Source of the DNA: Candidatus Nomurabacteria bacterium
GTDB taxonomy: Bacteria; Patescibacteriota; Minisyncoccia; Phycocordibacterales; UBA918
NCBI GenBank assembly: GCA_020632075.1
Contig: JACKGH010000001.1
Coordinates: forward strand, 537,778 to 601,777
DNA length: 64,000 nucleotides
Direction of reading: 5' to 3'
In this document: positions 1-64,000 of the stretch, piece after piece
Position numbering within the stretch: the stretch's first letter is position 1
How the letters are laid out: every line of letters begins with the position of its first letter
Position numbers and translations under genes: made by a program
Notes under the pieces: model-generated
Databases searched by the model: none
What the model saw: the letters and a program-made list of their open reading frames with translations, nothing else
Told to the model about the DNA's origin: nothing

Positions 1-239
1 CCCATGACCGATAGTCGGTTCACTCAAAAAGAAGCCTACAAATAAGAGTGAAACGACTGTAACGCTTGCGAGCACCGCGTACGTAGCAGATCGACTGAGA
101 TGTGTGAAATTAGTAATCATAATGCAATTTGTGTCTTGTTAATTTACTTAGTAAGTATAGCAATTAATGGCTCAGAATAATGTTTTATGGTTGTTTTTGT
201 GTGCATAACTCACACCTTATTTCACCGCTTTACATAAGC

Positions 240-3053
240 CTAGATTGCGCCACCACCGCCTGCGCCACCACCAGTCGACTGGTGGTAGACCCGGACCTGG
301 ATCGCGTCGATCTGTACCGTATTACTTGAAGGCTGACCAATAACCCGAACCGCGAAGTTTGCATTATTGAACTCAGCATACGTCCAGCTGCGGCCCCAAG
401 TATCGCTTGCACCTCCAAGAGTAACTACCGCATCCGTCCCGGTGAGGGTTGGGGTAGTTTTAGCGCTTGTCCAGTTACTTCCGCCGTCGTAAGAAAGCTC
501 AACATCAATATCACCCGCAGCAGTCGTACCCGAAATTTCCATTTTCACTTCGATACCTGTAATAGTATTACCACTTGGCACACTGAAACCGTGGCCGGTG
601 TAGCTTGATGAAGCGTTTGTCGTGTCAGTAGACGCATAGGTACCGTCAACCTTATCGTACGCATACGCCCCATTAGTCCAATCGCCACTATGTGCAGTTG
701 GCCAGAAGTAATTCGGATCATCCCCGATCAGTTCCCCACCTTCATTGGTGCCACCAGTTTCTTCGGAACGACCTTCTGGAGCAGGATCGCCGATCGCCGC
801 AGCACTACCACCACCGCCCTTGTTGATCCGGTGATGTTGTGCCTGATTGACCGATCCACTCACCGTATATGAACCCACATAATCTTCCATCGAAACACCC
901 GACGTGAATAATTCAAAGTTTAGCGATGAACCACTATCCGGCACACTCCAGTCAGCAACTACGATGTAGTTGTCAGTGGTGGTTGCAAGCCAGTCTGTAC
1001 TGAACGTGATACCACCCGAGAAACCTGAGATGCTCATTACACCAGCACCACCAACTTGCTCATCTGTCGCATCATACACACCATCATTATCGTGGTCTTT
1101 GAGGAGTCTGATATTAGAGAAATCAGCAGTGTCTATCTTCTTGGCTCCAGACAGTGTCACCACCAGCTCAGTCACCGTGGCTGTACCACTTTCTGGCGTA
1201 AGTTTGAAGGCGAATAGCGCTTCATCGGTCTTGCTTTGGAAATCAAATGCATTTTCAACCTGGGTTGCATCATGGTCTGCGATCGTGGTCGAACCATACT
1301 CGGCATTGAAATTCCAATTGCTGTTGTTGCCTCCATCAATTGAGTTGAAAGCAGGGATCGGTCCGTATGTACTCGATGACGCATTAGAATCGGACGCAGT
1401 CACAAACTCAACCGTCATTGGGATCGACTGCACATCGAGGTACCACTGCGTATCAGCCTCGGTCGAAGCCAGCCAAACATGAGAATCTTCTGCACCCTGC
1501 CACACGACAGTATTGAAGGTACTGGTCGCGCCAGCAAGGAACTGTGCTGAAGTAGACGCAGCCATGGTGAAAGTGCCAGTGGTAGTTACTGGAGCACCGA
1601 AGACGATCGACTGAGTAGCGCCAGTGCCACTAGTGTTGTAGACAGTCAGATCGTTGAAGGCACTCGCGCCAGAGAGCGTGCCGGTGGCAGTCTGCTGACT
1701 ACTACCACTGAGAAGTACTTCTGAAGTAGAAGCGGTGAATATACCGTTGTTCGTGTAGTCACCGTCGATATCAAGTGTGGTACCAGATGCATGTACGATC
1801 GCACCGGAAAGAATAGAGAAGTCAGTCGTGGAAGCACTAGTCTGGAAGACCTGCACATTATCGGCGACAATCACATCGCCAAAGGCTGATATGCCGATCA
1901 TGGCACCAGAATGCGTAGCCGGGAGATGATATTCATGCACAGCATCACTACCATCACCGGTTATGTACATACGCGAACCATCTGTCGAAAACGCAAACCC
2001 ATACGCATAGGTCTCTTCGGTTGAAAACGAAAACGTATCAACATGAACTGCGGTAGCAACGCTCCACGGGGTGGTAAGAGTAAACTCGTCTACATCATCA
2101 CCATTGTTCCCCGCAACAAACATCTTGTGTCCGTCATTAGAGAAAGCTAATCCTGCAGGAGCTAACTGGTACGAAAATACATTGTAGAGAGTCGCGTAGT
2201 TTGCTGTGGACACGTCAAAAGCAGTGTCAAGTATATATTCATACACTTTCCTGGTGTTGTATCCCATCACAAACATCTTGAGACCATCACTAGAGAACGT
2301 AACATCTGTTGGTTGTGAATCTTGAGCTGACACAGACTTACTGTCGACAAAGCTGGCGTTGGAGACGTCAAAGGCAGCATCAAGCGTATACTCATTGATG
2401 TCATTACCAGTATCCCCTGCCACAAACAACTTCATACCATCATCAGAGAACGTAAGACCAGTTGGGGCGGTGTCTTGCGCAGAGACTGACTTGCTCGCTA
2501 CGAAACTCGCAGTCGAAATGTCCCAGGCAGTGCTGAGTGAGTAGGTGTTGATCTCTTGGCCAACATAGTCAACAGAAAATAGTTTGAGTCCATCGTCAGA
2601 AAACGCGAGACCAAATGAAAGCGAGGCTTGGGCCGCTACACTTGTTGCGTGTACATAACTCGCACTACTAATATCGAAATAGTCTGCACCAGTGAAGTAG
2701 GTTGTGCCGGAGTTATTATCGAAAGTGCCACTGTTGGTGTACACCCCATCAATGGTGAGAAGGCCAGCAGCGGGCGCCGTGAAGCTGCCCCCGCTAGCGA
2801 TGGTAAGGTCTGAGGTTGTTGCATTGTTTGAGGCGGTGTACGAACCAGTCACTACCACATCGCTGAGCTGATCGTCTCCGACTAGGGTTCCTGAGATCGT
2901 TTTGCTTGAACCAGTAAGATAGATTGTTCCGCTATTATTATCAAAATCCCCCCCCACTATTAGTAAGGTCACCAGCAACAGTGAGCAATGTAGGAGCAGT
3001 GACTGTCGCTGTGCCACTACCGATCGTGAAGTCGGTGGTCGAAGCGTTGTCAC
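240..3053 (-). CDS. C-terminal portion (937-aa ORF) of a giant beta-propeller-repeat surface protein; continues the reading frame of 2941..9435 across a G8 frameshift; Gly-rich C-terminus
   Basis: Same 45-50-aa repeat family (S.A.DVS.ASFV.SKSVSAQD..P.G..FS.DG.KMFV.G...Y.L) as the upstream ORF. The 5' end overlaps the 3' end of 2941..9435 in another frame at a C8/G8 tract. Motif ...TNSGG|DFDNNSGT... is restored by removing one G. Confidence 0.6.
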   Translation of the reverse strand: MTTLRPPTSRSVVAQRQSLLLHCSLLLVTLLIVGGDFDNNSGTIYLTGSSKTISGTLVGDDQLSDVVVTGSYTASNNATTSDLTIASGGSFTAPAAGLLTIDGVYTNSGTFDNNSGTTYFTGADYFDISSASYVHATSVAAQASLSFGLAFSDDGLKLFSVDYVGQEINTYSLSTAWDISTASFVASKSVSAQDTAPTGLTFSDDGMKLFVAGDTGNDINEYTLDAAFDVSNASFVDSKSVSAQDSQPTDVTFSSDGLKMFVMGYNTRKVYEYILDTAFDVSTANYATLYNVFSYQLAPAGLAFSNDGHKMFVAGNNGDDVDEFTLTTPWSVATAVHVDTFSFSTEETYAYGFAFSTDGSRMYITGDGSDAVHEYHLPATHSGAMIGISAFGDVIVADNVQVFQTSASTTDFSILSGAIVHASGTTLDIDGDYTNNGIFTASTSEVLLSGSSQQTATGTLSGASAFNDLTVYNTSGTGATQSIVFGAPVTTTGTFTMAASTSAQFLAGATSTFNTVVWQGAEDSHVWLASTEADTQWYLDVQSIPMTVEFVTASDSNASSSTYGPIPAFNSIDGGNNSNWNFNAEYGSTTIADHDATQVENAFDFQSKTDEALFAFKLTPESGTATVTELVVTLSGAKKIDTADFSNIRLLKDHDNDGVYDATDEQVGGAGVMSISGFSGGITFSTDWLATTTDNYIVVADWSVPDSGSSLNFELFTSGVSMEDYVGSYTVSGSVNQAQHHRINKGGGGSAAAIGDPAPEGRSEETGGTNEGGELIGDDPNYFWPTAHSGDWTNGAYAYDKVDGTYASTDTTNASSSYTGHGFSVPSGNTITGIEVKMEISGTTAAGDIDVELSYDGGSNWTSAKTTPTLTGTDAVVTLGGASDTWGRSWTYAEFNNANFAVRVIGQPSSNTVQIDAIQVRVYHQSTGGGAGGGGAI

Positions 3054-6000
3054 TGAAGGTGAGTGGTAGTGTACCTGCAGTTACCAGATCATTAAAGGCC
3101 GAGCCACCGGTCATAGTACCAGAAAACGTCTGCTCCTCCTCAGTAATAACATATTCGTAGATACTATCATTGACGCTACCGGTCATGTACATTTTGGTCC
3201 CTGTGGTGTTGAAGGCTAAGCCATATCCAAAAAGATCTTCAGTACTTATATCTTTACTACTAACGAATGCGGCCGTTGAAATATCGAACGCTGAGGAGAG
3301 GTCGTACTCGTAGACTTTGTTATTGCTACTACCGATCACATACATTCTAGTGCCGGTGGTGTTGAAGGCTAAATCTCTTGGAACAGTATCTTGTGCGGCG
3401 ACGCTCGTAGCGTGGAGATAGGAAGCAGTTGAAATATCGAACGCAGAGGAGAGGTCGTACTCGTAGACTTTGTCGTTTGAAGAACCAACGACGTACATTT
3501 TAGTGCCGGTGGTGTTGATGGTGACACCTACTGGAGTACTGTCCTGTGCGGCGACGCTCGTAGCGTGGAGGTAGGAAGCAGTTGAAATATCGAACGCAGA
3601 GGAGAGGTCGTACTCGTAGACTTTGTTATTACTATCACCAACCATGTACATTTTAGTGCCGGTGGTGTTGATGGTGACACCTACTGGAGTACCGTCCTGT
3701 GCGGCGACGCTCGTAGCGTGGAGATAGGAAGCAGTTGAAATATCGAACGCAGAGGAGAGGTCGTACTCGTAGACTTTGTCGTTTGAAGAACCAACGACGT
3801 ACATTTTAGTGCCGGTGGTGTTGAAAGCAACGTCATATGGAGAAATGTCCTGTGCGGCGACGCTCGTAGCGTGGAGGTAGGAGGCGATAGAGATATCAAA
3901 ACCATTGTTTTCAACAATCACCACACCAGCATTGTGCGAAAAAGTTCCGGCATTGCTGTACGAACCAGTGATAGTTAGTGCATCAGTAGCCGTAAGAGCA
4001 CCGCCAGAAGTGATCGTAAGATCAGACGTGGTCGCATTATCAAGCAACGAATACGAGCCCGTGATGACCACCTCATCAAACCGACTGGAACTTGTAAGTG
4101 TGCCGGAGATCGTTTTGCCACTCCCCGTGAAGACACTGGTCACATCAATTCCCTTTGTACCTGTATTATTGTAATTCCCCGCCACCCGTAGGTTACTACC
4201 CCCAGCTCCGGTGTAAGTGCCAGAGTTGGAAAAATCTCCCCCTACTCGCAAGCTACTACTAGCCGCTGCGGTGTAAGTGCCAGAGTTGGTATACGCACCA
4301 GCGATGTCTGTCACACTGTCAGCACTTACGGTGAAGTCTCCTTCATTGATGTAGTCTCCCGCCACAGAGAGCGTACTGGTTGGAGCAATTACTATCGCAC
4401 TAGCAGTGATGGTCAAATCGGAGGTAGAAGCATTGGCAACATCAAAAGTTTGTTTTGTTTGATCAAACACCACGCTCCCAAACACTGAAGAACCCGTCAT
4501 AGTACCCTGATGAACTGCGTTGAGTTCGATTGTCAGGATACGATCAAATGCACTGTAGTTGGTAAAAAGTATGGAACTATCATAGGTAAGCCACGCCCCA
4601 TAACCAGCAAAAGCACTAGAATAAAGCACTTGCTCTTGATAGTTTGCAGTTGATACATCAAATGGAACCTGTAGTGTGTACTGATGAATTTCTCCCACAT
4701 CTCCCCGCACATACATGTAGTCGCCATTAACTGAGAAAAACAGACCGTCTGTTGAAGTGACTTCTGTCGCAACACTGTAGTTATCGACATAGGTAGCAGT
4801 AGACACATCCCAGGCGGTTCCGAGCAAGTACTCATTGACGTCATCACCATCATCGCCAAGTATGAAAAGTTTTGTGCCGTTGCGTGATAATCGAAAGCCG
4901 GTTGGAGTGGCATCTTGGGTCGTCACTGTAAAGTTGTCAGTGTAACTAGCAGTAGACACATCATAAGCAGTACTCAATGAATACTCATTGACTGCTTCAG
5001 GTTTAGAATTCGAACTTCCCCCAAGCACATACATAGTACGACCATCATCTGAAAATTGTACATCAATCGGATCATCTGTTTGAGTCGCTACACTAAGCCC
5101 GTCCACATACGTCTTTGTTGCCACAACCCAGGCGGTTCCAAGTGTATACTCATAGACTTTGTCATTTGTACTACCCGTCGTAAACATCTTAAGACCGTCA
5201 GGAGAGAAGGTGAGACCTTTTAAAGTGGTATCTTCAGTTTGAGAAGATAATCCAATGGATCTGTAACTAGAAAACCGCTGATTACCATACCCATTAAGGT
5301 ACACTGTGCCGGAGTTATTAGTGAATGTACCATTGTTTGTGTACTCCCCAGTAATGGTAAGTAAGCTTGGCGCAACAAAACTGCCACCCGAAGCAATAGT
5401 CAGATGACTTGTCGAAGCATTGTTCGACGCTGTATACGAACCAAACACCTCGACACTTCCGAGAGCGGAGCCGCCAGTCAGAGTACCCGAGAGGGTTTTG
5501 CTTGTGCCGGTCAATTCTACGACCCCATAATTATGGTCGAAGTCTCCCCCGCTGTTGGTGAAGTTTCCAGCTACCGTGAGTACAACCGGCGCTGTGACTG
5601 TTGCTGCACCGCTACTGATCGTGAAGTCGGTGGTAGAAGCATTATCAGCAAAGTAAGTACTTTGCTCACCGCTGATCACCACATCTCCCAGTGATGAAGT
5701 AGCGATGAGCGTGCCGCTGATCGTCTGTACATCACGCAAACTGTATTGATCGACGCCGTTGAAATCCAGGGTGTAAAACTCGTCTCCTGAAGTAGAGAAC
5801 GCAATGTCTCGAAAAGCATTGAGCGAGACCGTTGGAGTGAAGGTCTGTAGATAGGTCGCTGATGAAATGTCATAGAGCGTACTTAGGTAGTACACAAAGA
5901 CCTGTTCACTATCAAACCCAGCCACATACAAGTATCGCCCGCTCGTAGAGACTACGGCGGCGTTTGGATTTGTATCAAAGTTACCCATGTACAGCGAAGC

Positions 6001-9000
6001 ATTATCATAACCAGCAGTAGAGACGTCCCATGGTGTACTGAGTGTATAAGAATAGATCGTGTTGTTGGTGCCACCGACTACATACATCTTGGTGCCACCT
6101 GAAGAAAAACTCACTCCCTGTGGCCCAGTGTCTTGAGAACTTACACTGGTCGCGTGGGTATAGGCTGCAGTAGAGACATCCCACGCGGTTGAGAGTGTGT
6201 ATTCATAGACACTATTGTTGTCATTTCCGGCTACAAACATTGTAGAACCATCACTCGAGAACGCTACACCCATTGGAGTACCGTCTTGGGACTGCACACT
6301 GGTCGCGTGAGTGTAGGCTGCAGTAGAGACATCCCACGCGGTTGAGAGCGCGTATTCATAGACCTTATCTGTAGTAACTCCTGTGATGTACATATTCGTG
6401 CCGTCAGTTGAGAACGCAAGACCTCGCTGGGCAGAATCCTCATCAGTAGACGATGAGTTTGTATAAGAAGCAGTGGTCAGGTCAAAACCAATACCAGCCG
6501 CGTACAGTGTGCCTCCGTCCGCATCGAAGGTTCCATTCTGTGTCAGATCACCAGTGACCGTGAGAGAATTTGATACCGAAAGGACTGTCCCCTCTGTAAC
6601 GTCTACTTCTGAGGTAGAGGCATTGGCTGGAAATTCTATAGTCTGAACACCGGCCGTCACAAGCTTACCAAGTGATGAAGCACCGGTAAGCGTACCAGTG
6701 AAGGCAGAGCTGGTACTGAAGTCATACTCGTAGACTCGGCCACCCACCTGCGTCGACACGATATACATCTTGTCGAGATCGGCTGAAAAGTTTATGTCAC
6801 GCGGCTCAGTAACCACCGTCCCAACACTGAAAGTGTCAGCAAGCACAGCGGTCGAGACATCCCACGCGGTTGAGAGTGTATATTCGTAGACACTATCATT
6901 CTCATAACCTGACACAAACATCTTGTAGCCATCTCTCGCAAACACAAGACCATGCGGAAATTCGTCTTGTGTCTCAACCAGCTTACTGTCAATAAAGCTA
7001 GCAGTTGAAACATCCCATGGGGTCGAGAGTGTGTACTCATTAACATCATCCCCCCAGTCACCGATCACGAACATCTTGGATCCGTCCGTTGAGAATTGCA
7101 CACTATGCCCATCGCTCTCCTGTGCAGCAACACTGGTCGCGTGCACATAACTAGCAGTCGAGACGTCCCAGGCGGAAGACAAATTGTACTCATGCACTGA
7201 GTCATTCTGTGTACCATTGATGTACATCTTGGTGCCGTCTGGTTTGAAAAAGAGACCAGTTGGCGTATTTTCATACGCCTGCACACTGGTAGCATGAACA
7301 TAGCTGGCTGTTGAAGCGTCCCAAGCAGGTGATAGCGTGTACTGAACCACCTGATCGTTTGTTGAACCAACCACATACATCTTGGTGCCATCAGTCGAAA
7401 AAGCGACCTCTCGTGGACTTGATTCTTGTGTTGTGACTGTCTTGTAGTCCACATAGGCTGCATGCATCAACCCCGCGGTCGTCGTACCACCGTTGTGCGT
7501 AAACACACCGCTATTATTATGAAAATCACCCGTGAGATTCAAATATGCTGGACTTAAGAATGTGTCTCCGCTCCAGATATGTAGTTCCTGTGCTTCCAAG
7601 ATCTTTATCTCGTCGGTCGCAACTGACGCAGTGAATTGTAGATCACTATCATCGGTTGAGTCGTAGTTTGCAAACTCGGTCACACTGGTTGAAGTGCTCC
7701 CCTCTTGGCGCACGATGACTCGATCCTGGTATAGATCGAGGCCTGAAATATGACTCGAAGTCGACGTGGCTTTGGTTACCACCGCCGCTCGAATACTCGA
7801 AGACGCATCAACAAAGACCGTCAACGGCACATCCATACCAAGCAGATATTGATCAACTGCAAAGCTGTACACCCCAGAACCATTAGCAGTCGTGGTAGTA
7901 GCCACTGGTGATCCAGCCCCAACCACTAACTTAATGGTCGCGCCAGTACCAATAACTGTTGACCCTTCATCAGAATACAAAGTCCCCGAAACGGTAGTGG
8001 TAGCATTCTCTTCATACAAACTATCAAGCCTAAGTCCTGAAAACGCTCCATGATCGACATCCATGGTACCAGTGGTAGCCAAGGCAATGTTTTCAACGGA
8101 CACATTGTCGGTTGCACTCATACCTGGCACAAACGCACCATGAGCATGACCCGCATTGTAACTCCATGTATCATTGCGGTTGAATTCATCAGAGCCGGCG
8201 TAATCAATGATCGTGTCATTGACACTAAGTCGAGCAGTCGGATTACCACGTGACACAGCTGCAGCTTCAGATTGCTGTGACCAGAAAAAGATGTAGTCTC
8301 CCGCTACGTCGACTTCTGTAAACGAGTCGGTGGCACTATTGATAGTGAAGGTCGATGCGTCTTCATGAGCTGTGGTGTCCCAAGAAAATTCAGTCAACGT
8401 AGTTGTGTTTTGATCGCCTGAAGTCGCCTCACGAATGAACGTCTCCGCAGCGCTTGGTAATTGAACGATCTCTAACGACCCGCCCTGGAATGTAGCCGTC
8501 AAACCAGCACGCTGAAGGTTCTCAATAGCGAGCACTTCCCCTGCACCAACATCGATGATACCGATGTAGTTAAGAACACCATCTTCAGCCTCTTGTGCAG
8601 TTCGCATCATCGTGGACACTCGCGTCCCCTCTACTTCCACATCATCCAAAGTGATCCGAGAAGTGTACTCCGTTCGATCTGCAGTAGTTCCAGCACCATC
8701 AGCAAACATTGGTAATGAATAGGAAACGAGATACCTGCCAGCATTTGCAATGGTAATATTTGCACCACTTCTTGAGAATCCTGTATCCTCTTCGTTGGTC
8801 GTATCCCACGCCACATCAGCGTGTGTGGTGGAAGCAGAGTTCGCACTCACAGCACCCGAGAGAGCGTACCGTGCGTAGTTCCAAGCATCAGGAAGCTTAA
8901 TGACCTGTACACCATTCCAGCCGGCATTCTCTCGGGTTGGAATACCTGTACTATCGTTGTCTGTTTTGTAGAAGTTCGTTTCAAGTGAGGTGGTCGCACT

Positions 9001-9435
9001 TGCAACATTAATGATCGCGTTACCCGATGTCATACACTCCTGCTGCCCGTTCAGCTTTCTCATATAACATTGTGAGGCACCAGAGGTAGCTGTCACTCCC
9101 CCAATATCGAGCCGACCTTGAATTTCCTTTCTGGTGTTGTCAGTAGCATCAGTTGTTTCCCAGAGCTGCGTATACAACACCAAGTACTTTCCCGTTTCTA
9201 GTTCGAACTTACTTCCACTGTACGTGATCGCTGTTCCCGAAGCATGTGTCTCACTGTTCCAGCCAAAGATCGCTTCACTGGTCGATACTGCGGTGGTATC
9301 GGTAGTGTTTTCACGCACCATGTACTCGAGCATGGTGGCGTGCACTTGAGCCGGGACCGCAAGCACAGCAAACACAAAGAACACTATGAACAGTGACTGA
9401 ATTACTTTTACTTGTGTGATCAATGCGGTCTTCAT
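2941..9435 (-). CDS. Giant secreted repeat protein (2164-aa ORF, N-terminal part of a ~3064-aa protein); signal peptide plus tandem YVTN/NHL-like beta-propeller blade repeats and right-handed-helix-like T/S/G-rich spacer repeats
   Basis: N-terminal MKTALITQVKVIQSLFIVFFVFAVLAVPAQVHA is signal-peptide-like. More than 20 copies of ~50-aa units (FDISTASYLHATSVAAQD.TPVGV..N.TGTKMYVVGSSNDKVYEYDLSSA). The stop lies immediately after a G8 tract. Confidence 0.65.
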   Translation of the reverse strand: MKTALITQVKVIQSLFIVFFVFAVLAVPAQVHATMLEYMVRENTTDTTAVSTSEAIFGWNSETHASGTAITYSGSKFELETGKYLVLYTQLWETTDATDNTRKEIQGRLDIGGVTATSGASQCYMRKLNGQQECMTSGNAIINVASATTSLETNFYKTDNDSTGIPTRENAGWNGVQVIKLPDAWNYARYALSGAVSANSASTTHADVAWDTTNEEDTGFSRSGANITIANAGRYLVSYSLPMFADGAGTTADRTEYTSRITLDDVEVEGTRVSTMMRTAQEAEDGVLNYIGIIDVGAGEVLAIENLQRAGLTATFQGGSLEIVQLPSAAETFIREATSGDQNTTTLTEFSWDTTAHEDASTFTINSATDSFTEVDVAGDYIFFWSQQSEAAAVSRGNPTARLSVNDTIIDYAGSDEFNRNDTWSYNAGHAHGAFVPGMSATDNVSVENIALATTGTMDVDHGAFSGLRLDSLYEENATTTVSGTLYSDEGSTVIGTGATIKLVVGAGSPVATTTTANGSGVYSFAVDQYLLGMDVPLTVFVDASSSIRAAVVTKATSTSSHISGLDLYQDRVIVRQEGSTSTSVTEFANYDSTDDSDLQFTASVATDEIKILEAQELHIWSGDTFLSPAYLNLTGDFHNNSGVFTHNGGTTTAGLMHAAYVDYKTVTTQESSPREVAFSTDGTKMYVVGSTNDQVVQYTLSPAWDASTASYVHATSVQAYENTPTGLFFKPDGTKMYINGTQNDSVHEYNLSSAWDVSTASYVHATSVAAQESDGHSVQFSTDGSKMFVIGDWGDDVNEYTLSTPWDVSTASFIDSKLVETQDEFPHGLVFARDGYKMFVSGYENDSVYEYTLSTAWDVSTAVLADTFSVGTVVTEPRDINFSADLDKMYIVSTQVGGRVYEYDFSTSSAFTGTLTGASSLGKLVTAGVQTIEFPANASTSEVDVTEGTVLSVSNSLTVTGDLTQNGTFDADGGTLYAAGIGFDLTTASYTNSSSTDEDSAQRGLAFSTDGTNMYITGVTTDKVYEYALSTAWDVSTAAYTHATSVQSQDGTPMGVAFSSDGSTMFVAGNDNNSVYEYTLSTAWDVSTAAYTHATSVSSQDTGPQGVSFSSGGTKMYVVGGTNNTIYSYTLSTPWDVSTAGYDNASLYMGNFDTNPNAAVVSTSGRYLYVAGFDSEQVFVYYLSTLYDISSATYLQTFTPTVSLNAFRDIAFSTSGDEFYTLDFNGVDQYSLRDVQTISGTLIATSSLGDVVISGEQSTYFADNASTTDFTISSGAATVTAPVVLTVAGNFTNSGGDFDHNYGVVELTGTSKTLSGTLTGGSALGSVEVFGSYTASNNASTSHLTIASGGSFVAPSLLTITGEYTNNGTFTNNSGTVYLNGYGNQRFSSYRSIGLSSQTEDTTLKGLTFSPDGLKMFTTGSTNDKVYEYTLGTAWVVATKTYVDGLSVATQTDDPIDVQFSDDGRTMYVLGGSSNSKPEAVNEYSLSTAYDVSTASYTDNFTVTTQDATPTGFRLSRNGTKLFILGDDGDDVNEYLLGTAWDVSTATYVDNYSVATEVTSTDGLFFSVNGDYMYVRGDVGEIHQYTLQVPFDVSTANYQEQVLYSSAFAGYGAWLTYDSSILFTNYSAFDRILTIELNAVHQGTMTGSSVFGSVVFDQTKQTFDVANASTSDLTITASAIVIAPTSTLSVAGDYINEGDFTVSADSVTDIAGAYTNSGTYTAAASSSLRVGGDFSNSGTYTGAGGSNLRVAGNYNNTGTKGIDVTSVFTGSGKTISGTLTSSSRFDEVVITGSYSLLDNATTSDLTITSGGALTATDALTITGSYSNAGTFSHNAGVVIVENNGFDISIASYLHATSVAAQDISPYDVAFNTTGTKMYVVGSSNDKVYEYDLSSAFDISTASYLHATSVAAQDGTPVGVTINTTGTKMYMVGDSNNKVYEYDLSSAFDISTASYLHATSVAAQDSTPVGVTINTTGTKMYVVGSSNDKVYEYDLSSAFDISTASYLHATSVAAQDTVPRDLAFNTTGTRMYVIGSSNNKVYEYDLSSAFDISTAAFVSSKDISTEDLFGYGLAFNTTGTKMYMTGSVNDSIYEYVITEEEQTFSGTMTGGSAFNDLVTAGTLPLTFSDNASTTDFTIGSGTATVTAPTLLTVAGDLTNSGGGF
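2948..2955 (-). repeat. Homopolymeric G8 (C8 on + strand) tract at the junction of the two giant-protein ORFs
   Basis: Sequence tcaaaatCCCCCCCCactattag. Frame 1 stops 2 codons after it; frame 2 continues the same repeat motif. Confidence 0.9.
3150..3910 (-). repeat. Near-identical tandem 150-bp (50-aa) coding repeats inside the giant protein gene
   Basis: The string ggaagcagttgaaatatcgaacgcagaggagaggtcgtactcgtagactttgt recurs at ~3421, 3571 and 3721, with diverged copies at ~3270 and ~3870. They encode FDISTASYLHATSVAAQD...KVYEYDLSSA units. Confidence 0.8.
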
Positions 9436-9437
9436 GG

Positions 9438-12400
9438 CTACGTTGTTGGTTCTGGAGCTGAATCTACTGGACTTGCCGGTTCCTCAGCTGGTGGTTCCGG
9501 GGTTGGTTCTGGGTCTTCGGCCGGCAATTCAGACTCTTCACTCTCCTCTTCTACTATTGGCTCGACCGGCGGCTCTTCTGGCATTTCTTCGATCGTCGGT
9601 TCAGTCGTAGGTTCTTCTACTGTCTCCGGGGAACTCGTTGCAGCGTCTTGTTCTTCTGTAGTATCTGGAACGGTTTCGTTTGTACTACTTGCGGTTTGAT
9701 CAGTCGAACTGGCGGTGTCATCAGGCTCAGTACCAGCATTTCCCCCCTGAGTCTGTCCACCCGAGGTGTTGCTGTCAGTATTGGTGCTGCCACCAGCTGA
9801 GCCAGTGTTGTTAGTGCTGCTTGTATCAGTTGTTGCAGCCTGCACATCGAGCAAGAGGCGGAGATCATCCGCAGTCACACACACACCGTCGACACAGAGT
9901 TCATTAGCGATCTCAACGCGATCTGCCTTAAGCGTGAAGACTGAGAGCACGCCATCCACGAAGCGATTTGCGAGAGCAACCAAACGGTCGAAGATAGTTT
10001 CATCCTCATTATCACCGACCACTTCAATGCTGCTAGTGCCCATAAGCGCCTGGATACCAGCAAGCTGAGCATCATCAACCCAACGGAAACCACGATCGAC
10101 AAACATTACGATCTGACCAACCTTCACCTCAGTATTTCGATCAAGATCGATCGTTTCACTTTCAGTCTCGCGAAGTGCTTGGAGTGCTTCAGCGACAGAT
10201 TCACGCTCAATGATGTCATTAGCTTCTTCGATGCGTCCTTCTGTCGTGGTGGCGTTTAGTGGTACACACGGGTCCTCACCAAGCGCTGAGCCACCACCGA
10301 AGTAACAACCATCATCAATACGTGGATCGTATTCAGTGAAGATAGGCTCGAACACTGGATCGATCATGTCATCGCCAAACTGATTGATGTATGTCTCACT
10401 GTACATACGCTCATCATCGAAGTCTTCAAGTGCGATACCGATAGTCGCTCCAGTGCCAGTTGCCTTCATTGCAATACCTGGCAGGCTTGAGAGCATAAGC
10501 TGATCACCCTTCTTGATCGGTCCGTTTTCAGTCGAAAGCTTTACTGGCACACGTCCAGTAAGCGCAACTGGATACCGCGTCTCTCCTTCAGTGAGTGACA
10601 CATCGTCGGCACCGAGGGTGATACCCGGCTTAGTAGAAACCACACCGAGGATCGGTAGAACGCTATCTCGATTGGCTCGTTCGATCGAGAGTTCACCAGC
10701 GAGCGTTACCACCTCACCCGTCTCGAGCGCAGCGCTTGAGAAGTATGTTTCTGCCAAGTCAGAGTTGCCGGTATCGTAATCACGTGCTGAGATCTTACCG
10801 CTTGTAGATGCAGTACACTCACCATCGTAATCGACACAGATACCACCAAATGGGATCTGGAGACCAGCCAAGTTTGCAGTCGAGCCATCGTTACGACCGA
10901 TCGTCGTGGTACCGAATGCAGACACCGTGAATACAGGGTTGTTTGCGTTTCGGAAATCAAGATACTTTGAGGTCGACGATGAGAATGAGCCACCCGTACC
11001 ATTACCGAAGTTCATCTCAAGACCAGTACCTTCGAAATCACTCGAGCTCTGGAAGAGACTCAAAAGCGTAGCGGTCGTGATCGTGTCTGAGTAGCCGCGA
11101 ATCGCGTTACCTTGAGTAGTACCTTCTGTTTCGAAGTACCCACCCGCTGGCTCGTAGGTTGCTCCCGCATCGCCAGTTGTTACACCGCGTACACCAAAGG
11201 TACGAGCGAAGCCTGAAAGTGCGGTGTTTTCACCGTACGTATTGATACCGCGGTGTGCCTGCACTTCAAGACCACGCACAGTATTTGCGTAGTCTGTACT
11301 ATCTTGTACCCGGATCATACTACCAACGAGTGTGGTGGTCGCGGTATTTGAAGCTGTAAGGTAAAAGCGGTTACCATACTGCACCGCATCTTCAACAGAG
11401 TTAGTAGTCTGCAAGTACTGATCGAATCCGATCACTCCTGCACCATCAAAGTCGGTGCTTTCAAGAGTAAGCTTCGCGCTTGGAGTGGTGCTACCAATAC
11501 TGACCGAAGTACTGCCAATACCTCCCTGACCATCAGCGCGACCAAAGACAGTAAGAAGTGGCGTACCGTCAAGACTTGCCGAGTAGCTCATGACCGTACC
11601 GGTTGCAGACGCAGTCGTGACTCCCATGTCAGTCCACGAGACGATTCCCGCATCATCCGCAAACGTCATGTTACCCAGTGCGAGATTCTCAATCGTGGTC
11701 TGGTTGGTCGCACTATCATATGAGATCGCACCATTAGCGACTTCGAAGTCACCGGTGAGAGCGATCTTTGGATAGGTACCATCAGTATCGATACGGAAGA
11801 TCGGTGAGGCTGATGATGAGGTAGCGATGGTGAACGCAAACGCAGTACTGTCTTTAATAGTACTGGTAGCGTTGGTGAAGTACTGGAGAAGAAGGTCACT
11901 CGCTGAAGAAGAAGCGAATGAGATCACGTTTGAATCAAGCCAGGTGTCACCAGCGACTGAGAGTTTAGCGCTTGGGGATGAGGTACCGATGCCAACGAAT
12001 CCACTATTGTCGACCGTGAGTACTCGCCCACTCGCGTTATCGAGCGTGAGGATGTCACCAGTACCGAGCTGAGTGATCGAGGTGCTCGTAGCAGAGGTTG
12101 AGCCGGTGATGCTGAAGAGGTTGTATGCACGTTCGTCGTCGGTGGTGATGGTAGTGCGGTCCCATTCGTTGTAGCGGGTGTCGGTACCTGCATCACTGAC
12201 GTAGGTGGTGGTGTCGGGGTTGATGTAGGTATTGCCCACAATGACGGTGTGTTCGGAGTTTACCGTCTCGATCTCGATCAATGCAGCGGTACCGGTGGCC
12301 CTAATACTGTTACCAGAAATGAGAACGTCATCTGGCGCAACACCGCCAATATCATCAAGAAAGATGCTGGCATTTCCGCCACCACCATTCGCAATAAGGA

Positions 12401-15400
12401 CATTACCAGACACAAGAGTACGATCACTCGACCAAGAAACCCGAATACCATACACACTATTGGTGGCGATTTGGTTACCAATAATACTGTTGTCTGTTGC
12501 CCCCTGCCCCGTCACGATACCTTCAGGGTTCCCGGCAACGGTGTTGTCTGAAATAATGTTTCGACTCGCGTTTAGACCAATTTCAATACCGTAACTACCA
12601 TTACCATAAACCTGGTTGTTGGAGACGTGGTTTTCGACACTTGCTGTTCCCAAATACAAACCATGCCCGCTACCACTATTCATCTGGTTGCTGGTAATAA
12701 TGTTGTTGTTTGAGTTTGAGTTAACAAGAACGTTGTAACTACTATTACTATTGACTTGATTGCCCACAACCATGTTGTCCGAACTCTCGTCTAAGTAAAC
12801 ACCGTACACACTATCCTCAACCAAGTTCCCTTGCACAACGTTTTCATTTGAGCTAGTGAGCAACCCGATACCAATCCCAGCCGCGTCATCACTATTAATG
12901 AAACTGTTCGCAACAGTGTTGTTTGAACTTGAGACGAGATAAATACCCAAGTTTTCATTACCACCGGCAGTGACCTGCTCCACAGTATTACCGTTGGCAT
13001 ACGACAAGTACACACCAGCATTTTGAAAATCATTTGCGATGACATGCGCAATCGAAGACGAGCTGGTATTACTAAACCAGATACCATACTGATCATCACT
13101 GGCGGTGTTATTACTTAGATTACCTTCAAGGTGCAGACCAGCCACGCGCACGTGATTGCTCGACGTTGCCAGAATCATAGCGACCGTGTTGGCGGTATTC
13201 GCATCAAGTGTGAGAACTGTGCTGCTTCCCTGTCCAATCAGACTGGTAGAGGAAGCCAAGGTGATCACGCTGGTGGCGTAGGTGGTCGTACCGACCGCGT
13301 AATTTCCCGCGAGCAGCCGGACTTCGCCGCCGCCGTTACCAGCAACGTAATCAATCGCTGCCTGAATGGTCGCTTCATCAGCGGTCCCATCCGCCGTATA
13401 GTCTGCATACGCTTTCTCATTCGCTGGACTGTCTGCAGCAGCGACGACTACGGCGGTGTCACCGGCTGATTTGATACATGAGCCAGAAGCATCTTGGAAA
13501 CAACCACCCTCAAGCTTGATGCCGTTGGCGAAGGTTGAGGTGGCAGTGGTGGTTGAGACATAAAGGATGTTCTCGATGGTGGTGGTTGCACTGGTGAGGG
13601 TGAGGAGACCGTTGGTGCCCACTGTAGAACCAGTACCGATCTTGAAGGTGTCGTCGGTGTCGTCGAGGCCGAGGTAGAAGTCGACTGCAGAACCATCAAA
13701 CAGTGCAGCCAGATCTTCAGCCAGACCTGTTCCAAATGTAATAGTAGAACCAGTCCCTCCGGTTGAACTGATACTCAAGTCTCCACTCGCATTCACACTA
13801 AGCTCACTGTAATTAGACCCATCATACGAAAGTCGCAGTGCGTTTGAGGTACCAAAGATATCAAGCATTGCTCCTGGTGAAGCTGTACCAAGTCCAAGGT
13901 TGGTTCCGTCATACACAAAGGTTGAATCAAAGGCCAGGGCTGAACCAGAGACGTATGGGATAGCGTTGGTGGTATATGAACCTGGAGTATCAGAAAGACC
14001 AAGGAAGGTACCATTACCTAAGCCAAGGCTTGAGGTAGCAATGTCTGCCCAGGCTGAACCATTCCAATATAAGAGGTCACCGTAGTTTTCGGTCATTGCG
14101 GCGACATCAGAGAGGTCTTCGAGGGCGGAGGCGCCGGCTGAGAAACCAAGGGTGGTGGTTGAGACCCAGTCGAAGCCACCAGCTGCGGTGCTTGAAGCTT
14201 GAAGGACATAGCCATTGACCCAGTTGGAAGCAGCCAGGCTTGAAGAAGCAACGGTGGTAGTTGAGAGGACTCCGTTAGCATCGGCGGTGAGGAGGCCGCT
14301 GGTGAGACCACTCACAGTGAGAGTGCCGTCGTTACCAACCGTGAAAACGCGACCAGTCGCGTTGTCTAGAGTAAGGATGTCACCAGTACCGAGCTGAGTG
14401 ATCGAGGTACTCGTAGCTGAGGTTGAGCCGGTGATGCTGAAGAGGTCGTGTGTGCGGGTGGTTGGCGTTGTGAGTGTGCGGCGATCAAACTGATCGAACA
14501 TCGTTCCGGTACCTAAGTCACGGACAGACAGTGCTCCAGTGCCTGAGTGTGTATTATTTGCAATAACGTTATCGTTTGCGGTCGAAGATTGGATATCAAT
14601 CGCTCGTCCAGTCCCGGCCGCACTCACGATCCGGTTACCGGTGATGAGGTTTCGATCAGAGTTACTGCTGACGATAACTCCCGTTCCGGTCGCACCTCCA
14701 TTATTGTTGTTTATGAAATTGTTACCGCTCACTAAGTTATCAGAACTATTCTCAACGAACACACCTACTGTTGTGTTGTTTTGGAAGGTGTTTCCGGTGA
14801 CGGTGTTGTTACTTGATCCGTTTTCAAAATAAATTCCTCGGTTACTGCTCTCAAAGACGTTACCGGTGACTAGGTTGTAATCACCATTGTAGAAAAGAAC
14901 ACCTTGGTTACCCATGTCACGAAAGATGTTGCCAGTAACAGTGTTGTATCCACCAAGATAAAATGTGATTCCCTCCCAAGAGTTATCATGAATAGTATTA
15001 TTTGCAAAAATGGTGTGATAGACCGTATCAGCATCAATACCGTAGTTGCTGAATCCGGAAATCATGTTGTTCGTAATCTGGTTTCCTCGGGTACTAGTAT
15101 AGAGGCGGATACCGGAACCTCGTCCATCTTTAATCGATAGACCAGTGATCGTCGAACTTGCTGTGCCAGCAAAGTGAATACCGTGCTGGGTACCAGTAGT
15201 CTGCCCGGTTTTATTCAAGTCGAGCGTCATATCACGCACTGTGATATCTGTCACACCAGTTGCGTAGAACATGTAGTAGGTCGCATTGAAACTGTTCCTG
15301 AGCTGCAAAACAGTGCTCTTGCCAGAACCAACCAATGCTACTGAGGATGTTGCAAAATTAATACCACGATTCGAAAAACTGGTTGTACCAAGAGTGAATG

Positions 15401-16769
15401 TACCCGGAAGGAGGTGCACCATACCCCCACTCGCCGACAACGAATCAAGAGCCTGTTGGATCTCAACTTCGTCATCAGTACCGTCTGCAACATAATCTGC
15501 GTGTGCCTTCTGACTCGCTGGAGAATCGCTTGCCGCAACTACCACCATGGTGTCACCATTCCAAGATGAAGTGCCTGTCGTAACCCAACTTGAACCATTC
15601 CAATAGAGAACGTCGTTGGTGGCAATGCTGGTAGTAGAGACATCTGAGAGCTGACCAAGCTGCAGTGCATTTTGTGCAAAGTAGTATGCACTCGAAGTAC
15701 TGAAGCCACCACTCAGGAACGCTGCTGCTTCGTAGCCATCAAGGGTACCGGTCCAGTCTCCGGTCTTGGTGAGATACGAATCACCAATAGCCGCACCGTT
15801 CCAAGTCGCATCATAGATCGTACCGTCCACCTCAAGATCACCACTGATGAATGCACTGTTGTATCGATTACCAGACGCAATGCTACTGATGGTTGACGAG
15901 CCTACAGTAAGAAGTGTCGTTGGTGAAGTAGTGCCGATACCAACGTACCCACCGCTTGCAATAGTCATTCGAGATGCGTTATTGGTGATAAGACGAAGGT
16001 CATGAGCTGAGACAGTTCCCATGAAGCCTTGGAAGTCTTCACTACGAACATCTACGGTCACACTGTTAGTTTCATCGATGAAGCGACCACCTGCATTTGT
16101 CGTGCTAGACACGGTAAGTAATCTAACTGACGTCGCACCAAGTCCAACGTAGCCATTATCCGTAACAGTGAACACTTCTGTACCACCATCAAGTAAGTTC
16201 AGAATGTCACCAGTACCTGACTGGTTAATGGTCAAAAGTGTGTTTGTGTCAGTAGCAGCGATCGTATCTGATTGGTCGGAACGTACAAAACTAGACGACG
16301 CAACACCACCAAGCTTGTATGACTCAAACGCTGCTGGCACAGTGCCGAGCGGCTTGCGAGGACTCATTTCCCCATCCCAACTTGGTGAACCGCCAGTACC
16401 ACCGATCTCAACACCGAGGTAGAGATCTTGGTTGAAGTCAACACTAGTAAGTGGTGAAGTACTGCCGAGCATTACACTGAAGAGACCGTTGGTAACCTGT
16501 ACACCTTCACTAGAACCAACAAGTCGTTCCTCGGTCCACACTGCTGACGTGGTAGCCTGACTGGTATTCTGCAACAACCAAAAACGCATGTTGTATGTAC
16601 CGTCTGACACCGTCGCGCCAGTAGCATCGGTAAGCTTTCCTTGGTAGTTGATGTTCGGATTTGGTTCAGCGTGTACCGTAGACGTCCAACCTAAAAGACT
16701 GACACCAAAGGAGAGGAGTAGCAAGAAAGCAAGTTTAGTTGTAATGTTTCGCGCCGCCATACTTACCAT
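9438..16769 (-). CDS. Giant secreted protein (2443 aa) with two tandem modules each containing a right-handed parallel beta-helix (pectate-lyase/tailspike-like, PbH1-type NxxGN repeats); C-terminal acidic Pro/Glu/Thr-rich tail
   Basis: Signal peptide MVSMAARNITTKLAFLLLLSFGVSLLGWTSTVHA. Repeats such as NNTVTGNTFQNNTTVGVFVENSSDNLVSGNNFINN and NNTVANSFINSDDAAGIGIG... Duplicated flanks: LYWNGS.W before and LFSITGSTSATSTSITQLGTGDILTLDNA after each helix domain. C-terminus EPTIEEMPEEPPVEPIVEEESEESELPAEDPEPTPEPP. The stop is 2 nt from the start of the next giant gene. Confidence 0.65.
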   Translation of the reverse strand: MVSMAARNITTKLAFLLLLSFGVSLLGWTSTVHAEPNPNINYQGKLTDATGATVSDGTYNMRFWLLQNTSQATTSAVWTEERLVGSSEGVQVTNGLFSVMLGSTSPLTSVDFNQDLYLGVEIGGTGGSPSWDGEMSPRKPLGTVPAAFESYKLGGVASSSFVRSDQSDTIAATDTNTLLTINQSGTGDILNLLDGGTEVFTVTDNGYVGLGATSVRLLTVSSTTNAGGRFIDETNSVTVDVRSEDFQGFMGTVSAHDLRLITNNASRMTIASGGYVGIGTTSPTTLLTVGSSTISSIASGNRYNSAFISGDLEVDGTIYDATWNGAAIGDSYLTKTGDWTGTLDGYEAAAFLSGGFSTSSAYYFAQNALQLGQLSDVSTTSIATNDVLYWNGSSWVTTGTSSWNGDTMVVVAASDSPASQKAHADYVADGTDDEVEIQQALDSLSASGGMVHLLPGTFTLGTTSFSNRGINFATSSVALVGSGKSTVLQLRNSFNATYYMFYATGVTDITVRDMTLDLNKTGQTTGTQHGIHFAGTASSTITGLSIKDGRGSGIRLYTSTRGNQITNNMISGFSNYGIDADTVYHTIFANNTIHDNSWEGITFYLGGYNTVTGNIFRDMGNQGVLFYNGDYNLVTGNVFESSNRGIYFENGSSNNTVTGNTFQNNTTVGVFVENSSDNLVSGNNFINNNNGGATGTGVIVSSNSDRNLITGNRIVSAAGTGRAIDIQSSTANDNVIANNTHSGTGALSVRDLGTGTMFDQFDRRTLTTPTTRTHDLFSITGSTSATSTSITQLGTGDILTLDNATGRVFTVGNDGTLTVSGLTSGLLTADANGVLSTTTVASSSLAASNWVNGYVLQASSTAAGGFDWVSTTTLGFSAGASALEDLSDVAAMTENYGDLLYWNGSAWADIATSSLGLGNGTFLGLSDTPGSYTTNAIPYVSGSALAFDSTFVYDGTNLGLGTASPGAMLDIFGTSNALRLSYDGSNYSELSVNASGDLSISSTGGTGSTITFGTGLAEDLAALFDGSAVDFYLGLDDTDDTFKIGTGSTVGTNGLLTLTSATTTIENILYVSTTTATSTFANGIKLEGGCFQDASGSCIKSAGDTAVVVAAADSPANEKAYADYTADGTADEATIQAAIDYVAGNGGGEVRLLAGNYAVGTTTYATSVITLASSTSLIGQGSSTVLTLDANTANTVAMILATSSNHVRVAGLHLEGNLSNNTASDDQYGIWFSNTSSSSIAHVIANDFQNAGVYLSYANGNTVEQVTAGGNENLGIYLVSSSNNTVANSFINSDDAAGIGIGLLTSSNENVVQGNLVEDSVYGVYLDESSDNMVVGNQVNSNSSYNVLVNSNSNNNIITSNQMNSGSGHGLYLGTASVENHVSNNQVYGNGSYGIEIGLNASRNIISDNTVAGNPEGIVTGQGATDNSIIGNQIATNSVYGIRVSWSSDRTLVSGNVLIANGGGGNASIFLDDIGGVAPDDVLISGNSIRATGTAALIEIETVNSEHTVIVGNTYINPDTTTYVSDAGTDTRYNEWDRTTITTDDERAYNLFSITGSTSATSTSITQLGTGDILTLDNASGRVLTVDNSGFVGIGTSSPSAKLSVAGDTWLDSNVISFASSSASDLLLQYFTNATSTIKDSTAFAFTIATSSSASPIFRIDTDGTYPKIALTGDFEVANGAISYDSATNQTTIENLALGNMTFADDAGIVSWTDMGVTTASATGTVMSYSASLDGTPLLTVFGRADGQGGIGSTSVSIGSTTPSAKLTLESTDFDGAGVIGFDQYLQTTNSVEDAVQYGNRFYLTASNTATTTLVGSMIRVQDSTDYANTVRGLEVQAHRGINTYGENTALSGFARTFGVRGVTTGDAGATYEPAGGYFETEGTTQGNAIRGYSDTITTATLLSLFQSSSDFEGTGLEMNFGNGTGGSFSSSTSKYLDFRNANNPVFTVSAFGTTTIGRNDGSTANLAGLQIPFGGICVDYDGECTASTSGKISARDYDTGNSDLAETYFSSAALETGEVVTLAGELSIERANRDSVLPILGVVSTKPGITLGADDVSLTEGETRYPVALTGRVPVKLSTENGPIKKGDQLMLSSLPGIAMKATGTGATIGIALEDFDDERMYSETYINQFGDDMIDPVFEPIFTEYDPRIDDGCYFGGGSALGEDPCVPLNATTTEGRIEEANDIIERESVAEALQALRETESETIDLDRNTEVKVGQIVMFVDRGFRWVDDAQLAGIQALMGTSSIEVVGDNEDETIFDRLVALANRFVDGVLSVFTLKADRVEIANELCVDGVCVTADDLRLLLDVQAATTDTSSTNNTGSAGGSTNTDSNTSGGQTQGGNAGTEPDDTASSTDQTASSTNETVPDTTEEQDAATSSPETVEEPTTEPTIEEMPEEPPVEPIVEEESEESELPAEDPEPTPEPPAEEPASPVDSAPEPTT

Positions 16770-17506
16770 TTACGAACATTAACCGGCACTTCTATCAACG
16801 GTACTAACGCACCAACCACTCGACCTGACTCGTCGACCTTTGCTGCTACCTGCGTACCATCGCTCAGCTCGTAGATCTCTACCGTATCTGAAAACAACAT
16901 ATCGACGGTCGCAGAGGCACTACTGGTTCCTTGTGGCATGAGTAAAATACCGTGCGTTGGGTCAGCCGAAAACGAATGCACTGAAGAGGTAGGCACTGCA
17001 ACCACGACAGCTCCCATATCGCTCACTGGACCGTTTGACTGATCAGACACAGTGGTGCGCACAGGTTGTGGAGCCTGAGCAACTTGCGTACTTACTACCG
17101 GAGTCTTGATCAGCCGTGAACTGAGCATGTCATGCTCGTAGACAACGTATCCGCTGAAGAGTCCGACGAGCAAAACGAATGTCGCCACTGAGAGTGAACG
17201 AGCATGCAGTGACTGCACTCGCTTGAGCTGTAGAGTATTCTGCTGTTCCGCTACTGCTCGAAGCTCTCGCTCCCGTTTGCGTTCAAGACGAAGTTGCTTC
17301 TTGCGAATTTCTTGTTCGGCATTAATTGTATCGACATACGACTTGAGAGAGTTTAGATCAACGTACCACTGTCGGCCCACATAAGTGGCAACAATTTTTT
17401 GCTCGCGTGCAAGGCGAGTGATGTAGTCTCGTGAGTATGTGACAAGGTCTGCAATATCCTTGATTGGATACAACTGCTTTCCGTCAATTTCTAATGCACT
17501 GGACAT
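16763..17506 (-). CDS. Membrane-anchored HTH protein: N-terminal excisionase/MerR-type helix-turn-helix, coiled-coil, single TM helix, ~120-aa extracytoplasmic C-terminal domain (ToxR-like topology)
   Basis: IKDIADLVTYSRDYITRLAREQKIVATYVGRQWYV matches the HTH_17 pattern (..GR.W.V). Charged heptad region RKKQLRLERKRERELRAVAEQQ. TM helix SVATFVLLVGLFSGYVVY. Overlaps the start of the giant gene by 7 nt. Confidence 0.55.
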   Translation of the reverse strand: MSSALEIDGKQLYPIKDIADLVTYSRDYITRLAREQKIVATYVGRQWYVDLNSLKSYVDTINAEQEIRKKQLRLERKRERELRAVAEQQNTLQLKRVQSLHARSLSVATFVLLVGLFSGYVVYEHDMLSSRLIKTPVVSTQVAQAPQPVRTTVSDQSNGPVSDMGAVVVAVPTSSVHSFSADPTHGILLMPQGTSSASATVDMLFSDTVEIYELSDGTQVAAKVDESGRVVGALVPLIEVPVNVRKW

Positions 17507-17548
17507 ACCGATTTAACTTTAATTATAAAGTTAAATCGGTATTTTTTC
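17507..17548. promoter_or_regulatory. 14-bp-stem palindrome + T-tract between the two HTH paralogs, 4 nt upstream of the downstream paralog's start codon (candidate operator/attenuator)
   Basis: ccgatttaactttaAttaTaaagttaaatcgg followed by tattttttt. Confidence 0.35.
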
Positions 17549-17585
17549 TGAACTGACTGTGAATAAGTTTTATGTAAAAAATGTA

Positions 17586-18638
17586 CTACGGTTGCAAGAC
17601 TTGCAGGAGATTTGCAACCTGCAACACAACCTGAGATTCATACACTGTGTCAGCGACGATCACTTGTGAACTCGCTGAGAACAAAACGGTAACACACACC
17701 AAAGCGAGCACTGAGGCGATCAGAGGAGAGATCAATACCATAAGCGGCATTTCCTTCATGGCAGCGGCTTGCTGAACCATTTGTGGTGCAAAAGATGAAA
17801 TAGTCGATTGTAGACCTGCTTTCGCTCGAGATTTCTTATCTGGCTGTAGTGGAGATTCTATCCTTTTCGCTGAAATAGTTGCTTTTTCAATCTTTTTTTC
17901 AAAATCTGTACTCAAAACTGTTTTCTTGTCAGCAAAATCAGCGACGATGTTTACTTTTTGCTTTCGTTTTCCAGCAATCTCAACAACCGTGACTCTTTTT
18001 ACCTTTGGCTTTACGAGTGCAACTTCATCCGAGATAACCTTATTATTAAGCACATTTTCTTCATCACTAAGACTCTCCTCTTCATTCTCATCGACGTCAG
18101 GGTAGTCTGTAACTGTAAGAGAACCCGACAGAGACACTTCAGGCAATGGATCAGCTGCAAACACTGAGGTTGTTTTCTCAGCTGCGATATGAATTCGAGT
18201 TGCATTAGCATGCTCAATGCGAATTCTTCTAGGTGGTTTGGGGACTTTTCTCGTGAGACTAGGAAGCAATGCTTCTTCATCTGGCTCATAGGCTACAGCC
18301 AACGAACGTTCTCGCTGTCCCATTTTGTTTACAGTCGTCTTAGATACTTTAACCGTTTTTGGAGTAAGAACAGCCGGGACACTTTTCCGATGTATCTTTG
18401 TTTTACTAGCTATATCTTGTTTTTGCTCTTCTCGATCCTTTTTCACTAATTGTGAATGTCTGTTTCTTTTGTGTTCAACTAGCGATTCTGGATTTACAAA
18501 CCACGTCCGCCCAACTAAACGAGCGTCAATCTTTTTCGCACGGCAGAGCTGGCCAATGTAGTCTGAAGTATACTTAAATTCCTTCGCAGCATGCGAAGCT
18601 TTAATGTAGGCAACTCCATCAAAAACTACAGTCTCCAT
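17586..18638 (-). CDS. Paralogous HTH protein: excisionase/MerR-type HTH N-terminus, long Lys/Glu-rich linker, C-terminal TM anchor (tail-anchored)
   Basis: KYTSDYIGQLCRAKKIDARLVGRTWFVNPESL aligns with the N-terminus of the downstream paralog. C-terminal hydrophobic segment MVLISPLIASVLALVCVTVLF. Confidence 0.55.
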   Translation of the reverse strand: METVVFDGVAYIKASHAAKEFKYTSDYIGQLCRAKKIDARLVGRTWFVNPESLVEHKRNRHSQLVKKDREEQKQDIASKTKIHRKSVPAVLTPKTVKVSKTTVNKMGQRERSLAVAYEPDEEALLPSLTRKVPKPPRRIRIEHANATRIHIAAEKTTSVFAADPLPEVSLSGSLTVTDYPDVDENEEESLSDEENVLNNKVISDEVALVKPKVKRVTVVEIAGKRKQKVNIVADFADKKTVLSTDFEKKIEKATISAKRIESPLQPDKKSRAKAGLQSTISSFAPQMVQQAAAMKEMPLMVLISPLIASVLALVCVTVLFSASSQVIVADTVYESQVVLQVANLLQVLQP

Positions 18639-18667
18639 AACAAGTACATTCTAACAGAGAAAAGCAA

Positions 18668-18692
18668 AATGCACCCCCAGAAGAAGTGCATT
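18668..18692 (-). terminator. Hairpin (7-bp stem aatgcac/gtgcatt) with T-rich tail on the minus strand, downstream of gatB
   Basis: The minus strand reads gtgcatt...aatgcac TTTGCTTTTCTCTGTT. Confidence 0.4.
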
Positions 18693-18716
18693 ACTTATCG
18701 TTTAACCGAGAAAACC

Positions 18717-20126
18717 TTATTTTAATTCTTGAATTAAAAGCTCTCTCAAGACTGCTGGATTTGCAGACCCCTTTGTCTTCTTCATACCTTGACCCAACAA
18801 GAATTGCAAAGCAGCATCCTTACCATTTCGGTACTCTTCCACAACAGACTCATTCTCAGTGACGATCTCCTTAACAAGAGCCCTCAAAGAACTCTCATCT
18901 GATACCTGCAGCAGACCTTTTCCTTCTGCGATCTCAAGAGGAGACTTGTCTGATCCAAATAATTCAGGGAGCATATCCTTTGCTACCCTCGACCCGATCT
19001 TACCCTCAGAGAGCATCTGCATCAAAGCAACGAAATGTTCAACATCGAGGTCAGACAAGCGATACTCCTCCTCACTGAGCAGTGCAGTAACGTCAGAGGT
19101 CAGATAGTTACCTGAAAGCTTCAATATCTCTGCGGACAATCTGGTTGACGAAACAATATCTGCAAAATACGGATCGAGGACTGGATTTGATATCAGAAGC
19201 TCAATCGTATCACTCGCCAATCCGAGATTTTTATAATCTGTCCTTTTTTCTAAAGGTAATTTAGGAATTATCTCGGATAAACGAGTTTCACTAAATGACT
19301 CATTTCTAGAGACATCAATCTTTGGAATATCTGGATCTGGGAAGTATCTATAGTCTTTAGCTGTTTCCTTGGAGCGCTGCGAAAATGTGCGAGTCTTCTG
19401 TTCATCCCAGCCGCGAGTTTCTTGAACTACCTGCCCACCATTTTCAAGAAGTTCTATCTGTCGTTTGATCTCAAACTCGATGGCACCCTCTACAGACTTA
19501 AATGAGTTGAGATTTTTCACTTCAACTTTTGTCCCAAACTCATCAGTCTTACTAACAGAGATATTTGCTTCGACACGCATTTCACCGCGCTCCATATTTG
19601 CATCAGATATACCGAGTGTCCGTAGTAGAAGTTGTAACTCTCGCGCAAAATTTCCAGCTGTCTCAGCATCATGGATGACCGGCTCTGTTACCAACTCCAT
19701 AAGTGGAACTCCTGAGCGATTGAAGTCAACAACACTCCCCTCTCCCTTGTCGTGTTGACTGCGTGCAGTATCTTCTTCAAGATGGACGCGAGTCAGTGTG
19801 ACACCAGACAGCTCGCCTCCGGAAAGAAACGGAAAGGCGTACTGACTGATCTGGTAGGCTTTTGGAATGTCTGGATAGAAATAATTTTTTCTATCGAACT
19901 CTGAGTAAGTGGCAGCTGTTGCACGGACTGCCTGACCAAACATGAGCACTTTCTTGATAGCCTCCTCATTTGGAGTTGGCAATGTGCCTGGGTGAGCAAG
20001 ACAAACTGGACATATATGTGTATTCGGATCAGAACCATGTGGCTCGTTTTTACAACCACAAAACATTTTGCTTGCTGTCTTTAGTTCAGCGTGAACTTCA
20101 AGACCAATCGTCGGGGTGTAGGACAT
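18717..20126 (-). CDS. gatB: Asp-tRNA(Asn)/Glu-tRNA(Gln) amidotransferase subunit B
   Basis: N-terminus MSYTPTIGLEVHAELKTASKMFCGCKNE...HICPVCLAHPGTLP matches the GatB signature; length 469 aa. Confidence 0.9.
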   Translation of the reverse strand: MSYTPTIGLEVHAELKTASKMFCGCKNEPHGSDPNTHICPVCLAHPGTLPTPNEEAIKKVLMFGQAVRATAATYSEFDRKNYFYPDIPKAYQISQYAFPFLSGGELSGVTLTRVHLEEDTARSQHDKGEGSVVDFNRSGVPLMELVTEPVIHDAETAGNFARELQLLLRTLGISDANMERGEMRVEANISVSKTDEFGTKVEVKNLNSFKSVEGAIEFEIKRQIELLENGGQVVQETRGWDEQKTRTFSQRSKETAKDYRYFPDPDIPKIDVSRNESFSETRLSEIIPKLPLEKRTDYKNLGLASDTIELLISNPVLDPYFADIVSSTRLSAEILKLSGNYLTSDVTALLSEEEYRLSDLDVEHFVALMQMLSEGKIGSRVAKDMLPELFGSDKSPLEIAEGKGLLQVSDESSLRALVKEIVTENESVVEEYRNGKDAALQFLLGQGMKKTKGSANPAVLRELLIQELK

Positions 20127-20216
20127 GATAAATGTTATAAAAATTACTCGCTAAAAACGTGAATCATTGTACGACGCAACCCTGCGAGAAACAAGCTGTG
20201 CTAATTCAGCGCACAA

Positions 20217-21185
20217 CTACAGTGAGCGGAGATGTTTCACCAGTTCATCTTGCAGATTCTTTAATGAATCAGGATCAGATTCGCTTACAACAAAGACACG
20301 TTTCTTGGTTTTGGCAAGAGCTTTGTAAGACTTTTCAATATGATCTTTATTTACAAGGTCTTTTTTAGTTAGAATAATCCATTCTTCCTTCTCTACAAGT
20401 TCTTTACTGTACTCGGACAGTTCTTCTAAAATGGTGTAATACTGTTTTTCAGGATTCTCATCCTCAAGGGAAACAAGGTGGAGAAGCATTTTTGTACGAG
20501 AAACATGTCGCAAAAACTTATGTCCAAGCCCCTTCCCTGCGGCAGCCCCCTCGATGAGACCTGGAATGTCTGCTATCGTAAATCCGTAAAGATCACCGAG
20601 GTGTGGTTCTACTGTCGTGAAAGGATATGCGCCAATACGTGAGTGCGCATTAGTTAGTGTATTGAGTAATGTAGACTTCCCCGCATTCGGTACACCAATT
20701 AAACCAACATCCACCATCAAGGAAACTTCGATGAGAAACTCTCCTGCTTCTCCCTGTTTACCGCCAGTAGATTGTTCGGGTGCTCGGTTAATTGAGGACT
20801 TGAAGTATTCGTTGCCAAGTCCACCACCACCACCCTTTAGGACGCGAACTGTCTCACCTACCTCTGACACCTCAAATACACGACGTCGTTCAACATCGGT
20901 TACTCGTGAGCCTACCGGGATATCTATGTAGATATCAGAACCATTCCGGCCAGCTTTACTCTGATTGGTTCCCGCTTCGCCATTTTCAGCAGCAAACAAC
21001 TTGTGTCCGGTATACTTTGAGAGTCGGTTCAGATCTTTAACTGCACGAACATACACATCGCCGCCGCGGCCACCATCACCGCCAGCGGGGCCAGCTAGTG
21101 GCTTAAATTTTTCGTGACGCCAACGAACAACGCCGTTTCCGCCGTTGCCTGCTTTTGCATGAATTGTCAGTTCGTCGACAAACAT
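20217..21185 (-). CDS. obg: GTPase Obg/CgtA
   Basis: MFVDELTIHAKAGNGGNGVVRWRHEKFKPLAGPAGGDGGRGGDVYV (Obg fold glycine-rich N-terminus). G1 motif GLIGVPNAGKSTLLN and G3 DIPGLIEGA. Confidence 0.9.
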   Translation of the reverse strand: MFVDELTIHAKAGNGGNGVVRWRHEKFKPLAGPAGGDGGRGGDVYVRAVKDLNRLSKYTGHKLFAAENGEAGTNQSKAGRNGSDIYIDIPVGSRVTDVERRRVFEVSEVGETVRVLKGGGGGLGNEYFKSSINRAPEQSTGGKQGEAGEFLIEVSLMVDVGLIGVPNAGKSTLLNTLTNAHSRIGAYPFTTVEPHLGDLYGFTIADIPGLIEGAAAGKGLGHKFLRHVSRTKMLLHLVSLEDENPEKQYYTILEELSEYSKELVEKEEWIILTKKDLVNKDHIEKSYKALAKTKKRVFVVSESDPDSLKNLQDELVKHLRSL

Positions 21186-21282
21186 ATGTGTGAGAACACT
21201 ACCTCAGAAATGGATAAATCGCAATAGTATTACGAGTTTGTCTAGGTAACACAGACAAGTTTCGGTATGAACACTAGCGCTT

Positions 21283-21309
21283 AAAAACCACCAGCTAACT
21301 GGTGGTTTT
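21283..21309 (-). terminator. Rho-independent terminator downstream of the DUF360 gene (bidirectional-looking)
   Basis: aaaaa CCACCAG ctaa CTGGTGG tttt. Confidence 0.5.
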
Positions 21310-21331
21310 GCACATGCTATAAGCCTCGAAA

Positions 21332-21709
21332 CTACTCTACTTCCCGGTATTCAATCGTCTTCTTGGTAGACTCTTGGTTGATCCAGCGATTACCCACCGC
21401 ACTTACAATACTCATAAGCAGCGAACCTATGAGGGCATACCAGAAACTGTCGACCTTGAAATCATCGAGTATAGAGGCCGCAAACATGAATAGTAGCGCA
21501 TTGATAACGAAAGCAAACAACCCTAGGGTAAGAATGGTGATAGGTAGTGTCAGGATAAGTAAAACCGGACGGATGATCAGATTGAGTAGACCTAGGACAA
21601 CTGCAGCAATGATCGCGGGGTATACACCATTAACGGTGATACCATCAACATATCTAGCAATGAGGAGTAGGCCTAATGCATTGAAAAGTAGTCTTAGAAT
21701 AAGCGTCAT
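21332..21709 (-). CDS. DUF360 / phage-holin-family-4-like small membrane protein (YvlD-like), 4 TM
   Basis: MTLILRLLFNALGLLLIARYVDGITVNGVYPAIIAAVVLGLLNLIIRPVLLILTLPITILTLGLFAFVINALLFMFAASIL resembles Phage_holin_4_2/DUF360. The longer ORF start at 21778 would translate the terminator hairpin, so the shorter start at 21709 is preferred. Confidence 0.55.
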   Translation of the reverse strand: MTLILRLLFNALGLLLIARYVDGITVNGVYPAIIAAVVLGLLNLIIRPVLLILTLPITILTLGLFAFVINALLFMFAASILDDFKVDSFWYALIGSLLMSIVSAVGNRWINQESTKKTIEYREVE

Positions 21710-21744
21710 GTCATTATTGTACCTTGGACTACTGTGAATACAAA

Positions 21745-21767
21745 GGGCGGGCCCGAAGGGCCCGCCC
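21745..21767 (-). terminator. GC-rich hairpin terminator downstream of secA
   Basis: GGGCGGGCCC gaa GGGCCCGCCC, followed by TTTGTATT on the minus strand. Confidence 0.5.
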
Positions 21768-21794
21768 GTTGTATTCATCCGCTTCTGACTTACT

Positions 21795-24317
21795 CTACTT
21801 TTCTACAATACCCCAACCTTGCTGCAGTAACGGTTCGGCTTTTTTATACTTCACCTCTTCAGTCTCGGAGCCGTTAGTGATCGTCACTAGATCATTTCGT
21901 CCGTATGTTTTTTGGCTGACTACCGGCGCTCGTTTCCTTGTCTTACTCTCAACTGTCTCTCCTGCAGCGGCTTGTGCAACCTCAGCCTCGTGCTTGCGCT
22001 GCTCTTCTTCCTTTGCGATCACCTGTGGTTGTACTCGTGGCAATACCTCAGCGATACGCACATAGAGTACTTCTTGCATCTCTTTGAAGAGACGGTTCCC
22101 TTCCTTGCGGTACTCAATAAGCGGATCTCGTTGACCATACGCACGAAGTGACACACTTGATCTGGTGTACCCCATCACCTCAAGGTGTTCAACCCAAAGC
22201 ATATCGATCATCTGCAGCACCATACGACGGAACAGATCCATAAACACCTCCTCACCAAACTCCGCCTTCTTTGCTTCAATCACTTCTACTGTCTCAGGAA
22301 AGGCTTCGGTTAACTCTCGCACCACAGTTTCAACTTCTTCTGGATCGGCTTCAAGCAAGCGGCGTCGACGTGCGTAGATAACCTGACGCTGTAAGTTCAG
22401 CACATCATCGTATGCAAGGATCTGCTTTCGAGAATCAAAGTGAAAACCTTCGATCTTCGTCTGTGCGCTTTCTAATGTATTGCTGATCATCTTCATCTGG
22501 ATCGGCTGGTCTTCTGGGATCTTGAAGGTGCCCATCAAGCTTTTTACTCGATCACCACCGAAGACGCGCATCAATGAGTCATCCATCGACACGAAGAACT
22601 GCGTCTCACCAGGATCCCCCTGACGACCTGAACGACCACGGAGCTGATTGTCGATGCGACGTGCCTCATGTCGCTCTGTACCAAGCACAAAGAGTCCACC
22701 AAGCTGCTTGATCTCTTCAGACTGCTCCTTGGTCGCCTCTGGACCACCAAGCTTAATGTCAACACCACGACCAGCCATGTTGGTAGCAAGGGTCACCGCA
22801 CCCTTCCGACCAGCTGCAGCAATGATCTCTCCTTCATGCTCATGATTCTTTGCATTAAGCATTTGATGTTCAATACCAGCCTGTGTAAGGGCTGTAGAGA
22901 GGCGTTCATTTGATTCAATAGACGCAGTACCGATCAAGATCGGCTGGCCAGTCTTATGCACTTCTTTCACCTTATCAATGATAGCTTTGAACTTACCTGC
23001 TTCATTCTGGTAGATCAGATCCTGCTGGTCGATACGCTGTACATCGCGGTTGGTAGGTACTGGAATAACCTCCAAATTGTACACGGTGAAGAATTCTTCC
23101 TGCGACGTCAGGGCTGTACCGGTCATGCCAGACAACTTGTCGTACATACGGAAGTAGTTCTGATATGTAATAGATGCAAAGGTCTTTGACTCCTTCTGGA
23201 TCGCAACACCTTCCTTGGCTTCAACCGCTTGATGAAGGCCTTCAGACCAACGCCGTCCTGGCTGTAAACGGCCCGTGAATTCGTCCACGATCACGACTTC
23301 CCCATCGCGAACCACGTACTCTTTGTCTTTCGTAAACAGTGCCTTGGCGCGGACCGCTGTCTCAAGGTGGTGGACGTACTTGAGTCCTTTATCGGTATAG
23401 ATATTGTCGACACCGAGCATCTTCTCCGCCGCTTCAATACCGGCGTCGGTAAGTGTCGCACTCTTATGTTTTTCATCTACGGTGAAATGCTCTTCTGCGG
23501 TAAGTTTCGTAGCAATAGCTGCAAAGGTTGGATAGAGATTTTCGTTGTCAGCAGCTGGTGCAGAAATGATGAGCGGTGTACGAGCTTCGTCGATCAAAAT
23601 CGAGTCGATCTCGTCCACGATCGCATATGAGTGATACGGCTGTCGGAGTCGGTCTGCTTCGTACTCAATATTATCTCGTAGGTAATCAAACCCGAACTCG
23701 CTATTGGTACCGTAGGTGATATCGGCAGCGTACGCATCCTGCCGCTCACAAGGTCGCAAGAAATCATAGACCACTTTGAACGACCCCTTTTCATCACGCT
23801 CCCCATCCTTCTCTACGTGACCTGGGTCATAGAGGTATGACGCCTCGTGATTGATCACACCAACTGACAAACCAAGCTTCGCATACACCTGACCCATCCA
23901 AACTGCGTCACGCCGCGCAAGGTAGTCGTTAACTGTAACTACATGCACACCCTTGCCGGTGAGTGCATTAAGTGTGGCTGGCAATGTAGCCACGAGTGTT
24001 TTACCTTCACCCGTACGCATCTCAGTGATCTTGCCGCGATGCAAGATCACACCACCAATAAGCTGCACATCATAATGACGCATACTCAAAGTACGCTTCG
24101 CAGACTCACGCACCAGTGCGAACACTTCAGCAAGTACATCATCGAGAGACTCACCACTTTGTACACGCTCTTTACACGCAGCAAGGCGTTCAACGAGGTG
24201 GTCGTCTGACAACGCAGCGATCTCAGTTTCAAACTCATTGATCGCTGTTACAAGAGGTTTGATCTGCTTCAATTCCTTCTCGTACGTAGGCCCAAAAAAT
24301 CTATCCAAAAATGACAT
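21795..24317 (-). CDS. secA: Preprotein translocase ATPase SecA
   Basis: MSFLDRFFGPTYEKELKQIKP...MRHYDVQLIGGVILHRGKITEMRTGEGKTLVATLP plus DEAD-like motifs; ~840 aa. Alternative start at 24338. Confidence 0.9.
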   Translation of the reverse strand: MSFLDRFFGPTYEKELKQIKPLVTAINEFETEIAALSDDHLVERLAACKERVQSGESLDDVLAEVFALVRESAKRTLSMRHYDVQLIGGVILHRGKITEMRTGEGKTLVATLPATLNALTGKGVHVVTVNDYLARRDAVWMGQVYAKLGLSVGVINHEASYLYDPGHVEKDGERDEKGSFKVVYDFLRPCERQDAYAADITYGTNSEFGFDYLRDNIEYEADRLRQPYHSYAIVDEIDSILIDEARTPLIISAPAADNENLYPTFAAIATKLTAEEHFTVDEKHKSATLTDAGIEAAEKMLGVDNIYTDKGLKYVHHLETAVRAKALFTKDKEYVVRDGEVVIVDEFTGRLQPGRRWSEGLHQAVEAKEGVAIQKESKTFASITYQNYFRMYDKLSGMTGTALTSQEEFFTVYNLEVIPVPTNRDVQRIDQQDLIYQNEAGKFKAIIDKVKEVHKTGQPILIGTASIESNERLSTALTQAGIEHQMLNAKNHEHEGEIIAAAGRKGAVTLATNMAGRGVDIKLGGPEATKEQSEEIKQLGGLFVLGTERHEARRIDNQLRGRSGRQGDPGETQFFVSMDDSLMRVFGGDRVKSLMGTFKIPEDQPIQMKMISNTLESAQTKIEGFHFDSRKQILAYDDVLNLQRQVIYARRRRLLEADPEEVETVVRELTEAFPETVEVIEAKKAEFGEEVFMDLFRRMVLQMIDMLWVEHLEVMGYTRSSVSLRAYGQRDPLIEYRKEGNRLFKEMQEVLYVRIAEVLPRVQPQVIAKEEEQRKHEAEVAQAAAGETVESKTRKRAPVVSQKTYGRNDLVTITNGSETEEVKYKKAEPLLQQGWGIVEK

Positions 24318-24359
24318 AATGGGCGTAGTATAGCGCAATCTGGCTAAATATAAAGCAAA

Positions 24360-24377
24360 ATCGCCCTTTCGGGCGAT
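24360..24377 (-). terminator. Hairpin terminator downstream of the Lys-rich protein gene
   Basis: ATCGCCC tttc GGGCGAT; the minus strand is followed by TTTTGCTTT. Confidence 0.4.
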
Positions 24378-24423
24378 TATGCAATAAGTCGTACTTGGAG
24401 GCGACGAGTCACCTCCGGTGATA

Positions 24424-24648
24424 CTACTTTTTTCGACGAGTTGTCTTCTTTGCTGCCTTTTTCTTTGCGGTCTTCTTTACTGCCTTCTTTGCAGTCTTCT
24501 TTACCGCCTTCTTCTTAGTAGCCTTCTTTGCAGTCTTCTTAACAGCCTTCTTTGCTGTCTTCTTTACTGCCTTCTTTGCCACCTTTCGAACAGCCTTCTT
24601 AGCAACTTTCTTGGTTGACTTCTTAGCAACCTTTTTCTTTGCTGGCAT
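24424..24648 (-). CDS. Lys/Ala-rich basic repeat protein, histone H1/Hc1/HU-tail-like (putative nucleoid-associated protein)
   Basis: 74 aa, about 45% Lys. Reiterated AKKAVKKT units (24-nt period). Flanked by hairpin terminators on both sides, with an AT-rich upstream region. Confidence 0.5.
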   Translation of the reverse strand: MPAKKKVAKKSTKKVAKKAVRKVAKKAVKKTAKKAVKKTAKKATKKKAVKKTAKKAVKKTAKKKAAKKTTRRKK

Positions 24649-24801
24649 AGCGTGATGAGAGATAGGGTATGAATAAAACTCGACCGCAATACCTTCTCAC
24701 TTTTTCAAAGAACATCCCAAGAGAAGATTTTTGCTTATCAATATTATTGCGCGTTCTTCGACGTTACACAATTCTTTTTATGAAAAAAATTTGTGGATAA
24801 T

Positions 24802-24844
24802 GAAAACGCACAAAAAATTTTTTAAAAATTTTTTGTGCGTTTTC
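24802..24844. terminator. 43-nt perfect palindrome (bidirectional terminator) downstream of murB
   Basis: GAAAACGCACaaaaaattttt t aaaaatttttGTGCGTTTTC; a 10-bp GC-containing stem extended by an A/T palindrome, with T/A runs on both sides. Confidence 0.55.
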
Positions 24845-24851
24845 ACTTTCA

Positions 24852-25934
24852 CTAGTCGATCATGTTCACTTCAGATTCAATCGTAATTCCAAATTCATCA
24901 CTGATCGCAGACACGATCTTCTCTACAAATGAATGGACATCTGCAGCTGTCGCACCCTCTTCAGTCACGATCGAGAGTGAGTGCTTTGGTGAAAGACCAA
25001 CATATGCATCGCGTCGCTCTCCATATGTCTGCTTATTGTACGGCGAACACTCCATCAAAAACGCTGTCGAGATCTTCACTTGGCCATCAGGTAATTCCCA
25101 GTGCCATGGACTAAAGGCAGCATCTTTCTCAGAAAACTTTTTCACAACAACACGTTGAACTGATTCAAATACTTCCGTACTGACAATAGTGTTTTTGAAA
25201 AATGATCCTGCTGAACGAAATTGTCCGGGCAGCATGCCGATATTGCTTCTGACGTTAAGCACAGCCTCACGCACATCGGCGATGGTCGGTGTGGCTATGT
25301 CTTTCTCTGCTAAATAGCGCTCAATACTTTGTGAAGCACTGCGGTAGGTAAAGTCAGCCTTGCCGGCCGGCGCCAGACGAAAGGTGACGGCAGCCACAAT
25401 AAGACTGGCGCCGGCCGGCTGCTTGAAGATACTATCGCGATACCCAAAGGCACATTCACCTGCAGTTACGGTTATAAACTCGCTCGTCTTCCAGTCAAAT
25501 ACTTGCACCGAATCAATCGTTGTCGCAGCAGACGCACCGTAGGCATTGATATTCTGAATTGGTGCAGCACCAACTGTACCAGGGATACCAGAGAGATTCT
25601 CGAGGCCAGCCAGGCCGCGGCCGACGGTGTCCTCAACGAAACTATCCCAACTCTCACCTGCCGCTGCAGTCACCAACACAGTGTCACCGTCGGCCGCGGC
25701 CGTGATCCCTCTGAGTTCGTTCTTCACCACCAACCGTTCGATCACACTATCAGACACGAGAACATTCGATCCGCCACCAAGCACGCAGACATCAAGCTCT
25801 GCGTCTTTAGCGTATTCAGCAATGAGTGGAAGCTGTTGCTCGTCAGTCAAATGAACGAAGTGCTGCGCAAGACCGCCCACCCCAAGTGTGGTGAGCGGTG
25901 CAAGCGGTACGTTGTATGAAACGTCAAGCTTCAT
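24852..25934 (-). CDS. murB: UDP-N-acetylenolpyruvoylglucosamine reductase
   Basis: LAPLTTLGVGGLAQHFVHL...VCVLGGGSNVLVSD FAD-binding signature; C-terminal MurB domain; 360 aa. Confidence 0.85.
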   Translation of the reverse strand: MKLDVSYNVPLAPLTTLGVGGLAQHFVHLTDEQQLPLIAEYAKDAELDVCVLGGGSNVLVSDSVIERLVVKNELRGITAAADGDTVLVTAAAGESWDSFVEDTVGRGLAGLENLSGIPGTVGAAPIQNINAYGASAATTIDSVQVFDWKTSEFITVTAGECAFGYRDSIFKQPAGASLIVAAVTFRLAPAGKADFTYRSASQSIERYLAEKDIATPTIADVREAVLNVRSNIGMLPGQFRSAGSFFKNTIVSTEVFESVQRVVVKKFSEKDAAFSPWHWELPDGQVKISTAFLMECSPYNKQTYGERRDAYVGLSPKHSLSIVTEEGATAADVHSFVEKIVSAISDEFGITIESEVNMID

Positions 25935-25937
25935 GTG

Positions 25938-28163
25938 TTATTGACAGCCTTCCTGCGGATCACGTCCACCAGCAATATTTTCTGCAAAACACTGTGCAGT
26001 TGGAGCAAACTCCGGCAATCGCTCTGCTGCTGTGTTGAGTGTTTCAATCGCTTTTTCACCCATATCCTGCTGATAGTACAAGAATGCTAAAGTTGCCCAG
26101 TTTTGTGGATCTTCCACCCACTTGAGTCCCGTGGCTGGGTCTGTTGCTAAACGATACTCAAATAGTTTTGCTACAAAATCATACTGCCCCGCCTGGTTGG
26201 CTGAACTGATCAAGAAATCACTTTTAGCAAACTGCATCATGAGGCGATTTTGATCGACCTCATCGTTATCACTCTGCATAAGTGCAGCAGCGGTCGAGGT
26301 TGCGCCGACTTGGAAGAGTGCCGCCGCATAGAATTCACGCGCCTGCAGATTTCGTTCATCTAGTTCGTAGGCTTCTTTGAAGTACGACACTGCTTCATCA
26401 TTCTTTGCCTGTGTCAGCGCGACGAATCCCTGCTGCTGAATGATCGCCTGCTTCAGTGGCGAATACTGTCGCGCTAAGGCCATATGTTCTGCCGCTTTAT
26501 CAAGCTGATTAGTGGCACGATAGTAACTACCGATAAAGACCTCAATACGTGCGTCACCAGGCTTTTCGGTCTCAAGTCGCATGAGTTGTTCTTCGGTGTA
26601 GGCAGCATACTGCGCTCGCACCTCTTCTGGTATCTGCGGATTACGTGCCACGCTGATCGTCTGCTGCGCCAACTGCTCAGTGATCTCTTGGTGAGCAAAA
26701 GAATTTCGATCGACAGCGCGTTCAAATGCATCCAGCCGCTTAACAGGGTCTGCTGCCTGGAACCCATCGATCACGTCAGCGGCAGCATGCATACCTGGCA
26801 AGTGAAACTTGTAGATACCAACGATCAGTGCGACAACAACGAGCGGCGTTGCAAACTGAGTCAGGATCATGTTGTCGACTTTTATATTTGCCACCTTCTC
26901 AGGGATATTGCCAACTCGTGACGTGATGAGCGCAAGAATGATCGCGAAGAAAATGTAGCTGACAATGTTATCAAACACTACCAAGTTGTGTGTGAAGTAT
27001 CCAGCAAGAATACCGAGCAACACTCCTCGCTCCATCACATCAAATGTCTCATCTTCAGGATGTATGAGCGGTCGCACAAACAAGTACCAGATACACCACA
27101 CGAAGATGCTGAGATATGCCAAGAGACCGAGAATACCACCGGTGATCAACCAGTCCATGAAGATGTTGTGAGCCCGGTCGAACCATTGTTCCTGAGCGTA
27201 GAGACGTGGGTCGTAATACTTATTGAAGACGTAATTGAAGTTACTTTGACCATAACCAAGCAGTGGTTCTTCTTTCACCCCTTCCCATGCAACACCCCAG
27301 ATGATGCTACGGATGCGGAGATCGTCGAGAGAGATGTTGGCGATACGAGCGAGGTTTGGACTGTTCTGTACAAACTGTGTATCACGACCCAAAATGAAAG
27401 CTGATGCAGCAATCACAAGCAGTGCCACACCACCGATCGCATACTTTCGGTACTGTTTGAACTGTGTACCAAAAATACCAATATACGCTGACATCGTGAA
27501 CACACCGACCGCAAGACCGATCGCAGTACCACGAGTACCAGTCTCAATGAGTACGAACGTGAACATGGCAGCCAAAAAACCATACAGCAATTTAAGCTGT
27601 GTTGAACGAGATTCGACAAACAGCCAAAAGGCGATAAAGATGTGGAAGAGCATGTAGATCGCCATGTATGCCGCATTACCAAGACGACTGTCGATACGAC
27701 TACTACCATCGATCAAGCCTCCATACTGTGCCAGACCGTAGAAGGCCACTGCAAACGCAACAGCGAGTGAGGTATTGAGCAGATAATTCCAATGCTGCTT
27801 GGTCTGCAACATGCTGCCGAGTACGAGCATGTACAGGAAGGTGTGTACGAGCGAAACGTAGCCGTCCATTCGTTCGAAGTTGCTCCAGAAGCTTGAACTT
27901 GGGTGTTGACCAAAGAGATTGGCAAAAAACATCACAATGAGGAGAATGCCGAAGCTCCAAACAATGCCTGAGATTCGAGGACGATACTTGATCTCGTAAC
28001 ACGCGAGTAAGATCCAGGCCGCGAAGGTTACATCGACCAGAATTCTGAACCAGAAGTTCTTACCAGTAATAAATGGAAAAAAGTAATCATTCTCAACGTA
28101 GAGCGTGAGAAACGGTACCGCGAACAATCCAACGAGTACCACCGCTTTCAAAACATCTTTCAT
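25938..28163 (-). CDS. O-antigen ligase/polymerase-like (Wzy_C-type) polytopic membrane protein fused to a C-terminal TPR-repeat domain
   Basis: About 11 TM helices with the ...IETGTRGTAIGLAVG... loop typical of the O-antigen ligase family. C-terminal ~330 aa with TPR-like helical repeats (AVSYFKEAYELDERNLQAREFYAAALFQVG). Confidence 0.55.
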   Translation of the reverse strand: MKDVLKAVVLVGLFAVPFLTLYVENDYFFPFITGKNFWFRILVDVTFAAWILLACYEIKYRPRISGIVWSFGILLIVMFFANLFGQHPSSSFWSNFERMDGYVSLVHTFLYMLVLGSMLQTKQHWNYLLNTSLAVAFAVAFYGLAQYGGLIDGSSRIDSRLGNAAYMAIYMLFHIFIAFWLFVESRSTQLKLLYGFLAAMFTFVLIETGTRGTAIGLAVGVFTMSAYIGIFGTQFKQYRKYAIGGVALLVIAASAFILGRDTQFVQNSPNLARIANISLDDLRIRSIIWGVAWEGVKEEPLLGYGQSNFNYVFNKYYDPRLYAQEQWFDRAHNIFMDWLITGGILGLLAYLSIFVWCIWYLFVRPLIHPEDETFDVMERGVLLGILAGYFTHNLVVFDNIVSYIFFAIILALITSRVGNIPEKVANIKVDNMILTQFATPLVVVALIVGIYKFHLPGMHAAADVIDGFQAADPVKRLDAFERAVDRNSFAHQEITEQLAQQTISVARNPQIPEEVRAQYAAYTEEQLMRLETEKPGDARIEVFIGSYYRATNQLDKAAEHMALARQYSPLKQAIIQQQGFVALTQAKNDEAVSYFKEAYELDERNLQAREFYAAALFQVGATSTAAALMQSDNDEVDQNRLMMQFAKSDFLISSANQAGQYDFVAKLFEYRLATDPATGLKWVEDPQNWATLAFLYYQQDMGEKAIETLNTAAERLPEFAPTAQCFAENIAGGRDPQEGCQ

Positions 28164-28234
28164 ATGGCTGCCACTATACCATGCTGGGAGTAGCTCGAAT
28201 CCCTAGACGAGGACAAAAACGGGAGGTATAGAAA

Positions 28235-28267
28235 AGCCGGGCGGGCCCCAAAGGGGCCCGCCCAGCT
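28235..28267 (-). terminator. GC-rich hairpin terminator downstream of the methyltransferase gene 28278..29018
   Basis: agccGGGCGGGCCCC aaa GGGGCCCGCCCagct followed by ttttctcttcc. Confidence 0.55.
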
Positions 28268-28277
28268 TTTCTCTTCC

Positions 28278-29018
28278 CTATCGCTTCTTCCCCCACACCG
28301 CCACGGCTGGAAAAAGCTTCTCCTTCTGCCTGGTGTCTAGCCCAGCAAATTCAGGCTGATGTTTCATCTCCCAGGCAAACAATTCATCGATCGCAGTAGA
28401 ACTCGTATCCCGCAGGAGTTTCTCGAGACTCTTATGATTCGGCATTTGGTGGTATGTGGTCTTGGTCGGTGTCACCTCGTTTTGCTCATACAATGCACGC
28501 ACTTCACTTTCGGGTACATAGCGCACAAACTGTCGCTGCGGCAAAATGCCTGGCACTGTGTTACCAAGAAATACATGCAATCGCTCCTTAAGTGTGTGCG
28601 GATACAAGGCATGCCCAAGGTCGTAGCGATGCATGAGCGTACCGCCGCTTTTGAGATACTTGGCACTCATAGCAATGAAGCGACCGAGCTCCTTGATGTG
28701 CTCTAGCGCACTAAGTGAAAACACCAGATCGAAAGACGCTTCAGCCTCATCAGGAATTGAGTCATATCCCAGCTTGAAGTGCAGTGTCGCATTACTGAGT
28801 CCTGCCAAGTTTTTCTTGGCCGCCTCGTACGAAGCCGGAATCGGCTCAACTCCGACGTACTGCAGATCTGGATACTTCTTCAAAATAGACGGCATGTATG
28901 CCGCAGTACCACACCCGAGATCCATCACTCGAGGCGCGCCGGCTTCGCCGGCGCGCCTGATCTCCTCCTCGATCACGTACTCGATGAATTGTTCTTTCAG
29001 CATTTTCATGTGAGACAT
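28278..29018 (-). CDS. Class I SAM-dependent methyltransferase
   Basis: Motif I VMDLGCGTAAY; post-I acidic residue; Methyltransf_11/12-like FDLVFSLSALEHI. Confidence 0.7.
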   Translation of the reverse strand: MSHMKMLKEQFIEYVIEEEIRRAGEAGAPRVMDLGCGTAAYMPSILKKYPDLQYVGVEPIPASYEAAKKNLAGLSNATLHFKLGYDSIPDEAEASFDLVFSLSALEHIKELGRFIAMSAKYLKSGGTLMHRYDLGHALYPHTLKERLHVFLGNTVPGILPQRQFVRYVPESEVRALYEQNEVTPTKTTYHQMPNHKSLEKLLRDTSSTAIDELFAWEMKHQPEFAGLDTRQKEKLFPAVAVWGKKR

Positions 29019-29037
29019 TGTAGCATTACTCGGTAGA

Positions 29038-29060
29038 GGGCGGCAGCTTCGCTGCCGCCC
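29038..29060 (-). terminator. GC-rich hairpin downstream of gene 29069..30175
   Basis: GGGCGGCAG cttcg CTGCCGCCC; weak T-tract. Confidence 0.4.
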
Positions 29061-29068
29061 TGAAAACC

Positions 29069-30175
29069 TTACTCTTCCGGATACATCACCTCGGTCAACT
29101 TTGCTTCATACGTATTTGCACACAGACAAACATAATATGTTGGGAAATTGATCGGGATCACACTCGTACCACTAGACAATTCAAGCCAACGCAAACCGTC
29201 ATCATCAGTCGCAATCGGTATCGCGACCTTCGTGCTCATTGGACCATCCGCCAGCTGTGGAGCAAACTTCTCCCCTCCTACTTCCACCGTTAACTCAGAT
29301 GGCTTGATGTCACCAATAAACAAACTTCGATTACTCTTTTGTGGGAGCTCGTTTTGAAATTCCTCAACAAATCGTATTGAGACGACACAGGTACCTTCTA
29401 CGCCAAATGGTAAAGGAAGTGTATCGTCAAAATACTTCTCTTCTCTGGTCACCACGATATCTTCTACTGGAAACTCATCAGTGCTCCAGCCTTGCTTTTC
29501 CAAAAGGTGCAATAGGTCAAATTCAAGCGCCTTTGTATCACAACCTTCGACATACTTCTCCATATCATACGGAGCAGGACTATCATACTTTTTGTGTGTC
29601 ACCTGTATCGAACCATCAGAGAAATTAAATACATAGATATCGACAGATTGTTCAGACGTGGCCGCTGTGTACGAAAAATCATGTATTTCACCAGAATCAT
29701 CCAGATACGTCCCTGCGAATGCATACTCAGTATCATCAAGACCCACTACAAACACCTCAAGTGTACGGCTGTATCCAGACAACCCAAACACTTTAATTTC
29801 TTTTAAATCTTCAGACACCTCTCGATACAGCACATCTTTCACTCGTAGCACTTCACCTGTTCGAGAATCTCGTCCGGCCGTAGAACGACCACCATTAACC
29901 ACAAACACATCAATACCAGCACCTTGTACCTCCGCTCGCAGCAACGGTATCAATGGGGATTCCTCTGGCGATTCTTCTTCAACAATCACTGTTGGAAGAG
30001 GTTCCATCTCTGGCACAATTGCTTCCGACATAAGAACGGTGTCTTCTAGGACCACCTGATCTTCTTCCCTCCCCAAACTAGAAAAGAGCAACACCACCGC
30101 GCTGCATACGACCAAAATACTTCCTAAAATAATGAAGAAATAGCTATTGTTCATAGAACGTATTGTATCACTCAA
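29069..30175 (-). CDS. Hypothetical protein with N-terminal signal-anchor TM, acidic extracytoplasmic domain
   Basis: MNNSYFFIILGSILVVCSAVVLLFSSL is a TM segment. No recognisable catalytic motif. Bounded by hairpin terminators. Confidence 0.4.
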   Translation of the reverse strand: MSDTIRSMNNSYFFIILGSILVVCSAVVLLFSSLGREEDQVVLEDTVLMSEAIVPEMEPLPTVIVEEESPEESPLIPLLRAEVQGAGIDVFVVNGGRSTAGRDSRTGEVLRVKDVLYREVSEDLKEIKVFGLSGYSRTLEVFVVGLDDTEYAFAGTYLDDSGEIHDFSYTAATSEQSVDIYVFNFSDGSIQVTHKKYDSPAPYDMEKYVEGCDTKALEFDLLHLLEKQGWSTDEFPVEDIVVTREEKYFDDTLPLPFGVEGTCVVSIRFVEEFQNELPQKSNRSLFIGDIKPSELTVEVGGEKFAPQLADGPMSTKVAIPIATDDDGLRWLELSSGTSVIPINFPTYYVCLCANTYEAKLTEVMYPEE

Positions 30176-30181
30176 GGTACG

Positions 30182-30212
30182 TAAAAAGCCGGCGCCTTCG
30201 GCGCCGGCTTTT
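30182..30212 (-). terminator. Rho-independent terminator downstream of gene 30231..32195
   Basis: aaaaaGCCGGCGCC ttcg GGCGCCGGC ttttt. Confidence 0.6.
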
Positions 30213-30230
30213 TACATCACCCTTCTTCAC

Positions 30231-32195
30231 CTACTCCACCTGTGCCGACAACTTATCAAGCACTGAAAGTAGTATCGGACTATCAACCTTCTTTGCGATC
30301 AGCAACTTCCCGAAAGTCTCGATCGCCTGTAGCGCCTGCGACACGGTCTTGGCTTCCATTGCATCGAAGATCTTCGCTGCCCACTTCTCGAAAAATGCAC
30401 GCTGTTGTGATGTGAGATCATCACCAATGACCGCATCCATAATGATCAAGAACTGCTCATACGTGATCGATTCTTCAGCCACTCCACCCGAATCAAGATC
30501 AAATACAAATGTCGTACTCACCCCTGGGAATGTATATCCAGAGAAATGATAGGTCAGCATTTCCCCCTCGGCAGTTAGCACAAAAAATTCTACCTCGTAC
30601 TCACCGAGTCCAGTGCCGATCACTTCAATACTGAATGAATCTTCAGTCCCTGGCACCAGCAGGTGTTTCCCAGTACCACCAGCACCTACTAGTGAGATAA
30701 CTCCCTCTTCTGCGTACCAAGCGCCAGCGAGATCAACGATCGTATCTCCGTCGACATACCCCACCACTTCATCAGACGTGTTTCGGTACAACAATTCTGC
30801 AGTGCCGGAAAGATACGCCTCTACTCCATTTCCCAGCAGCACTGGTTCGTCATGTACGGTAAAGATACGGGCATCATCAAACGTATTGTCGTAATTTCGG
30901 ACATACTCAGAATCACTTTCTACGACATCATCAGCTGTCTCAGTCAGGTACCAAACTGGATCGTTGAGCAAATACCCATCTACAGTCTTCTCGGTCACCC
31001 AGACAAAGTGTCCACTATCAAACCCAAGCACGATTCTATCTTCCTCCTCAAGCGCAGCTGCCACGTCTCCCATGTCTGAAGTGAATTCAGGTGTACTGAA
31101 ACGCGACGTGATCTGACCACCGACAACCTCTCCAAGATACGCCTGTGCAGCCAGCCACACCACCGAACCATTACTGGTGTATCCGCCAACCTCATCTAGA
31201 TATTCATTGATGTTCTTTGGATTCACATCACCATGCGCAACATCCTCTTCGATACCTGCGTATCTACCTGCCATGACCAGTGAGGTGATAGCACAGCCAC
31301 AATCAGCGATTGTCAGACCACATGGATATGTTCCAGTCTGCCCCGCACCATTTGCATACACTTCATTAGCCCAGCTTGCGGTCTCAGACACCGAAGGATT
31401 GTCGGAAATAATCTGCGTGTACAGTGGATACTCAGACACCGGCTCTGGCTCGTATTCGTAGGTAACTTCTAGGTACGGATCGGTACTGGTGCCCGAGGCT
31501 TCTGACCCTGCGAAATAAACCCATGATTCGCCCCAAGTGCCTGTGTAAACATTCTTTACTGTTTCTACATTCTCAATGTCGTGTCCTTCGCGCAAACAGA
31601 GCTTGGTAAAACCTGAATCTGAAATCCAATCCAAGCCAGTAGAGTTTAAGTCTATGACCACATATTCACCTTCAGGCAAATAGGTAAGATCAAAGTCATC
31701 AGATCCTTTAGAAGGATTTGTAATTGCATTTCCACAATTATCAATATCTGAATTCACGATTTCAAATGGCGACGCTTGTCTTCCTTCGAATACAGAAAAA
31801 TAAGCGTACTCATCATTAAACTCATCTTTAACAGACTGTATGTACAGATTCAGATTCGCACTTAGGATTTCTGCACCATCAGGAATCTCAGAGGTATCAA
31901 ACACAGTAAATGCTCTAACTATACCGAGATAATCTGTAGGGGTGTAAAATGATCCTGACTTGAAGTAGATTGTTTCATCAGTATAGTCCGCAGCCCTTCC
32001 CACCACATCGTCGTGCTGATTATCCCAAGTTCCAGGATATGGAGAAGTTTTAACATCCCCATCCCCTTCACTTCCGTAAATCCTCACCGTCTTTACCTCA
32101 GCAAAAGCGCTGTGTGTACTGAACAGAAAAGTTAATAAAAATAACAACACTCCGAGGTATACACCTGGAGTCTTTGATACGTTGCACATCAACAT
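30231..32195 (-). CDS. Secreted hypothetical protein (signal peptide) with a possible papain-fold/C39-like cysteine motif
   Basis: Signal peptide ...LLFLLTFLFSTHSAFAEV. Motif YPCGLTIADCGCAITSLVMAGRYAG resembles the Q..DCG.ACL catalytic-Cys region of peptidase C39-like domains (weak). Confidence 0.4.
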   Translation of the reverse strand: MLMCNVSKTPGVYLGVLLFLLTFLFSTHSAFAEVKTVRIYGSEGDGDVKTSPYPGTWDNQHDDVVGRAADYTDETIYFKSGSFYTPTDYLGIVRAFTVFDTSEIPDGAEILSANLNLYIQSVKDEFNDEYAYFSVFEGRQASPFEIVNSDIDNCGNAITNPSKGSDDFDLTYLPEGEYVVIDLNSTGLDWISDSGFTKLCLREGHDIENVETVKNVYTGTWGESWVYFAGSEASGTSTDPYLEVTYEYEPEPVSEYPLYTQIISDNPSVSETASWANEVYANGAGQTGTYPCGLTIADCGCAITSLVMAGRYAGIEEDVAHGDVNPKNINEYLDEVGGYTSNGSVVWLAAQAYLGEVVGGQITSRFSTPEFTSDMGDVAAALEEEDRIVLGFDSGHFVWVTEKTVDGYLLNDPVWYLTETADDVVESDSEYVRNYDNTFDDARIFTVHDEPVLLGNGVEAYLSGTAELLYRNTSDEVVGYVDGDTIVDLAGAWYAEEGVISLVGAGGTGKHLLVPGTEDSFSIEVIGTGLGEYEVEFFVLTAEGEMLTYHFSGYTFPGVSTTFVFDLDSGGVAEESITYEQFLIIMDAVIGDDLTSQQRAFFEKWAAKIFDAMEAKTVSQALQAIETFGKLLIAKKVDSPILLSVLDKLSAQVE

Positions 32196-32295
32196 ATTGT
32201 ATTTAGTATTTTGTTTGAATTATTTGTAACACAAAAGAACCTTCGCTAATTTCACCATCACATTGCACCCTGCTCAGATCCACTCACTACCAACT

Positions 32296-32329
32296 CTTTC
32301 TGGTATATAATACACTGCGAGACTTCACT
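32296..32329 (+). promoter_or_regulatory. Candidate -10 box (TATAAT, extended TG-like) upstream of the plus-strand FkbM methyltransferase gene; divergent promoter region 32196-32329
   Basis: tggTATATAATacactgcgagacttcact ATG; the -10 lies ~19 nt upstream of the start codon. Confidence 0.3.
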
Positions 32330-33043
32330 ATGATTAAGAAACTCTTGAAAACTCTGATTCATCCAAAATATCAGTTTAAACTCGTGAGTCTAAAACACTC
32401 CTTCACACACTTTCGACAGACATACTATTCACAAAACGGCGAAGACATAATGCTCCGTTCACTTTTTGCGCCTGACCATAGAGGCTTTTATGTTGATGTC
32501 GGCGCACACCACCCATACCGAATTTCAAATACGTATCTTCTTTTCAAACGCGGTTGGCACGGCATCAATATCGACCCCAACCCCGACACGATAGCCCTCT
32601 TCAAAAAGGCTCGGCCACACGATACCAATGTACAGTTGGGTGTCAGCAAAACCGCAGGAACCCTAACCTACCATCAGTTTGCTGACCCAGCGGTGAATAC
32701 CTTTTCTGATACAGAGGCAGAGCACTGGAAGAAAAAAACTTGGAATCAGTATCTGGGTACCACAACGGTTGAAACGAAGCCTCTGAAGAATATCCTTTCA
32801 GAACACGCACCTCCCAACCAAACCATAGACATGCTCTCAGTTGATGTTGAAGGGCTCGACCTAGAAGTACTGCAATCGAATGACTGGAACCAATTCAAAC
32901 CCACTGTGGTTGTAGTAGAGGCACATGACTTTGAGATCGAACACATGCAAGACCACCCACTGTACCAATACCTACACGGTCAAGGATACTCACTGAAATT
33001 CGTTGTAAAGTTTTCTCTTATCTTTGTACTGAAAACTGGTTAA
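32330..33043 (+). CDS. FkbM-family methyltransferase
   Basis: YSQNGEDIMLRSLF...GFYVDVGAHHPYRISNTYLLFKRGWHGINIDPNP...MLSVDVEGLDLEVL matches the FkbM (TIGR01444) pattern. Confidence 0.65.
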   Translation: MIKKLLKTLIHPKYQFKLVSLKHSFTHFRQTYYSQNGEDIMLRSLFAPDHRGFYVDVGAHHPYRISNTYLLFKRGWHGINIDPNPDTIALFKKARPHDTNVQLGVSKTAGTLTYHQFADPAVNTFSDTEAEHWKKKTWNQYLGTTTVETKPLKNILSEHAPPNQTIDMLSVDVEGLDLEVLQSNDWNQFKPTVVVVEAHDFEIEHMQDHPLYQYLHGQGYSLKFVVKFSLIFVLKTG

Positions 33044-33059
33044 GTGCTGACAGCTCAAC

Positions 33060-34313
33060 ATGCTCAATAAGATTGAAACATTCCTGAGTGATAAATTTAA
33101 ATTTGACGCAAAGTACACACTCCGCGGTGGTTTTTGGTTGCTCTTTGGACACCTATTTACTATTTTAGCTGTACTAAGCACCTCATACGCCTTTGCTAAC
33201 TATCTCGATCCGCTGGTATACGGTAATTATAGATATCTTGTCACTGGGTCGGTGATAATCTCACTCTTTTCACTATCAGGACTCGGTAGCGCAATTACAC
33301 AAGCGACAGCAAAAAATTTGCTCGGGTTCTTCGGTCAGGCCATCCAACTCAGTACAAAATACGGTCTTATCACATCTGTAGTTGGCCTCATTGGTGCAGC
33401 CTATTATTTCTTCAATGGAAACGAACTGCTAGCAATCGGAATGGTGCTGATCGCCATCTTTCAACCATTCATTAACACAACAACACTCATCTTCCCATAC
33501 TTTTTTGGGAAACAGCAATTCAACGTCAGCACCCACTGGCACGCATTCAAAACACTTGTCACTACGGTTAGTATTGTCTCCGCCACACTCTTCACTGACA
33601 GTGTGCTGATCATCTTTTTATCATTCCTGTTAAGTAACTTACTCGCAAATACCGTCGTCTATCACCTAAACAAACCAAAGAAAGAGGATATCATTGATAA
33701 AGAAACAAGTGAAAGGTTCATTAGCTACGCCAAGCACACCAGCTACCAAAACATACTACTCGGTTTCGCTGGACAACTTGATAAAATTCTCGTCTTTCAA
33801 TTTCTCGGCGCAAAAGAATTAGCCATCTACGCCTTTGCCACTGCCCTACCTGACCAATACAAAGGGATCACGAAAACTATTGACTCCTTAATACTTCCGC
33901 GTTTCTCAAATCGAAAGTTAAATTCTATAAGGAGTACTATTCTGCATAAATCATTGATCTATTTTTCTTTTTTGGCAGTCTGTGCATTGGCATACTACTT
34001 AGCAGCACCACTGATCTTTGCTGTATTGTACCCCAGCTATTCCGAATCAGTTCTCCTGTCCCAAATATATGTTTTAGGGATAATGACGGGAATAGGCAGC
34101 ATTCCCATCAACGCTCTAAAGGCACAACTCAAAAACCGACTACTCTACAAATTTCAAGTGACGAGTGCTATATTTCAAATTTCATCACTGCTACTACTCT
34201 TACCTTTTTATGGAATGATTGGTTTAGTCACAGCACGTGTAGTACACAGAATCTTTGTCTGTGTGATTTCGTACGCACTTTTCTTCCACACAACACGACA
34301 AACTACTTGTTGA
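33060..34313 (+). CDS. Polysaccharide/oligosaccharide flippase (Wzx/MOP superfamily-like), ~12 TM
   Basis: 417-aa polytopic membrane protein with the two-half architecture typical of Wzx/MATE-like flippases; sits in the glycan cluster. Confidence 0.5.
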   Translation: MLNKIETFLSDKFKFDAKYTLRGGFWLLFGHLFTILAVLSTSYAFANYLDPLVYGNYRYLVTGSVIISLFSLSGLGSAITQATAKNLLGFFGQAIQLSTKYGLITSVVGLIGAAYYFFNGNELLAIGMVLIAIFQPFINTTTLIFPYFFGKQQFNVSTHWHAFKTLVTTVSIVSATLFTDSVLIIFLSFLLSNLLANTVVYHLNKPKKEDIIDKETSERFISYAKHTSYQNILLGFAGQLDKILVFQFLGAKELAIYAFATALPDQYKGITKTIDSLILPRFSNRKLNSIRSTILHKSLIYFSFLAVCALAYYLAAPLIFAVLYPSYSESVLLSQIYVLGIMTGIGSIPINALKAQLKNRLLYKFQVTSAIFQISSLLLLLPFYGMIGLVTARVVHRIFVCVISYALFFHTTRQTTC

Positions 34314-35013
34314 GCTCAATTTTCTTACTTACCTCTTGATGGTATTCAGGAGACTCCTCAGAAACTCTCTCAATGTCTTCTTCTTCTGACACGCCAACTT
34401 GCACCTCCAAAATAACAAGTTCTTTATCATCTGGTGCTTGTGGGGCGTGCCAAACACCAGGCAAATTCATACGAACCTCACCGTTTGGCATAAAAAAGAA
34501 TTCACTCCTTCGCTCGTGCCTTTGGAGAGACAGTTTTTTTCCAGCAGCGATATGCAACATCTTTACCTTCAATTGTGGCATATCTATCAGTACATCATAC
34601 CAACCCCACCTGGTAGATACTTTCTTGCGCGCATTTATCTCAGAACTCGAATTGTATTTGCCTCCCCCAAGCTCAAAAATTGGCTGTATGCCTAATTCTG
34701 TACAAACAACTAACTCGGGCGTATTACTGCTTTTCCTATCTCCTCCATTACCGAAATAATCAGGCTTAATCCTTTTGAGAGACTCGCATACTGTCCCATC
34801 ACTATCATCAACAGTATGAATGTATGGTGTATATGCCTCCAATATCTTTTTTCTGTCTATCCAGGGCTGAAAAAAGAACCCCTTTTTCCTAACTAGCCAA
34901 TCATCACTATTTAAAACGATATGTACCTCGCCGTATTCTGAAGCAGATTCTATCATTGCAATATGACCAGGATGGATTGGATCAAATCCACCAGAGATAA
35001 CAATTTTCTTCAT
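34303..35013 (-). CDS. Cytidylyl/adenylyltransferase-like (GxFDxxHxGH) domain fused to a C-terminal cupin domain
   Basis: MKKIVISGGFDPIHPGHIAMIESASEYGEVHIVLNSDDWL (nucleotidyltransferase superfamily). C-terminal WGWYDVL...LSLQRHERRSEFFFMPNGEV...LEVQVG is a cupin barrel. Confidence 0.55.
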   Translation of the reverse strand: MKKIVISGGFDPIHPGHIAMIESASEYGEVHIVLNSDDWLVRKKGFFFQPWIDRKKILEAYTPYIHTVDDSDGTVCESLKRIKPDYFGNGGDRKSSNTPELVVCTELGIQPIFELGGGKYNSSSEINARKKVSTRWGWYDVLIDMPQLKVKMLHIAAGKKLSLQRHERRSEFFFMPNGEVRMNLPGVWHAPQAPDDKELVILEVQVGVSEEEDIERVSEESPEYHQEVSKKIELNK

Positions 35014-35019
35014 ACCTTA

Positions 35020-35685
35020 CTAAGGATTTCTTTTTGTCACTTTTGCAAAACTGATTTCTAATCGACCAAAATCTGGGTTGTTAAAACTATCTATTTCTGG
35101 AAGAACCTCGACTATATATTTGGTTTGATCAATTGCATCGACCACCGGCTTAGCAGACTCTGCTGGCCTGTTTCTCCAATAGTCATCAAAAATAACTACG
35201 GTTTTGTCATGCATAAGTTTTTCTACCGCAGCCCAGTCGTTGCTTATAGTAGCCACGTGGTGTCCGCCATCAATAAATACGAAATCTACCTTTTCTGTTC
35301 CATCGGCAAACTCTGTCAAGGTTTTGTTTGTATCACCCTTGATCAGAAGTATTTCTGCCCCGCTCTTTAGCAACTTCTCTTGAACCTCGTTTTTTGTAGG
35401 CGGCTTTTTCGACAGCTCCTGAACATACAACTCCTCCGTTAAATCTTCAAAGAGGTCAAAACCTATGTATTTAATACTACCAGGCGAATTTTCCTTTGCC
35501 GTCTTTATCATCTCAAGTGCTCGATTACCGTTCCAAGTACCGATCTCAAGTATAGTCTGAGCTTTACTCCGTGCAATTTCATCAAACAAGTGATGATACC
35601 TCTTAGGAGCTTTAAATACTCTATGGTGCCAGTTCATTACTGGCACATAGAAGGGGCGAAGAATTTTTTTTATGATCTCAACCAT
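35020..35685 (-). CDS. Class I SAM-dependent methyltransferase (CmcI/TylF-like O-methyltransferase family)
   Basis: ILEIGTWNGNRALEM...KVDFVFIDGGHHVATISNDWAAV...VVIFDDY matches the Methyltransf_24-like pattern. An A8 tract lies in codons 5-8. Confidence 0.55.
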   Translation of the reverse strand: MVEIIKKILRPFYVPVMNWHHRVFKAPKRYHHLFDEIARSKAQTILEIGTWNGNRALEMIKTAKENSPGSIKYIGFDLFEDLTEELYVQELSKKPPTKNEVQEKLLKSGAEILLIKGDTNKTLTEFADGTEKVDFVFIDGGHHVATISNDWAAVEKLMHDKTVVIFDDYWRNRPAESAKPVVDAIDQTKYIVEVLPEIDSFNNPDFGRLEISFAKVTKRNP

Positions 35686-35688
35686 AAA

Positions 35689-36804
35689 TCAGGAAGTTAA
35701 TTTTGTTAATTCAGATTCATATAAATCTACCACGGAACTCCAATCAAAAGTAAGAGCTCTTTCGTAAGCACTTTTCGCATATCTCTCTCTTAACGCATCA
35801 TCCTCTATCAGGACTATCATGGCTTCTGCGATTTTTGTCACATCTTGATCAACTAGCAACCCTGTCTTGTTGTCAATTATTGCAACCTCTGCTCCCGTGT
35901 CTTTTGTACCTATAGCAGTTAGGCCACACAGTGCTGATTCGAGATAAACCATGCCAAAACCCTCAATCGAAGTTTTTGAACTTGATGGAGTCAGAACAAA
36001 AAATTTCGCTTGACTATACAACGATACCAACTGGTCGTCGTTCACGTTTTCTACAAAAGACACTCGATTTGTTAAATCGCACTCTTTAACATATTGAACA
36101 ATCCGGTTGTAGTAACTTGGTGCATCAGAGGTTGAACCAACAAACACATAATTTAAATTCGGATATGAACTAGCGATCGAAGAGAAGGCTTTCAAAGATT
36201 CTAATTGTCCCTTACGAGGTTTCAACGCTCCAACACTTATCACGTATTCTTTACTTGTCGCACCTGCTTGCTGGTTTGTTTTCTTAATAAACCGTTTAGT
36301 GTTAACACCAACAGGAACGAGGCTTACGTTTTGACTAAATAAGAATTCAGGATTTGACTCTTCAATTTTTTTTCTAACAAAATCATTTATCAAGAAAACA
36401 CGACTTGCCTTTTTATAAGCAAAACTAATTAATTTATTTTTAATCCAATTATCGGGAGTAAATAGACCATACGTACCCAACGCATGAATAACACAGACAT
36501 CACGTCGACCAAGTGTGGCTAAGTAAACTAACATGCCGGCTGGCTGGACATCAAAACTCACAACTGCATCATATTCCTTTAAGAAACTTCGCATTCTTAA
36601 TATATCTACGAATGTGCTTAATATTCGCCGCCAAGAAAAACGAAAACCGACTGCTAGACTTTTTTTACCAGCTTTACCTTCTGCCAAAACAAAACCAATC
36701 TCATGACCCCTTTCTTTTAGGAGACCGGTAATGTTGTGGACCATTCTCCCTAAACCCGCCTTTGGATTTACATTATCAGTTACGAAACATATTTTCATGA
36801 TCAA
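35689..36804 (-). CDS. Glycosyltransferase family 4
   Basis: C-terminal GT-B motif EGFGMVYLESALCGLTAIGTKDTGAEVAI (E-x7-E). Confidence 0.75.
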   Translation of the reverse strand: MIMKICFVTDNVNPKAGLGRMVHNITGLLKERGHEIGFVLAEGKAGKKSLAVGFRFSWRRILSTFVDILRMRSFLKEYDAVVSFDVQPAGMLVYLATLGRRDVCVIHALGTYGLFTPDNWIKNKLISFAYKKASRVFLINDFVRKKIEESNPEFLFSQNVSLVPVGVNTKRFIKKTNQQAGATSKEYVISVGALKPRKGQLESLKAFSSIASSYPNLNYVFVGSTSDAPSYYNRIVQYVKECDLTNRVSFVENVNDDQLVSLYSQAKFFVLTPSSSKTSIEGFGMVYLESALCGLTAIGTKDTGAEVAIIDNKTGLLVDQDVTKIAEAMIVLIEDDALRERYAKSAYERALTFDWSSVVDLYESELTKLTS

Positions 36805-36818
36805 TATCTTTCTCTTGA

Positions 36819-37208
36819 CTAAGAAAGATCCAGGTCGACTCTTATAGTATCCTCCTCGTATCCATTATCTTCTCTACTGAGTGTAGTAATATCTATCATC
36901 GAACTTTCTTCTTCTGCAACATACGTATGCACAATTCCTGGAGGTACTTCAGTTGCCATACCAGCATTTAACACATGATCCTCTCTTTCCGACCCATCAG
37001 GAAGACACACGATTAGTCGTATTTTACCCGTGAGGATAAAATCATATTGAGTTGACTCTTTGTGATAATGTTTTGCCCTTAAAGCACCCTTTGTAAAGGT
37101 GATGTGACCAATATGACCAACTGGTTTATCAATCACATCAGTTATACAGCCTCTTTCGTCACAAAATGCAGGATCAACTTTTCTAATCTTAATCAACTTA
37201 CTTTCCAT
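36819..37208 (-). CDS. Cupin: WxcM/FdtA-like sugar 3,4-ketoisomerase family (or related small cupin)
   Basis: CDERGCITDVID...HITFTKGALRAKHYHK...VCLPDGSERE on a cupin scaffold; 129 aa; glycan-cluster context. Confidence 0.45.
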   Translation of the reverse strand: MESKLIKIRKVDPAFCDERGCITDVIDKPVGHIGHITFTKGALRAKHYHKESTQYDFILTGKIRLIVCLPDGSEREDHVLNAGMATEVPPGIVHTYVAEEESSMIDITTLSREDNGYEEDTIRVDLDLS

Positions 37209-37219
37209 AATTTTCTAAA

Positions 37220-38479
37220 TTATTTAATAACCGGATACGGAATCGGAATAATAAATTTGCCACCCCTTTTGGAATATTCTGAAAGGTTTTTCATTATTTC
37301 GTCCGCAAAATTCCAAGCAAGGATAACTGCATAATCCGGCTGCGTTTCTAACAATTTCTCATCTCCATGTATGGGAATACGAGTGCCTGGAGTAAAAAGA
37401 CTCTGTTTAAAACTACTTTTCTCCGTGATAAAGTCAAAGTAATACGTGTCGATACCGCAATAATTAAGCAAAGTATTCCCTTTTGCTGGAGCCGAAATTC
37501 CGGCCACTGTCTTCCCCTCTTCCTTTATTGAGTCCAGAAGAGCTCGCAGCTCCTTCCTTTGCTTATAGACATCTTTCGCAAATTTTTCTAACCTCCGGAG
37601 ATCATAAACACCAAATCTTTCTTCTCCTTCTATTGCCTCAGTCACTCGAGCGGAGGTGTAATGAACTCCTTCATGTCCTACAAAGTATCGCAACGTTCCG
37701 CCGTGAATAGTTTGATGCTCAACATCAAAGAGCTCTAAGCCAAAACGTTTAAAATATTGAGCCATTGGTTTTACAGATAAGTAACCAATGTGTTGGTGAT
37801 AAATCGTGTCATACTCTACATGTTCAATCATATCAACAGCATATGGAGCTTCAATGACCAAAACACCGTCTTTATCCAAGAGAGTTATAATGCCTTTTGT
37901 TGCAGAATCAATATCGTGAAGATGTGCAAAAACATTGGTGCCAGTAACCACTTTTGCTTTACCTTTCTTTTCTACAATATCTTTTGCAATCTCATCAGAG
38001 AAAAAGTCAACAATGGTCTCAATTCCACTATCGATTGCTTTTTTTGCAACCCTCTCAGCAGGATCAACTCCCAACACTGAAAAGCCTTGTTCTTTGAATC
38101 CAGAAAGCAACACCCCCACATTACTTCCAATATCCACTGCCAAATCACCTTTGTTAAAATGAAATTTCTCTGCTATATCTGCAGCCATCTTTTTGTAATG
38201 AGCAACTCCACTGGTGGTAATGGAAGACTCGTACACATAATTGGTTTGATAGAGTATCTCAGGATTCACAAAGTAATCAATCTGAAGTAGACCACAGTCT
38301 TGACACGAAACAAGGCGCAGAGGGGAAAAGTGCTCTACGTGAGACAAACGATCCTGAGACAAAAAATCATCAGAATGTGGTTGCATGCCCAAATCCAAGA
38401 CCAAGGAAAGTTTATCTGATCTACACATATGACAGCTTTTTGCTACCTTACCAAAAAACTCTAGGTTCATCTTACTCAT
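37220..38479 (-). CDS. NDP-sugar C-methyltransferase-like: Zn-ribbon + class I MT + C-methyltransferase C-terminal domain (TylCIII/Methyltransf_13-14 architecture)
   Basis: N-terminal CHMCRSDKL...[11 protein letters not shown]4 motif; [19 protein letters not shown] motif I; ~419 aa. Confidence 0.55.
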
Positions 38480-39471
38480 TGTTCTTTACTTACACTAGCA
38501 ATATCAGCATCTACCAAAATACTGACCAACTCCTTAAAAGTAGTTTTAGGCTCCCAGCCAAGCTTCTCTTTTGCCTTAGCAGGATTTCCGATCAAGACAT
38601 CTACCTCAGCAGGCCGGAAAAGTTGTTTCTTGATTTCCACATGATCCTCCCAATTTAATCCAACATGGGAGAATGCTTCCTCAAGAAACTCACGAACCGA
38701 GTGAGTCTCATTGGTGGCAAGTACATAGTCATCAGGCTCATCTTGTTGCAACATATGCCACATTGCTTCAACATATTCTGGAGCATAGCCCCAGTCTCTC
38801 TTTGCATCAATATTTCCTAGAAATATTTTTTCCTGTTTACCAGCCAAAATATTCGCTACCCCTCTGGAAATTTTTCTCGTCACAAAATTTGGACCCCTAC
38901 GTGGAGATTCATGATTGAAGAGTATGCCACTAGAAATGAACATTCCATATGACTCTTTGTAGTTTTTGCACATCCAGTGAGAATACAGCTTGGCCACCGC
39001 ATAGGGACTTCTGGGATAAAATGGAGTCATCTCAGTTTGCGGAGTCTCAACAACCTTCCCAAAAAGCTCAGACGTTGACGCTTGATAGATTCTTGTATTT
39101 TTCAAATCATTGTTACGAACAGCCTCAAGTATGCGAACCGTACCCAAACCAGTTACATCTCCTGTGTATTCAGGAATATCAAAACTAACCCTAACATCAC
39201 TCATTGCACCTAAGTTGTATATTTCATCTGGACGAGTTGTTTTGATAACTCTTTCCAAACCACTCGAGTCAGACAAATCACCATAGTGTAGGTGTAAATT
39301 ATCATGATCAGTTAAATAGCCCTGTTCACACATCCCATCATCGGAACCAATATAGTAATTACTAGAACGTCGAACGACGCCATGAACTTCATATCCTTTA
39401 TCCAGCAATAATTCAGCAAGGTAAGAACCATCTTGACCAGTAATACCTGTTATTAGCGCAACTTTAGACAT
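38476..39471 (-). CDS. gmd: GDP-mannose 4,6-dehydratase
   Basis: [37 protein letters not shown] matches the canonical GMD N-terminus; YxxxK present; ~330 aa. The ORF extends to 39495. Confidence 0.85.
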
Positions 39472-39571
39472 ACAATATGGATATACCTGTAACAACTTAT
39501 CTGATTTGTAGTTACAGTATTATAACGTTTATTGAAAATATCACCATTCGAGGGAAAAACGATCACACTTT

Positions 39572-40306
39572 ATGAAAGCAACAAAGACTGTACTACTTTT
39601 AGGGGCCACAGGAGGAATAGGAGAAGCTATCACAAAATCTCTTTCAATAACAAACACGACCCTCCTATTACATGGAAAATCCAACGAAAAATTAGAATTA
39701 CTGAAGGCAAAACTTGCTGGACACGGAAACCAAGTCCATTTGCTTCCAGCAGATTTGTCTGACAAAACAGAGCTACAGCTATTCACAGAAAGTTTGTCCA
39801 AGCAAGTAGAAAAAATTGATTGGATAATATTTGCCGCGGGTTTTATTAATGAACACGAGTTTGAAGATAAATCTCCTCAAACGGAAGTTAAAACATTCAT
39901 GATCAATGCAGTAGCACCAACATACATCATCAAAAGTCAACTTGGAAATCTTGGTGAGGAGGGTGGAATTATTACAATCTCATCAACTGCTGCACTGTGG
40001 GGGAATCCAGAGTTTCCGATTTACGCCTCGTCAAAAGCCGCCCTAAACACTTTTACACAAATCGTAGCAAAACTATTTGGACACACAAAGAAAAGGGCGC
40101 TCACTGTTTGTCCCGGTGCCACAAACACACAAATGCGAGAACGCGTCGCAAAAGACTCAGAAACACAGCAGTCTCCAGAAATTATCTCTTCTCTCGTAAA
40201 AGAGATAATTTATTGTCCTGAAAAATATTCGAATGGCGATACTGTAGTTGTAAAAAATGGAAACGCAAGTAAGATTAAACACACTGAACCTGAACCACTA
40301 CACTAA
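39572..40306 (+). CDS. SDR-family oxidoreductase (short-chain dehydrogenase/reductase)
   Basis: LLLGATGGIGEAITKSL (TGxxxGIG); catalytic YASSKAAL. Confidence 0.75.
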   Translation: MKATKTVLLLGATGGIGEAITKSLSITNTTLLLHGKSNEKLELLKAKLAGHGNQVHLLPADLSDKTELQLFTESLSKQVEKIDWIIFAAGFINEHEFEDKSPQTEVKTFMINAVAPTYIIKSQLGNLGEEGGIITISSTAALWGNPEFPIYASSKAALNTFTQIVAKLFGHTKKRALTVCPGATNTQMRERVAKDSETQQSPEIISSLVKEIIYCPEKYSNGDTVVVKNGNASKIKHTEPEPLH

Positions 40307-40348
40307 ATTATGGTAGCCAGAGACCTGAAAACTGTTCTTTTGTGCCCC

Positions 40349-41155
40349 TTACTTTTTTACCGCCCTCACAATATATCTCATCTCACTGATCTTACTTACA
40401 CTTAACTCAAAGTCAGCAAAGTATTCTTTAACATCATCCAAAGTCAAGTTCATTAAATCTAAATGAACTTCTCCGATAAAAGCTTTGGCACACTCCTTAT
40501 TTTTTACATCTTTAAAGATAATTTCTTCTGCTCCTTCAATATCAAATTTAACGAGATCAAACTTTTTAATTTTCATTAAATTACATAAATCAAATAAAGA
40601 GAGCGTCTTAACACGTATCACTTCACTCCTTTCTTCTCTCCGCACAAGAGAGCTGCCAAGGGTGTTTCTTGATACATAAAGGTCCGTAAAACCTTCATCA
40701 GTACCTAGCGCAACCTGCAATGTTCTTACATTTGAAAACTGTGTGGCTTGTGCTCCAAGTCTGTTGTAGATAGTTTCGTTAGGCTCAATCGCTAGAATAG
40801 TTGCCTGAGGATACATTGCCGCATAGTAGATTGTAGAGTCGCCCCAATGGGCCCCCAGATCAAGGATCGATTTTGGATTAAAATCTAGTTGCCATTCATA
40901 CTCTTTTAGTACAAAGACCTCAGATAATACCGAAACATCCGAAGCCGATTTTAATTCAAGAGAAAAATGCTTACCATTATAGACACACTCTAAAGACCAA
41001 GCTTGTGAACTGTGTAACATTTTTTTATCTATGAAGAACAACCAGAAGCGGAACGTCAGTACAACCCCTTTGAAAAATTTTCTGTCGGATAGATTGAAGG
41101 ACAGAACAGGAGTATGTATAAAAAATAATTTTAAGTAATGATTCAATGACTTCAT
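40349..41155 (-). CDS. FkbM-family methyltransferase
   Basis: ILDLGAHWGDSTIYYA...ILAIEPNE...KFDLVKFDIEGAEEIIF. Confidence 0.6.
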   Translation of the reverse strand: MKSLNHYLKLFFIHTPVLSFNLSDRKFFKGVVLTFRFWLFFIDKKMLHSSQAWSLECVYNGKHFSLELKSASDVSVLSEVFVLKEYEWQLDFNPKSILDLGAHWGDSTIYYAAMYPQATILAIEPNETIYNRLGAQATQFSNVRTLQVALGTDEGFTDLYVSRNTLGSSLVRREERSEVIRVKTLSLFDLCNLMKIKKFDLVKFDIEGAEEIIFKDVKNKECAKAFIGEVHLDLMNLTLDDVKEYFADFELSVSKISEMRYIVRAVKK

Positions 41156-42267
41156 GAAACTTCGCGCAGGAGAAAACTCTTAATCAAACTAGCCCGCTCT
41201 TTCCAAGTATACTTTCTTGCGGAAGATTTGAGGTCTTCCGCAGCAGACTTTTTCTCTTCATAGTGAGCACGTACTTCCATGATAGCATTTCCCATGTCGA
41301 TCGGATTGTCGGGTGCACAGACAGTCACCTGCGGCGACTGGACCACAGAGATCAAGCTCGGAATATCAGTAACAACCATTGGAACACCAGAAGCCATGTG
41401 AGCAAAGAGTTTTAAGGGTGAAGTGTAGTGGCTTGAGAGCAATTCCTTCGCGGTATTTGGTACCACCAAGACATCGGCTGCTTGTTGATAATTTCGTAAC
41501 TCTCGATACGGCTTTGACCCCAAGAACTGCACTGTCGGATACTGAGCATGCAACACAACAATCTCGGATTCACTACCACCGATAGCGACAAACCTAACAT
41601 CTGGCGCATGCTGGGCAGCCTCAAAGAAAGTGTGAATACCCTTCCAAACATCAAATCCACCAATGTACATAGCAATGAAATCATCTCGATCAAGACCAAG
41701 CTTTTCCCTAGCTACTGATCTATCAAGCACTTGTGCATAGAAACCATCGTCAATACCATCCTCAGCTACCAACAGCTGTTCGGCTGGCACTGCATGTGTC
41801 TCATAGTACTTCTTGATTCCTTGCGAAATAACTACGACCTTCACCCCTTTTTGCAACAATCGTCGTGCGGCCAGATTAAACTTCGCTTCATGTGACTCCC
41901 ACACGAGCTGTGATGATTTAACAAAAAATGAAAGCAGCCACAATATCCATTCACTTCGAGCGTAAATGATATCGTACTGCCCAGGCCTCTTCCTAAAGAA
42001 AAAAGCGAAAGCAAAAATAAACTCCCGCACGTAAAACGATATTTTGTAGCGAGGATACAACCACTGTGGTGGTAAGGTGGTCACTGAAAAATGTGGAGTG
42101 AATCCAAACTGTTCTGCAACCTTTAACTCACTTGCATTGGCGTTCTCAGTCACATACAGATCAACCTCGCTACCAGCCTGAACAAACGCTTCACAATTGT
42201 GTGCGATCTGAGCGGCATGCGCTCGTTCGCTTGGGAAGCGAACGTTGGCGAGATAGGCGATTTTCAT
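41152..42267 (-). CDS. Glycosyltransferase family 4
   Basis: GT-B C-terminal domain ...FVAIGGSESE...ADVLVVPNTAKELLSSHYTSPLKLFAHMASGVPMVVTD. Confidence 0.65.
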   Translation of the reverse strand: MKIAYLANVRFPSERAHAAQIAHNCEAFVQAGSEVDLYVTENANASELKVAEQFGFTPHFSVTTLPPQWLYPRYKISFYVREFIFAFAFFFRKRPGQYDIIYARSEWILWLLSFFVKSSQLVWESHEAKFNLAARRLLQKGVKVVVISQGIKKYYETHAVPAEQLLVAEDGIDDGFYAQVLDRSVAREKLGLDRDDFIAMYIGGFDVWKGIHTFFEAAQHAPDVRFVAIGGSESEIVVLHAQYPTVQFLGSKPYRELRNYQQAADVLVVPNTAKELLSSHYTSPLKLFAHMASGVPMVVTDIPSLISVVQSPQVTVCAPDNPIDMGNAIMEVRAHYEEKKSAAEDLKSSARKYTWKERASLIKSFLLREVS

Positions 42268-42272
42268 AGTGA

Positions 42273-43319
42273 TTAGTTCTTCTTACCACTGGCGAGATGG
42301 CTAAAAAGGGTTTTGTAAAAGGCGTCGGCGCGGAGATAATGCTCGAAGGCTTGGCGCGCCTTCTGCTGCATTTCTACAAACTTTTCCTCCGATGTCCTCT
42401 CCCAGAAATCATTGACAATTTCAGGTATTTTTTCTATGTCATTGTAATCAACCCGAAGTATAAATGCATCATAATTAATCTCGTCCTCAAATGGTAACGG
42501 GGTATCAGTATCTACAAACAACGGCACTCTTCCTAGAGACAACACCTCAAAGAATCTGAGCGAGAAGTTTCCATCTCCCCTCACAACAAGAGGTAAGTGG
42601 GAGTTCTTAATAGAATCAATAAATTGCTGACGCAACACTTTTGGATCTCCCTGTATAGTACTCTTAGACGCTGAATATGATTTTCGTTTCTGTACACGCA
42701 GATTAATCGCGTTAGTTTTCGACAACACGGACAAAATTTTTCTCCTAAAATACAATCCTTGCCGTTCATATTGTTCTCTCTTACCGAAAAGTTCATTTAA
42801 AAAGGAGCGTAATAACCTCAGTCTGTACTTCATCTCTGCTGTTGTAGTTGGTAAATGGGTCATACCAGCAAACCCCACGGTCGGCAGCGCAGCCTTTGAA
42901 ATAGGCTCTACCCCATAACGCTCTCCTAAATCCTCTACGAATGGCGCAATTATAAATTCGTCCTTTACTAGTCTACTCCGATATTTCGCAGTTCTGAGAA
43001 TTGTTGCATTATCAAAAAGGATATCATCATGAGTGTCACCGTAGGCAAAAATAATGGTTTTCAGCCTATGCTGTTGTGCAAAGAGACCAGCTTCTTTTAG
43101 GTATGTGCCAGATGGGTCTTTTATAGAAAAATACGAGTGCGGAATCATCATGTAGTCAGCTCCTTGTTGTGTCGTAACAAACTGCACCATACGCTTAAAT
43201 GGGGCCGTGGGTACTTTTTGAAACAGTAAACCAGCCTCTTCCTCCACTGAAGTGAACAAATTTAACAAATAGGAATCCGGTGTTCCTTCCTCTCTTTTGT
43301 AAAGATAAATCTTCAACAT
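42273..43319 (-). CDS. Hypothetical; exostosin (GT47)-like glycosyltransferase
   Basis: C-terminal RFFEVLSLGRVPLFVDTDTPLPFEDEINYDAFILRVDYNDIEKIPEI resembles the exostosin C-terminal motif (R..EAL..GCIPV...LPF.D.IDW..FSV). From memory only. Confidence 0.35.
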   Translation of the reverse strand: MLKIYLYKREEGTPDSYLLNLFTSVEEEAGLLFQKVPTAPFKRMVQFVTTQQGADYMMIPHSYFSIKDPSGTYLKEAGLFAQQHRLKTIIFAYGDTHDDILFDNATILRTAKYRSRLVKDEFIIAPFVEDLGERYGVEPISKAALPTVGFAGMTHLPTTTAEMKYRLRLLRSFLNELFGKREQYERQGLYFRRKILSVLSKTNAINLRVQKRKSYSASKSTIQGDPKVLRQQFIDSIKNSHLPLVVRGDGNFSLRFFEVLSLGRVPLFVDTDTPLPFEDEINYDAFILRVDYNDIEKIPEIVNDFWERTSEEKFVEMQQKARQAFEHYLRADAFYKTLFSHLASGKKN

Positions 43320-43339
43320 AGATCATTTATAACCTAAAA

Positions 43340-45127
43340 TCAGGCTTTCATGCAGTACTTTATACACGCAACTCCTTGACCGGAAGAGATTGAGATCATC
43401 CTCTTAGATACTGAAGTCTCCAAGGTACCGCTGAGCTCTAGATCAGAAGATACGTCGGGCAGTACGTATACCAGTGAACCTTTTTGCGCGGCTGTTACAA
43501 TGATTTTCTCTTGTATAACTATGGCTGTCTCAGAGTAATTTATAATTCGCTCAAGTGAATAGCCTGATATTTTTTTTCCGTCTCTTCTGGCCAAACCAGC
43601 ATCTGACACGTTAATGGTAGCACCCCTGTGTTCAATCTTGACATCTGTGACGTACATCGAAGACGCGTGATTTTTTAAGGAGAATGTCTCTTGCCAAACG
43701 ATGCGCATCCTCTGCAAAAAACCAGAAATACTGAAAGCGCGTAATTCAATCCTGGCGTATATAAGCAACGCCTTTAAGTCCTTACCCCTAATCCTCCACC
43801 AGTACCCAGGATTTAAAACCGTCTCGGTAAGATGGAAGTTACCGGGAACACGAGACGGCAAAATTTTCATTTGCAAGAGGTTAGTAAACTTCATCTCCTT
43901 TGTACCAAAATACACCAAAGAACCTCCACCAATCATTGGACCCATAATGACTCGTCGAGGAGTCTTAGCTCCTCGTAAAATAAACGCAACCGCGCCATTG
44001 TTAACATTTACAATCCCTGATGGAGCGAGAGTACAATTGTGTGATACGGTTGGAGTAAAGCTTTTCTTTTCAAGATTTTTAACATCGTCAGCAATTCTTG
44101 TTAACCAGGCACAGTGCGAGTTCCAAAAATATTTACACTGAAAATTCACCTCACTACCGTAATGATCTATGAGAGAACCGTCTTCCTGTTGATGTCGATA
44201 CAGATGATTCAGTGCAAGCAAGGCATAATGAGCGTATTTGTCTTCGCCGGTTTGTCTGTAAGCACGTAAGAACGCATAAGCATCATAGGAGTTACTTGCT
44301 ACTTCGTAAGGCGAAAGGAAGTACCAATGCTTAGTCTCAAGAGCAATATTTTTAAGGCCGTCAGCTTGATACAAACCAATTAAGAAATCCGTGGCCAGGA
44401 GTAAGTCATGAATCTCTTTTGCCTGATCACCTCCCAACGAATCCAAAACGTGCCACAAAAAAACCACATGACGCGAATGGTAATAGGGGGTGATATCTTT
44501 GGCTGAAGAATCCATGCCGTATCCCTCATATGCTGTCACGTATGGGAAACTTCCATCTCCTCTCATTTCAGAAAGACTTCGAGAAACTGACGACCGTAAC
44601 GCTTCTGCCCACTCTGGCTTTTTAAAGAGAGTATATGCTGAAGCAAGACCCGTCGCTCCCCACAAACGCTGATTCGTAGGAGCTTTTTCTACTGAAGCTT
44701 CTGTAAGATAAGTGTCAGCATTTTTATACACTACTGATGAAATGCTCTCCCGTTCTTCTTTGGCAAGTTTTGAACCCGCCGACAATAAAAATGTGGCCAA
44801 CATATCTGTAGCAGCTCCAGCATCAATAACTCTCTGCGACATATTCCACTTCTCATTTCCATCCGGTAGATATACGTACCTACCCTCGACTTCAAACTGG
44901 CGAGATACTACCCGCATAGCTCGTTGACGAGCCCGGTTTAAATACTCCTCATCATTACCCTCCTCATGCAAAAACAAATCAATTGCAATCGAGTATGCCG
45001 TCTTGCCAATATGTTCGATACCATGTTTGTCACAAAAATTCCTTGAATGAGGATCAGTAGTACTGTTAAAGTAGTTTGACACTCCTCTCAAAAAATCCAA
45101 ATGTTTTTTATACGAAAAGTTACTCAT
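43340..45127 (-). CDS. Hypothetical; possibly alpha/alpha-toroid + beta-sandwich polysaccharide lyase/heparinase II/III-like
   Basis: 595 aa. Helical-repeat region rich in W/Y/H/N/Q (WYFLSPYEVASNSYDAYAFLRAY...NHLYRHQQEDGSL) followed by a beta-rich C-terminus. No firm motif. Confidence 0.3.
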   Translation of the reverse strand: MSNFSYKKHLDFLRGVSNYFNSTTDPHSRNFCDKHGIEHIGKTAYSIAIDLFLHEEGNDEEYLNRARQRAMRVVSRQFEVEGRYVYLPDGNEKWNMSQRVIDAGAATDMLATFLLSAGSKLAKEERESISSVVYKNADTYLTEASVEKAPTNQRLWGATGLASAYTLFKKPEWAEALRSSVSRSLSEMRGDGSFPYVTAYEGYGMDSSAKDITPYYHSRHVVFLWHVLDSLGGDQAKEIHDLLLATDFLIGLYQADGLKNIALETKHWYFLSPYEVASNSYDAYAFLRAYRQTGEDKYAHYALLALNHLYRHQQEDGSLIDHYGSEVNFQCKYFWNSHCAWLTRIADDVKNLEKKSFTPTVSHNCTLAPSGIVNVNNGAVAFILRGAKTPRRVIMGPMIGGGSLVYFGTKEMKFTNLLQMKILPSRVPGNFHLTETVLNPGYWWRIRGKDLKALLIYARIELRAFSISGFLQRMRIVWQETFSLKNHASSMYVTDVKIEHRGATINVSDAGLARRDGKKISGYSLERIINYSETAIVIQEKIIVTAAQKGSLVYVLPDVSSDLELSGTLETSVSKRMISISSGQGVACIKYCMKA

Positions 45128-46127
45128 GTAGAATTTTAGGGATTAAAGTTGACAAACTATGCTTACTAGAAACAAAGTTGACATAGTCATTTTGATGGAA
45201 AGGCGTCTTTTCAGATATAACCTTTTTAATCATTTGTACCATACCTGAGACATCCTTTACTTGAGCAAGACCTAGCGGCAGCGACTCTGTCCCCGGCGCC
45301 ATAGAAACCACCGGCAAGCCGCAGGCCATAGCTTCAAGGACTGCCTTATCCAAGCTGCCGTTTTGGGCCGCGGTCACAAATACTTTGGCTCTGGCGAGTG
45401 TTTCTGGCAGGCCTGCCTGTGGGATTCGCCCTAAGAACTGCACCGCATGCTCGAGATCATACTGTTCGATGTGTGAGCGTAGCTTGGCTTCGTAGGCGCG
45501 CTCACCTTCGGTGAGCGCACCTCCCACAATACTCAGTGTCACCTCATGCTCTTGGCGAACTTCACGCAAAATATCGATCAACGCAATCAGGTTCTTTGAT
45601 TCAGTGATCCGTCCGACCGTGATGAGGTCGAGATCTTTGGGGCCGGTTTGCGGAGCAAACCGGCCCGTATCGATCCCATGTCCGGTCACCACCACCTTCT
45701 TGCTTGGCAGCCGAAAACTCTCAGGTGAGCCTGTGAAGATGACATCTACTAGCTTCTCTGCCAGCCGCAATGACCAGGTTACCGTCCCATGCATGTACCA
45801 CAGTCCAACACGCTTTCTCCACAGCCGCCACAGCGGTGCACCGAGGAGGACATAGATCTGATTCATGTGCACAAAGACACTGTCGTGCTCATGACGCAGA
45901 CTGATGATCAATTTGTAAAAGCGAATCAAGTACGTGAGTCGACTCTTCCCCACTTCTTTTCCAAGCGAATATACTTTGACGTTATCTGGCAAAGCATGCG
46001 CTCCCTCTTGTAAGCAAATAACCGTCACCTGCTCACAGTGTTTTGCAAACTCCTCCAGCCACCGATGAAAAAAACCAAGAATCGGATGCTCTGTGTCTAC
46101 CACTTGTGTCACAATCAGTACTCTCAT
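45120..46127 (-). CDS. Glycosyltransferase family 4
   Basis: ...LSIVGGALTEGERAYEAKLRSH...VLEAMACGLPVVSMAPG. Confidence 0.7.
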   Translation of the reverse strand: MRVLIVTQVVDTEHPILGFFHRWLEEFAKHCEQVTVICLQEGAHALPDNVKVYSLGKEVGKSRLTYLIRFYKLIISLRHEHDSVFVHMNQIYVLLGAPLWRLWRKRVGLWYMHGTVTWSLRLAEKLVDVIFTGSPESFRLPSKKVVVTGHGIDTGRFAPQTGPKDLDLITVGRITESKNLIALIDILREVRQEHEVTLSIVGGALTEGERAYEAKLRSHIEQYDLEHAVQFLGRIPQAGLPETLARAKVFVTAAQNGSLDKAVLEAMACGLPVVSMAPGTESLPLGLAQVKDVSGMVQMIKKVISEKTPFHQNDYVNFVSSKHSLSTLIPKILHE

Positions 46128-46163
46128 AGCATTTGAAACGAAGTAACGTGGCCCAAAGTCACA

Positions 46164-47051
46164 CTACCGCTTGGCTACCACATCAAAGTGAACTGCACAG
46201 TAATACTTCAAGAACTTTGGTGTGATCAGCTCAAGTACTTTGTTGATCGGGTTTGCGATCACTGAACGCCAGAAATTGTCGAGAAAACGTGGCAAGAAAA
46301 TAAGCGACTTAGGAATCACGCTGTAGCCATACGGCTTCAGCTCAACTTCTGTAAAACCATCAAACAAGTGCATGATCTCACGCCGCCAGTAGTATCGGAC
46401 CGGACCGTTCTTGTACGGACGGCCAAGCAGATTGAGAATCGCTTGATAGATCATGCCTTGTAGACCCATTAAAGTTGCAACGCGCGGAAATGAAGAGTAG
46501 ATCAAAACGGTACCACCCGGCTTCACTACTCGCTTGATCTCAGCCATAGCCTTTTCGATAATACTCTTGTGGTTATGCAGAAAGACTGCACTCACCACCA
46601 CCACATCCACCGACTGGTTCTGGAGCGGCAGCGTATGGATGTCTGCATTCAAAAGCAGCAGCGGAGTTTTTTGTTCTTCATCACTGAGCCTATAGCGATC
46701 ACGAAAGAGCGCGAGCATCTGGTACGCACTGTCGACACCAACATACCCACCAAGTGGCATATCGGGTAGCAAGTACTTAGCCACCCGACCGTAGCCGGTG
46801 CCACAATCAAGCAACACATCCTCTGCCTTGAGGTGCCGCTTGATATCGTCGATCTGCGGCTTTGATTTCTCAGCAGCAGCAGCTTCATCTTGCGCTGAGA
46901 TCACTGCGTGAGTTGGATTCTCAACCGCCAACTTGTCCCAGACCGTCTTATCAGCAATTTCCTTAGTAACAAAAATACCATCGCGTTCGATAGTGGAATT
47001 CGGCTTCAGTTGTGCTTTCAGTGTATCAGTAGACATATCGTGGACCATCAT
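46164..47051 (-). CDS. Class I SAM-dependent methyltransferase
   Basis: VLLDCGTGYGRVAKYL motif I; ...VKPGGTVLI. Confidence 0.65.
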   Translation of the reverse strand: MMVHDMSTDTLKAQLKPNSTIERDGIFVTKEIADKTVWDKLAVENPTHAVISAQDEAAAAEKSKPQIDDIKRHLKAEDVLLDCGTGYGRVAKYLLPDMPLGGYVGVDSAYQMLALFRDRYRLSDEEQKTPLLLLNADIHTLPLQNQSVDVVVVSAVFLHNHKSIIEKAMAEIKRVVKPGGTVLIYSSFPRVATLMGLQGMIYQAILNLLGRPYKNGPVRYYWRREIMHLFDGFTEVELKPYGYSVIPKSLIFLPRFLDNFWRSVIANPINKVLELITPKFLKYYCAVHFDVVAKR

Positions 47052-47077
47052 ACCATCTCGCTCATACCCTGGCGAAC

Positions 47078-48421
47078 CTAGCTTTCCTCCTCTTCTTCAG
47101 CGAGTGTCGCTTCAACAAACATAGCTTCTTCGATACTGGTACGATATGCATCGAGATATTCAGACGGGTCATGATGAAACTTCTCTCTGATAAGCTCCTG
47201 ACCATTTTTCACAAATGTCTCACGAAGCGGAATGTCATTGAGCAGGTCATTGATACGGTCGGTAAAATCTTGAATGTTTGTTGGTTCACAAATAAACGCA
47301 GAAGCGCCCTGTTCGAAGATATCATCGCGCGCGTCAGTCTGAGACATGACCATCGGAATCCCAGCTGCCGCACCACGAAGCACGATCTCCTCACTTTCTG
47401 GATCGACATCAGTCACGATCAGCATGTTTGCTGATTTAAGATACGTATCAATATCTGCTCCTCTCTTCTCAAAAACCACTTGACGTTCAATACCAAGCAA
47501 CTTTGCTCGCTTCTCAAACTCTCCTTGTGCCGGACCTTCACCAATGACTACCATACCCACGCGCGGATTCTTGAGTACAAACCGAGCTGCATCAAGTGCT
47601 CGATAAAACGTACTTTCGTGCCCCAGCTTACCTACATAAAGAAGCACAAAAATGAACGGTCTATACTTCTCTTTCAGATCAATGTAAGCGGTACTACTGA
47701 TCAAACTTTCATAGTTTTGATATCGCGGCAACAATGCAACATCAGGTATGGTGAATTTTTTCTGTACCATAGTAAGGATCGAAGCGGTCAGTGTTCGAAC
47801 ACTCAAAAACTTCGGTATGGTGAAAACCGGCAAAAACAATCGGGAGAAGTTATGTGGACTTTTTTTGATGAATTCTGACGTACTGTAGTCATCAAGAATA
47901 TGCAGCTGCGTTGGGCGATTGTATTTCTTTCCAAGCATGTGCGCTACGATCGCAGACTCAAAAGGATCACGCGCAACGATCAAGTCTGGACGAAAACCAG
48001 CCGCAAACACCAACTGGTCTTCGGCCAATTCTTTCCCGGCTTTAGGAGTAAGCCACCAGTAATCTGAAGATGCTGTATACATCCACACATTATCTGCAAC
48101 GCGAAGTACTGGATTTTTGGGCGGAATTCCGTGTCGTAAGATCAAGATGTGCACCTCATCAAACAGGTCAGAAATGTCGATGTATCCATCCAGTGTTTGC
48201 TTGGTTGGGTTGAGGAGTTCAGTATTACGCGAGACAAAGAGCACGCGAGTAACGTCACGATTTGAAGCAGTGTGAAAGATGCGTTTACCACGCATTGCTT
48301 GCTCAGAAGTGACCGTTGGAACAGTAGATTTTTTACTTTTATCCTCACTGCGAATAATATACTGCAGCTCAGAAGCTGCTCGATCCGAAGCGTCAAAGTT
48401 AGAAAGATCACGACGTGCCAT
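47078..48421 (-). CDS. Glycosyltransferase family 4
   Basis: ...LLYVGKLGHESTFYRALDAARFVLKNPRVGMVVIGEGP...IVLRGAAAGIPMVMSQ. Confidence 0.7.
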   Translation of the reverse strand: MARRDLSNFDASDRAASELQYIIRSEDKSKKSTVPTVTSEQAMRGKRIFHTASNRDVTRVLFVSRNTELLNPTKQTLDGYIDISDLFDEVHILILRHGIPPKNPVLRVADNVWMYTASSDYWWLTPKAGKELAEDQLVFAAGFRPDLIVARDPFESAIVAHMLGKKYNRPTQLHILDDYSTSEFIKKSPHNFSRLFLPVFTIPKFLSVRTLTASILTMVQKKFTIPDVALLPRYQNYESLISSTAYIDLKEKYRPFIFVLLYVGKLGHESTFYRALDAARFVLKNPRVGMVVIGEGPAQGEFEKRAKLLGIERQVVFEKRGADIDTYLKSANMLIVTDVDPESEEIVLRGAAAGIPMVMSQTDARDDIFEQGASAFICEPTNIQDFTDRINDLLNDIPLRETFVKNGQELIREKFHHDPSEYLDAYRTSIEEAMFVEATLAEEEEES

Positions 48422-48448
48422 TACCGCTAGTATAGCAGGCTGTGCGCT

Positions 48449-49564
48449 TTAAACTGAAGTATATACGTCCACGAAGCGCTTCAAGTATTCTTCCTCACCC
48501 AGTGCAAATTGAACAGCTGCTGCATGAGCTGCTTGGCCATGCGCCCTAATCAGGTCAGGGGTATCACAGTATGTACTCATTGCTCCCGCAAAAGCCACTA
48601 CATCCCCCACAGGGACAACCTGACCAGTTACTCCAGGAACCACAAACTCACCAGCACAACCTACATCAGTGGTCACTACCGGCATACCAGCAGCAGCAGC
48701 CTCTACCAATACCATCCCCCATCCTTCGTGATCAGAAGAAAGACAAAGTACGTCGTGCGCCGCAAGTACGCTGGCAATATCATTAGTCCAATCCATAAAA
48801 GTGACCGAATCTGTAAGTGCTAGTTGCATAACCTTAGATTGCAACGCAGACCGCATAGGACCTGCGCCGACAATCGTTAATGTACAGTCATGTTGCTTTC
48901 TTACTTTTTCAAATGCGTCGATCAACAGTTGGACATTCTTTTCGGGCGATAATCTTCCCACATATACGAACTTCAGTGGTTGCGCGCGTGTGTACTGACG
49001 TACGTTTCCAACAGTCAAAAATGAAGAGAGGTCTGCCTGGATCGGCAACACCGTAACAAAAGACGCTGCGACACCACGACTGACCAGAGAACGCTTGATG
49101 CGTTCTGAGACGACCCTGATATGTGCGGTGGTACGAACCACTCTCTCGGCATACCAGACACGAACACGTGCGAATAGCGAGCGAGAATTGTATAGACTAA
49201 ATACATCGCCGTGGATCTGGATGTGGTTGGTCGCGCGGTTGCCTTTGGCAACCGCGCGACCAACCAGCGCCGTTGCACCTGGATCTTGCGTTGAGACGAT
49301 CCAGGCCTTGGCCGGGCGATCCTTTAGGATCGCCCGGCCAAGGCGAAACGCTTTCCAGAGCGCACCAATCCGCGTCTTAGCGTTCGTGCCATACACATGC
49401 AAATTCCCATCTTTGACTTCTGCAGGCAAGCCGTCACGCTTAAGCGTAAACACAATCATATGCAATCCACCTAACGCATCAGCGTACTCCCGCATTCGCA
49501 ATCGCTCCCGACTTCCCGCCTCGAGCGCCCGCTTCGCGTAGCCGATCATCAAGACCTGTTTCAT
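48449..49564 (-). CDS. Glycosyltransferase family 4
   Basis: FVYVGRLSPEKNVQLLIDAF...LSSDHEGWGMVLVEAAAAGMPVVTTDVG. Confidence 0.75.
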   Translation of the reverse strand: MKQVLMIGYAKRALEAGSRERLRMREYADALGGLHMIVFTLKRDGLPAEVKDGNLHVYGTNAKTRIGALWKAFRLGRAILKDRPAKAWIVSTQDPGATALVGRAVAKGNRATNHIQIHGDVFSLYNSRSLFARVRVWYAERVVRTTAHIRVVSERIKRSLVSRGVAASFVTVLPIQADLSSFLTVGNVRQYTRAQPLKFVYVGRLSPEKNVQLLIDAFEKVRKQHDCTLTIVGAGPMRSALQSKVMQLALTDSVTFMDWTNDIASVLAAHDVLCLSSDHEGWGMVLVEAAAAGMPVVTTDVGCAGEFVVPGVTGQVVPVGDVVAFAGAMSTYCDTPDLIRAHGQAAHAAAVQFALGEEEYLKRFVDVYTSV

Positions 49565-50679
49565 GAGGCCATTTCTTTTAACATCACCACAATATCTGCA
49601 ACGATCCGTTCTTTTGCAAACTCCTTTGAGCGACCGCGAGCAGACTGCACCAAACGCTCGCGCGATTCAGGATGATGCAACACCCGTGCGATCGATTCGG
49701 TCAATGCATCAGTATCATTAAATGGCACCAAGTACCCATTCACTCCATCGGTAATTAGTTCTGGATTACCACCCGCAACAGTAGTCACAATCGGCGTTCC
49801 AATGTCCATCACTTCAATCAACTGATGTGACAATCCTTCGTACGCGGTATTTAGCACAAACACATCCGCTGCCTTGATCATAGCGCCAAGCGTGTCTTTG
49901 CTGACACTACCGGTGAACCACACGTTACGGCTTAGCTTACGCTCAGCCACCTTTGCTTCCAAGACCTCCTTCTCTGGGCCGTCACCCACAATAATCAGCG
50001 TCACTTGCGGGAACTGTTCTTTCAACGCAGCAACGACATCAATAAGCGCACTGAAACCTTTCCATGGCACGAGTCGCCCTGCCGATACGATTGTGGGGTA
50101 TGGATACTCAAGCTCTTCTCGAAGCTGCTGACGAGGTGTAGTGACTGTCAGTGGATAGAGAGCGCTATAGATCACCTGGATTTTCTCTTCGGGGATACCC
50201 CACTTTACAACCATACGTTTCAGATACTTACTCGGCACGATGACTCGGCGCGCGTGAGAAACCACGTGCGTCTGCACTTTTGCCAGGAGTCTCACTGGCC
50301 GTGGCCAGTCACTAGCATCATCGAGATGATCGTCAAGGATCTTGGTTACTCCAAATCGAACCCGTCCCTGCTCCCACGCATAATCACCACCCAGTCTTAC
50401 CAAAAATGGCAACCGGCGAAGCTTCGAAACCCAGAGCGCCGGCAGTCCCACACTAACCGGATCAAGCGCGTAGATCAGATCAGACTGATGACTCGCGCAC
50501 CACAACTTCCAGAGGTAGACCATGTGTCGCAACACCTTCGGATACTTCCGCACCCAACCAAACGGAACTACCGTTACTTCGATATCATGAGCTGGTAGCT
50601 CTTGCTCAAGCATGGTGGCATACGTCGCCGGACCACCAATCTCCGGCGGATACAAGCCCGTCGCAATCGTTACTTTCAT
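49561..50679 (-). CDS. Glycosyltransferase family 4
   Basis: SAGRLVPWKGFSALID...LNTAYEGLSHQLIEVMDIGTPIVTT. Confidence 0.75.
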   Translation of the reverse strand: MKVTIATGLYPPEIGGPATYATMLEQELPAHDIEVTVVPFGWVRKYPKVLRHMVYLWKLWCASHQSDLIYALDPVSVGLPALWVSKLRRLPFLVRLGGDYAWEQGRVRFGVTKILDDHLDDASDWPRPVRLLAKVQTHVVSHARRVIVPSKYLKRMVVKWGIPEEKIQVIYSALYPLTVTTPRQQLREELEYPYPTIVSAGRLVPWKGFSALIDVVAALKEQFPQVTLIIVGDGPEKEVLEAKVAERKLSRNVWFTGSVSKDTLGAMIKAADVFVLNTAYEGLSHQLIEVMDIGTPIVTTVAGGNPELITDGVNGYLVPFNDTDALTESIARVLHHPESRERLVQSARGRSKEFAKERIVADIVVMLKEMAS

Positions 50680-51206
50680 AGTTTCTCTATAATACCATCG
50701 ACGTCAGCCAGTGTGTGAACGACGTGAATCCCGCGAACTGAGTCAACATTGCCGATCTGTTCTGGATCACGAACCATGAGACATACGATCGCTTGCGGCA
50801 CTGCAGACTGTACCGAAAGACACTGTTCAATCTTATCGTCGACAAAAACGATGGTTTCGTCTGGCGGAAATTGCTTGGCAATGGACGCCGCATCGACTCC
50901 CTTATCACCCTCAGAAAAAATGATATCCGAAACCATGTCACCCAATTTACTGCAGCGCAGCTTTTCTTTTTGATACTCCATAACAGTCTTGCCGTCACTA
51001 GTCATCGCAGCGGTAAGAATAAACAGGTCGTCTTTTGATTTCTGTCGCAGCCAATCAAGCGTATCTATATGCAAGTACGTACGCACGTCATAGTGCTGCC
51101 AGATCTCGGGTGTAAATAAAAGTGAGCCAGCACCATCTCGAGCTACGAGCTCCTTAAAAGACTTGGCGTCGTACAATGTGTCATCAAAATCTAAAATGTA
51201 TTTCAT
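50676..51206 (-). CDS. HAD-superfamily hydrolase (phosphatase-like)
   Basis: N-terminal MKYILDFDDTLYD matches HAD motif I (DxDxT); ~176 aa. Confidence 0.5.
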   Translation of the reverse strand: MKYILDFDDTLYDAKSFKELVARDGAGSLLFTPEIWQHYDVRTYLHIDTLDWLRQKSKDDLFILTAAMTSDGKTVMEYQKEKLRCSKLGDMVSDIIFSEGDKGVDAASIAKQFPPDETIVFVDDKIEQCLSVQSAVPQAIVCLMVRDPEQIGNVDSVRGIHVVHTLADVDGIIEKL

Positions 51207-52204
51207 AACAACCCAATTAACTTACGTGCCAACTTCCGTGAATCATGACGAATCAAGCTTCGTTTCAATGTATCCCCACCGCTCTTTTGCACTACTTCCT
51301 CGCCAAGCAGATCAGCCGGTACAACTCGACAGTCGTTTGATTCGCAATTAAATGCTACCGGATATTCCCCATCGTCTGCGTACCGACCAAGGAGCTCTTC
51401 GGGTAACGGTGCAGTATTTACGATCACCGCGTCAGGCATGCGACCTACGTAGCGACTGATCTCTGCGACATGCTCGGATACTCCCATGCCGGTGGTTTGC
51501 CCATGCTTGGTCATAAGGTTTGAAACATATACCACCTGCGCGGTTGTGTTCTGGATTGCTTCCGCAACCCCATCAACCACGCAATTGGCCAGCACACTGG
51601 TATAGAGGTCACCTGGACCAAGTACGACTAAATCAGCATTAAGAATTGCTGCCTCCGCAGCTTCACTCACCACCGCGCGCGGTGTCACCGACAGCGACAC
51701 TATTGAATGCTCAGCCCTGTCTTTGGTCGGTTCATCAATACCATGTTCACCAACCAACTCAACACCATCATCGTACGTTGCAACTAAGTTCACTTTCTCT
51801 GTCGTCACCGGGATCACGCTACCCTGGACATTGAGCAACTTCGACGCGGCCCGAATCGCTGCCGCTTCTGAGCCAAGAATATCAGTAAGCGCGACAAGGA
51901 GCAGGTTGCCGAAGTTGTGTCCCGACAGCCCATTACCTTTTTCAAACCGATACAAGAAAAGTTCTCGCACCAATTCCTCGTGCTCGTCGACATCACTCGC
52001 GAGCGCTGCGAGCGCCATACGCACGTCGCCCACCGGCAAGTAGCCAAACTCGTCACGCAATCGACCTGTCGAGCCGCCAGAGTCTGCCATGGTCACGATC
52101 GCTGCGACGTCGATCTGTTTTTGATACAACTTGAGCCCACGAAGTACCGTGTGTGTCCCCGTCCCGCCGCCAATAACCACCACACTGTGCTTTTTCATTA
52201 CCAA
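51203..52204 (-). CDS. yvcK: YvcK/CofD-like (UPF0052, gluconeogenesis factor / UDP-GlcNAc-binding family)
   Basis: VVVIGGGTGTHTVLRGLK...VTMADSGGSTGRLR matches the YvcK/CofD N-terminal signature. Confidence 0.8.
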   Translation of the reverse strand: MVMKKHSVVVIGGGTGTHTVLRGLKLYQKQIDVAAIVTMADSGGSTGRLRDEFGYLPVGDVRMALAALASDVDEHEELVRELFLYRFEKGNGLSGHNFGNLLLVALTDILGSEAAAIRAASKLLNVQGSVIPVTTEKVNLVATYDDGVELVGEHGIDEPTKDRAEHSIVSLSVTPRAVVSEAAEAAILNADLVVLGPGDLYTSVLANCVVDGVAEAIQNTTAQVVYVSNLMTKHGQTTGMGVSEHVAEISRYVGRMPDAVIVNTAPLPEELLGRYADDGEYPVAFNCESNDCRVVPADLLGEEVVQKSGGDTLKRSLIRHDSRKLARKLIGLL

Positions 52205-52236
52205 AATATAACAAGGTTATGCAGCAATTTGTTTCT

Positions 52237-53454
52237 TTACTTCTTCGCAAAGAGTGGCTTAAATACTTTGGTATCTATATCTGCTGCCACTATGTCCCAG
52301 TCGTACTGAGTGATCGCCATATCCTTGGCTCGAGCTACTACTTCTGCCACTTTCTCCGGTCGATTTACAATGTCTTCAACTGCAGTTTTGATCTGTTCTG
52401 GACTGTCTACATCTACCGCCCAGCCGGTTGTACCCTGATCAGGATTACGTATTTCATCAAATAAGAAATCGGCGATACCTCCCTCTTGCGTCGCAATGAC
52501 CGGCAACTCTGCCGCCATCGCCTCCACAAACGAATTACCCATCCCTTCCGAACGCGATGGTCGAATGAAGATATTGCACGCTTTGAGGTATTTCGGCATC
52601 ACGGAGTGATCGATGTGACCGCGAAGCAAGACTCGGTCTGACACTCCTAGTTCAGTCGCTAATCTCTGTAATTTTTGCTCATCTGGCCCTGTACCAAACA
52701 CCACAAACTTCACCTGCTCGGGCAGCAGGGCAATTGCCTTGATAACGTCATCAAGAGCATTTTTATGCACTAGACGCGAGGTAGTCACCAGCAAGACATC
52801 GTCGTCTTGGACAGCTAGCTCCCGGCGCACTTCACGCAACTCATCACTACTGTACTGCTGCGTGAAGTGCGCCGTGTTAACTGCATTTGGCACCAACACC
52901 GGCTCCCCCGCAAACCCCTTCTGCTTTGCCCAGTTACCAAGAAACGTCGAGATCACTTGCACCGCATCAGCCAGTACGAAGGCATCGGTAAATGCCTGCC
53001 CAAATGGTTTCATTTTTTTCTCAATGTGTTCCGGCGGGTCTCCTTCTTGCAAAGTCAGCACATACTGCGCATCCGGGAATACCTTCTTAAACTTCCCTGC
53101 TGGCACGCCAGTAGCATGCGCCATCAGCGCCCAGATAGCGTCGAACTTTTCTTCCTTGTGTAGCTTCTTCGCCTGCCAATACGCAGTCCACTGATAAAAG
53201 ATCTTGTTGAGGTGTAGTGGCAACTTTCGCAAATCCGCGACTGTCGGTTTGTGCGTCGTAAGTCCTATCCGATGCACGGTCACATTACCGATCTGCTCGC
53301 GCTTCGGAAATGTTGAGTCATATCGATTACACAACAAATGAAACTCATACTCATCTGTCGAAAGACGATCCGTGATCTCTTTGATCGCAGTTTCAGCCCC
53401 ACCCACCTTAACTGGGTAGTACACCAGCGAAAAAATCAGGATCTTCTTTTTCAT
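52237..53454 (-). CDS. Glycosyltransferase family 4
   Basis: MKKKILIFSLVYYPVKVGGAETAIKEITDRL (Glyco_trans_4-like N-terminus); C-terminal ...SRSEGMGNSFVEAMAAELPVIAT. Confidence 0.7.
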   Translation of the reverse strand: MKKKILIFSLVYYPVKVGGAETAIKEITDRLSTDEYEFHLLCNRYDSTFPKREQIGNVTVHRIGLTTHKPTVADLRKLPLHLNKIFYQWTAYWQAKKLHKEEKFDAIWALMAHATGVPAGKFKKVFPDAQYVLTLQEGDPPEHIEKKMKPFGQAFTDAFVLADAVQVISTFLGNWAKQKGFAGEPVLVPNAVNTAHFTQQYSSDELREVRRELAVQDDDVLLVTTSRLVHKNALDDVIKAIALLPEQVKFVVFGTGPDEQKLQRLATELGVSDRVLLRGHIDHSVMPKYLKACNIFIRPSRSEGMGNSFVEAMAAELPVIATQEGGIADFLFDEIRNPDQGTTGWAVDVDSPEQIKTAVEDIVNRPEKVAEVVARAKDMAITQYDWDIVAADIDTKVFKPLFAKK

Positions 53455-53462
53455 ACGGCACG

Positions 53463-54278
53463 TTACTTTTTCTTCACTGTCAGAATCAGGTGACCAGCAA
53501 ATTGCTGGTGCCATGCTTTCTTATTGAGTCGCTCATCAAAGCGCTCGAGTCGATGCGCAAACCATTCCCCTACCCCTGGTGAGATCTTGTAGAGGATACG
53601 TAGTGGCGCGAACATGGCTGATGCCGTCTCTGCGTCTTGGTCAAAGTTTTTCTTGAAGTACGCTCGCATACCTGCTGGTGTCACTGAGTCACAGTAGTTA
53701 ATGATCTCTTTACCGAACACCTTCTCCATTAGAAGTTTAGATTGATATGAAAACTGAAACGCATCGAGTGCGTACCGATTCACGAGTGTCACCACCATGA
53801 TCCCCCCTGGCTTCAGTACACGGAGAATCTCTTCGTATGCCTTCTTGATATCAGCTGCCTCAAGATAGCGAAACAGTTCGATCGAAACTACCGCATCAAA
53901 CGAATTGTCCGGAAATGGTAGCTCGGTCGCGATCCCTTCAATTACTTTTACATTTGGATTCTTCGCTTGCGCTCGTTCCCTCATTCCCTTGGCTGGCTCA
54001 AGACCAGTCATTGTGTAGCCCTTTTCAGAGAGATGATTTAGATAGTACCCGGTACCACACGCCACCTCAAGCACCTCGCCGGTGCCATGTAAATGCTCAT
54101 CAAAAATTGCATCCATCTTCTCAAACAATTTCTTTCGACCATAGGCAAAGGCGCTCGCATATGGATTTTCATCTAATACAGTGTATCGATCATAAAAGAC
54201 CGGTGAGTTCATATCATGTGACTGCACCGCCTTCTTTCGATATTTTAATGTCTTTTCGTTCGCTGATTCATTACTCAT
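53463..54278 (-). CDS. Class I SAM-dependent methyltransferase
   Basis: VLEVACGTGYYLNHL motif I; ...LKPGGIMVVT. Confidence 0.7.
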   Translation of the reverse strand: MSNESANEKTLKYRKKAVQSHDMNSPVFYDRYTVLDENPYASAFAYGRKKLFEKMDAIFDEHLHGTGEVLEVACGTGYYLNHLSEKGYTMTGLEPAKGMRERAQAKNPNVKVIEGIATELPFPDNSFDAVVSIELFRYLEAADIKKAYEEILRVLKPGGIMVVTLVNRYALDAFQFSYQSKLLMEKVFGKEIINYCDSVTPAGMRAYFKKNFDQDAETASAMFAPLRILYKISPGVGEWFAHRLERFDERLNKKAWHQQFAGHLILTVKKK

Positions 54279-54288
54279 AGTGGTACTA

Positions 54289-55251
54289 CTATACTACAGT
54301 TTTACACTCATCGGCGATCATTCCCATGGTCGTCACTCGCAAGACACCTTCCTCTCGCAAAGAAGCTGCATACTGTAACGCATCTTCGAGTATGTTAAGT
54401 TGCGTCGCTGTATCATACGAGAAGTTTGAAGGATGAAACCACAGATGGAAGATCTCTTGCCGATCGGCTGCAGCTTTGATACCGCGTCTGATCTTTCGTT
54501 TCATCATAGACGGTGTCACGAGCTTGCGGAAACCATTGCGGCCAAGGAGGAGTAAACTGTCAGGAATATTGATCAGTCCCGACTCGTGTCTGCTTGGCGT
54601 GACGGTCCGCACACCAGGCAACATGTAGTCAAACAGGCGCGCCAGTCGACCGAGCGGGCCAGGCAGCTTCATGTACCAGAAAGTACTCAATCCTCGGTAG
54701 CACTGGACACCGATCTCGCGCAACTCTTTATGATAGCCTTCCATGTTGCGCGGAAAGATAAACGAAGCGAGCGGTAGACCATAGCGTTTATGAATCCGTG
54801 CTATGCCTGCTATATCAGCTGCGATCGCTTCAGGCTTGATGGTGGGTGCACCATACAAAATATGCGCATACGAATGACTACCGATCTCTTGCGGCACCAC
54901 TGACTGTTGCACAGCTTTGATCACACCAGCGCTATCGAACCACAGCGGATCTGCCGTGTCGCCCGCCGGCGGATGATGGGCAAACCAATCAAGACTACTA
55001 TCGGTGAAAATCTGTGCCGGAAATTCGGCATGCACTCGCCCATCATCCGCCGGCGAACAATCGGTCTCGAGCAAATGCCCCACGATCGCCCACGTTGCCG
55101 AGATGTCGTATTTTTCAAACAGCTTCAAGATCTCTCGTGACACTGCCGCTTCTTCTCGCACCAATTGCCTCCGCTCCACACTCAGCATCTCATCGGCATA
55201 CCCAAGTGCGTACTCAAAATCTATGCTGATGGTAAGCGTCCCTTTTTTCAT
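54289..55251 (-). CDS. Polysaccharide deacetylase (CE4/NodB-like) family protein
   Basis: N-terminal TISIDFE.. then DISATWAIVGHL; later IGSHSYAHI (H-S-x-x-H-like motif). Tentative. Confidence 0.45.
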   Translation of the reverse strand: MKKGTLTISIDFEYALGYADEMLSVERRQLVREEAAVSREILKLFEKYDISATWAIVGHLLETDCSPADDGRVHAEFPAQIFTDSSLDWFAHHPPAGDTADPLWFDSAGVIKAVQQSVVPQEIGSHSYAHILYGAPTIKPEAIAADIAGIARIHKRYGLPLASFIFPRNMEGYHKELREIGVQCYRGLSTFWYMKLPGPLGRLARLFDYMLPGVRTVTPSRHESGLINIPDSLLLLGRNGFRKLVTPSMMKRKIRRGIKAAADRQEIFHLWFHPSNFSYDTATQLNILEDALQYAASLREEGVLRVTTMGMIADECKTVV

Positions 55252-55254
55252 AGG

Positions 55255-56742
55255 CTACGAATTATTCCCTTTCTTTTGCAAACGTTGATTTAAGAAATTG
55301 GCATACGCAAAGCGGACTTGGTTCGCAAACGCATCACCCGAACCGATCGACTTAATGAGCGCGGTACGCTTGCTGAGCGAGATAGCTGCCTGCGCTTCGT
55401 ACGTATCCATGGCATAGACCTGGTCAGCAGTACCGAGAACGCGTTTCAGAATAAACCGGGTGTACCACGAAATGTTCGCGATCTTTTGATCAGCCAGTGT
55501 GATCAAAAGTGGGACCTTATGCTTCCTTCCTCCGAGAATTGCTGCTAAAGCTCCATAGCTCGCAAAGAGCGCCCACTGGAACAAATACGAATGTTCCTTG
55601 CGTAGTCGACGTCCTACCTTGGCACCCAAAAATGGCAACAGGTATTTGTCGAGTTTATAGCCATACCCCACTCGATGGAGCGTGACATTTGGAATTTCGC
55701 ACTCATCCCCCATAGTGTCTTTACTGAACTTTGTCGTCACCACATCAAACTGCACGTTCGGCATTGAGCGGATCAAGTCGCACAGTGCATGCTCGGCAGC
55801 GCCGGCATGCGGGAAGAACGTGGTCGAAAAGACTAACACTCGTTGCTCTGCTTTTTGCACCTGACCGATCTCGGCCTTCACCTGTTTGATCCAGTCAGTA
55901 AGGGTGTGATTTTGCTTCCAGCCGAGCGCTTTAACCTGTACATTATCGACTCCTGCAGTCATCCGGTTTCCTTTTCGCTCTGGCATCATTACCACTTCCC
56001 CGCCAAACATATTCGCCACATCAAGCACTGAGTATTGCTGATCAGCACCGATACCATAGCCGTCACCCTTGCCATGCTTTGCAGTGAGAATGAGCCCATC
56101 GACAATATCGTACACATGGGTGTAGTTTCGTGTCTGCGTGCCAGGCGCGGTCACCGTAAGTGGCTGACCATTACGGTACAGTTCAGTGAAAATCCGGATG
56201 AGTGTACCGTACGATCCAGACATCTCCCGTGGACCATAGACATTATAAAAATACGTAATCGCGTACTCGACTCCAAACCAGTCAGCATAGTTTTTCACCA
56301 GTTCGGTATTGGTCGCCTTGGTCCAGGCGTACGGACTCTGATCTCGCCCATCACCCGCATCAGCAAACTTGGTTGATGAACCAGCGTACACCACCTTACA
56401 ATCACGGCGGCGACAAAATTCCATCACGGCAAACGTGCCGGTCTTGTTGAGATCCCACACCAGCTCCACATCTTCAAAGCTTTTCTCTGTACGAGCATAC
56501 TCCCCAAGATGAAAGACAATGTCTGGTGTTTCAGAAATATGTTGTGCAATATCCTTCGTGTGACCAGTCCGATACGCAACCCCTTCGACATGATTGTCGG
56601 GAGTGCCGGTAAAATAGTTATCAAGCGAAATAACCGCGTACCCTTCCTTGATCAATCGCTCACACAGATGCGAACCAACAAATCCTGCTCCTCCCGTGAC
56701 GACCGCTAGCTGCTGTTTTTCCATAGTGTCTAATAGTACCAA
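55255..56742 (-). CDS. Fusion: N-terminal NAD-dependent epimerase/dehydratase (UDP-glucuronate decarboxylase/UXS-like) + C-terminal glycosyltransferase-N-domain-like region
   Basis: VVTGGAGFVGSHLCERLIKEGYAVISLDNYFTGTPDNH (UXS-like); YAWTK (YxxxK); ~180 aa extra C-terminus. Start may be at MEKQQ (56724). Confidence 0.6.
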   Translation of the reverse strand: MVLLDTMEKQQLAVVTGGAGFVGSHLCERLIKEGYAVISLDNYFTGTPDNHVEGVAYRTGHTKDIAQHISETPDIVFHLGEYARTEKSFEDVELVWDLNKTGTFAVMEFCRRRDCKVVYAGSSTKFADAGDGRDQSPYAWTKATNTELVKNYADWFGVEYAITYFYNVYGPREMSGSYGTLIRIFTELYRNGQPLTVTAPGTQTRNYTHVYDIVDGLILTAKHGKGDGYGIGADQQYSVLDVANMFGGEVVMMPERKGNRMTAGVDNVQVKALGWKQNHTLTDWIKQVKAEIGQVQKAEQRVLVFSTTFFPHAGAAEHALCDLIRSMPNVQFDVVTTKFSKDTMGDECEIPNVTLHRVGYGYKLDKYLLPFLGAKVGRRLRKEHSYLFQWALFASYGALAAILGGRKHKVPLLITLADQKIANISWYTRFILKRVLGTADQVYAMDTYEAQAAISLSKRTALIKSIGSGDAFANQVRFAYANFLNQRLQKKGNNS

Positions 56743-56745
56743 ATT

Positions 56746-58134
56746 CTACGCGATTTCGTTACGCCGCGGCGACAGGAGGATGCCGAGCACCGCGACCACA
56801 AGAACACCAATCAGTGCATACGTCCAGCGATCTCCACTACCTGTCGCCGCGGCTGATACAGCAGCAAGCTGTGTTTCGGCAGGGGTCACCATTACCTCTT
56901 CTGGTTTAGCTTCGATTGCCACTTCATCCTTTACAAAACCAAACGATGACTGTGGTACAACTACTTCCGGAGCCACATATACCACTTCCTGGGGTTGAGA
57001 TACCGCAATCGAACTTACCTGCGGTGCTGGTGCTGAAGCAAGCACAATTGACTGACGCTGCCCGCCTGGCATCTTTGATGCCAGCAATACTCCCTTTGTG
57101 TCGTAGACTGCCACCATGCTATTGGTTGTACCGATCTTATTCCCAACAAGCGTGATAGTCTGCTGCGGCAAAATGATCGAGCGTGGTGGAAACACAAAAA
57201 TATCCTTCCCTCGCACAGCAAACCCTGAAAGATCGACTTCATACGGTGAGTCATTGTTGATCTGTATGTTTCCCGCCGCATCTGCAGTCAGCGAAAGTGC
57301 GACTGGCAAAATTGTTATTTCATGTCGAGTGACTTGTTCTTGTCGTTTATATCCCGCGTAGGAAGTTACTACATAAGTCCCGGGAAACGCATAGGTATGT
57401 GTTGGCTCTTTCTCACCACTTACTGTCCCATCACCAAAATTCCACTCATACGAAAGCGAATCGATCAAATGATCACCAACACCGTCAGCCTCGATAACAA
57501 ACGAAACTGGTTGATTCACATAGCCAATTTTTGGCGCATACACTTCTAGCTCGAGTGTCACACCAGGAAGGATGAGAATAGTTGGTTCGCGCTCGACTGG
57601 ATCTTGTAGTTTTGCACTACCTGAAGTAGCCGGAGTCACGGCCGCGGCGACACGCTCCTCAGGTGGTACTGCCTCCCGTCCCGGAGTCGCCGCGGCCGTG
57701 ACCCACCCCTTCGTAGTATATTGCGCCGTCTCCTTGGTTACATTATCTCCCCCGATCAACTCCCAGTCAGCTCCACCGATCACCTGGTCAACCAACGACT
57801 CATCAGCTCGCTCCAGACGCAGTGTCGCACCGGTATTCACGAGAGCGCCGGTATAGATCATAAAGGCAGCGCCAGCAGCGGAATCATCGCTCGTGCGCTC
57901 AAGCACAGCATACGAACCACTTGGAATACTGCCTACTAATTCAATATCTAAATTCATTCCATCGGATAGTCGCCAGCCAGTCACCTCAACTGCTGCACCA
58001 TCGTTATACAATTCGATCCACTCATGATTAGCCGAAGCAGTCGACCCCATCCACGCCACCTCGCTAATAGACACACCAGCACTTGCCGATACTGGCAACA
58101 ATAAAAACACACTAAGCAACCACCACTTCTGCAT
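56746..58134 (-). CDS. Secreted lamin-tail-domain (LTD) + PKD-domain protein with C-terminal TM anchor
   Basis: Signal peptide MQKWWLLSVFLLLPVSASA. LTD pattern VSISEVAWMG...HEWIELYNDGAAVEVTGWRLSD. PKD motif YEWNFGDGTVSGEKEPTHTYAFPGTYVVTSYA. C-terminal WTYALIGVLVVAVLGILLSPRR. Confidence 0.6.
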   Translation of the reverse strand: MQKWWLLSVFLLLPVSASAGVSISEVAWMGSTASANHEWIELYNDGAAVEVTGWRLSDGMNLDIELVGSIPSGSYAVLERTSDDSAAGAAFMIYTGALVNTGATLRLERADESLVDQVIGGADWELIGGDNVTKETAQYTTKGWVTAAATPGREAVPPEERVAAAVTPATSGSAKLQDPVEREPTILILPGVTLELEVYAPKIGYVNQPVSFVIEADGVGDHLIDSLSYEWNFGDGTVSGEKEPTHTYAFPGTYVVTSYAGYKRQEQVTRHEITILPVALSLTADAAGNIQINNDSPYEVDLSGFAVRGKDIFVFPPRSIILPQQTITLVGNKIGTTNSMVAVYDTKGVLLASKMPGGQRQSIVLASAPAPQVSSIAVSQPQEVVYVAPEVVVPQSSFGFVKDEVAIEAKPEEVMVTPAETQLAAVSAAATGSGDRWTYALIGVLVVAVLGILLSPRRNEIA

Positions 58135-58137
58135 ACA

Positions 58138-60513
58138 CTAGCTAAATGGTGAACTGTCTCGATCGGCTTGACGAAGCATGCGCTTGATCTCAGCTATATC
58201 AGCAGTCAACTGTCCTTTTACGTCTTCTGCGGGAGGCTCTTGCGACACCGGTGTAAATGCGGAAACTGGACGAGGAGCTGGCACTTGCATTTCTTGAGAT
58301 GCCGGAGCAACGTCGACAGACTGTGGCGCCGCAATATGCTGCGGCTCAACTGCTGCAGAAGCTGGTTGTGGTACACGATTACGATGCGCGAGCACAACTC
58401 GTCGCACCTCATCAGTAGACGGAGCTGGCATAACTACACTTTGTGGCGTCGGAGTGACTACAGGTGCAAGTACCTGTTGTGCAGGTGAGTTAGCTGGAAC
58501 ACCCTCATTGTTCACAGAAGGCTGTGGCGTTTGTTTTGAAACTGTCTCTATCTGAGGGGTGGGTTCTGTTTTTTGCGGAGAGGCTTCTTTAACCTTCTGC
58601 AACACGTCAGCCAAAGCACTCTTAAGATCATTTGTGTCAGACGACTCTTTTTTCTCTAGTCTTGGTCGATCATTCCTACTTCGTTCCTCTGGTTTACCGT
58701 CTCGCTTCTTTTTGTTCTTGTTACGAGATCGATCCCCTTTACCCTTCTGCTCTGACTGTCGATCTTCACGCTTCTGTCCATCAGTACGAGAACGGCGAAC
58801 ATCATTATTTTGATCACGTTCCGTGTGCTGAGAGGCAAGCGGTCTTTCTGATACTGGACGATCTAAAGTTTTCTTTTCAAACTGCTGCCCTGCTGACTCT
58901 GGAGCTGGCCTTGCCTTCTCAATCTCTACAGATACTTCTTTCGCTGGCTGTTCTGAGATCGACTCTGTACTTACCGACACAGAATTACTCTGCTTTTCAC
59001 CTCCCGAGTTCCCTCCGCTAGTCATTCCTGCCAAGATCTTCCGCAGGTCGTCGGGTGTCTTTTCTGGAACAGGCGGGCGATTGTTTGATTGCCGACGCTC
59101 AGGCCCACTATAGTTCCCTCGCGCATTATTATTGTTCCCACTACCACGGAACTGTCCGTTGCCATTGTCTGGCCGTTTGTTATTACCCGCCGAGTTTTTC
59201 TTCGGCGCTTCTACTCGATCTGGAGTACTCGACTCAACAACCTGTTTTTCTATCTCTTCCCTTCTACTCGCGAAATGTTTTCGACTTGCATCGATCACCA
59301 TGTCTCGACATGACACCGGCGGTAGTTGTACTGGAGGTAACGTCTTCGCGGAAAATGGCTGCGAACCGATACCATCGATCATGAGGGTAAGATAGATCTG
59401 GGCAAAGCCAAGATTTACCAGATCGTTCGCTTCAAAGCGTGGTGCAAAGACTGTCTCGAGTACCTCCGCATCAAACGGACCAACGCGAAACGCGATCGTG
59501 GTACCGACGTTACCAAACACCGCATCGCGCACCTCCTCTTCCATCTGCGCGATGTACTGATGCGCGATAATGAGGTTCAGGTGATACTTACGCGCCTCAG
59601 AGAGAATGTTCGCAAAAGTGGAGTTCGCAAAACTCTGAAACTCGTCCACGTAGAAGTAGAAGTTTGGCATCTGCTTCATCTGTTCAACCGGAAGATCTGC
59701 TCGACTCATAGCCGCAAGGTAGATTCGAGTAGTGAGCATCGAACCAAGCAGGTTTGCATTTGTCTCACCAATGAGCCCTTTTGAGAGGTTCATAATGAGA
59801 ATCTTCTTCTCATCCATCATCTTCCGAATATCAAAACTTGAATGTGGCTGACCAATGATGTTACGGATGAGTGGGTTGCCGGTAAACTGCCCGATCTTGT
59901 TCTGAATCGCTGGCAACGCTTCGGCAGCAAAGCGATCAGTATAGTTGGCAAACTCGTCTACCCAAAACGACTTAACTGCCGGGTCCTTACAATAATCAAC
60001 CACCTTCTCTCGATACGCCTTATCGGTGAACAGACGGTTCACCGATAAAAGCGTGGTGTCTGGATACTCGATCAACACCAAGAGGGCGTTGGTCAAAATG
60101 TACTCCATACGCGCTGACCAGGCGTCGACCCAGATCTTCTTGAAGGTCGACATGAGACCAGACACCACCAAGTGACGCTTGTCTGGACCAACATCTTCCA
60201 TGACATTGAATGAAACCGGATAGTCTAGGTCAAACGGCGCAAAGTAGACAACGTCTTTCACTCGATGTTCTGGTACATATCCGAGCAAAGTCTCCGCCGC
60301 AGATCCGTGCGGATCGATAAACGCCATGCCTTCGCCATTGAGAATATCCTGCGCTGCCATATTCTCAAGCAGTGTTGACTTTCCCATACCAGTCTTCCCT
60401 ACCACATACATGTGACGTTGACGGTCTCTGGCTTTAATACCAAAAGACACGTCTTGACCACGCGCATCAGTGCGCGCAAAAAACGTGATCTTTTCTGGAT
60501 CAAAGGTTGTCAT
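58138..60513 (-). CDS. VirD4/TraD/TraG-family coupling-protein-like P-loop ATPase (T4SS DNA-transfer domain) with ~350-aa disordered R/S/N/Q/P-rich C-terminal tail
   Basis: Walker A VVGKTGMGKST followed by FIDPHG (DPKG-like motif of TrwB/VirD4 family); Walker B YFYVDEFQSF. The last ~350 aa are low-complexity. Confidence 0.5.
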   Translation of the reverse strand: MTTFDPEKITFFARTDARGQDVSFGIKARDRQRHMYVVGKTGMGKSTLLENMAAQDILNGEGMAFIDPHGSAAETLLGYVPEHRVKDVVYFAPFDLDYPVSFNVMEDVGPDKRHLVVSGLMSTFKKIWVDAWSARMEYILTNALLVLIEYPDTTLLSVNRLFTDKAYREKVVDYCKDPAVKSFWVDEFANYTDRFAAEALPAIQNKIGQFTGNPLIRNIIGQPHSSFDIRKMMDEKKILIMNLSKGLIGETNANLLGSMLTTRIYLAAMSRADLPVEQMKQMPNFYFYVDEFQSFANSTFANILSEARKYHLNLIIAHQYIAQMEEEVRDAVFGNVGTTIAFRVGPFDAEVLETVFAPRFEANDLVNLGFAQIYLTLMIDGIGSQPFSAKTLPPVQLPPVSCRDMVIDASRKHFASRREEIEKQVVESSTPDRVEAPKKNSAGNNKRPDNGNGQFRGSGNNNNARGNYSGPERRQSNNRPPVPEKTPDDLRKILAGMTSGGNSGGEKQSNSVSVSTESISEQPAKEVSVEIEKARPAPESAGQQFEKKTLDRPVSERPLASQHTERDQNNDVRRSRTDGQKREDRQSEQKGKGDRSRNKNKKKRDGKPEERSRNDRPRLEKKESSDTNDLKSALADVLQKVKEASPQKTEPTPQIETVSKQTPQPSVNNEGVPANSPAQQVLAPVVTPTPQSVVMPAPSTDEVRRVVLAHRNRVPQPASAAVEPQHIAAPQSVDVAPASQEMQVPAPRPVSAFTPVSQEPPAEDVKGQLTADIAEIKRMLRQADRDSSPFS

Positions 60514-60531
60514 TTCCCAATTAGTATACCA

Positions 60532-62037
60532 CTAGCGATCAAAGCGATATCGCACCTGTGCCAAGAGGGCTTCGATGTCTTCAGTCCGTCCATCAGACCC
60601 GAGTATGATCACAACCAGCGTGCGTTCTTCACCTTGGAACTTGATCTTGTGGAGCGAGATAGATGTCTGTCCGGCTGCTAAGGTCTCACCTACCTTCCCA
60701 CCAATAAAGCTGTCCATATCCTTGACCTCATTGAAGTTCACCAGGCCAGCAAACTCACCACCAACATACGCACTAGGCAACTTCTTCTTAGCCGTGATCT
60801 CAAAGATAAAGTTGCGCTCTTTTGCAATATACTGAGTGAGTCGATAGAGGTCGCCAACCGAAGAAATGTTTTCAGCACTGAGTCCCGATGGATCAGCAAA
60901 ACGCGTATGCATCATGCCGAGCTGGCGTGCCTTTGCATTCATAGCTTCAATGAACTTGTCGCGACCAAGCTCACCAGCAATGGTCTCTGCTGCTTCATTT
61001 GAAGACTCGACCAACAGTAGCTGCATCAAGCTGTACATAGAAACAGTACTTCGTTCAGCCAGTCGTGGGATCAGTGAGGTAACGAAAGTTGGTGACGTCA
61101 CACGCACACGACTATCGAGATCGATATTCTCTGCCGCGACGACTGCAGTCATGAGCTTAGTAAGTGAAGCGATCGGAGCTTCAGCGTCGAGATCTGACGC
61201 TGCCAGGATCGTGTTGTTATCAAGGTCGGCGACAAAGTAATGTGGGATATCAACTTCCGGCATCTGTGGTGCGTATACAAAATCATCAACCTCTTCAGCT
61301 TCCACCGCATGCACCAAGACGGGCGTGCCGATCTGTGCATTCTTGTAGAGCATCTCAGCAGACTGGTCACTCAACCGAATTCCCCCTACTGTCGTATCAT
61401 CATCGACCAAAACCCCATCAGGATAGCTTGGCCAACCATGGATCATAAAGTTGCCTTGGAAGGTCAGCTGCCACGGCAGATTCACTTGGCCAATATTACT
61501 GAAGACGGATTCCTCTTTCTTCTCTACCTTGTAGAGACCAGAAGGTGTATTCCACCATGAGTCACCGTCACCCACTTTAAATATCTCAGCACTCTGCAGC
61601 AAGATTCCTTTGCGGAAATACCGTACTTGTTCTTGCGTCATGTCCACCTCTATAAAGGTCATCTCTTCCTCAATGAACGCATCACGCGTATCAATAAAGA
61701 AACTGTTTGAGGCAAGTGCTACCTGTGGACCATACTCAAGATCGGTCACGCTCTTGGTATACGGATCTACGATCGTAACCGTTGGTGCGGCGGCAAGATT
61801 TGATTGCGCAACCAACCCATAGCCAGTCGTACCAAGCACCATAAATGCGATCGCTGCTACGATAGTGGTCACAACTTTTGGCAATAATCGACTAGGTTCA
61901 GACTGTGCGCTTGCTGGCAAGAAAGACATTTGCGGCGGTTTCTCTCCTTTGCGCGGAATCAACATACCGCGACCTTCTCGCGGTTTATCGTCTTCATATG
62001 AAAATAGTTGTACGGTCGGTCCAGATTTTTCTGACAT
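60532..62037 (-). CDS. Membrane-anchored fusion: L,D-transpeptidase (YkuD)-like domain with Cys->Gly at the catalytic position + D-alanyl-D-alanine carboxypeptidase (peptidase S11, PBP5-like)
   Basis: TM VVTTIVAAIAFMVLG. YkuD-like ...MIHGWPS...TVGGIRLS (expected HG...GCIR). S11 motifs ASLTK (SxxK), SSN (SxN) and a KVG/KTG-like motif. Confidence 0.65.
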   Translation of the reverse strand: MSEKSGPTVQLFSYEDDKPREGRGMLIPRKGEKPPQMSFLPASAQSEPSRLLPKVVTTIVAAIAFMVLGTTGYGLVAQSNLAAAPTVTIVDPYTKSVTDLEYGPQVALASNSFFIDTRDAFIEEEMTFIEVDMTQEQVRYFRKGILLQSAEIFKVGDGDSWWNTPSGLYKVEKKEESVFSNIGQVNLPWQLTFQGNFMIHGWPSYPDGVLVDDDTTVGGIRLSDQSAEMLYKNAQIGTPVLVHAVEAEEVDDFVYAPQMPEVDIPHYFVADLDNNTILAASDLDAEAPIASLTKLMTAVVAAENIDLDSRVRVTSPTFVTSLIPRLAERSTVSMYSLMQLLLVESSNEAAETIAGELGRDKFIEAMNAKARQLGMMHTRFADPSGLSAENISSVGDLYRLTQYIAKERNFIFEITAKKKLPSAYVGGEFAGLVNFNEVKDMDSFIGGKVGETLAAGQTSISLHKIKFQGEERTLVVIILGSDGRTEDIEALLAQVRYRFDR

Positions 62038-62085
62038 ACCACTATGATAGCGTACTCATCATGTCGATAATGCCAGTAGCTCACA

Positions 62086-62118
62086 GAAAAAGGCCCCTTC
62101 GTGGGACCTGTTATTTTT
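62086..62118 (-). terminator. Imperfect hairpin with flanking A/T runs downstream of ORF 62127..62354
   Basis: aaaaAGGCCCC ttcg TGGGACCT gttattttt (one mismatch in the stem). Confidence 0.35.
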
Positions 62119-62126
62119 CCAGTTGA

Positions 62127-62354
62127 TCAGGCTGGGGAATGCTGCAAGACACCCTCTTTGCCAATGACCACACCAGCAGCTTCCCGCGCACCAAGCACTC
62201 GTTCGATACGACGCGCGATCTGGTATGTGACACGATTCAAAGAACCTTCACGACCAAGCAGAGCCTGTAGACGGCGAAGCTGTTCATCTGAAACGGTTCT
62301 CAGGTCTTGATCGGGATAGATCCCACAGACCGGTCCCGGAGAAAAAGTACTCAT
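62127..62354 (-). CDS. Hypothetical small protein (75 aa)
   Basis: ORF in the minus-strand gap between two genes, followed by a hairpin with T-tract (62086-62118). No similarity recognised. Confidence 0.25.
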   Translation of the reverse strand: MSTFSPGPVCGIYPDQDLRTVSDEQLRRLQALLGREGSLNRVTYQIARRIERVLGAREAAGVVIGKEGVLQHSPA

Positions 62355-62412
62355 GCCTACCCTCCTATCTTGGTGTCGAGTAGATCTGTTTTATACAACA
62401 CAATTTCAATTT

Positions 62413-63780
62413 CTACAAGCCAAACGTGGCTGTACTGCTTGCTTCCATGAGTGCAGCACGCGTGTAGATATTGGATGGAGCCCAGATCATCCAACTACCT
62501 ACCCCAGCATCGTAACTTGCTTTGATCTGCGCGCGCACATCGGCAGCATCATAATCCCCACCATAATCAAAATCTTGAATCCAGGTACGGAACTTGTCAG
62601 CTGTATAGACCGGCTTCTGATAGAGACCAGTAAAGGTCACCGTACCACTGGCATTCGTACTCATGATCGGCTCGTGCAAGAACCCTTGCATTGGTGTCGT
62701 GCTCGACACCATCCGCTCAACACCGGTCTTCATCGCGTAATGCACGATCTGATACGGGTAGTCATTTGGATCAGCGTAGCCAAAGGCACCATCTGGGTAG
62801 TGCGACGGATATACCATCGGCGCAATGAAATCAAAGTACGGCGCGGCTCGATCTTGCACCTGTCCGATCGAAAGGTCGTCGTAATTGGTAGTCGTCATAC
62901 CGAAGAGATCAGCTGAAGTCCACGGCGTGCTCGATGCGCGACCAGTGTTTTCGTGTCGGTAGGTTGCGAATAATTCTTCGTTATCAAGCTGCTCATTGAG
63001 GTACTTAAAGAACGCCTCAAGGTTGGCCTGCTTGTCTTTTCCATAGGGTGATGCTTCAGCCTGTGGAAATGAAATATCAAGCATCGGTCCGTCTGATGGA
63101 TACCGCACATAATCAAAATTAAGTTCATCGTATCCAATGTTGTATGAGTCGACGGCAAGCACAACAAGATGATCCCAGTATGCTTTAGCTCCCACATCGA
63201 TAAACGACAGACCTTTGTAGTCCTTCCAAACTGTCTCGCGGTCCGCTCGCTTCACCGCAAGCTCCGGGTGTGCTGCGGTGTAGAACGGATCCTGAAAGAC
63301 CGTAATACGGCCGATCACGTATATACCATTATCGTGAAGCATCTCGATGAACTCACGTGCATCTCGCGCACCACAACGTGACCCTTGCCAAGCTGACTGC
63401 CACTCTGGTTGTTCGGGCGGAAATGAGATCGTGCCAGAAAAATCTTTAATGTCGATCACGATCGAGTTGACCTCAGTCGCTCTCGCCAACTCGACCAATT
63501 TAGTTCTAAAAGAAGGAGTACCGATGACACATGAGGTCATGTAGATGGCTTTAACCTGCTCTGGCAATGACACGTGTTTAACCACTGGTCGAGTATCGAT
63601 CGGTTCTGGTACCACAACCTCTTCTTCCAGCACAGTTTCAGACTCGAATGATTCACTCGGTTGACCAACCACACCAACAGCACCCAATGTTTCAACATCA
63701 AGAAAACTGAGTGGAATAAAACTCAGTGCAGCAAATAGAACCGCAAGTAAGATCAGAGGTGTGCCAAACTTATGATGCAT
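62413..63780 (-). CDS. Putative glycoside hydrolase-like TIM-barrel protein (DUF4015/GHL family), N-terminal TM/signal anchor
   Basis: MHHKFGTPLILLAVLFAALSF; ...AIYMTSCVIGTP...NSIVIDIKDFSG...GIYVIGRITVFQDP resembles GHL/DUF4015 family proteins. Confidence 0.45.
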   Translation of the reverse strand: MHHKFGTPLILLAVLFAALSFIPLSFLDVETLGAVGVVGQPSESFESETVLEEEVVVPEPIDTRPVVKHVSLPEQVKAIYMTSCVIGTPSFRTKLVELARATEVNSIVIDIKDFSGTISFPPEQPEWQSAWQGSRCGARDAREFIEMLHDNGIYVIGRITVFQDPFYTAAHPELAVKRADRETVWKDYKGLSFIDVGAKAYWDHLVVLAVDSYNIGYDELNFDYVRYPSDGPMLDISFPQAEASPYGKDKQANLEAFFKYLNEQLDNEELFATYRHENTGRASSTPWTSADLFGMTTTNYDDLSIGQVQDRAAPYFDFIAPMVYPSHYPDGAFGYADPNDYPYQIVHYAMKTGVERMVSSTTPMQGFLHEPIMSTNASGTVTFTGLYQKPVYTADKFRTWIQDFDYGGDYDAADVRAQIKASYDAGVGSWMIWAPSNIYTRAALMEASSTATFGL

Positions 63781-63783
63781 TCA

Positions 63784-64000
63784 CCTATTCTAGCGTACCT
63801 TTATCAAAAAGGGAGTCAGTTGTTTCGACAAATGAGTCAGTGCCTCGTTCCCCATTACCCTTCTCCAAGCGGCGGAGGAACACGGCCCGACGGAGTACGT
63901 AGCCCACAATAATAAGAAAAATACCGATCCCCAATACCGTATACTGACGCCACATGTGTGGAATACCTAAAAAAGGAATGATCGTCAGCAGAATTCCAGA
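63784..64000 (-). CDS. Partial (5'-truncated by window) membrane protein, C-terminal 72 aa
   Basis: Minus-strand translation ...ILLTIIPFLGIPHMWRQYTVLGIGIFLIIVGYVLRRAV... ending at TAG (63784-63786). Confidence 0.35.

What the first reader, a model, noticed from the sequence alone, without database searches (positions are those of the whole stretch)
240..9435. Two giant ORFs are one ~3064-aa surface-protein gene split by a G8 homopolymer: candidate phase-variation switch or assembly error
The 2164-aa ORF (2941..9435) ends ...DLTNSGGGF* two codons after an 8-G run (C8 on the + strand at 2948-2955). The overlapping 937-aa ORF (240..3053) in another frame reads ...LIVGGDFDNNSGTIYLTGSSKTISGTL... 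across the same tract. Removing one G gives ...TNSGGDFDNNSGTIYLTG..., which reproduces the motif NFTNSGGDFDHNYGVVELTGTSKTLSGTL found earlier in the same protein. The two ORFs are therefore one gene whose frame depends on tract length. Homopolymeric G/C tracts of this length are classic slipped-strand phase-variation sites in surface adhesins, but they are also a frequent homopolymer-length error in long-read assemblies. In-frame it would be a ~3064-aa secreted protein; out-of-frame it is a truncated ~2164-aa protein lacking the C-terminal ~900 aa.
Basis: seen in the sequence. Interest (0 to 1): 0.7.

Follow-up and report, generated by a model that had tools for sequence, protein, structure and literature searches.

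The report
Giant surface-protein gene split by G8
Two adjacent giant reading frames in a Kaiserbacteria (CPR) genome are one ~3064-residue secreted multi-propeller protein gene broken by one extra G in a run of Gs. The extra G appears in two assemblies, so it is probably real, but nothing yet shows it is an evolved on/off switch rather than an ordinary recent frameshift.

Summary
The minus strand carries G8 (C8 at + 2948-2955), the only G/C run of 7 or more in the 64 kb. ORF A (2941..9435, 2164 aa) stops two codons after it, and ORF B continues in the +1 frame. Deleting one G gives one 3064-aa ORF.

Homologues read straight through the equivalent motif (48% identity over 216 aa). Positional orthologues in other Patescibacteria, with the same downstream genes, are single ORFs of 1726, 3182 and 3673 aa. 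"One gene" is therefore well supported.

An assembly error is unlikely. A separate, fragmented NCBI MAG contig is 100% identical over window 1-3416, G8 included. About 15 kb of the window matches other assemblies' contigs without any indel. Pfam coverage gave no sign that any other gene in the window is split.

Phase variation is unproven. Only G8 was seen, and no G7 or G9 copy was found in any searchable collection. The tract is not conserved in orthologues or in the gene's own paralogous motif, and it lies 71% into the gene.

Best reading: a real +1 slippage in a Gly-Gly-Asp-encoded G7 tract. It truncates the protein before its fifth propeller and its conserved C-terminal module. It could revert, but it is not shown to act as a switch.

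The parts
2941..9435 (-). ORF A: the 5' 71% of the gene (2164 aa as written). It holds an N-terminal signal-peptide-like segment, N-terminal domains, and four SGL/YncE-like beta-propeller arrays separated by beta-helix-like linker modules.
   Evidence: PF08450 SGL, E 2e-18; blade and linker motif positions.
9337..9435 (-). Predicted Sec signal peptide or N-terminal anchor (MKTALITQVKVIQSLFIVFFVFAVLAVPAQVHA).
   Evidence: Read from the translation. Homologues P0001 and P0051 have equivalent hydrophobic N-termini. This is by inspection; no predictor was run.
2823..3132 (-). Linker module between propellers 4 and 5 (fused aa ~2102-2204). The G tract lies inside its G-x-[YFL]-x-N-x-G-x-F-x-N-x-G turn motif.
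   Evidence: eight copies of the motif in the fused protein; contiguous alignment to P0001 749-955.
2948..2955 (-). G8 homopolymer (C8 on the + strand), the frameshift site. The in-frame state would be G7 = AGT GGG GGG GAT (Ser-Gly-Gly-Asp).
2941..2943 (-). Premature TGA created by the +1 G (GGA TTT TGA). The UUU-U plus UGA context would allow a +1 ribosomal slip.
   Evidence: the slip is inference only.
240..2948 (-). The 3' 29% of the gene in the +1 frame: 903 codons and the stop, fully open. It encodes the rest of the linker, the fifth propeller (~1920-2822), a last linker and the conserved C-terminal module. NCBI annotates it as a separate 910-aa protein starting at GTG 2972.
243..1295 (-). 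Conserved C-terminal module (351 aa): two beta-sandwich domains joined by a Gly-rich disordered linker, ending in a poly-Gly ...GGGAGGGGAI tail.
   Evidence: family alignment; AF2 pLDDT 85.9; only generic beta-sandwich matches such as AgI/II C-terminal domain, SGBP-B, cohesin and CBM22.
3275..3882 (-). Tandem array of four 153-nt units (87% identical) encoding near-identical blades of propeller 4. The short-read MAG contig has an N run here and then ends.
9438..16769 (-). Upstream partner gene: a 2443-aa NosD/right-handed beta-helix giant protein whose stop lies 2 nt before ORF A's ATG. It is context only and not part of the split gene.
   Evidence: A large ORF of at least 1943 aa (not tested for homology to the NosD gene) also immediately precedes the orthologue in L009.

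Best explanation
The region holds a single gene for a ~3064-aa secreted, modular protein of a Candidatus Kaiserbacteria (Patescibacteria/CPR) bacterium. The protein has a signal peptide, N-terminal domains, five SGL/YncE-like beta-propeller arrays separated by beta-helix-like linkers, and a conserved C-terminal pair of beta-sandwich domains.

In the sampled population the gene carries a genuine +1 G insertion, made by replication slippage in a G7 tract that encodes Gly-Gly-Asp (GGG GGG GAT). Translation therefore ends two codons later. The product is a 2164-aa protein that lacks the fifth propeller and the conserved C-terminal module. The 3' 2.7 kb is left untranslated, or translated only at trace level.

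The tract arose incidentally from Gly-Gly coding. The frameshift is recent, because the downstream frame is still completely open, and it could revert by slippage. On present evidence it is an ordinary slippage mutation or an early truncation, not a demonstrated evolved switch.

Shown: one gene, the exact switch point, the G8 state in two assemblies, and intact orthologues. Inferred: slippage as the cause, the consequences for the protein, the recency, and the surface or adhesive role.
For: - One gene. The fused reading aligns without a break across the junction to P0001 (48% identity over 216 aa, E 3e-43). P0001 and P0051 cover 90-95% of the 969-aa junction-plus-C-terminus query as single proteins.
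- Orthologues. Positional orthologues share the downstream gene order (~235 aa, ~350 aa, ~255 aa, ~530 aa, ~342 aa; the 549-aa and 341-aa genes of L007 carry faint fn3 and GAPDH domains). They are single ORFs of 1726 aa (L009), 3182 aa (L019) and 3673 aa (L012). Others in the family reach at least 3695 aa.
- G8 is real. NCBI MAG GCA_020428695.1, contig JAGQMK010000003.1 (18.6 kb), is 100% identical over window 1-3416 and carries G8. NCBI annotates the same two pieces, 157 aa partial ending NSGGGF plus 910 aa. The 910-aa product also has a second NCBI accession on a 1,004,653-bp contig.
- Clean assembly. The window matches Logan/ENA contigs from five further runs or assemblies over 14379-24720 with zero gap openings, including 15 homopolymers of 5-7 nt. 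The other ORFs with Pfam matches have full-length domain coverage.
- Incidental tract. GGG is 14% of Gly codons, and the run-length spectrum predicts ~0.7 G7 tracts per 64 kb. The paralogous motif uses AGC GGG GGA GAC. Homologues have other residues at this site. Orthologues carry in-frame G7-G8 runs at other, non-conserved Gly-rich positions.
- Decay happens in this family. The positional orthologue in L023 is broken into at least 11 ORFs while its downstream neighbours are intact.
Against: - No read-level data could be examined, so a minority G7 population cannot be excluded. That is what would distinguish a switch from a fixed mutation.
- The downstream 903 codons are entirely free of stops. 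This fits a very recent mutation, but it fits a maintained, reversible switch equally well.
- The two assemblies with G8 probably come from the same treatment plant and may share reads or a population, so their independence is not established.
- G7-G8 tracts are long enough to phase-vary in other bacteria, for example the 7C tract of M. tuberculosis glpK (titles and abstracts).
Confidence: 0.5

Rival explanations
1. The tract is a true contingency locus. The G tract is a selected, reversible slipped-strand switch. G7 (or G10) makes the full 3064-aa protein with its distal propeller and C-terminal binding module. G8 makes a shortened 2164-aa form. The population thereby varies the tip of a giant host-contact protein.
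For: - There is a G8 tract inside the ORF whose length sets the frame.
- The downstream frame is fully open for 903 codons and conserved relative to homologues.
- The gene product is a signal-peptide-bearing giant modular protein of an episymbiotic lineage, the kind of gene that phase-varies elsewhere.
- Tracts of 7-8 G/C do phase-vary in other bacteria.
- The gene family carries G7-G8 runs in several relatives.
Against: - Only G8 was seen, in both assemblies that cover the site. No G7 or G9 copy was found by protein search across the junction or by a variable-gap DNA pattern scan of JGI metagenome contigs.
- The tract is not conserved at this position in orthologues or in the gene's own paralogous motif.
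- Runs in relatives sit at different sites and are in frame.
- It is the only such tract in 64 kb, including the neighbouring 2443-aa giant gene.
- The tract lies 71% into the gene, so it truncates the protein rather than switching it off.
Confidence: 0.3
2. The extra G is an assembly or consensus artefact. The true sequence is G7 and the gene is intact. The extra G is a homopolymer-length error, for example from long reads, that was propagated or independently repeated.
For: - The window spans repeats that fragment short-read assemblies, and it most likely derives from a 1.0-Mb contig that would need long reads.
- The longest G/C homopolymer is exactly where a residual indel error would sit.
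- Sibling MAGs of the second assembly have low coverage (cov ~6.9 in a contig name).
Against: - A separate, fragmented MAG contig carries the same G8 at 100% identity. Its sibling MAGs have short-read assembler contig names (k127_, NODE_).
- There are zero indels between the window and about 15 kb of contigs from other assemblies.
- No other split gene is apparent in the ORFs of the window.
- The Shatin time-series data that probably underlie the MAG are Illumina HiSeq. The link to this particular MAG was not verified.
Confidence: 0.12
3. The frameshift is recoded at the G8 allele. The 0-frame context GGGGGGGG-A-UUU-UGA-U lets peptidyl-tRNA-Phe slip +1 from UUU to UUU at the stop codon, as in prfB. 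Alternatively, RNA polymerase slips on the G run. Either route would yield both the 2164-aa and a ~3064-aa (...NSGGGFDNNSG...) product from one allele.
For: - The sequence has the formal elements: a re-pairable UUU_U, an in-frame UGA in the A site, and a G-rich stretch just upstream.
- The shifted product would differ from the G7 product by one residue (D to G). This is inference.
Against: - The arrangement follows automatically from inserting one G before GAT TTT GAT, so it needs no selection.
- Orthologues are simply in frame.
- SD-like motifs precede only 3 of 39 longest-ORF starts, so SD-stimulated shifting is doubtful here (a crude test).
- There is no evidence of expression.
Confidence: 0.05
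4. ORF A and ORF B are two genuinely separate genes, with ORF B independently initiated at GTG 2972 as NCBI annotates it.
For: NCBI's pipeline calls a 910-aa protein from GTG 2972.
Against: - There is no SD-like sequence before GTG 3053, 2972 or 2957, and no signal peptide on ORF B.
- The ORF boundary falls in the middle of a repeated structural motif.
- Homologues and positional orthologues are contiguous.
Confidence: 0.02

Closest known systems
Homopolymeric-tract (slipped-strand) phase-variable genes, e.g. poly-G tracts in Campylobacter and Neisseria surface-structure genes, and the 7C tract of M. tuberculosis glpK
   Same: There is a G/C run of 7-8 nt inside an ORF. A one-base change shifts the frame and truncates the product. 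The affected gene encodes a probable cell-surface protein.
   Different: No tract-length polymorphism has been observed. The tract is not conserved among orthologues. It is single rather than one of many in the sequence available. It sits late in the gene, so it removes a C-terminal portion instead of abolishing the protein. The organism is an uncultured CPR bacterium for which no switching data exist.
Unnamed family of giant Patescibacteria secreted proteins with SGL/YncE-like beta-propeller arrays and a conserved C-terminal double beta-sandwich module (P0001, P0051; loci L009, L012, L016, L017, L019)
   Same: It has the same module grammar (linker, propeller, linker...) and the same C-terminal 351-aa module (44-71% identity) ending in a poly-Gly tail. 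For L009, L012 and L019, where neighbouring ORFs were listed, it also has the same genomic position upstream of the ~235 aa, ~350 aa, ~255 aa, ~530 aa, ~342 aa (GAPDH in the window's strain) gene row.
   Different: Here the gene is interrupted by a frameshift. The number of propeller arrays (five) and the length (3064 aa) differ from the relatives, which range from 1411 to at least 3695 aa.
prfB-type programmed +1 ribosomal frameshift
   Same: There is a G-rich element, a short spacer, a P-site codon that can re-pair in +1 (UUU_U), and a UGA in the A site.
   Different: The site is not conserved. The elements are a by-product of the insertion. The organism shows little SD usage. No evidence of recoding exists.
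Frameshifted or decaying giant genes in reduced genomes, e.g. the positional orthologue in L023 (GCA_041389045.1)
   Same: A gene of the same family and position is disrupted while its neighbours are intact.
   Different: L023 has at least 10 disruptions in several frames, which indicates advanced decay or poor assembly. The window has exactly one, at a homopolymer, with an otherwise pristine downstream frame.

Membership tests
SSR/homopolymer phase-variable (contingency) locus | A homopolymeric tract within the ORF whose length determines the reading frame | tested here: met
   G8 at 2948-2955. G7 or G10 restores a 3064/3065-aa ORF.
SSR/homopolymer phase-variable (contingency) locus | More than one tract length present among cells, samples or closely related strains | tested here: inconclusive
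   Only G8 was found, in the window and the NCBI MAG. No other copy of the site turned up in protein searches or in the JGI contig pattern scan.
SSR/homopolymer phase-variable (contingency) locus | The tract is maintained (conserved at the site in orthologues or paralogues) or tracts are over-represented | tested here: not met
   Homologues have NNGMYDHN or NSGDFDAN-type sequences without a tract. The paralogous motif uses GGG GGA GAC. It is the only G/C run of 7 or more in 64 kb, and the spectrum is close to geometric. Runs in relatives lie at other sites.
SSR/homopolymer phase-variable (contingency) locus | High-frequency reversible switching with a phenotypic consequence | not testable with these tools
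   This needs reads, single-cell data or cultures.
Giant Patescibacteria propeller-array protein family (P0001/P0051/L009/L012/L019 type) | Repeated SGL/YncE-like beta-propeller arrays separated by beta-helix-like linker modules | tested here: met
   PF08450 at E 2e-18. Twenty-two blade motifs fall in five groups, with eight linker turn motifs. There are 1692 homologues.
Giant Patescibacteria propeller-array protein family (P0001/P0051/L009/L012/L019 type) | Conserved C-terminal ~350-aa module ending in a poly-Gly tail | tested here: met
   63% identity to P0001 and P0051. Forty-three homologues. The AF2 model shows two beta-sandwiches at pLDDT 85.9.
Giant Patescibacteria propeller-array protein family (P0001/P0051/L009/L012/L019 type) | Conserved genomic position (downstream gene row ending in GAPDH, RpiB, Rpe, Tkt) | tested here: met
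   L007 extends the window and shows the row with its Pfam domains. ORF rows of matching lengths follow the orthologue in L009, L012 and L019; domains were checked in L007, L023, L024 and L025.
Giant Patescibacteria propeller-array protein family (P0001/P0051/L009/L012/L019 type) | Encoded as one uninterrupted ORF | tested here: not met
   The gene is split at G8 in the window and in the NCBI MAG.
prfB-type programmed +1 frameshift | A slippery P-site codon re-pairable in +1, followed by an in-frame stop | tested here: met
   GGA UUU UGA U.
prfB-type programmed +1 frameshift | A stimulatory SD-like element in an organism that uses SD pairing, and conservation of the site | tested here: not met
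   SD-like motifs lie upstream of only 3 of 39 ORF starts (crude). Orthologues are in frame without such a site.
Homopolymer-length assembly error | Disagreement with an independent assembly, or other indel errors and split genes in the same assembly | tested here: not met
   G8 is identical in GCA_020428695.1. There are 0 gap openings over ~15 kb against seven other contigs. No other split gene is apparent from Pfam coverage.

The most novel reading that the evidence does not exclude
The G tract is a functioning contingency locus in a CPR episymbiont. By slipping between G7 and G8, the Kaiserbacteria population toggles whether its giant propeller-array protein carries the distal fifth propeller and the conserved double beta-sandwich binding module. 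This would alter host attachment or evasion. To my knowledge it would be the first simple-sequence-repeat phase variation documented in Patescibacteria; my one targeted literature search listed no paper combining the two topics.
Probability: 0.3. Interest if true: 0.55.

Novelty: new member of a known kind. Interest (0 to 1): 0.3.

Why it matters
If the tract really switches, it would extend slipped-strand phase variation to the ultrasmall, host-dependent CPR bacteria. It would also mark this conserved giant protein, and in particular its C-terminal module, as a variable host-interaction determinant, which is a useful lead in a group with almost no functional genetics.

If it is only a recent frameshift, the practical value is in annotation. 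NCBI currently lists two unrelated "hypothetical proteins" (157 aa partial/2164 aa and 910 aa) that should be one frameshifted 3064-aa gene. The case also shows that giant CPR surface genes can be caught in the act of truncation.

Tried and rejected
1. Exact-product look-ups of ORF A, the upstream 2443-aa gene and the 910-aa ORF B product (V- and M-initiated forms, and P0181) found nothing on record. I therefore could not pull other assemblies' contigs across the junction.

2. Contigs carrying the identical GatB show the same strain in five Logan runs and one ENA assembly. All of them end in the upstream giant gene's repeats, about 11 kb short of the tract.

3. The variable-gap DNA pattern ACTAATAGT-N(5-12)-ATTTTGATAATAATAG gave one hit in JGI metagenome contigs. 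It was a chance match in AT-rich, unrelated sequence.

4. The junction-centred protein search found only the G8-type fragment P0121. The C-terminal search found only P0138/P0181 as near-identical.

5. A first AF2 model from a 3-sequence alignment was unusable (pLDDT 43). The 37-sequence model was good, but Foldseek against PDB gave only generic beta-sandwich matches (TM 0.2-0.4), so I make no specific fold or function assignment.

6. Pfam finds nothing in ORF B.

7. Literature searches did not tie the HKST-UBA MAG to a specific paper. I did not find any report of phase variation in CPR.

8. I considered independent initiation of ORF B and rejected it: no SD, no signal peptide, and the boundary falls inside a structural motif.
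Full report
**Observation**

The minus strand of the window reads ...GGT GAC CTT ACT AAT AGT GGG GGG GGA TTT TGA. This places a G8 run at C8, + 2948-2955, with a TGA two codons later.
- ORF A is 2941..9435(-), 2164 aa, and ends ...DLTNSGGGF*.
- ORF B is 240..3053(-), 937 aa, and overlaps ORF A in the +1 frame. It reads ...LIVGGDFDNNSGTIYLTGSSKTISGTL.
- Deleting one G gives a single 3064-aa ORF reading ...DLTNSGGDFDNNSGTIYLTG. Adding two Gs gives 3065 aa.
- The paralogous motif NFTNSGGDFDHNYGVVELTGTSKTLSGTL exists at aa 1290.

The run is the only G/C homopolymer of 7 or more in 64 kb. The C-run spectrum is 4:94, 5:22, 6:3, 7:0, 8:1. A G7 tract is therefore about what chance provides (~0.7 expected per 64 kb). 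The non-chance element is that the frame switch between two homologous reading frames falls exactly on the longest run.

**Is it one gene?**

Yes, on four lines of evidence.
- A 969-aa query made of the junction plus everything downstream finds proteins that cover 90-95% of it as single chains: P0001 (1670 aa) and P0051 (1522 aa).
- BLASTP of a 232-aa junction-centred segment against P0001 aligns without a break across the tract position (48% identity over 216 aa, E 3e-43).
- The tract lies inside one of eight copies of a G-x-[YFL]-x-N-x-G-x-F-x-N-x-G turn motif in the linker modules that separate the propeller arrays.
- A scan of GTDB species-representative genomes with the conserved C-terminal module returned 14 Patescibacteria loci. 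Where the contig is long enough, the gene carrying this module is a single ORF: 1726 aa (L009), 3182 aa (L019), 3673 aa (L012), at least 3695 aa (L016), 2161 aa (L017) and 1411 aa (L014).

L009, L012 and L019 are positional orthologues. They are followed by ORFs of about 235, 350, 255, 530 and 342 aa, matching the row that follows the window's gene in L007. In L007 the last two of these carry faint fn3 and GAPDH domains and are followed by RpiB, Rpe and transketolase. ORF B has no signal peptide and no SD-like sequence before any candidate start. "Two separate genes" is therefore rejected.

**What the protein is**

- Its N-terminus looks like a Sec signal peptide (MKTALITQVKVIQSLFIVFFVFAVLAVPAQVHA; by inspection).
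- It has weak but significant SGL/YncE-type beta-propeller matches (PF08450, E 2e-18).
- It has 22 recognisable blade motifs in five groups.
- Its C-terminal 351-aa module is shared at 44-71% identity with at least 36 other proteins.
- An AlphaFold2 model of that module, built from a 37-sequence alignment, is confident (pLDDT 85.9). It shows two beta-sandwich domains joined by a disordered Gly-rich linker.
- Foldseek against the PDB returns only generic beta-sandwich relatives at low TM-scores: streptococcal AgI/II C-terminal domains, Bacteroides SGBP-B, cohesins and CBM22. A binding role is plausible but not established.

The organism is a Candidatus Kaiserbacteria (CPR) bacterium. This follows from the NCBI names of P0121 and P0181. 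The gene sits directly downstream of a 2443-aa NosD/beta-helix giant gene.

**Is the extra G an assembly error?**

Several results argue against it.
- NCBI MAG GCA_020428695.1, contig JAGQMK010000003.1 (18.6 kb), is 100% identical to window 1-3416 and carries G8. It has an N run and ends inside the 153-nt blade repeats. NCBI annotates the same two pieces.
- Sibling MAGs of that series have MEGAHIT- or SPAdes-style contig names.
- A Shatin activated-sludge time series was sequenced on Illumina HiSeq and assembled with CLC (with scaffolding) and MEGAHIT. I could not verify that this MAG comes from that study.
- The 910-aa product has a second NCBI accession on a 1,004,653-bp contig, which is probably the window's source.
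- Contigs from five Logan runs and one ENA assembly match window 14379-24720 at 99.88-100% with no gap openings, across 15 homopolymers of 5-7 nt. L008 matches 455-1534 perfectly.
- Among the other 37 ORFs of at least 150 aa that I scanned, those with Pfam matches show full-length domain coverage, for example SecA, GatB, Obg, GDP-mannose dehydratase and CofD.

I put an artefact at about 12%. The residual doubt is that the two G8 assemblies may share reads or a population.

**Is it a phase-variation switch?**

The physical prerequisite is present. G/C tracts of 7-8 nt do phase-vary in other bacteria. However, every test I could run for an evolved switch was negative or uninformative.
- Only G8 was seen. 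No other copy of the site could be retrieved: the junction protein search found only the G8 fragment, and the JGI pattern scan gave one chance hit.
- The tract is absent at the equivalent site of homologues.
- The paralogous motif in the same gene is encoded AGC GGG GGA GAC.
- G7-G8 runs in orthologues lie at other Gly-rich positions and are in frame.
- There is no second tract in the 64 kb, including the neighbouring giant gene.
- The tract is 71% of the way into the gene, so it truncates the protein rather than silencing it.
- The positional orthologue in L023 is broken into at least 11 ORFs in several frames while its neighbours are intact. Members of this family can therefore simply decay.

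On the other side, the 903 codons downstream of the tract are completely open. That fits a maintained switch as well as a very recent mutation.

**Mechanism preferred**

A Gly-Gly-Asp stretch happened to be encoded GGG GGG GAT, which is a G7 tract. Replication slippage added one G. Translation of the dominant allele now stops at GGA TTT TGA. The result is a secreted 2164-aa protein with four propeller arrays but without the fifth array and the conserved double beta-sandwich module. The allele can revert by slippage. Whether that is exploited is unknown.

A side possibility is that the new context, G-run-A-UUU-UGA-U, formally resembles the prfB +1 frameshift cassette. It could let a small fraction of ribosomes read through as ...NSGGGFDNNSG.... 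However, the elements are an automatic by-product of the insertion, and the organism shows little SD usage (3 of 39 starts).

**Verdict**

Of its two proposed causes, the artefact is unlikely and phase variation is unproven.

Probabilities:
- Incidental real frameshift: about 0.5
- Evolved switch: about 0.3
- Artefact: about 0.12
- Recoding: about 0.05
- Two separate genes: about 0.02

Read-level tract-length counts in the named SRA runs would settle it. Interest is modest at 0.3. It is a known kind of event in a little-studied lineage, and it would become notable only if switching is demonstrated.

Noticed in passing
window 3275-3882: There is a tandem array of four 153-nt units (87% identical) encoding near-identical blades of propeller 4. 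It looks like recent intragenic duplication or gene conversion. The short-read MAG contig has a 185-N run exactly matching the window's length here (L007 149-333 = window 3417-3601) and then ends at window 3749.
   Followed up: partly
window 25938-56742 (low-GC core ~32000-44000): This is a large cell-surface glycan cluster. It holds many GT1/GT4 glycosyltransferases, FkbM and other methyltransferases, GDP-mannose 4,6-dehydratase, a flippase-like Polysacc_synt protein and a Wzy-type O-antigen ligase fused to TPRs. GC drops to 0.38-0.42 against ~0.49 elsewhere, which suggests a horizontally exchanged or variable island.
   Followed up: partly
window 240-280 (C-terminus of the gene); P0001, P0051, P0146, P0165; L010:1400-1450: The family ends in a conserved ...VRVYHQxxGGGGxGGGG(A)I* poly-glycine tail directly after the last beta-sandwich. 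It could be a sorting or anchoring signal of unknown type.
   Followed up: no
L023 1-11400 (GCA_041389045.1, JAWKSQ010000001.1): The positional orthologue of the giant gene in this Paceibacterota MAG is broken into at least 11 ORFs with homologous pieces in frames 1, 3, 1 and 2. The ~10 kb of downstream genes look intact. This is either a decayed pseudogene or a locally poor assembly.
   Followed up: partly
L016:10490, L012:6630, L010:1438: In-frame G7-G8 runs occur in orthologous giant genes at other, non-conserved Gly-rich positions: the KGGGGGGS linker, an SRGGF blade and the AGGGGAI tail. Three of the four G/C runs of 7 or more across the 14 related loci lie in the giant genes.
   Followed up: partly
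L024 1258-2952 and L025 113-1852: In two relatives the C-terminal module is encoded by a much shorter ORF (564 and 579 aa) that lacks propeller arrays. In L024 an opposite-strand gene lies just upstream. These may be short stand-alone versions or remnants of the giant gene.
   Followed up: no
window 56746-62037: A VirD4/TrwB-like coupling ATPase (791 aa) sits next to a lamin-tail-domain plus PKD protein (462 aa) and a protein fusing a YkuD L,D-transpeptidase to a Peptidase_S11 D-Ala-D-Ala carboxypeptidase (501 aa).
   Followed up: no
window, upstream of the 39 longest-ORF starts: SD-like motifs (GGAG, GAGG, AGGA, GGGG) occur upstream of only 3 of 39 ORF starts. This suggests the organism makes little use of Shine-Dalgarno initiation. 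The test is crude because start codons were not curated.
   Followed up: partly
L008 (JAGQNT010000151.1, 1080 bp): A 1080-bp contig binned into a 'Candidatus Saccharibacteria' MAG (HKST-UBA75) is 100% identical to window 455-1534. It is probably a mis-binned fragment of this Kaiserbacteria gene.
   Followed up: yes

Follow-up and report, generated by a model that had tools for sequence, protein, structure and literature searches.

An interrupted gene for a giant, predicted secreted Nomurabacteria protein with five predicted five-bladed beta-propellers related to phage tail-fibre module proteins

The window analysed here, a stretch of 64,000 nucleotides from a Candidatus Nomurabacteria bacterium (GCA_020632075.1, JACKGH010000001.1:537778-601777), carries on its minus strand a gene that in the raw sequence is divided between two open reading frames, 2941-9435 (2,164 aa) and 240-3053 (937 aa), which overlap and lie in different frames. 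Deletion of one G from a run of eight at 2948-2955 merges them into a single ORF of 3,064 codons without a stop, so that for annotation the two belong together as one interrupted gene (Table 1). The assembly index holds no exact entry for the 2,164-aa ORF. The encoded protein is acidic, of very large size and Ser/Thr-rich (25% for the two together), contains two Cys, and begins with a predicted signal peptide, after which no further hydrophobic segment occurs. The gene starts 2 nt after that of a 2,443-aa NosD/beta-helix protein with pectate-lyase-like beta-helix repeats. The neighbours are cellular, among them GatB, Obg, SecA, MurB and glycosyltransferases; genes for a capsid, portal or terminase protein were not found among those scanned, and the gene does not lie in a phage tail module. 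A prophage origin of the region was ruled out, since its neighbours are housekeeping and glycan-synthesis genes.

Table 1. Parts of the repeat-protein gene, in window coordinates
Feature	Position	Strand	Remark
Whole gene	240..9435	-	3,064 aa after removing one G; two ORFs as sequenced
Predicted signal peptide MKTALITQVKVIQSLFIVFFVFAVLAVPAQVHA	9337..9435	-	sole hydrophobic segment of the protein; sequence reading
N-terminal variable region, aa 34-479	7999..9336	-	no family match; missing from related giant proteins
Conserved stalk domain (aa 480-615) and partial module (aa 616-651)	7483..7998	-	
Propeller 1, aa 652-905, five 51-aa blades	6721..7482	-	repeat HMM, AlphaFold2, Foldseek
Spacer 1, single 75-aa module	6490..6720	-	
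Propeller 2, aa 983-1233, five blades	5737..6489	-	repeat HMM
Spacer 2, two 75-aa modules	5284..5736	-	
Propeller 3, aa 1385-1640, blades 1-4 clear, blade 5 degenerate	4516..5283	-	
Spacer 3, two modules separated by three or four additional 20-aa coils	3904..4515	-	
Propeller 4, aa 1845-2096, blades 1-4 homogenised 153-nt units, blade 5 diverged	3148..3903	-	
Spacer 4, two modules; G8 frameshift near the end of module 1	2682..3147	-	
G8 homopolymer (C8 on the plus strand), +1 frameshift	2948..2955	-	
Propeller 5, aa 2252-2504, five blades	1923..2681	-	
75-aa modules after propeller 5, one complete and one partial	1548..1922	-	
Conserved C-terminal domains, aa 2630-3054	273..1547	-	53% identical to Nomurabacteria orthologue
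C-terminal tail GGGAGGGGAI	243..272	-	fits conserved ending YHQxxGGGGxGGGGxI

An earlier note on this DNA, made by reading the sequence, had proposed an array of at least about 25 repeats at 240-7500, and repeats do fill most of this span. A repeat HMM recovers 24 significant units (domain E-values 6e-29 to 2e-6), and a degenerate 25th is recognised by its position and motif; together they span 1923-7482 on the minus strand. The units are not 45-50 aa long, as had been stated, but 51 aa (with one of 52 and one of 55), and they do not form a single long array: they fall into five blocks of five, a grouping of blades into propellers that had been missed. The consensus read earlier agrees with the one derived from an alignment of 55 homologues, WD(V/I)STASY..FSV..QE..P.G.FFKPDGTKMYV.G..GD.V.EY.LS, in which near-invariant F, D, G, Y, L and W recur in each blade with the 51-aa period. 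The propeller-blade fold suggested in the earlier note was borne out when structure prediction was run, as AlphaFold2 arranged the 20 strands of a block as 5 x 4 (pLDDT 95.8, pTM 0.92) and the top Foldseek matches in the PDB were beta-propellers throughout. According to this model, a block is a five-bladed beta-propeller, whose ring presumably closes. A likeness to YVTN and NHL propellers had also been proposed, and only the former stands. The YVTN propeller of an S-layer protein (1L0Q) is the closest solved relative by sequence, with E 1.4e-8 for one block and 1.8e-15 for a profile; the curated NCBIfam model of the YVTN repeat, TIGR02276, with a length of about 40 residues, gave no match at E ≤ 1. 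Membership of the NHL family (PF01436) was rejected, there being no Pfam match with whole proteins at E ≤ 0.01 or with single blocks at E ≤ 1. Among PHROGs, the propeller matches a single weak family of unknown function.

The sequences between the propellers had been taken for beta-helix or spacer modules of about 35 aa. They consist of 75-aa modules, one to three per spacer; the beta-helix part of the suggestion fared better, as the model of the modules flanking a propeller shows short strands in succession and nothing else (pLDDT 57-84), which fits a solenoid. In these models the modules are all-beta and probably stack as a solenoid-like shaft. When a two-module spacer was compared with Pfam and NCBIfam, neither database gave a family at E ≤ 0.05, and no curated beta-helix repeat was matched. 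A profile of the module retrieved 857 representatives, nearly all in proteins of 1,000-6,700 aa, and 24 of the top 149 module-bearing proteins also contain five-blade blocks. The stalk domain is common to the proteins at L006 and L011 and to 48 of the 149 related giant proteins. The design of modules plus propellers recurs in many giant proteins, often together with the C-terminal tail YHQxxGGGGxGGGGxI.

At the protein end, the C-terminal domains have 51 database relatives, none of them named; they gave no Pfam match and no PDB match (C-terminal 560 aa, PDB sequence search, E ≤ 1), and PHROGs holds no family for the C-terminal region. The earlier observation that the protein lacks an LPXTG, SLH or choline-binding anchor was confirmed: neither an LPXTG-like motif nor a C-terminal hydrophobic segment of the kind used by sortases was found in it, and SLH and CW_binding repeats gave no Pfam match. 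The Gly-rich tail described for its Protein B is present, but that protein reaches the tail only after the one-G deletion. The N-terminal region matched no family in Pfam or PHROGs, and a BLAST self-comparison of the N-terminal 660 aa detected no internal repeats. By eye, three units of about 150 aa within these 660 aa resemble one another. Three uncurated features of the protein could become family models, namely the five-bladed propeller with 51-aa blades, the 75-aa module and the YHQxxGGGGxGGGGxI C-terminus.

Block 4 is the only one homogenised at the DNA level, with a period of 153 nt (TRF: 4.0 copies, 87% matches, 3275-3882). In place of the five near-identical 150-bp copies reported earlier, it contains four similar units, 77-93% identical pairwise, and a fifth that is 54-61% identical to those four. 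The longest exact run shared by the units is 71 nt, and the most similar adjacent blades reach 93% DNA identity; units of the other four blocks are merely 43-52% identical. The median blade identity of block 4 (77%) and the patchy mosaic of differences among its units accord with the recent expansion or gene conversion that had been suspected, and support re-amplification or homogenisation of these blades by unequal recombination or gene conversion. Among the units, pN/pS is below 1 (0.35-0.85). Diversification by a diversity-generating retroelement (DGR) was rejected, as the differences are not adenine-specific and no RT domain was found with Pfam in 41 scanned ORFs of at least 150 aa, a set that leaves out three short plus-strand ORFs inside minus-strand genes. 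The 153-nt repeats break short-read assemblies, and the assembly fragility anticipated for them is seen in an independent MAG contig (GCA_020428695.1), which terminates within block 4 at window position 3749. The possibility that the copy number of block 4 is itself an assembly artefact was considered; collapse or expansion would yield four or six blades, whereas the five present agree with the other four blocks and with every homologue.

Comparison with orthologues reveals exchange and loss. In the syntenic Nomurabacteria orthologue, stalk and modules persist, as does the C-terminus (53% identity), but a Kelch-like propeller takes the place of the present one. At L011, the orthologue is spread over at least four frames, while its nine downstream neighbours have intact lengths as at other loci; at L012, it is shortened to 564 aa and its signal peptide is missing. 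The locus is fast-changing: its orthologues exchange heads, the blades of block 4 have been re-amplified or homogenised and the gene has been inactivated repeatedly in relatives.

Homologues with a length of 270-450 aa number more than 5,000, with about 50% identity across the whole five-blade block, and those most closely related to a block are phage proteins of this length encoded in tail-fibre modules. For gp51 of Lentibacter phage ICBM2, identity is 46.6% over 88% of the block (E 8e-53); its gene is located between tail assembly chaperone genes, in a region described as a variable tail-fibre module (PMC6775973). At L007 and L008, three tandem propeller paralogues lie between SU10_adaptor and Phage_tail_APC genes. 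Foldseek comparison with viral models gave TM scores of 0.92-0.96 and rmsd values of 1.0-1.7 Å, with TM 0.96 and rmsd 1.1 Å for A0A3G2YRG7. Neither this relationship nor the frameshift had been noticed in the earlier note.

The frameshift lies in a tract that reads, as sequenced, NSGGGF followed by TGA TAA TAA TAG. With seven G, the frame would continue as NSGGDFDNNSG, a restored junction that matches NSGGDFDHNYG in a paralogous module. A slip from G7 to G8 would stop translation after head 4, with loss of head 5 and the conserved C-terminus, and it may represent either a reversible off state or a first step of decay.

Three explanations of the eighth G have to be weighed. A sequencing or assembly error, under which the genome is truly G7 and the full 3,064-aa protein is made, would account for a break that sits exactly in a homopolymer and for the perfect frame and paralogous motif obtained when one base is removed; the length of the window would also allow an origin in a long-read or hybrid assembly, where indels in homopolymers readily arise. 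This explanation is nonetheless doubtful, because G8 is seen again in the other public assembly (GCA_020428695.1; 100% identity across 3,416 nt), whose contig breaks inside the repeat, as expected of a short-read assembly. Furthermore, the other 67 homopolymer runs of at least 6 nt in the 64-kb window, three T8 runs included, split no ORF, and orthologues elsewhere are likewise broken or truncated. The gene could instead be a decaying pseudogene whose array is now functionless in this organism, as the four consecutive stop codons, the L011 orthologue in pieces beside intact neighbours and the C-terminal remnant without a signal peptide at L012 would suggest. We regard such decay as a real but unlikely alternative, given a single lesion in 9.2 kb between two fully open halves (2,164 and 937 codons), blades that are all still recognisable, the pN/pS below 1 in block 4, and a first part of 2,164 aa that could still be secreted with four heads.

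Somewhat less probable again is a phase-variation switch, in which slipped-strand mispairing would toggle a mixed population between a full fibre (G7) and a truncated one (G8). The homopolymer lies within the reading frame of a surface-protein gene, as in phase-variable loci, and is the sole G/C run of at least 7 nt in 64 kb, where even G/C runs of 6 are scarce, with three seen. In it the least used Gly codon, GGG, occurs twice, whereas GGG GGA GAC stands at the paralogous site. Against a switch, the paralogous module does not conserve the tract, one tract length alone (G8) was observed, in two assemblies probably from the same community, JGI metagenome contigs scanned for the sequences beside the tract yielded no match, and the L011 orthologue is disrupted at other places in a decay-like manner.

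The locus, we infer, is best read as encoding an adhesin or host-recognition fibre, modular and fast-evolving, that has been turned off or inactivated in this genome. The fibre would comprise a Sec signal peptide, the N-terminal region, the conserved stalk and then five cassettes, in each of which a five-bladed propeller (5 x 51 aa) is flanked by 75-aa all-beta modules forming a probable solenoid-like shaft; a conserved two-domain C-terminus with an oligo-glycine tail would complete it. The propellers would be the working heads; the same domain occurs in tail-fibre or baseplate genes of marine podoviruses and other phages. On a partner cell they would most likely bind a polysaccharide, or some other ligand, of its surface. 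The suggestion of ligand binding comes from homology to the proteins of phage tail modules, themselves uncharacterised. With five heads per fibre, binding could be multivalent, and the protein would presumably stand outside the cell as a fibre and serve in attachment between cells. Taken as a whole, namely a single gene of a CPR/Patescibacteria bacterium at 240-9435 (minus strand) for a 3,064-aa secreted fibre whose propeller heads bind a partner cell, this explanation appears probable on balance; as sequenced, the interrupted gene may make no full-length product.

The organism is assumed to be an episymbiont, as are cultivated Patescibacteria. How ultrasmall CPR bacteria recognise and attach to their partners is largely unknown, with type IV pili as the main lead so far (PMC11623550). 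The locus offers candidates for this role, among them two giant secreted proteins whose genes form a syntenic pair; one bears heads that are found in phage tail-fibre modules and differ among related genomes. A broader proposal can be made speculatively: Patescibacteria would build modular host-recognition fibres in which the stalk, the 75-aa connectors and the C-terminus carry interchangeable receptor-binding heads. The oligo-glycine tail would then be a new sorting or anchoring signal, the five-bladed head would be exchanged with phage tail fibres, and the swapping of heads and re-amplification of blades would alter specificity while slippage of the G tract toggles expression. As a joint claim this is rather unlikely; if true, it would provide a cellular counterpart to phage tail-fibre evolution and a handle on the host choice of episymbionts.

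Two other functions compete with the preferred reading of a partner-binding fibre. The protein could be a structural, S-layer-type component of the envelope whose propellers tile the cell surface without recognising a partner, a role compatible with its size, acidity and Ser/Thr content and with the fact that its sole solved sequence relative belongs to a Methanosarcina S-layer protein. This is improbable, since a housekeeping envelope protein would hardly be frameshifted, truncated or head-swapped in syntenic relatives, and phage tail-module proteins are nearer to the propellers than S-layer proteins are. Still less probable are enzymatic propellers, of lactonase/SGL-like or polysaccharide-modifying type, in a multi-catalytic extracellular degradative machine that would work with the NosD/beta-helix neighbour. 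The best Pfam matches of the blocks, though weak, are SGL (PF08450) and Lactonase (PF10282), JGI homologues are named YvrE or 6-phosphogluconolactonase, and the upstream gene has pectate-lyase-like repeats; however, SGL matches of 30-42 bits per block (gathering threshold 26.3) cover about 40-55 of 246 profile positions, SGL is six-bladed, the near-invariant residues in every blade point to structural or repeated binding sites and not to one active site, and the nearest relatives lie in phage tail-fibre modules.

The systems most similar to the present protein are the phage propellers, represented by gp51 of vB_LenP_ICBM2 (AYP28110.1), Roseobacter phage CRP-9, Roseobacter phage CRP-13, the Synechococcus phage S-SKS1 and A0A6J5NPF0 from an uncultured Caudovirales phage. 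They consist of five 51-aa blades with the same consensus and are 35-47% identical to the block analysed here over its whole length. However, the phage proteins, annotated as hypothetical only, comprise 270-1,300 aa, usually with one propeller, and are encoded beside tail assembly chaperones, whereas here five copies with 75-aa modules between them occur in one cellular protein of 3,064 aa. The Methanosarcina mazei surface-layer propeller 1L0Q shares blade sequence homology and an extracellular setting with the present protein. It has seven blades, each about 42 aa long, and a PKD domain after the propeller, in contrast to the five blades of 51 aa found here, and the Foldseek TM score between the two is 0.53.

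A parallel in use is offered by Gp45 of Staphylococcus phage phi11, in which a five-bladed propeller platform is the receptor-binding part of the host-recognition device (PMC4901313). The likeness is confined to use and blade number, with no sequence relationship detected, and Gp45 was absent from the PDB sequence matches and from the best 50 Foldseek PDB matches. Its ligand is the GlcNAc on wall teichoic acid. With respect to symmetry, block 4 resembles the highly symmetric propellers of Pereira and Lupas (2022; PMC9218822), as its median blade identity exceeds their criterion of 60%. In the present protein, however, four of the five blades of block 4 are homogenised, and the other four propellers are fully differentiated, the mean blade identities of blocks 1, 2, 3 and 5 (28-42%) not being highly symmetric by the same criterion. 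Finally, giant secreted repetitive proteins of 10,000-85,000 aa with RCC1 and dockerin domains have been described in Omnitrophota and Clostridia, and adhesion to prey or host has been proposed for them (West-Roberts et al., bioRxiv 10.1101/2023.11.21.568195). That work describes neither the 75-aa module nor the five-bladed head nor the Gly tail; the likeness lies in very large size, secretion and the combination of beta-helix-like stretches with propeller or carbohydrate-binding repeats.

The repeat array that the earlier note had assigned to a single, uninterrupted 'Protein B' lies on the minus strand, contrary to the first reading, and is divided between two long ORFs, which are in different frames and have 113 nt in common. 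The upstream ORF ends in ...TVAGDLTNSGGGF, followed by TGA TAA TAA TAG, the downstream ORF includes ...GGDFDNNSGTIYLTG, and the junction between them is a run of eight G residues (G8). Removal of one G produces a single open ORF of 3,064 codons, in which the repaired junction, NSGGDFDNNSG, resembles the paralogous NSGGDFDHNYG located 870 residues upstream; 'Protein B' is therefore one gene with a +1 frameshift, which the earlier reading had missed.

G8 is the sole G/C run of at least 7 nt in the 64-kb window, and among the 68 homopolymer runs of at least 6 nt no other joins two long ORFs through an indel of 1 nt. Its codons read GGG-GGG-G and those of the paralogous site GGG-GGA-GAC, GGG being the Gly codon least used in the propeller gene. 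A MAG contig (GCA_020428695.1, JAGQMK010000003.1) that matches 3,416 nt of the window at 100% identity carries the same G8. The tract represents either gene inactivation or a gene switch. A fixed lesion, which takes the share left by the other two readings, is somewhat favored; its extreme form, outright loss of function, is doubtful, since secretion of the N-terminal 2,164 aa could continue. A sequencing or assembly error at this homopolymer is unlikely, and phase variation through the run is rather improbable.

A profile built from the obvious units detects 24 units with significant domain E-values (6e-29 to 2e-6) plus a degenerate one. The array is real, far beyond chance. The units are 51 aa long, except for one of 52 aa and one of 55 aa, in place of the 45-50 aa first estimated, and what had been taken for a single array is organized as five blocks of five blades. 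Homogenization at the DNA level is confined to block 4, where TRF reports a period of 153 nt (previously 150) with 4.0 copies and 87% matches. The supposed five near-identical copies reduce to four similar ones, with pairwise DNA identities of 77-93%, whereas the identity of unit 5 to these four is 54-61%; exact matches between units reach 71 nt, and the mean within-block unit identity (DNA) is 43-52% in blocks 1, 2, 3, and 5. The differences between block-4 units are clustered at unit nt 57-83 and 101-128, with identical intervening stretches, pS of 0.08-0.46, and pN/pS of 0.35-0.85. This patchwork is consistent with successive rounds of unequal exchange or of gene conversion, the latter already suggested, but not with the one very recent burst that was also implied. 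The anticipated fragility of assembly at the repeats is borne out by the GCA_020428695.1 contig, which breaks off within block 4 at window 3749. The same contig has 185 N opposite one and a bit repeat units of the window, owing to either masking or a scaffold gap inside the repeat. With a median blade identity of 77%, block 4 is a 'highly symmetric propeller' as defined by Pereira and Lupas (PMC9218822).

Location and content of the features of the propeller gene, its surroundings, and the syntenic loci
Feature	Location	Content
Upstream giant gene	window 9438-16769, minus strand	2,443 aa, NosD/parallel beta-helix repeats
Upstream ORF	window 2941-9435, minus strand	2,164 aa
Downstream ORF	window 240-3053, minus strand	937 aa
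G8	window 2948-2955	ORF junction
N-terminal region	window 7999-9336 (aa 34-479)	
Stalk domain	aa 480-650	
All 25 blades	window 1923-7482	five blocks of five
Ahead of block 1		partial module
Block 1	residues 652-905	
Spacer 1		one 75-aa module
Block 2	residues 983-1233	
Spacer 2		two 75-aa modules
Block 3	residues 1385-1640	
Spacer 3		two 75-aa modules, extra 20-aa coils in between
Mini-repeat in spacer 3	window 4173-4289	60 nt (20 aa)
Block 4	residues 1845-2096	
Block-4 tandem repeat	window 3275-3882	
Spacer 4		two 75-aa modules
Block 5	residues 2252-2504	
After block 5		one and a half modules
Gly tail	window 243-272	
N stretch	L010 149-333 (= window 3417-3601)	185 N
Glycan cluster	window 32000-56000	~30 kb
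Lamin-tail/PKD and TrwB-type genes	window 56746-60513, minus strand	462 aa and 791 aa
Four-gene set	L010 (GCA_020428695.1) 3630-7851	
Four-gene set	L006 11898-16064	
Four-gene set	L011 11586-15731	
Four-gene set	L012 3051-7312	

The 25 blades make up five five-bladed propellers. Block 1, modeled from an alignment of 55 homologues, folds into 20 strands in five sets of four (pLDDT 95.8, pTM 0.92), and Foldseek matches this model in the PDB to beta-propellers only (TM 0.5-0.6), the named ones including WD40 proteins, the YVTN propeller 1L0Q, and a luciferin-regenerating enzyme. These PDB propellers have six or seven blades, so a moderate TM would be expected from the difference in blade number. 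The sole solved sequence relative is 1L0Q, the YVTN propeller of an S-layer protein from Methanosarcina, detected at E 1.4e-8 by a single block and at 1.8e-15 by the profile. Pfam returned partial matches to SGL and Lactonase and none to NHL, and NCBIfam none to the YVTN repeat; thus, of the YVTN/NHL-type propeller proposed earlier, the fold and the homology to 1L0Q stand, but the NHL assignment does not.

More than 5,000 database proteins, many of them from phages, match the whole block at ~50% identity; these proteins are 270-450 aa long, with the same five units in their consensus. Gp51 of Lentibacter phage ICBM2 is 46.6% identical to the block (E 8e-53), and its gene is flanked by tail assembly chaperone genes in a region termed a variable tail-fibre module by its describers (PMC6775973). 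In two ENA contigs, an SU10-type adaptor gene, three tandem block paralogues, and a Phage_tail_APC gene stand in a row. Predicted viral structures superimpose on the model with TM of 0.92-0.96 and rmsd of 1.0-1.7 A (Foldseek), one being annotated as a baseplate wedge subunit; this near-perfect superposition on independent models, together with the confidence scores, suggests that the ring closes. The propellers share homology with those of phage tail modules and, at a greater distance, with YVTN propellers. Staphylococcus phage phi11 is known to use a five-bladed propeller for receptor binding (PMC4901313), and no sequence link was found between the block and the phi11 receptor-binding protein.

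The inter-propeller spacers, formerly given as ~35 aa, consist of 75-aa modules with the consensus xTxSGTLTGxSxLGDVVxxG...NASTSDLTIxSGxxVTAPxxLTIxGDYTNxGTFxxNxGxV, which has no curated family match in Pfam or NCBIfam. In a module-propeller 5-module model, the modules appear as trains of 3-7-residue strands (pLDDT 57-84), which would be compatible with a solenoid without proving one. The mini-repeat of spacer 3, (L)RVGGDFSNSGTYTGAGGS, corresponds to the second half of the module, and such a half-module is repeated alone 20-53 times in other family members. An exhaustive profile search recovered 857 cluster representatives with the module, 303 of these at E<=1e-10; almost all are 1,000-6,700 aa long and carry 4-53 copies each. 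Among the best 149, the stalk domain is common to 48, the C-terminal domains to 44-49, and 51-aa five-blade blocks (up to 28 blades per protein) occur in 24; 56 end in (V/I)YHQxxGGGGxGGGG(E/A/S)I. Since module, stalk, C-terminal domains, and tail are common to other giant proteins, the protein is one member of an undescribed giant modular family. The same terminal pattern closes the window protein, L006 6521-11701, and P0131, with no hydrophobic segment beyond it, and resembles a C-terminal signal particular to the family that would serve in sorting, processing, or anchoring; we know of no established signal of this form. By eye, aa 34-479 seem to comprise three ~150-aa units (W-D/N-T/S...G.Y.V...); BLAST shows no self-similarity there, and the region is present in no family relative.

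The neighboring genes are cellular (GatB, Obg, SecA, MurB, an O-antigen-ligase-like protein, and a glycan-synthesis cluster), with no reverse transcriptase domain among the 41 ORFs of at least 150 aa scanned with Pfam. The cluster contains glycosyltransferases, methyltransferases, GDP-mannose dehydratase, a flippase, and the O-antigen-ligase-like gene, and G+C is 38-42% at 34-42 kb versus 47-50% elsewhere, which points to a surface-glycan island that varies or was acquired. A Lamin-tail + PKD protein adjoining a TrwB-type coupling-protein-domain protein adds further surface or secretion-related genes. The proteins of the 18.6-kb GCA_020428695.1 contig, which is DNA-identical, are labeled Candidatus Kaiserbacteria, and the same protein sequence is encoded by a 1-kb (1,080-bp) contig of the 'Candidatus Saccharibacteria' MAG HKST-UBA75. 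This short contig was probably mis-binned, and a Parcubacteria-type label is favored, as a Nomurabacteria MAG is the closest relative by synteny.

In L010, the giant gene is followed by four conserved function-unknown genes (about 236, 349, 254, and 549 aa, the last with an fn3 domain), which may encode accessory factors for the fibre, and then by GAPDH, RpiB, Rpe, and transketolase; this order recurs in three other Patescibacteria loci. At this locus, heads are exchanged and the gene is repeatedly inactivated. The intact 1,726-aa orthologue of L006 (Candidatus Nomurabacteria) retains the stalk, modules, C-terminus (53% identity), and Gly tail, and carries a Kelch-like propeller instead of five-bladed heads. 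The L011 orthologue (4532-11352) is scattered across no fewer than four reading frames, while nine genes downstream of it have the same lengths as their intact counterparts at other loci; one break falls at a short G run (TGGGGC), and a PemK toxin gene stands between the two giant genes. In L012 (1258-2952), 564 aa remain, with one module, the C-terminal domains, and the Gly tail, but without a signal peptide; the ORFs upstream of it are small and unrelated. The upstream NosD gene, 2 nt before the propeller gene start, is 63-65% identical to its L006 counterpart over the first ~400 and last ~680 residues and unlike it in the middle; it shares the propeller gene's design of conserved ends and a variable center.

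We propose that this single interrupted gene, built on a modular scaffold found across its family, encodes an extracellular fibre whose propellers would bind a ligand, probably a glycan, on the surface of another cell, because it has a signal peptide and secreted-protein composition, because phages use the same domain in tail-fibre modules, and because the locus evolves in a fast, cassette-like manner typical of recognition proteins. A fourth reason is that the conserved residues recur per blade and give no indication of one active site. Enzymatic propellers and an S-layer protein are both less likely readings. The moderate interest of the system lies in the heads shared with phages, the uncurated scaffold family with its conserved oligo-Gly C-terminus, and the homopolymer frameshift. 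Giant repetitive surface proteins with propeller heads are a known kind, of which this protein is a new variant.

What the first reader, a model, noticed from the sequence alone, without database searches (positions are those of the whole stretch)
9438..16769. 2443-aa secreted protein with a duplicated module containing two tailspike/pectate-lyase-like beta-helix domains and an acidic PE-rich tail
After a signal peptide the protein contains two copies of a ~650-aa module: [..LYWNGS.W..] - [..ADY.ADGT.DE..IQ.A.D......GG.V.LL.G.....TT] - a run of PbH1-type parallel beta-helix turns (N..V.GN.F.NN......) - [..LFSITGSTSATSTSITQLGTGDILTLDNA.GRV.TV.N.G]. Right-handed beta-helix domains with this N-terminal cap are typical of pectate/polysaccharide lyases, GH28/GH55-type glycosidases and phage tailspike depolymerases. 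Two of them on an exported >250-kDa protein suggest a carbohydrate-binding or degrading surface appendage. For a likely host-dependent, small-genome bacterium this is a plausible host-attachment or host-envelope-remodelling factor (hypothesis). The C-terminal ~60 aa are extremely acidic and Pro-rich (EPTIEEMPEEPPVEPIVEEESEE...PEPTT), a possible cell-wall-spanning or tethering stalk. The gene is translationally contiguous with giant protein B (stop at 9438, next start at 9435).
Basis: partly seen in the sequence, partly recalled or inferred. Interest (0 to 1): 0.6.

Follow-up and report, generated by a model that had tools for sequence, protein, structure and literature searches.

The report
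Tailspike-like surface fibre of a CPR bacterium
This giant secreted protein of a small-genome (Patescibacteria) bacterium is built like a phage tailspike, with two sugar-enzyme-like beta-helix bodies on a fibre and a self-cleaving folding domain at its end. It belongs to a large family with swappable middle parts and is a good candidate for how these bacteria recognise their hosts.

Summary
Window 9438-16769 (-) is one 2443-aa ORF, probably starting at Met4. It has a signal peptide, an internal duplication (residues 276-863 vs 958-1623, 30% identity, E=4e-42), two right-handed beta-helix domains and an acidic, proline-rich tail.

The beta-helices most resemble the AlgE4/AlgE6 mannuronan-epimerase A-modules (profile E=7e-32; Foldseek TM 0.69/0.77). 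The AlgE catalytic tetrad is absent from both copies and is not conserved across 17 related cassettes, so enzymatic activity is unsupported.

Homologues from Patescibacteria share a conserved N-terminal domain and a conserved roughly 560-aa C-terminal module. Between these lie variable cassettes: beta-helix, LVIVD propeller, LamG and others. The C-terminal module contains a phi29 gp12-type (Peptidase G2) autochaperone. Its top Foldseek hit is pre-mature gp12 (3SUC). The invariant NS|DLAExYF motif aligns with the gp12 cleavage site S691|D692, which predicts cleavage at S2003|D2004. The acidic tail lies beyond that site and has no wall anchor.

Best reading: a trimeric, self-processing, tailspike-like cell-surface fibre, analogous to the Bdellovibrio MAT fibres and probably used for host recognition. 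It is a new variant of a known kind.

The parts
9438..16769 (-). Whole ORF, 2443 aa including the stop codon. The likely true start is Met4, ATG at 16758-16760.
16668..16769 (-). Residues 1-34: Sec-type signal peptide (n-region R/K, hydrophobic core LAFLLLLSFGVSLLGW, VHA|EP).
   Evidence: (only hydrophobic segment of the protein) plus inspection. No dedicated predictor was run.
16260..16667 (-). Residues 35-170: conserved N-terminal domain of the family (NINYQGKLTD...). Presumed cell-proximal base.
   Evidence: Covered by 115 of 120 homologues. 77-79% identical in syntenic loci. 758 database proteins match the profile. No Pfam family.
15573..16259 (-). Residues 171-399: fibre segment 1 with GTGDIL / GxVGIGTxxP repeat units and LYWNGSSW.
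   Evidence: Matches the fibre repeat of Bdellovibrio MAT structures 8ojn (E=0.0079) and 8ond.
14445..15572 (-). Residues 400-775: beta-helix cassette 1 (cap VVVAASDSPA..ADYVADGTDDEVEIQ, then PbH1 coils).
   Evidence: Pfam NosD and Beta_helix. AF2 pLDDT 83.6. Foldseek top hits AlgE6/AlgE4. Profile vs AlgE4 E=7e-32.
14358..14444 (-). Residues 776-804: junction motif LFSITGSTSATSTSITQLGTGDILTLDNA (copy 1), where the chain re-enters the fibre.
   Evidence: Lies inside the 115-nt direct DNA repeat 14338-14452.
13479..14357 (-). Residues 805-1097: fibre segment 2, including LYWNGSAW at 900.
12120..13478 (-). Residues 1098-1550: beta-helix cassette 2, longer than cassette 1 because it has more coils.
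   Evidence: (AlgG 1.4e-6), and 71 (profile A3 hits at 4.7e-88 and 7e-80).
12033..12119 (-). Residues 1551-1579: junction motif, copy 2.
   Evidence: DNA repeat 12013-12127 is 89% identical to 14338-14452, and the spacing of 2325 nt equals 775 codons.
11535..12032 (-). Residues 1580-1745: fibre segment 3 (GFVGIGTSSPSAKLSV...).
10761..11534 (-). Residues 1746-2003: conserved pre-cleavage domain. Presumed trimeric shaft or prism templated by the chaperone.
   Evidence: Conserved in about 90 of 120 homologues. Many invariant residues. Low monomer pLDDT. No phage or Pfam match.
10749..10766 (-). Residues 2002-2007: NSDLAE. Predicted autocleavage between S2003 and D2004.
   Evidence: Invariant in 29/29 sequences. 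Aligns with phi29 gp12 S691|D692-F-A-E695. Mature gp12* ends at residue 691 (PMC6542822).
10290..10760 (-). Residues 2004-2160: Peptidase-G2-like intramolecular chaperone (autochaperone) beta-sandwich.
   Evidence: Pfam PF11962 in 11 of 29 family members, best 1.4e-6, query 0.0052. Foldseek top hit 3SUC. BFVD 'preneck appendage protein'. tblastn and HMM hit to the C-terminus of PA5oct gp359.
9840..10289 (-). Residues 2161-2310: conserved helix-rich extension with two Cys pairs (C2155/C2168, C2292/C2297).
9441..9839 (-). Residues 2311-2443: low-complexity tail, S/T/N/G-rich then E/P-rich. No anchor motif.
   Evidence: Homologue coverage falls to 17-47 of 120.
16763..17506 (-). Upstream 247-aa protein: HTH_17-like N-terminus, one transmembrane helix and an extracytoplasmic C-terminal domain. 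Conserved neighbour of the fibre gene.
   Evidence: immediately upstream in 5/5 loci.
17586..18638 (-). Upstream 350-aa paralogue-like protein: similar N-terminal HTH-like motif and a C-terminal transmembrane helix. Conserved neighbour.
   Evidence: present in the window, L001, L002 and L006.

Best explanation
This gene encodes a phage-tailspike-like fibre displayed on the surface of a Patescibacteria (Paceibacteria-type) cell. The proposed mechanism has five steps.

1. Export. The 2443-aa precursor is exported by Sec and its signal peptide is removed. The signal peptide is shown only by sequence inspection.
2. Anchoring. The conserved N-terminal domain (residues 35-170) is proposed to sit at the cell surface and hold the fibre. 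This is inferred by analogy with the Bdellovibrio MAT fibres.
3. Shaft and bodies. Fibre repeats of the GxVGIGTxxP type form the shaft. Two AlgE-A-module-like right-handed beta-helix cassettes are inserted in series, giving two tailspike-like bodies. The fold is shown; the trimeric packing is inferred.
4. Assembly and cleavage. The conserved C-terminal module nucleates trimer folding outside the cell. Residues 2004-2160 form a phi29 gp12-type (Peptidase G2) autochaperone. After assembly the chain is predicted to cut itself between Ser2003 and Asp2004. Homology and the aligned motif are shown; the cleavage itself is inferred. That cut would separate the chaperone, the helical extension and the acidic tail from the mature fibre.
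5. Specificity. Across the family the two ends are conserved while the middle is a set of interchangeable cassettes. The beta-helices are therefore most likely the specificity-determining, glycan-binding part used to recognise the envelope of a host or partner cell. They are less likely to be conserved enzymes.
For: - Beta-helices: Pfam and NCBIfam hits. AF2 model with pLDDT 83.6. Foldseek top hits AlgE6/AlgE4, TMq 0.69, TMt 0.77, followed by lyases, phage tailspikes and the adhesin PfbA.
- Scaffold: of 120 homologues, 115 share the N-terminus and about 90 share residues 1750-2310 at 50-74% identity, while the middle region is covered by only 6-30.
- Orthologous locus: in a 977-kb contig, with the same gene order (Wzy, MurB, SecA, Obg, GatB, 355-aa protein, HTH_17 protein), the fibre is 4147 aa and carries an LVIVD propeller plus three beta-helices.
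- Autochaperone: PF11962 matches 11 of 29 family members, best E=1.4e-6. Foldseek PDB top hit is 3SUC, pre-mature phi29 gp12, E=4.2e-4, probability 1.0. hhalign and hmmsearch align the invariant NSDLAExYF with gp12 WS691|D692FAEYF. BFVD hits include 'Preneck appendage protein' at 33% identity, E=6e-9. The C-terminus of a mass-spectrometry-confirmed virion protein of phage PA5oct matches at 43% identity.
- gp12 biology: the gp12 C-terminal domain is an autochaperone that is cleaved off after folding (PMC3357383). Mature gp12* ends at residue 691 (PMC6542822).
- Fibre repeats match the Bdellovibrio MAT structures Bd2133 (8ond) and 8ojn. MAT fibres are signal-peptide-bearing, surface-displayed trimers with a conserved N-terminal domain, and they bind prey glycans (PMC10769870).
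- The same Patescibacteria N-terminal domain also occurs with S74 chaperone domains. This parallels the S74 and non-S74 subgroups of MAT.
- Not a prophage: the flanks are housekeeping genes and synteny is conserved.
Against: - No experiment shows trimerisation, cleavage or surface display for any member of this family.
- The query's own Pfam G2 score (16.7 bits) is below the gathering threshold of 25. hhalign probability is only 52% over 66 columns.
- From my memory of Xiang et al. 2009 (not checked here), release of the cleaved gp12 chaperone needs ATP, which is not available outside the cell. The C-terminal fragment might therefore stay attached.
- Homology of the N-terminal domain to the MAT N-terminal domain could not be tested.
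- The conserved 1746-2003 domain was modelled with low confidence, so its fold is unknown.
- Glycan binding is inferred only from the fold and from the pattern of variability.
- Whether this bacterium has a host at all is not known from the window.
Confidence: 0.6

Rival explanations
1. The beta-helix cassettes are active polysaccharide-modifying enzymes (depolymerase, lyase or epimerase). In this reading the fibre is a surface-mounted tool for cutting or remodelling the host envelope, as in phage tailspike depolymerases and the teichoic-acid-degrading phi29 gp12.
For: Nearly all the closest sequence and structure relatives are enzymes: AlgE4/AlgE6, AlgG, RbmB lyase, inulin fructotransferases, GH110, alpha-1,3-glucanase and tailspike depolymerases. 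The fibre uses a tailspike-type assembly module.
Against: The AlgE catalytic tetrad Y149/D152/H154/D178 (PMC7385640) is absent in both copies, and those columns are hypervariable in 17 cassettes. The AlgG DPHD region aligns with NSNS. Residues conserved in at least 80% of 20 cassettes are the cap, the Asn ladder, glycines and the exit motif; no charged residue inside the coils is conserved. No GH or PL Pfam family is hit. Non-enzymatic beta-helix relatives exist, namely NosD and the adhesin PfbA.
Confidence: 0.2
2. It is a purely structural envelope component, such as an S-layer or sheath protein or a spacer, with no role in recognising other cells.
For: It is large, exported and rich in Thr, Ser and Gly. 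It sits next to cell-envelope genes (Wzy-type ligase, MurB, SecA) and at a conserved chromosomal position.
Against: No SLH or other S-layer family is found. The central part is extremely variable between orthologous loci, which fits a diversifying ligand-binding protein rather than a lattice. The assembly module is of the type used by elongated trimeric adhesins and tailspikes.
Confidence: 0.1
3. It is a genuine phage gene, a prophage or tailocin tailspike or tail fibre, and not a cellular protein.
For: The C-terminal domain matches phage virion proteins. PHROG tailspike families give weak hits. The upstream gene has an excisionase-like HTH_17 motif.
Against: The protein has an N-terminal signal peptide. 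No other phage genes are nearby: the neighbours are GatB, Obg, SecA and MurB. The same gene order is kept in five loci from different Patescibacteria. The upstream HTH proteins carry transmembrane helices and are not excisionases by architecture.
Confidence: 0.03

Closest known systems
Bacillus phage phi29 pre-neck appendage protein gp12 (tailspike; MEROPS/Pfam Peptidase_G2, PDB 3SUC and 3GQ7)
   Same: A right-handed beta-helix body is followed by a C-terminal autochaperone domain of the same fold. The cleavage motif S|D-x-A-E-x-(Y)F aligns residue for residue. The logic is N-terminal attachment and C-terminal assembly.
   Different: This protein is cellular and Sec-exported rather than a virion protein. 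It is three times longer and has two beta-helix bodies separated by fibre segments. Its chaperone region is about 300 aa plus a 130-aa acidic tail, against 163 aa in gp12. Sequence similarity is limited to about 70 residues. No teichoic-acid esterase site was identified. The ATP-dependent release described for gp12 (from memory) cannot operate outside the cell.
Bdellovibrio bacteriovorus MAT (mosaic adhesive trimeric) fibres, e.g. Bd2133, Bd3182, Bd2439 (PMC10769870)
   Same: Both have a signal peptide followed by a conserved N-terminal domain, then a long fibre with the GNVGIGTxxPxAKLxV repeat, mosaic variable modules and an optional self-cleaving chaperone. Both are encoded by a bacterium that depends on contact with other cells. 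S74-terminated versions with the same N-terminal domain exist in Patescibacteria.
   Different: MAT proteins are about 1000 aa and carry their variable domain at the C-terminal tip. Here both ends are conserved and the variable cassettes are internal. The chaperone is of G2 type rather than S74. The host lineage is monoderm-like CPR, not a Gram-negative predator. Homology of the N-terminal domains is untested.
AlgE4/AlgE6 A-modules (Azotobacter mannuronan C-5 epimerases; PDB 2PYG, 5LW3)
   Same: These are the best sequence and structure match for each cassette, including the DG(T/V)xDDxxxIQAAID..GGGxVxL cap and the coil geometry (E=7e-32; TMt 0.77, rmsd 3.2 A).
   Different: The catalytic Tyr/Asp/His/Asp tetrad is not conserved. 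No Ca-binding R-modules were found by Pfam. The cassettes are embedded in a fibre rather than forming a secreted enzyme.
Endosialidase-type tailspikes and tail fibres with the S74 intramolecular chaperone (phage K1F endoNF and others)
   Same: The principle is the same: a C-terminal domain templates trimerisation of a beta-helical fibre and is then removed by self-cleavage at a Ser-Asp bond.
   Different: The chaperone family and fold differ. PF13884 is not detected in this protein, and the SDxxxK motif is absent (SDLAET here).

Membership tests
Right-handed parallel beta-helix repeat proteins (Pfam Beta_helix PF13229 / NosD PF05048; PbH1 repeats) | Significant match to the family profiles above the curated cut-offs | tested here: met
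   PF05048 168.9 bits (cut-off 23.6), PF13229 142.7 bits (cut-off 25.9), TIGR03804 96.9 bits (cut-off 19.45).
Right-handed parallel beta-helix repeat proteins (Pfam Beta_helix PF13229 / NosD PF05048; PbH1 repeats) | Three-stranded right-handed beta-helix fold | tested here: met
   AF2 model with pLDDT 83.6 and pTM 0.80 shows regular three-strand coils. There are 186 PDB matches at E<=1e-3, and all 50 listed are beta-helix proteins.
AlgE-type mannuronan C-5 epimerase / alginate lyase A-module | Sequence and fold similarity over the whole A-module including the cap | tested here: met
   Cassette profile vs 2PYG E=7.2e-32 over profile positions 31-309. Foldseek E=1.3e-11, TMq 0.69, TMt 0.77.
AlgE-type mannuronan C-5 epimerase / alginate lyase A-module | Catalytic residues Tyr149, Asp152, His154, Asp178 (PMC7385640) | tested here: not met
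   They align with S552/R555/Y557/D581 in copy 1 and A1251/Y1254/S1256/V1279 in copy 2. The columns vary freely in 17 cassettes.
   Only NosD and Beta_helix are reported at E<=0.01. The cassette profile hits pectate lyase II only at E=0.0097. Family-specific catalytic residues were not examined individually.
Peptidase G2 (phi29 gp12-type intramolecular chaperone, PF11962) | Pfam profile match above the gathering score | tested here: inconclusive
   The query scores 16.7 bits against a cut-off of 25, E=0.0052. Eleven of 29 family members match at E<=0.1, best 1.4e-6. Homologue P0065, 60% identical in this module, carries a precomputed PF11962 hit.
Peptidase G2 (phi29 gp12-type intramolecular chaperone, PF11962) | Fold of the gp12 autochaperone domain at the C-terminal side of a beta-helical spike | tested here: met
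   The best PDB match of the model is 3SUC, E=4.2e-4, probability 1.0, 177 columns. The region involved has pLDDT 80-91. BFVD hits include 'Preneck appendage protein' at E=6e-9.
Peptidase G2 (phi29 gp12-type intramolecular chaperone, PF11962) | Ser|Asp scissile bond with a downstream Glu (gp12 S691|D692..E695) | tested here: met
   NS2003|D2004LAE2007 is invariant in 29/29 sequences and aligns with gp12 S691/D692/E695 by hhalign and hmmsearch. A catalytic role for the Asp and Glu is my recollection, not checked here.
Peptidase G2 (phi29 gp12-type intramolecular chaperone, PF11962) | Actual self-cleavage after trimerisation | not testable with these tools
   Needs protein expression and mutagenesis.
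MAT fibres of Bdellovibrio (PMC10769870) | Signal peptide followed by an invariant beta-rich N-terminal domain of about 130 aa | tested here: inconclusive
   An equivalent conserved domain of about 135 aa follows the signal peptide. Homology to the MAT domain could not be tested: no MAT N-terminal sequence or structure was available, afdb50 was not available, and the listed profile hits were all Patescibacteria.
MAT fibres of Bdellovibrio (PMC10769870) | Fibre built from the repeated beta-helical unit seen in the Bd2133 and Bd2734 structures | tested here: met
   8ojn_C matches at E=0.0079. 8ond (Bd2133) is matched three times by the GNVGIGTxxPxAKL unit, whole-sequence E=0.0075. The similarity is weak but repeated.
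MAT fibres of Bdellovibrio (PMC10769870) | Variable adhesive domain at the C-terminal tip, or an S74 chaperone | tested here: not met
   The C-terminus is the conserved part and holds a G2-type chaperone, while the variable domains are internal. S74 is not detected in this protein.
Sortase-anchored (LPxTG) Gram-positive surface proteins | C-terminal LPxTG motif, hydrophobic segment and charged tail | tested here: not met
   No LPxT[GAS] motif and no hydrophobic segment outside residues 8-32.
S-layer proteins with SLH or related anchoring domains | SLH or other S-layer Pfam/NCBIfam domain | tested here: not met
   None reported.

The most novel reading that the evidence does not exclude
This family may be the host-range determinant of Paceibacteria-type CPR bacteria. 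In this reading it is a cassette-swappable, tailspike-like fibre whose internal beta-helix, propeller or LamG bodies bind host envelope glycans. Swapping would occur by in-frame recombination at conserved junction repeats. The two membrane-spanning HTH proteins always encoded just upstream would dock the fibre base and couple host contact to transcription, giving outside-in signalling.
Probability: 0.15. Interest if true: 0.85.

Novelty: new variant of a known kind. Interest (0 to 1): 0.58.

Why it matters
How Patescibacteria outside the Saccharibacteria find and hold their hosts is largely unknown. The literature I found points to type IV pili and to unspecified large surface proteins (PMC11665869, PMC13059738).

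This gene gives that question a concrete family to work on. The family has hundreds of members. It has a recognisable scaffold with conserved ends, a predicted self-processing step that a simple expression experiment can test, and a variable middle that could be matched to host envelope chemistry.

It also extends the idea of phage-type trimeric fibres on bacterial cells, so far demonstrated for the predator Bdellovibrio, to a different lifestyle and to a different chaperone family (G2 rather than S74).

For annotation, the lesson is that 'beta-helix repeat protein' should not be read as 'pectate lyase' here.

Tried and rejected
- Back-translated peptide scan of genome contigs with the C-terminal module. 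It returned only 3 loci. These were useful for synteny but too few for a survey.
- Searches with the N-terminal domain, first as a single sequence and then as a profile. They listed only Patescibacteria fragments, so a link to the Bdellovibrio MAT N-terminal domain could not be tested.
- tblastn of the pre-cleavage domain (residues 1746-2003) against phages found nothing. The N-terminal 366 aa gave only a marginal fibre-repeat hit in Pelagibacter phages.
- Exact look-up of the protein in the assembly index. It is not on record.
- Pfam on isolated inter-domain segments. Nothing apart from the sub-threshold G2 hit.
- Similarity between this protein and the downstream giant proteins B and C. None at E<=1e-3, so they are not paralogues.
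- AlgG-type DPHD and AlgE-type YGFDPHE active-site motifs. Absent.
- Literature searches for a prior description of tailspike or IMC-type fibres in CPR/Patescibacteria. They found none. The library is limited, so this is not proof of absence.
Full report
**1. The observation**

The minus strand of window 9438-16769 carries one uninterrupted ORF of 2443 codons starting with ATG. Aligning residues 1-880 against 881-2443 pairs 276-863 with 958-1623 at 30% identity over 697 columns, E=4e-42. The internal duplication is therefore real.

- LYWNGS at 388 and 900.
- VVAAxDSPA at 409 and 1107.
- ADYxADGT at 424 and 1122.
- An identical 29-residue string, LFSITGSTSATSTSITQLGTGDILTLDNA, at 776 and 1551.

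The only hydrophobic segment is at residues 8-32, followed by VHA|EP. This looks like a Sec signal peptide, judged by inspection. The last 60 residues are 37% Asp+Glu and 27% Pro, with net charge -22. The TAG stop is followed after two bases by the ATG of the next giant gene.

One small correction applies. Several homologues begin at the position of Met4, and Met1 overlaps the upstream gene's stop codon. The real start is therefore probably ATG 16758-16760.

**2. The beta-helix domains**

Pfam finds NosD (1.3e-49) and Beta_helix (9.5e-42), and NCBIfam finds the parallel beta-helix repeat. I aligned cassette 1 with cassette 2 and 15 related cassettes from homologues (alignment A3). A profile of that alignment hits the A-modules of the mannuronan C-5 epimerases AlgE4 and AlgE6 at E=7e-32 and 5e-31. 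The match starts at the cap motif DGxxDDxxxIQAAID...GGGTVYL. NosD, AlgG, GH110, inulin fructotransferases and others follow.

The AlphaFold2 model of residues 400-830 is confident (pLDDT 83.6, pTM 0.80) and is a regular right-handed beta-helix. Its best PDB matches are again AlgE6 and AlgE4 (E about 1e-11, TMq 0.69, TMt 0.77, rmsd 3.2 A). After them come the lyase RbmB, the phage tailspikes CBA120 TSP3, Det7 and HK620, and the pneumococcal adhesin PfbA.

**3. Are they enzymes?**

The catalytic residues of AlgE epimerases are Tyr149, Asp152, His154 and Asp178 (PMC7385640). I aligned AlgE4 to the cassette profile.
- In copy 1 these positions are S552, R555, Y557 and D581.
- In copy 2 they are A1251, Y1254, S1256 and V1279.
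- Across the 17 cassettes the four columns carry almost any residue.

The AlgG DPHD region aligns with NSNS. Residues conserved in at least 80% of 20 cassettes are the cap, the asparagine ladder, glycines and the exit motif. No charged residue inside the coils is conserved.

The domain type is very common: 7038 cluster representatives at E<=1e-3 and 77 at 1e-30. I conclude there is no evidence for a shared catalytic site. Individual cassettes could still have their own sites, so an enzymatic role is kept as a rival at about 0.2.

**4.

A database search returned 368 proteins at E<=1e-5. All that carry names come from Patescibacteria: Nomurabacteria, Kaiserbacteria, Paceibacteria and Minisyncoccia.

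Mapping the best 120 onto the query gives this pattern:
- Residues 1-170 are covered by 115 of them.
- Residues 1750-2310 are covered by about 90, at 50-74% identity.
- The region between is covered by only 6-30.

The homologues range from about 1350 to 4270 aa, and their middle parts differ. Pfam families seen there include Beta_helix/NosD (12 of 120), LVIVD propellers (21), EPTP, LamG and Ig-like domains. The beta-helices are thus optional cassettes in a conserved frame.

The closest relative, P0001, matches residues 7-303 and 882-2440 and lacks cassette 1.

One homologue, P0002, lies in a 977-kb contig with the same neighbours as in the window: Wzy-type ligase with TPR, MurB, SecA, Obg, GatB, an unknown protein of about 355 aa, and an HTH_17 protein of about 236 aa. 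Yet it is 4147 aa long, with an LVIVD propeller and three beta-helices, and is followed by another giant gene. The same locus therefore holds differently assembled fibres in related genomes.

The two copies of the junction motif sit in a 115-nt direct DNA repeat that is 89% identical. Their spacing is 2325 nt, exactly 775 codons. Recombination there would add or remove one cassette in frame. That this happens is an inference.

**5. The C-terminal module**

I aligned residues 1746-2320 with 28 homologues (A1). NSDLAExYF is invariant in all 29 sequences.

Evidence that this module contains a phi29 gp12-type autochaperone:
- Pfam Peptidase_G2, the autoproteolytic chaperone domain of the phi29 pre-neck appendage protein, matches the query below threshold (E=0.0052, 16.7 bits). 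It matches 11 of the 29 members, best E=1.4e-6.
- The AlphaFold2 model is confident only for residues about 2005-2155 and 2175-2235. Its top Foldseek hit in the PDB is 3SUC, 'pre-mature bacteriophage phi29 gene product 12' (E=4.2e-4, probability 1.0, 177 columns).
- In the viral library the hits include a 'Preneck appendage protein' (33% identity, E=6e-9), an Atu_ph07 protein, tail proteins and 'intramolecular chaperone auto-processing domain' proteins.
- tblastn finds the segment at 43% identity at the C-terminal end of PA5oct gp359, a virion protein confirmed by mass spectrometry.
- A family HMM scores PA5oct gp359 at 1e-19 and gp12 at 4.5e-5, for a nominal database of 1000 sequences.

Both hhalign and hmmsearch place NS2003|D2004LAE2007 on gp12 WS691|D692FAE695. 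Mature gp12* ends at residue 691 (PMC6542822). The gp12 C-terminal domain is an autochaperone that is cleaved off after folding, and without it the chains aggregate (PMC3357383). I therefore predict self-cleavage between Ser2003 and Asp2004. The homology is shown; the cleavage is inferred.

**6. The fibre and the comparison with MAT proteins**

The repeat unit (GxVGIGTxxPxxxLxV) matches the solved fibre parts of Bdellovibrio proteins: 8ojn at E=0.0079, and Bd2133 (8ond) three times.

Those proteins define the MAT family. MAT proteins have a signal peptide, an invariant N-terminal domain of about 130 aa thought to sit on the predator's surface, a trimeric fibre and mosaic tips. Thirteen of the 21 end in a self-cleaving S74 chaperone. 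At least one MAT protein binds a prey glycan (PMC10769870).

The architecture here is parallel. The Patescibacteria N-terminal domain is also found joined to S74 domains.

There are three differences:
- The chaperone is of G2 type.
- Both ends are conserved and the variable modules are internal.
- The protein is two to four times larger.

I could not test whether the N-terminal domains are homologous.

**7. The acidic tail**

The tail has no LPxTG motif and no hydrophobic anchor. It is the least conserved part of the protein, and homologues end in various low-complexity tails. It lies beyond the predicted cleavage site. The proposal that it tethers the protein to the wall is therefore not supported. 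It may simply be a disordered extension of the chaperone fragment.

One caveat applies. As I recall it, release of the cleaved gp12 chaperone needs ATP. Outside the cell the fragment might remain bound.

**8. Context and rivals**

The gene is chromosomal. Housekeeping genes flank it, and the order is kept in five loci. This argues against a prophage.

Two genes immediately upstream encode proteins with an HTH_17-like N-terminus and one transmembrane helix: a 247-aa protein and a 350-aa protein. They are 37-43% identical between loci, and the 247-aa gene precedes the fibre gene in all five loci. They may regulate or dock the fibre, which is speculation.

An S-layer role is unlikely, given the absence of S-layer domains and the extreme variability of the middle.

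**9. Verdict**

The best explanation is a self-processing, trimeric, tailspike-like surface fibre whose beta-helix cassettes provide binding specificity. I put confidence at about 0.6 for the architecture and assembly, and lower for the biological role. It is a new variant of a known kind: phage-type fibres on bacterial cells, as in MAT, combined with gp12-type maturation. I found no prior description of it in Patescibacteria, although the literature library I searched is limited.

Noticed in passing
window 240-9435 (-), homopolymer at 2948-2955: The two downstream 'giant' ORFs, B (2941-9435, 2164 aa) and C (240-3053, 937 aa), share the same beta-propeller blade repeats at 37-45% identity. They appear to be one gene of about 3070 aa split by a frameshift at the only G8 run in the 64-kb window. 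With seven Gs the frame continues as ...NSGGDFDNNSGTIYLTGSSKTISGTL, which is the repeat motif of B and C. This is either slipped-strand phase variation of a surface protein or an assembly error.
   Followed up: partly
window 16763-17506 (-) and 17586-18638 (-); L001 1516-3277, L002 3757-5548, L003 207-827, L006 8144-9998: A pair of proteins with an HTH_17-like N-terminus and a single transmembrane helix lies directly upstream of the fibre gene in the window and in L001, L002 and L006. The 247-aa one has about 110 extracytoplasmic residues. Only the 247-aa type is seen within the stretch of L003 that is held. The pair may be a membrane-bound regulator or a docking partner.
   Followed up: partly
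window 12013-12127 and 14338-14452: A 115-nt direct repeat, 89% identical, encodes the identical junction peptide at the exit of each beta-helix cassette. The spacing is 2325 nt, exactly 775 codons. The rest of the two modules is only about 30% identical at protein level. This fits strong constraint on the junction, or in-frame recombination that adds or removes cassettes.
   Followed up: partly
window 16758-16769: The annotated ATG (16767-16769) overlaps the upstream gene's TGG-TAA end. Homologues start at the position of Met4, so the start is probably ATG 16758-16760, two bases after the upstream stop.
   Followed up: yes
window about 32000-44000: G+C falls from about 0.49 to 0.38-0.42 over roughly 12 kb. 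The region contains a Polysacc_synt flippase-type gene (33060-34313). It may be a variable or horizontally acquired surface-glycan gene cluster.
   Followed up: no
L006 22821-32444: In the syntenic 977-kb contig the fibre gene is also followed by a second giant gene (4206 aa, running off the held stretch). It has its own signal peptide and shares segments with B and C of the window at 35-50% identity. The tandem of two giant surface proteins is therefore conserved.
   Followed up: partly
window residues 1746-2003 of the ORF (10761-11534): This is the most conserved internal domain of the family, with many invariant Gly, Asn, Arg and Glu residues. It has no Pfam, PDB or phage match, and the monomer model is poor (pLDDT 35-55). 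Its fold is unknown.
   Followed up: partly
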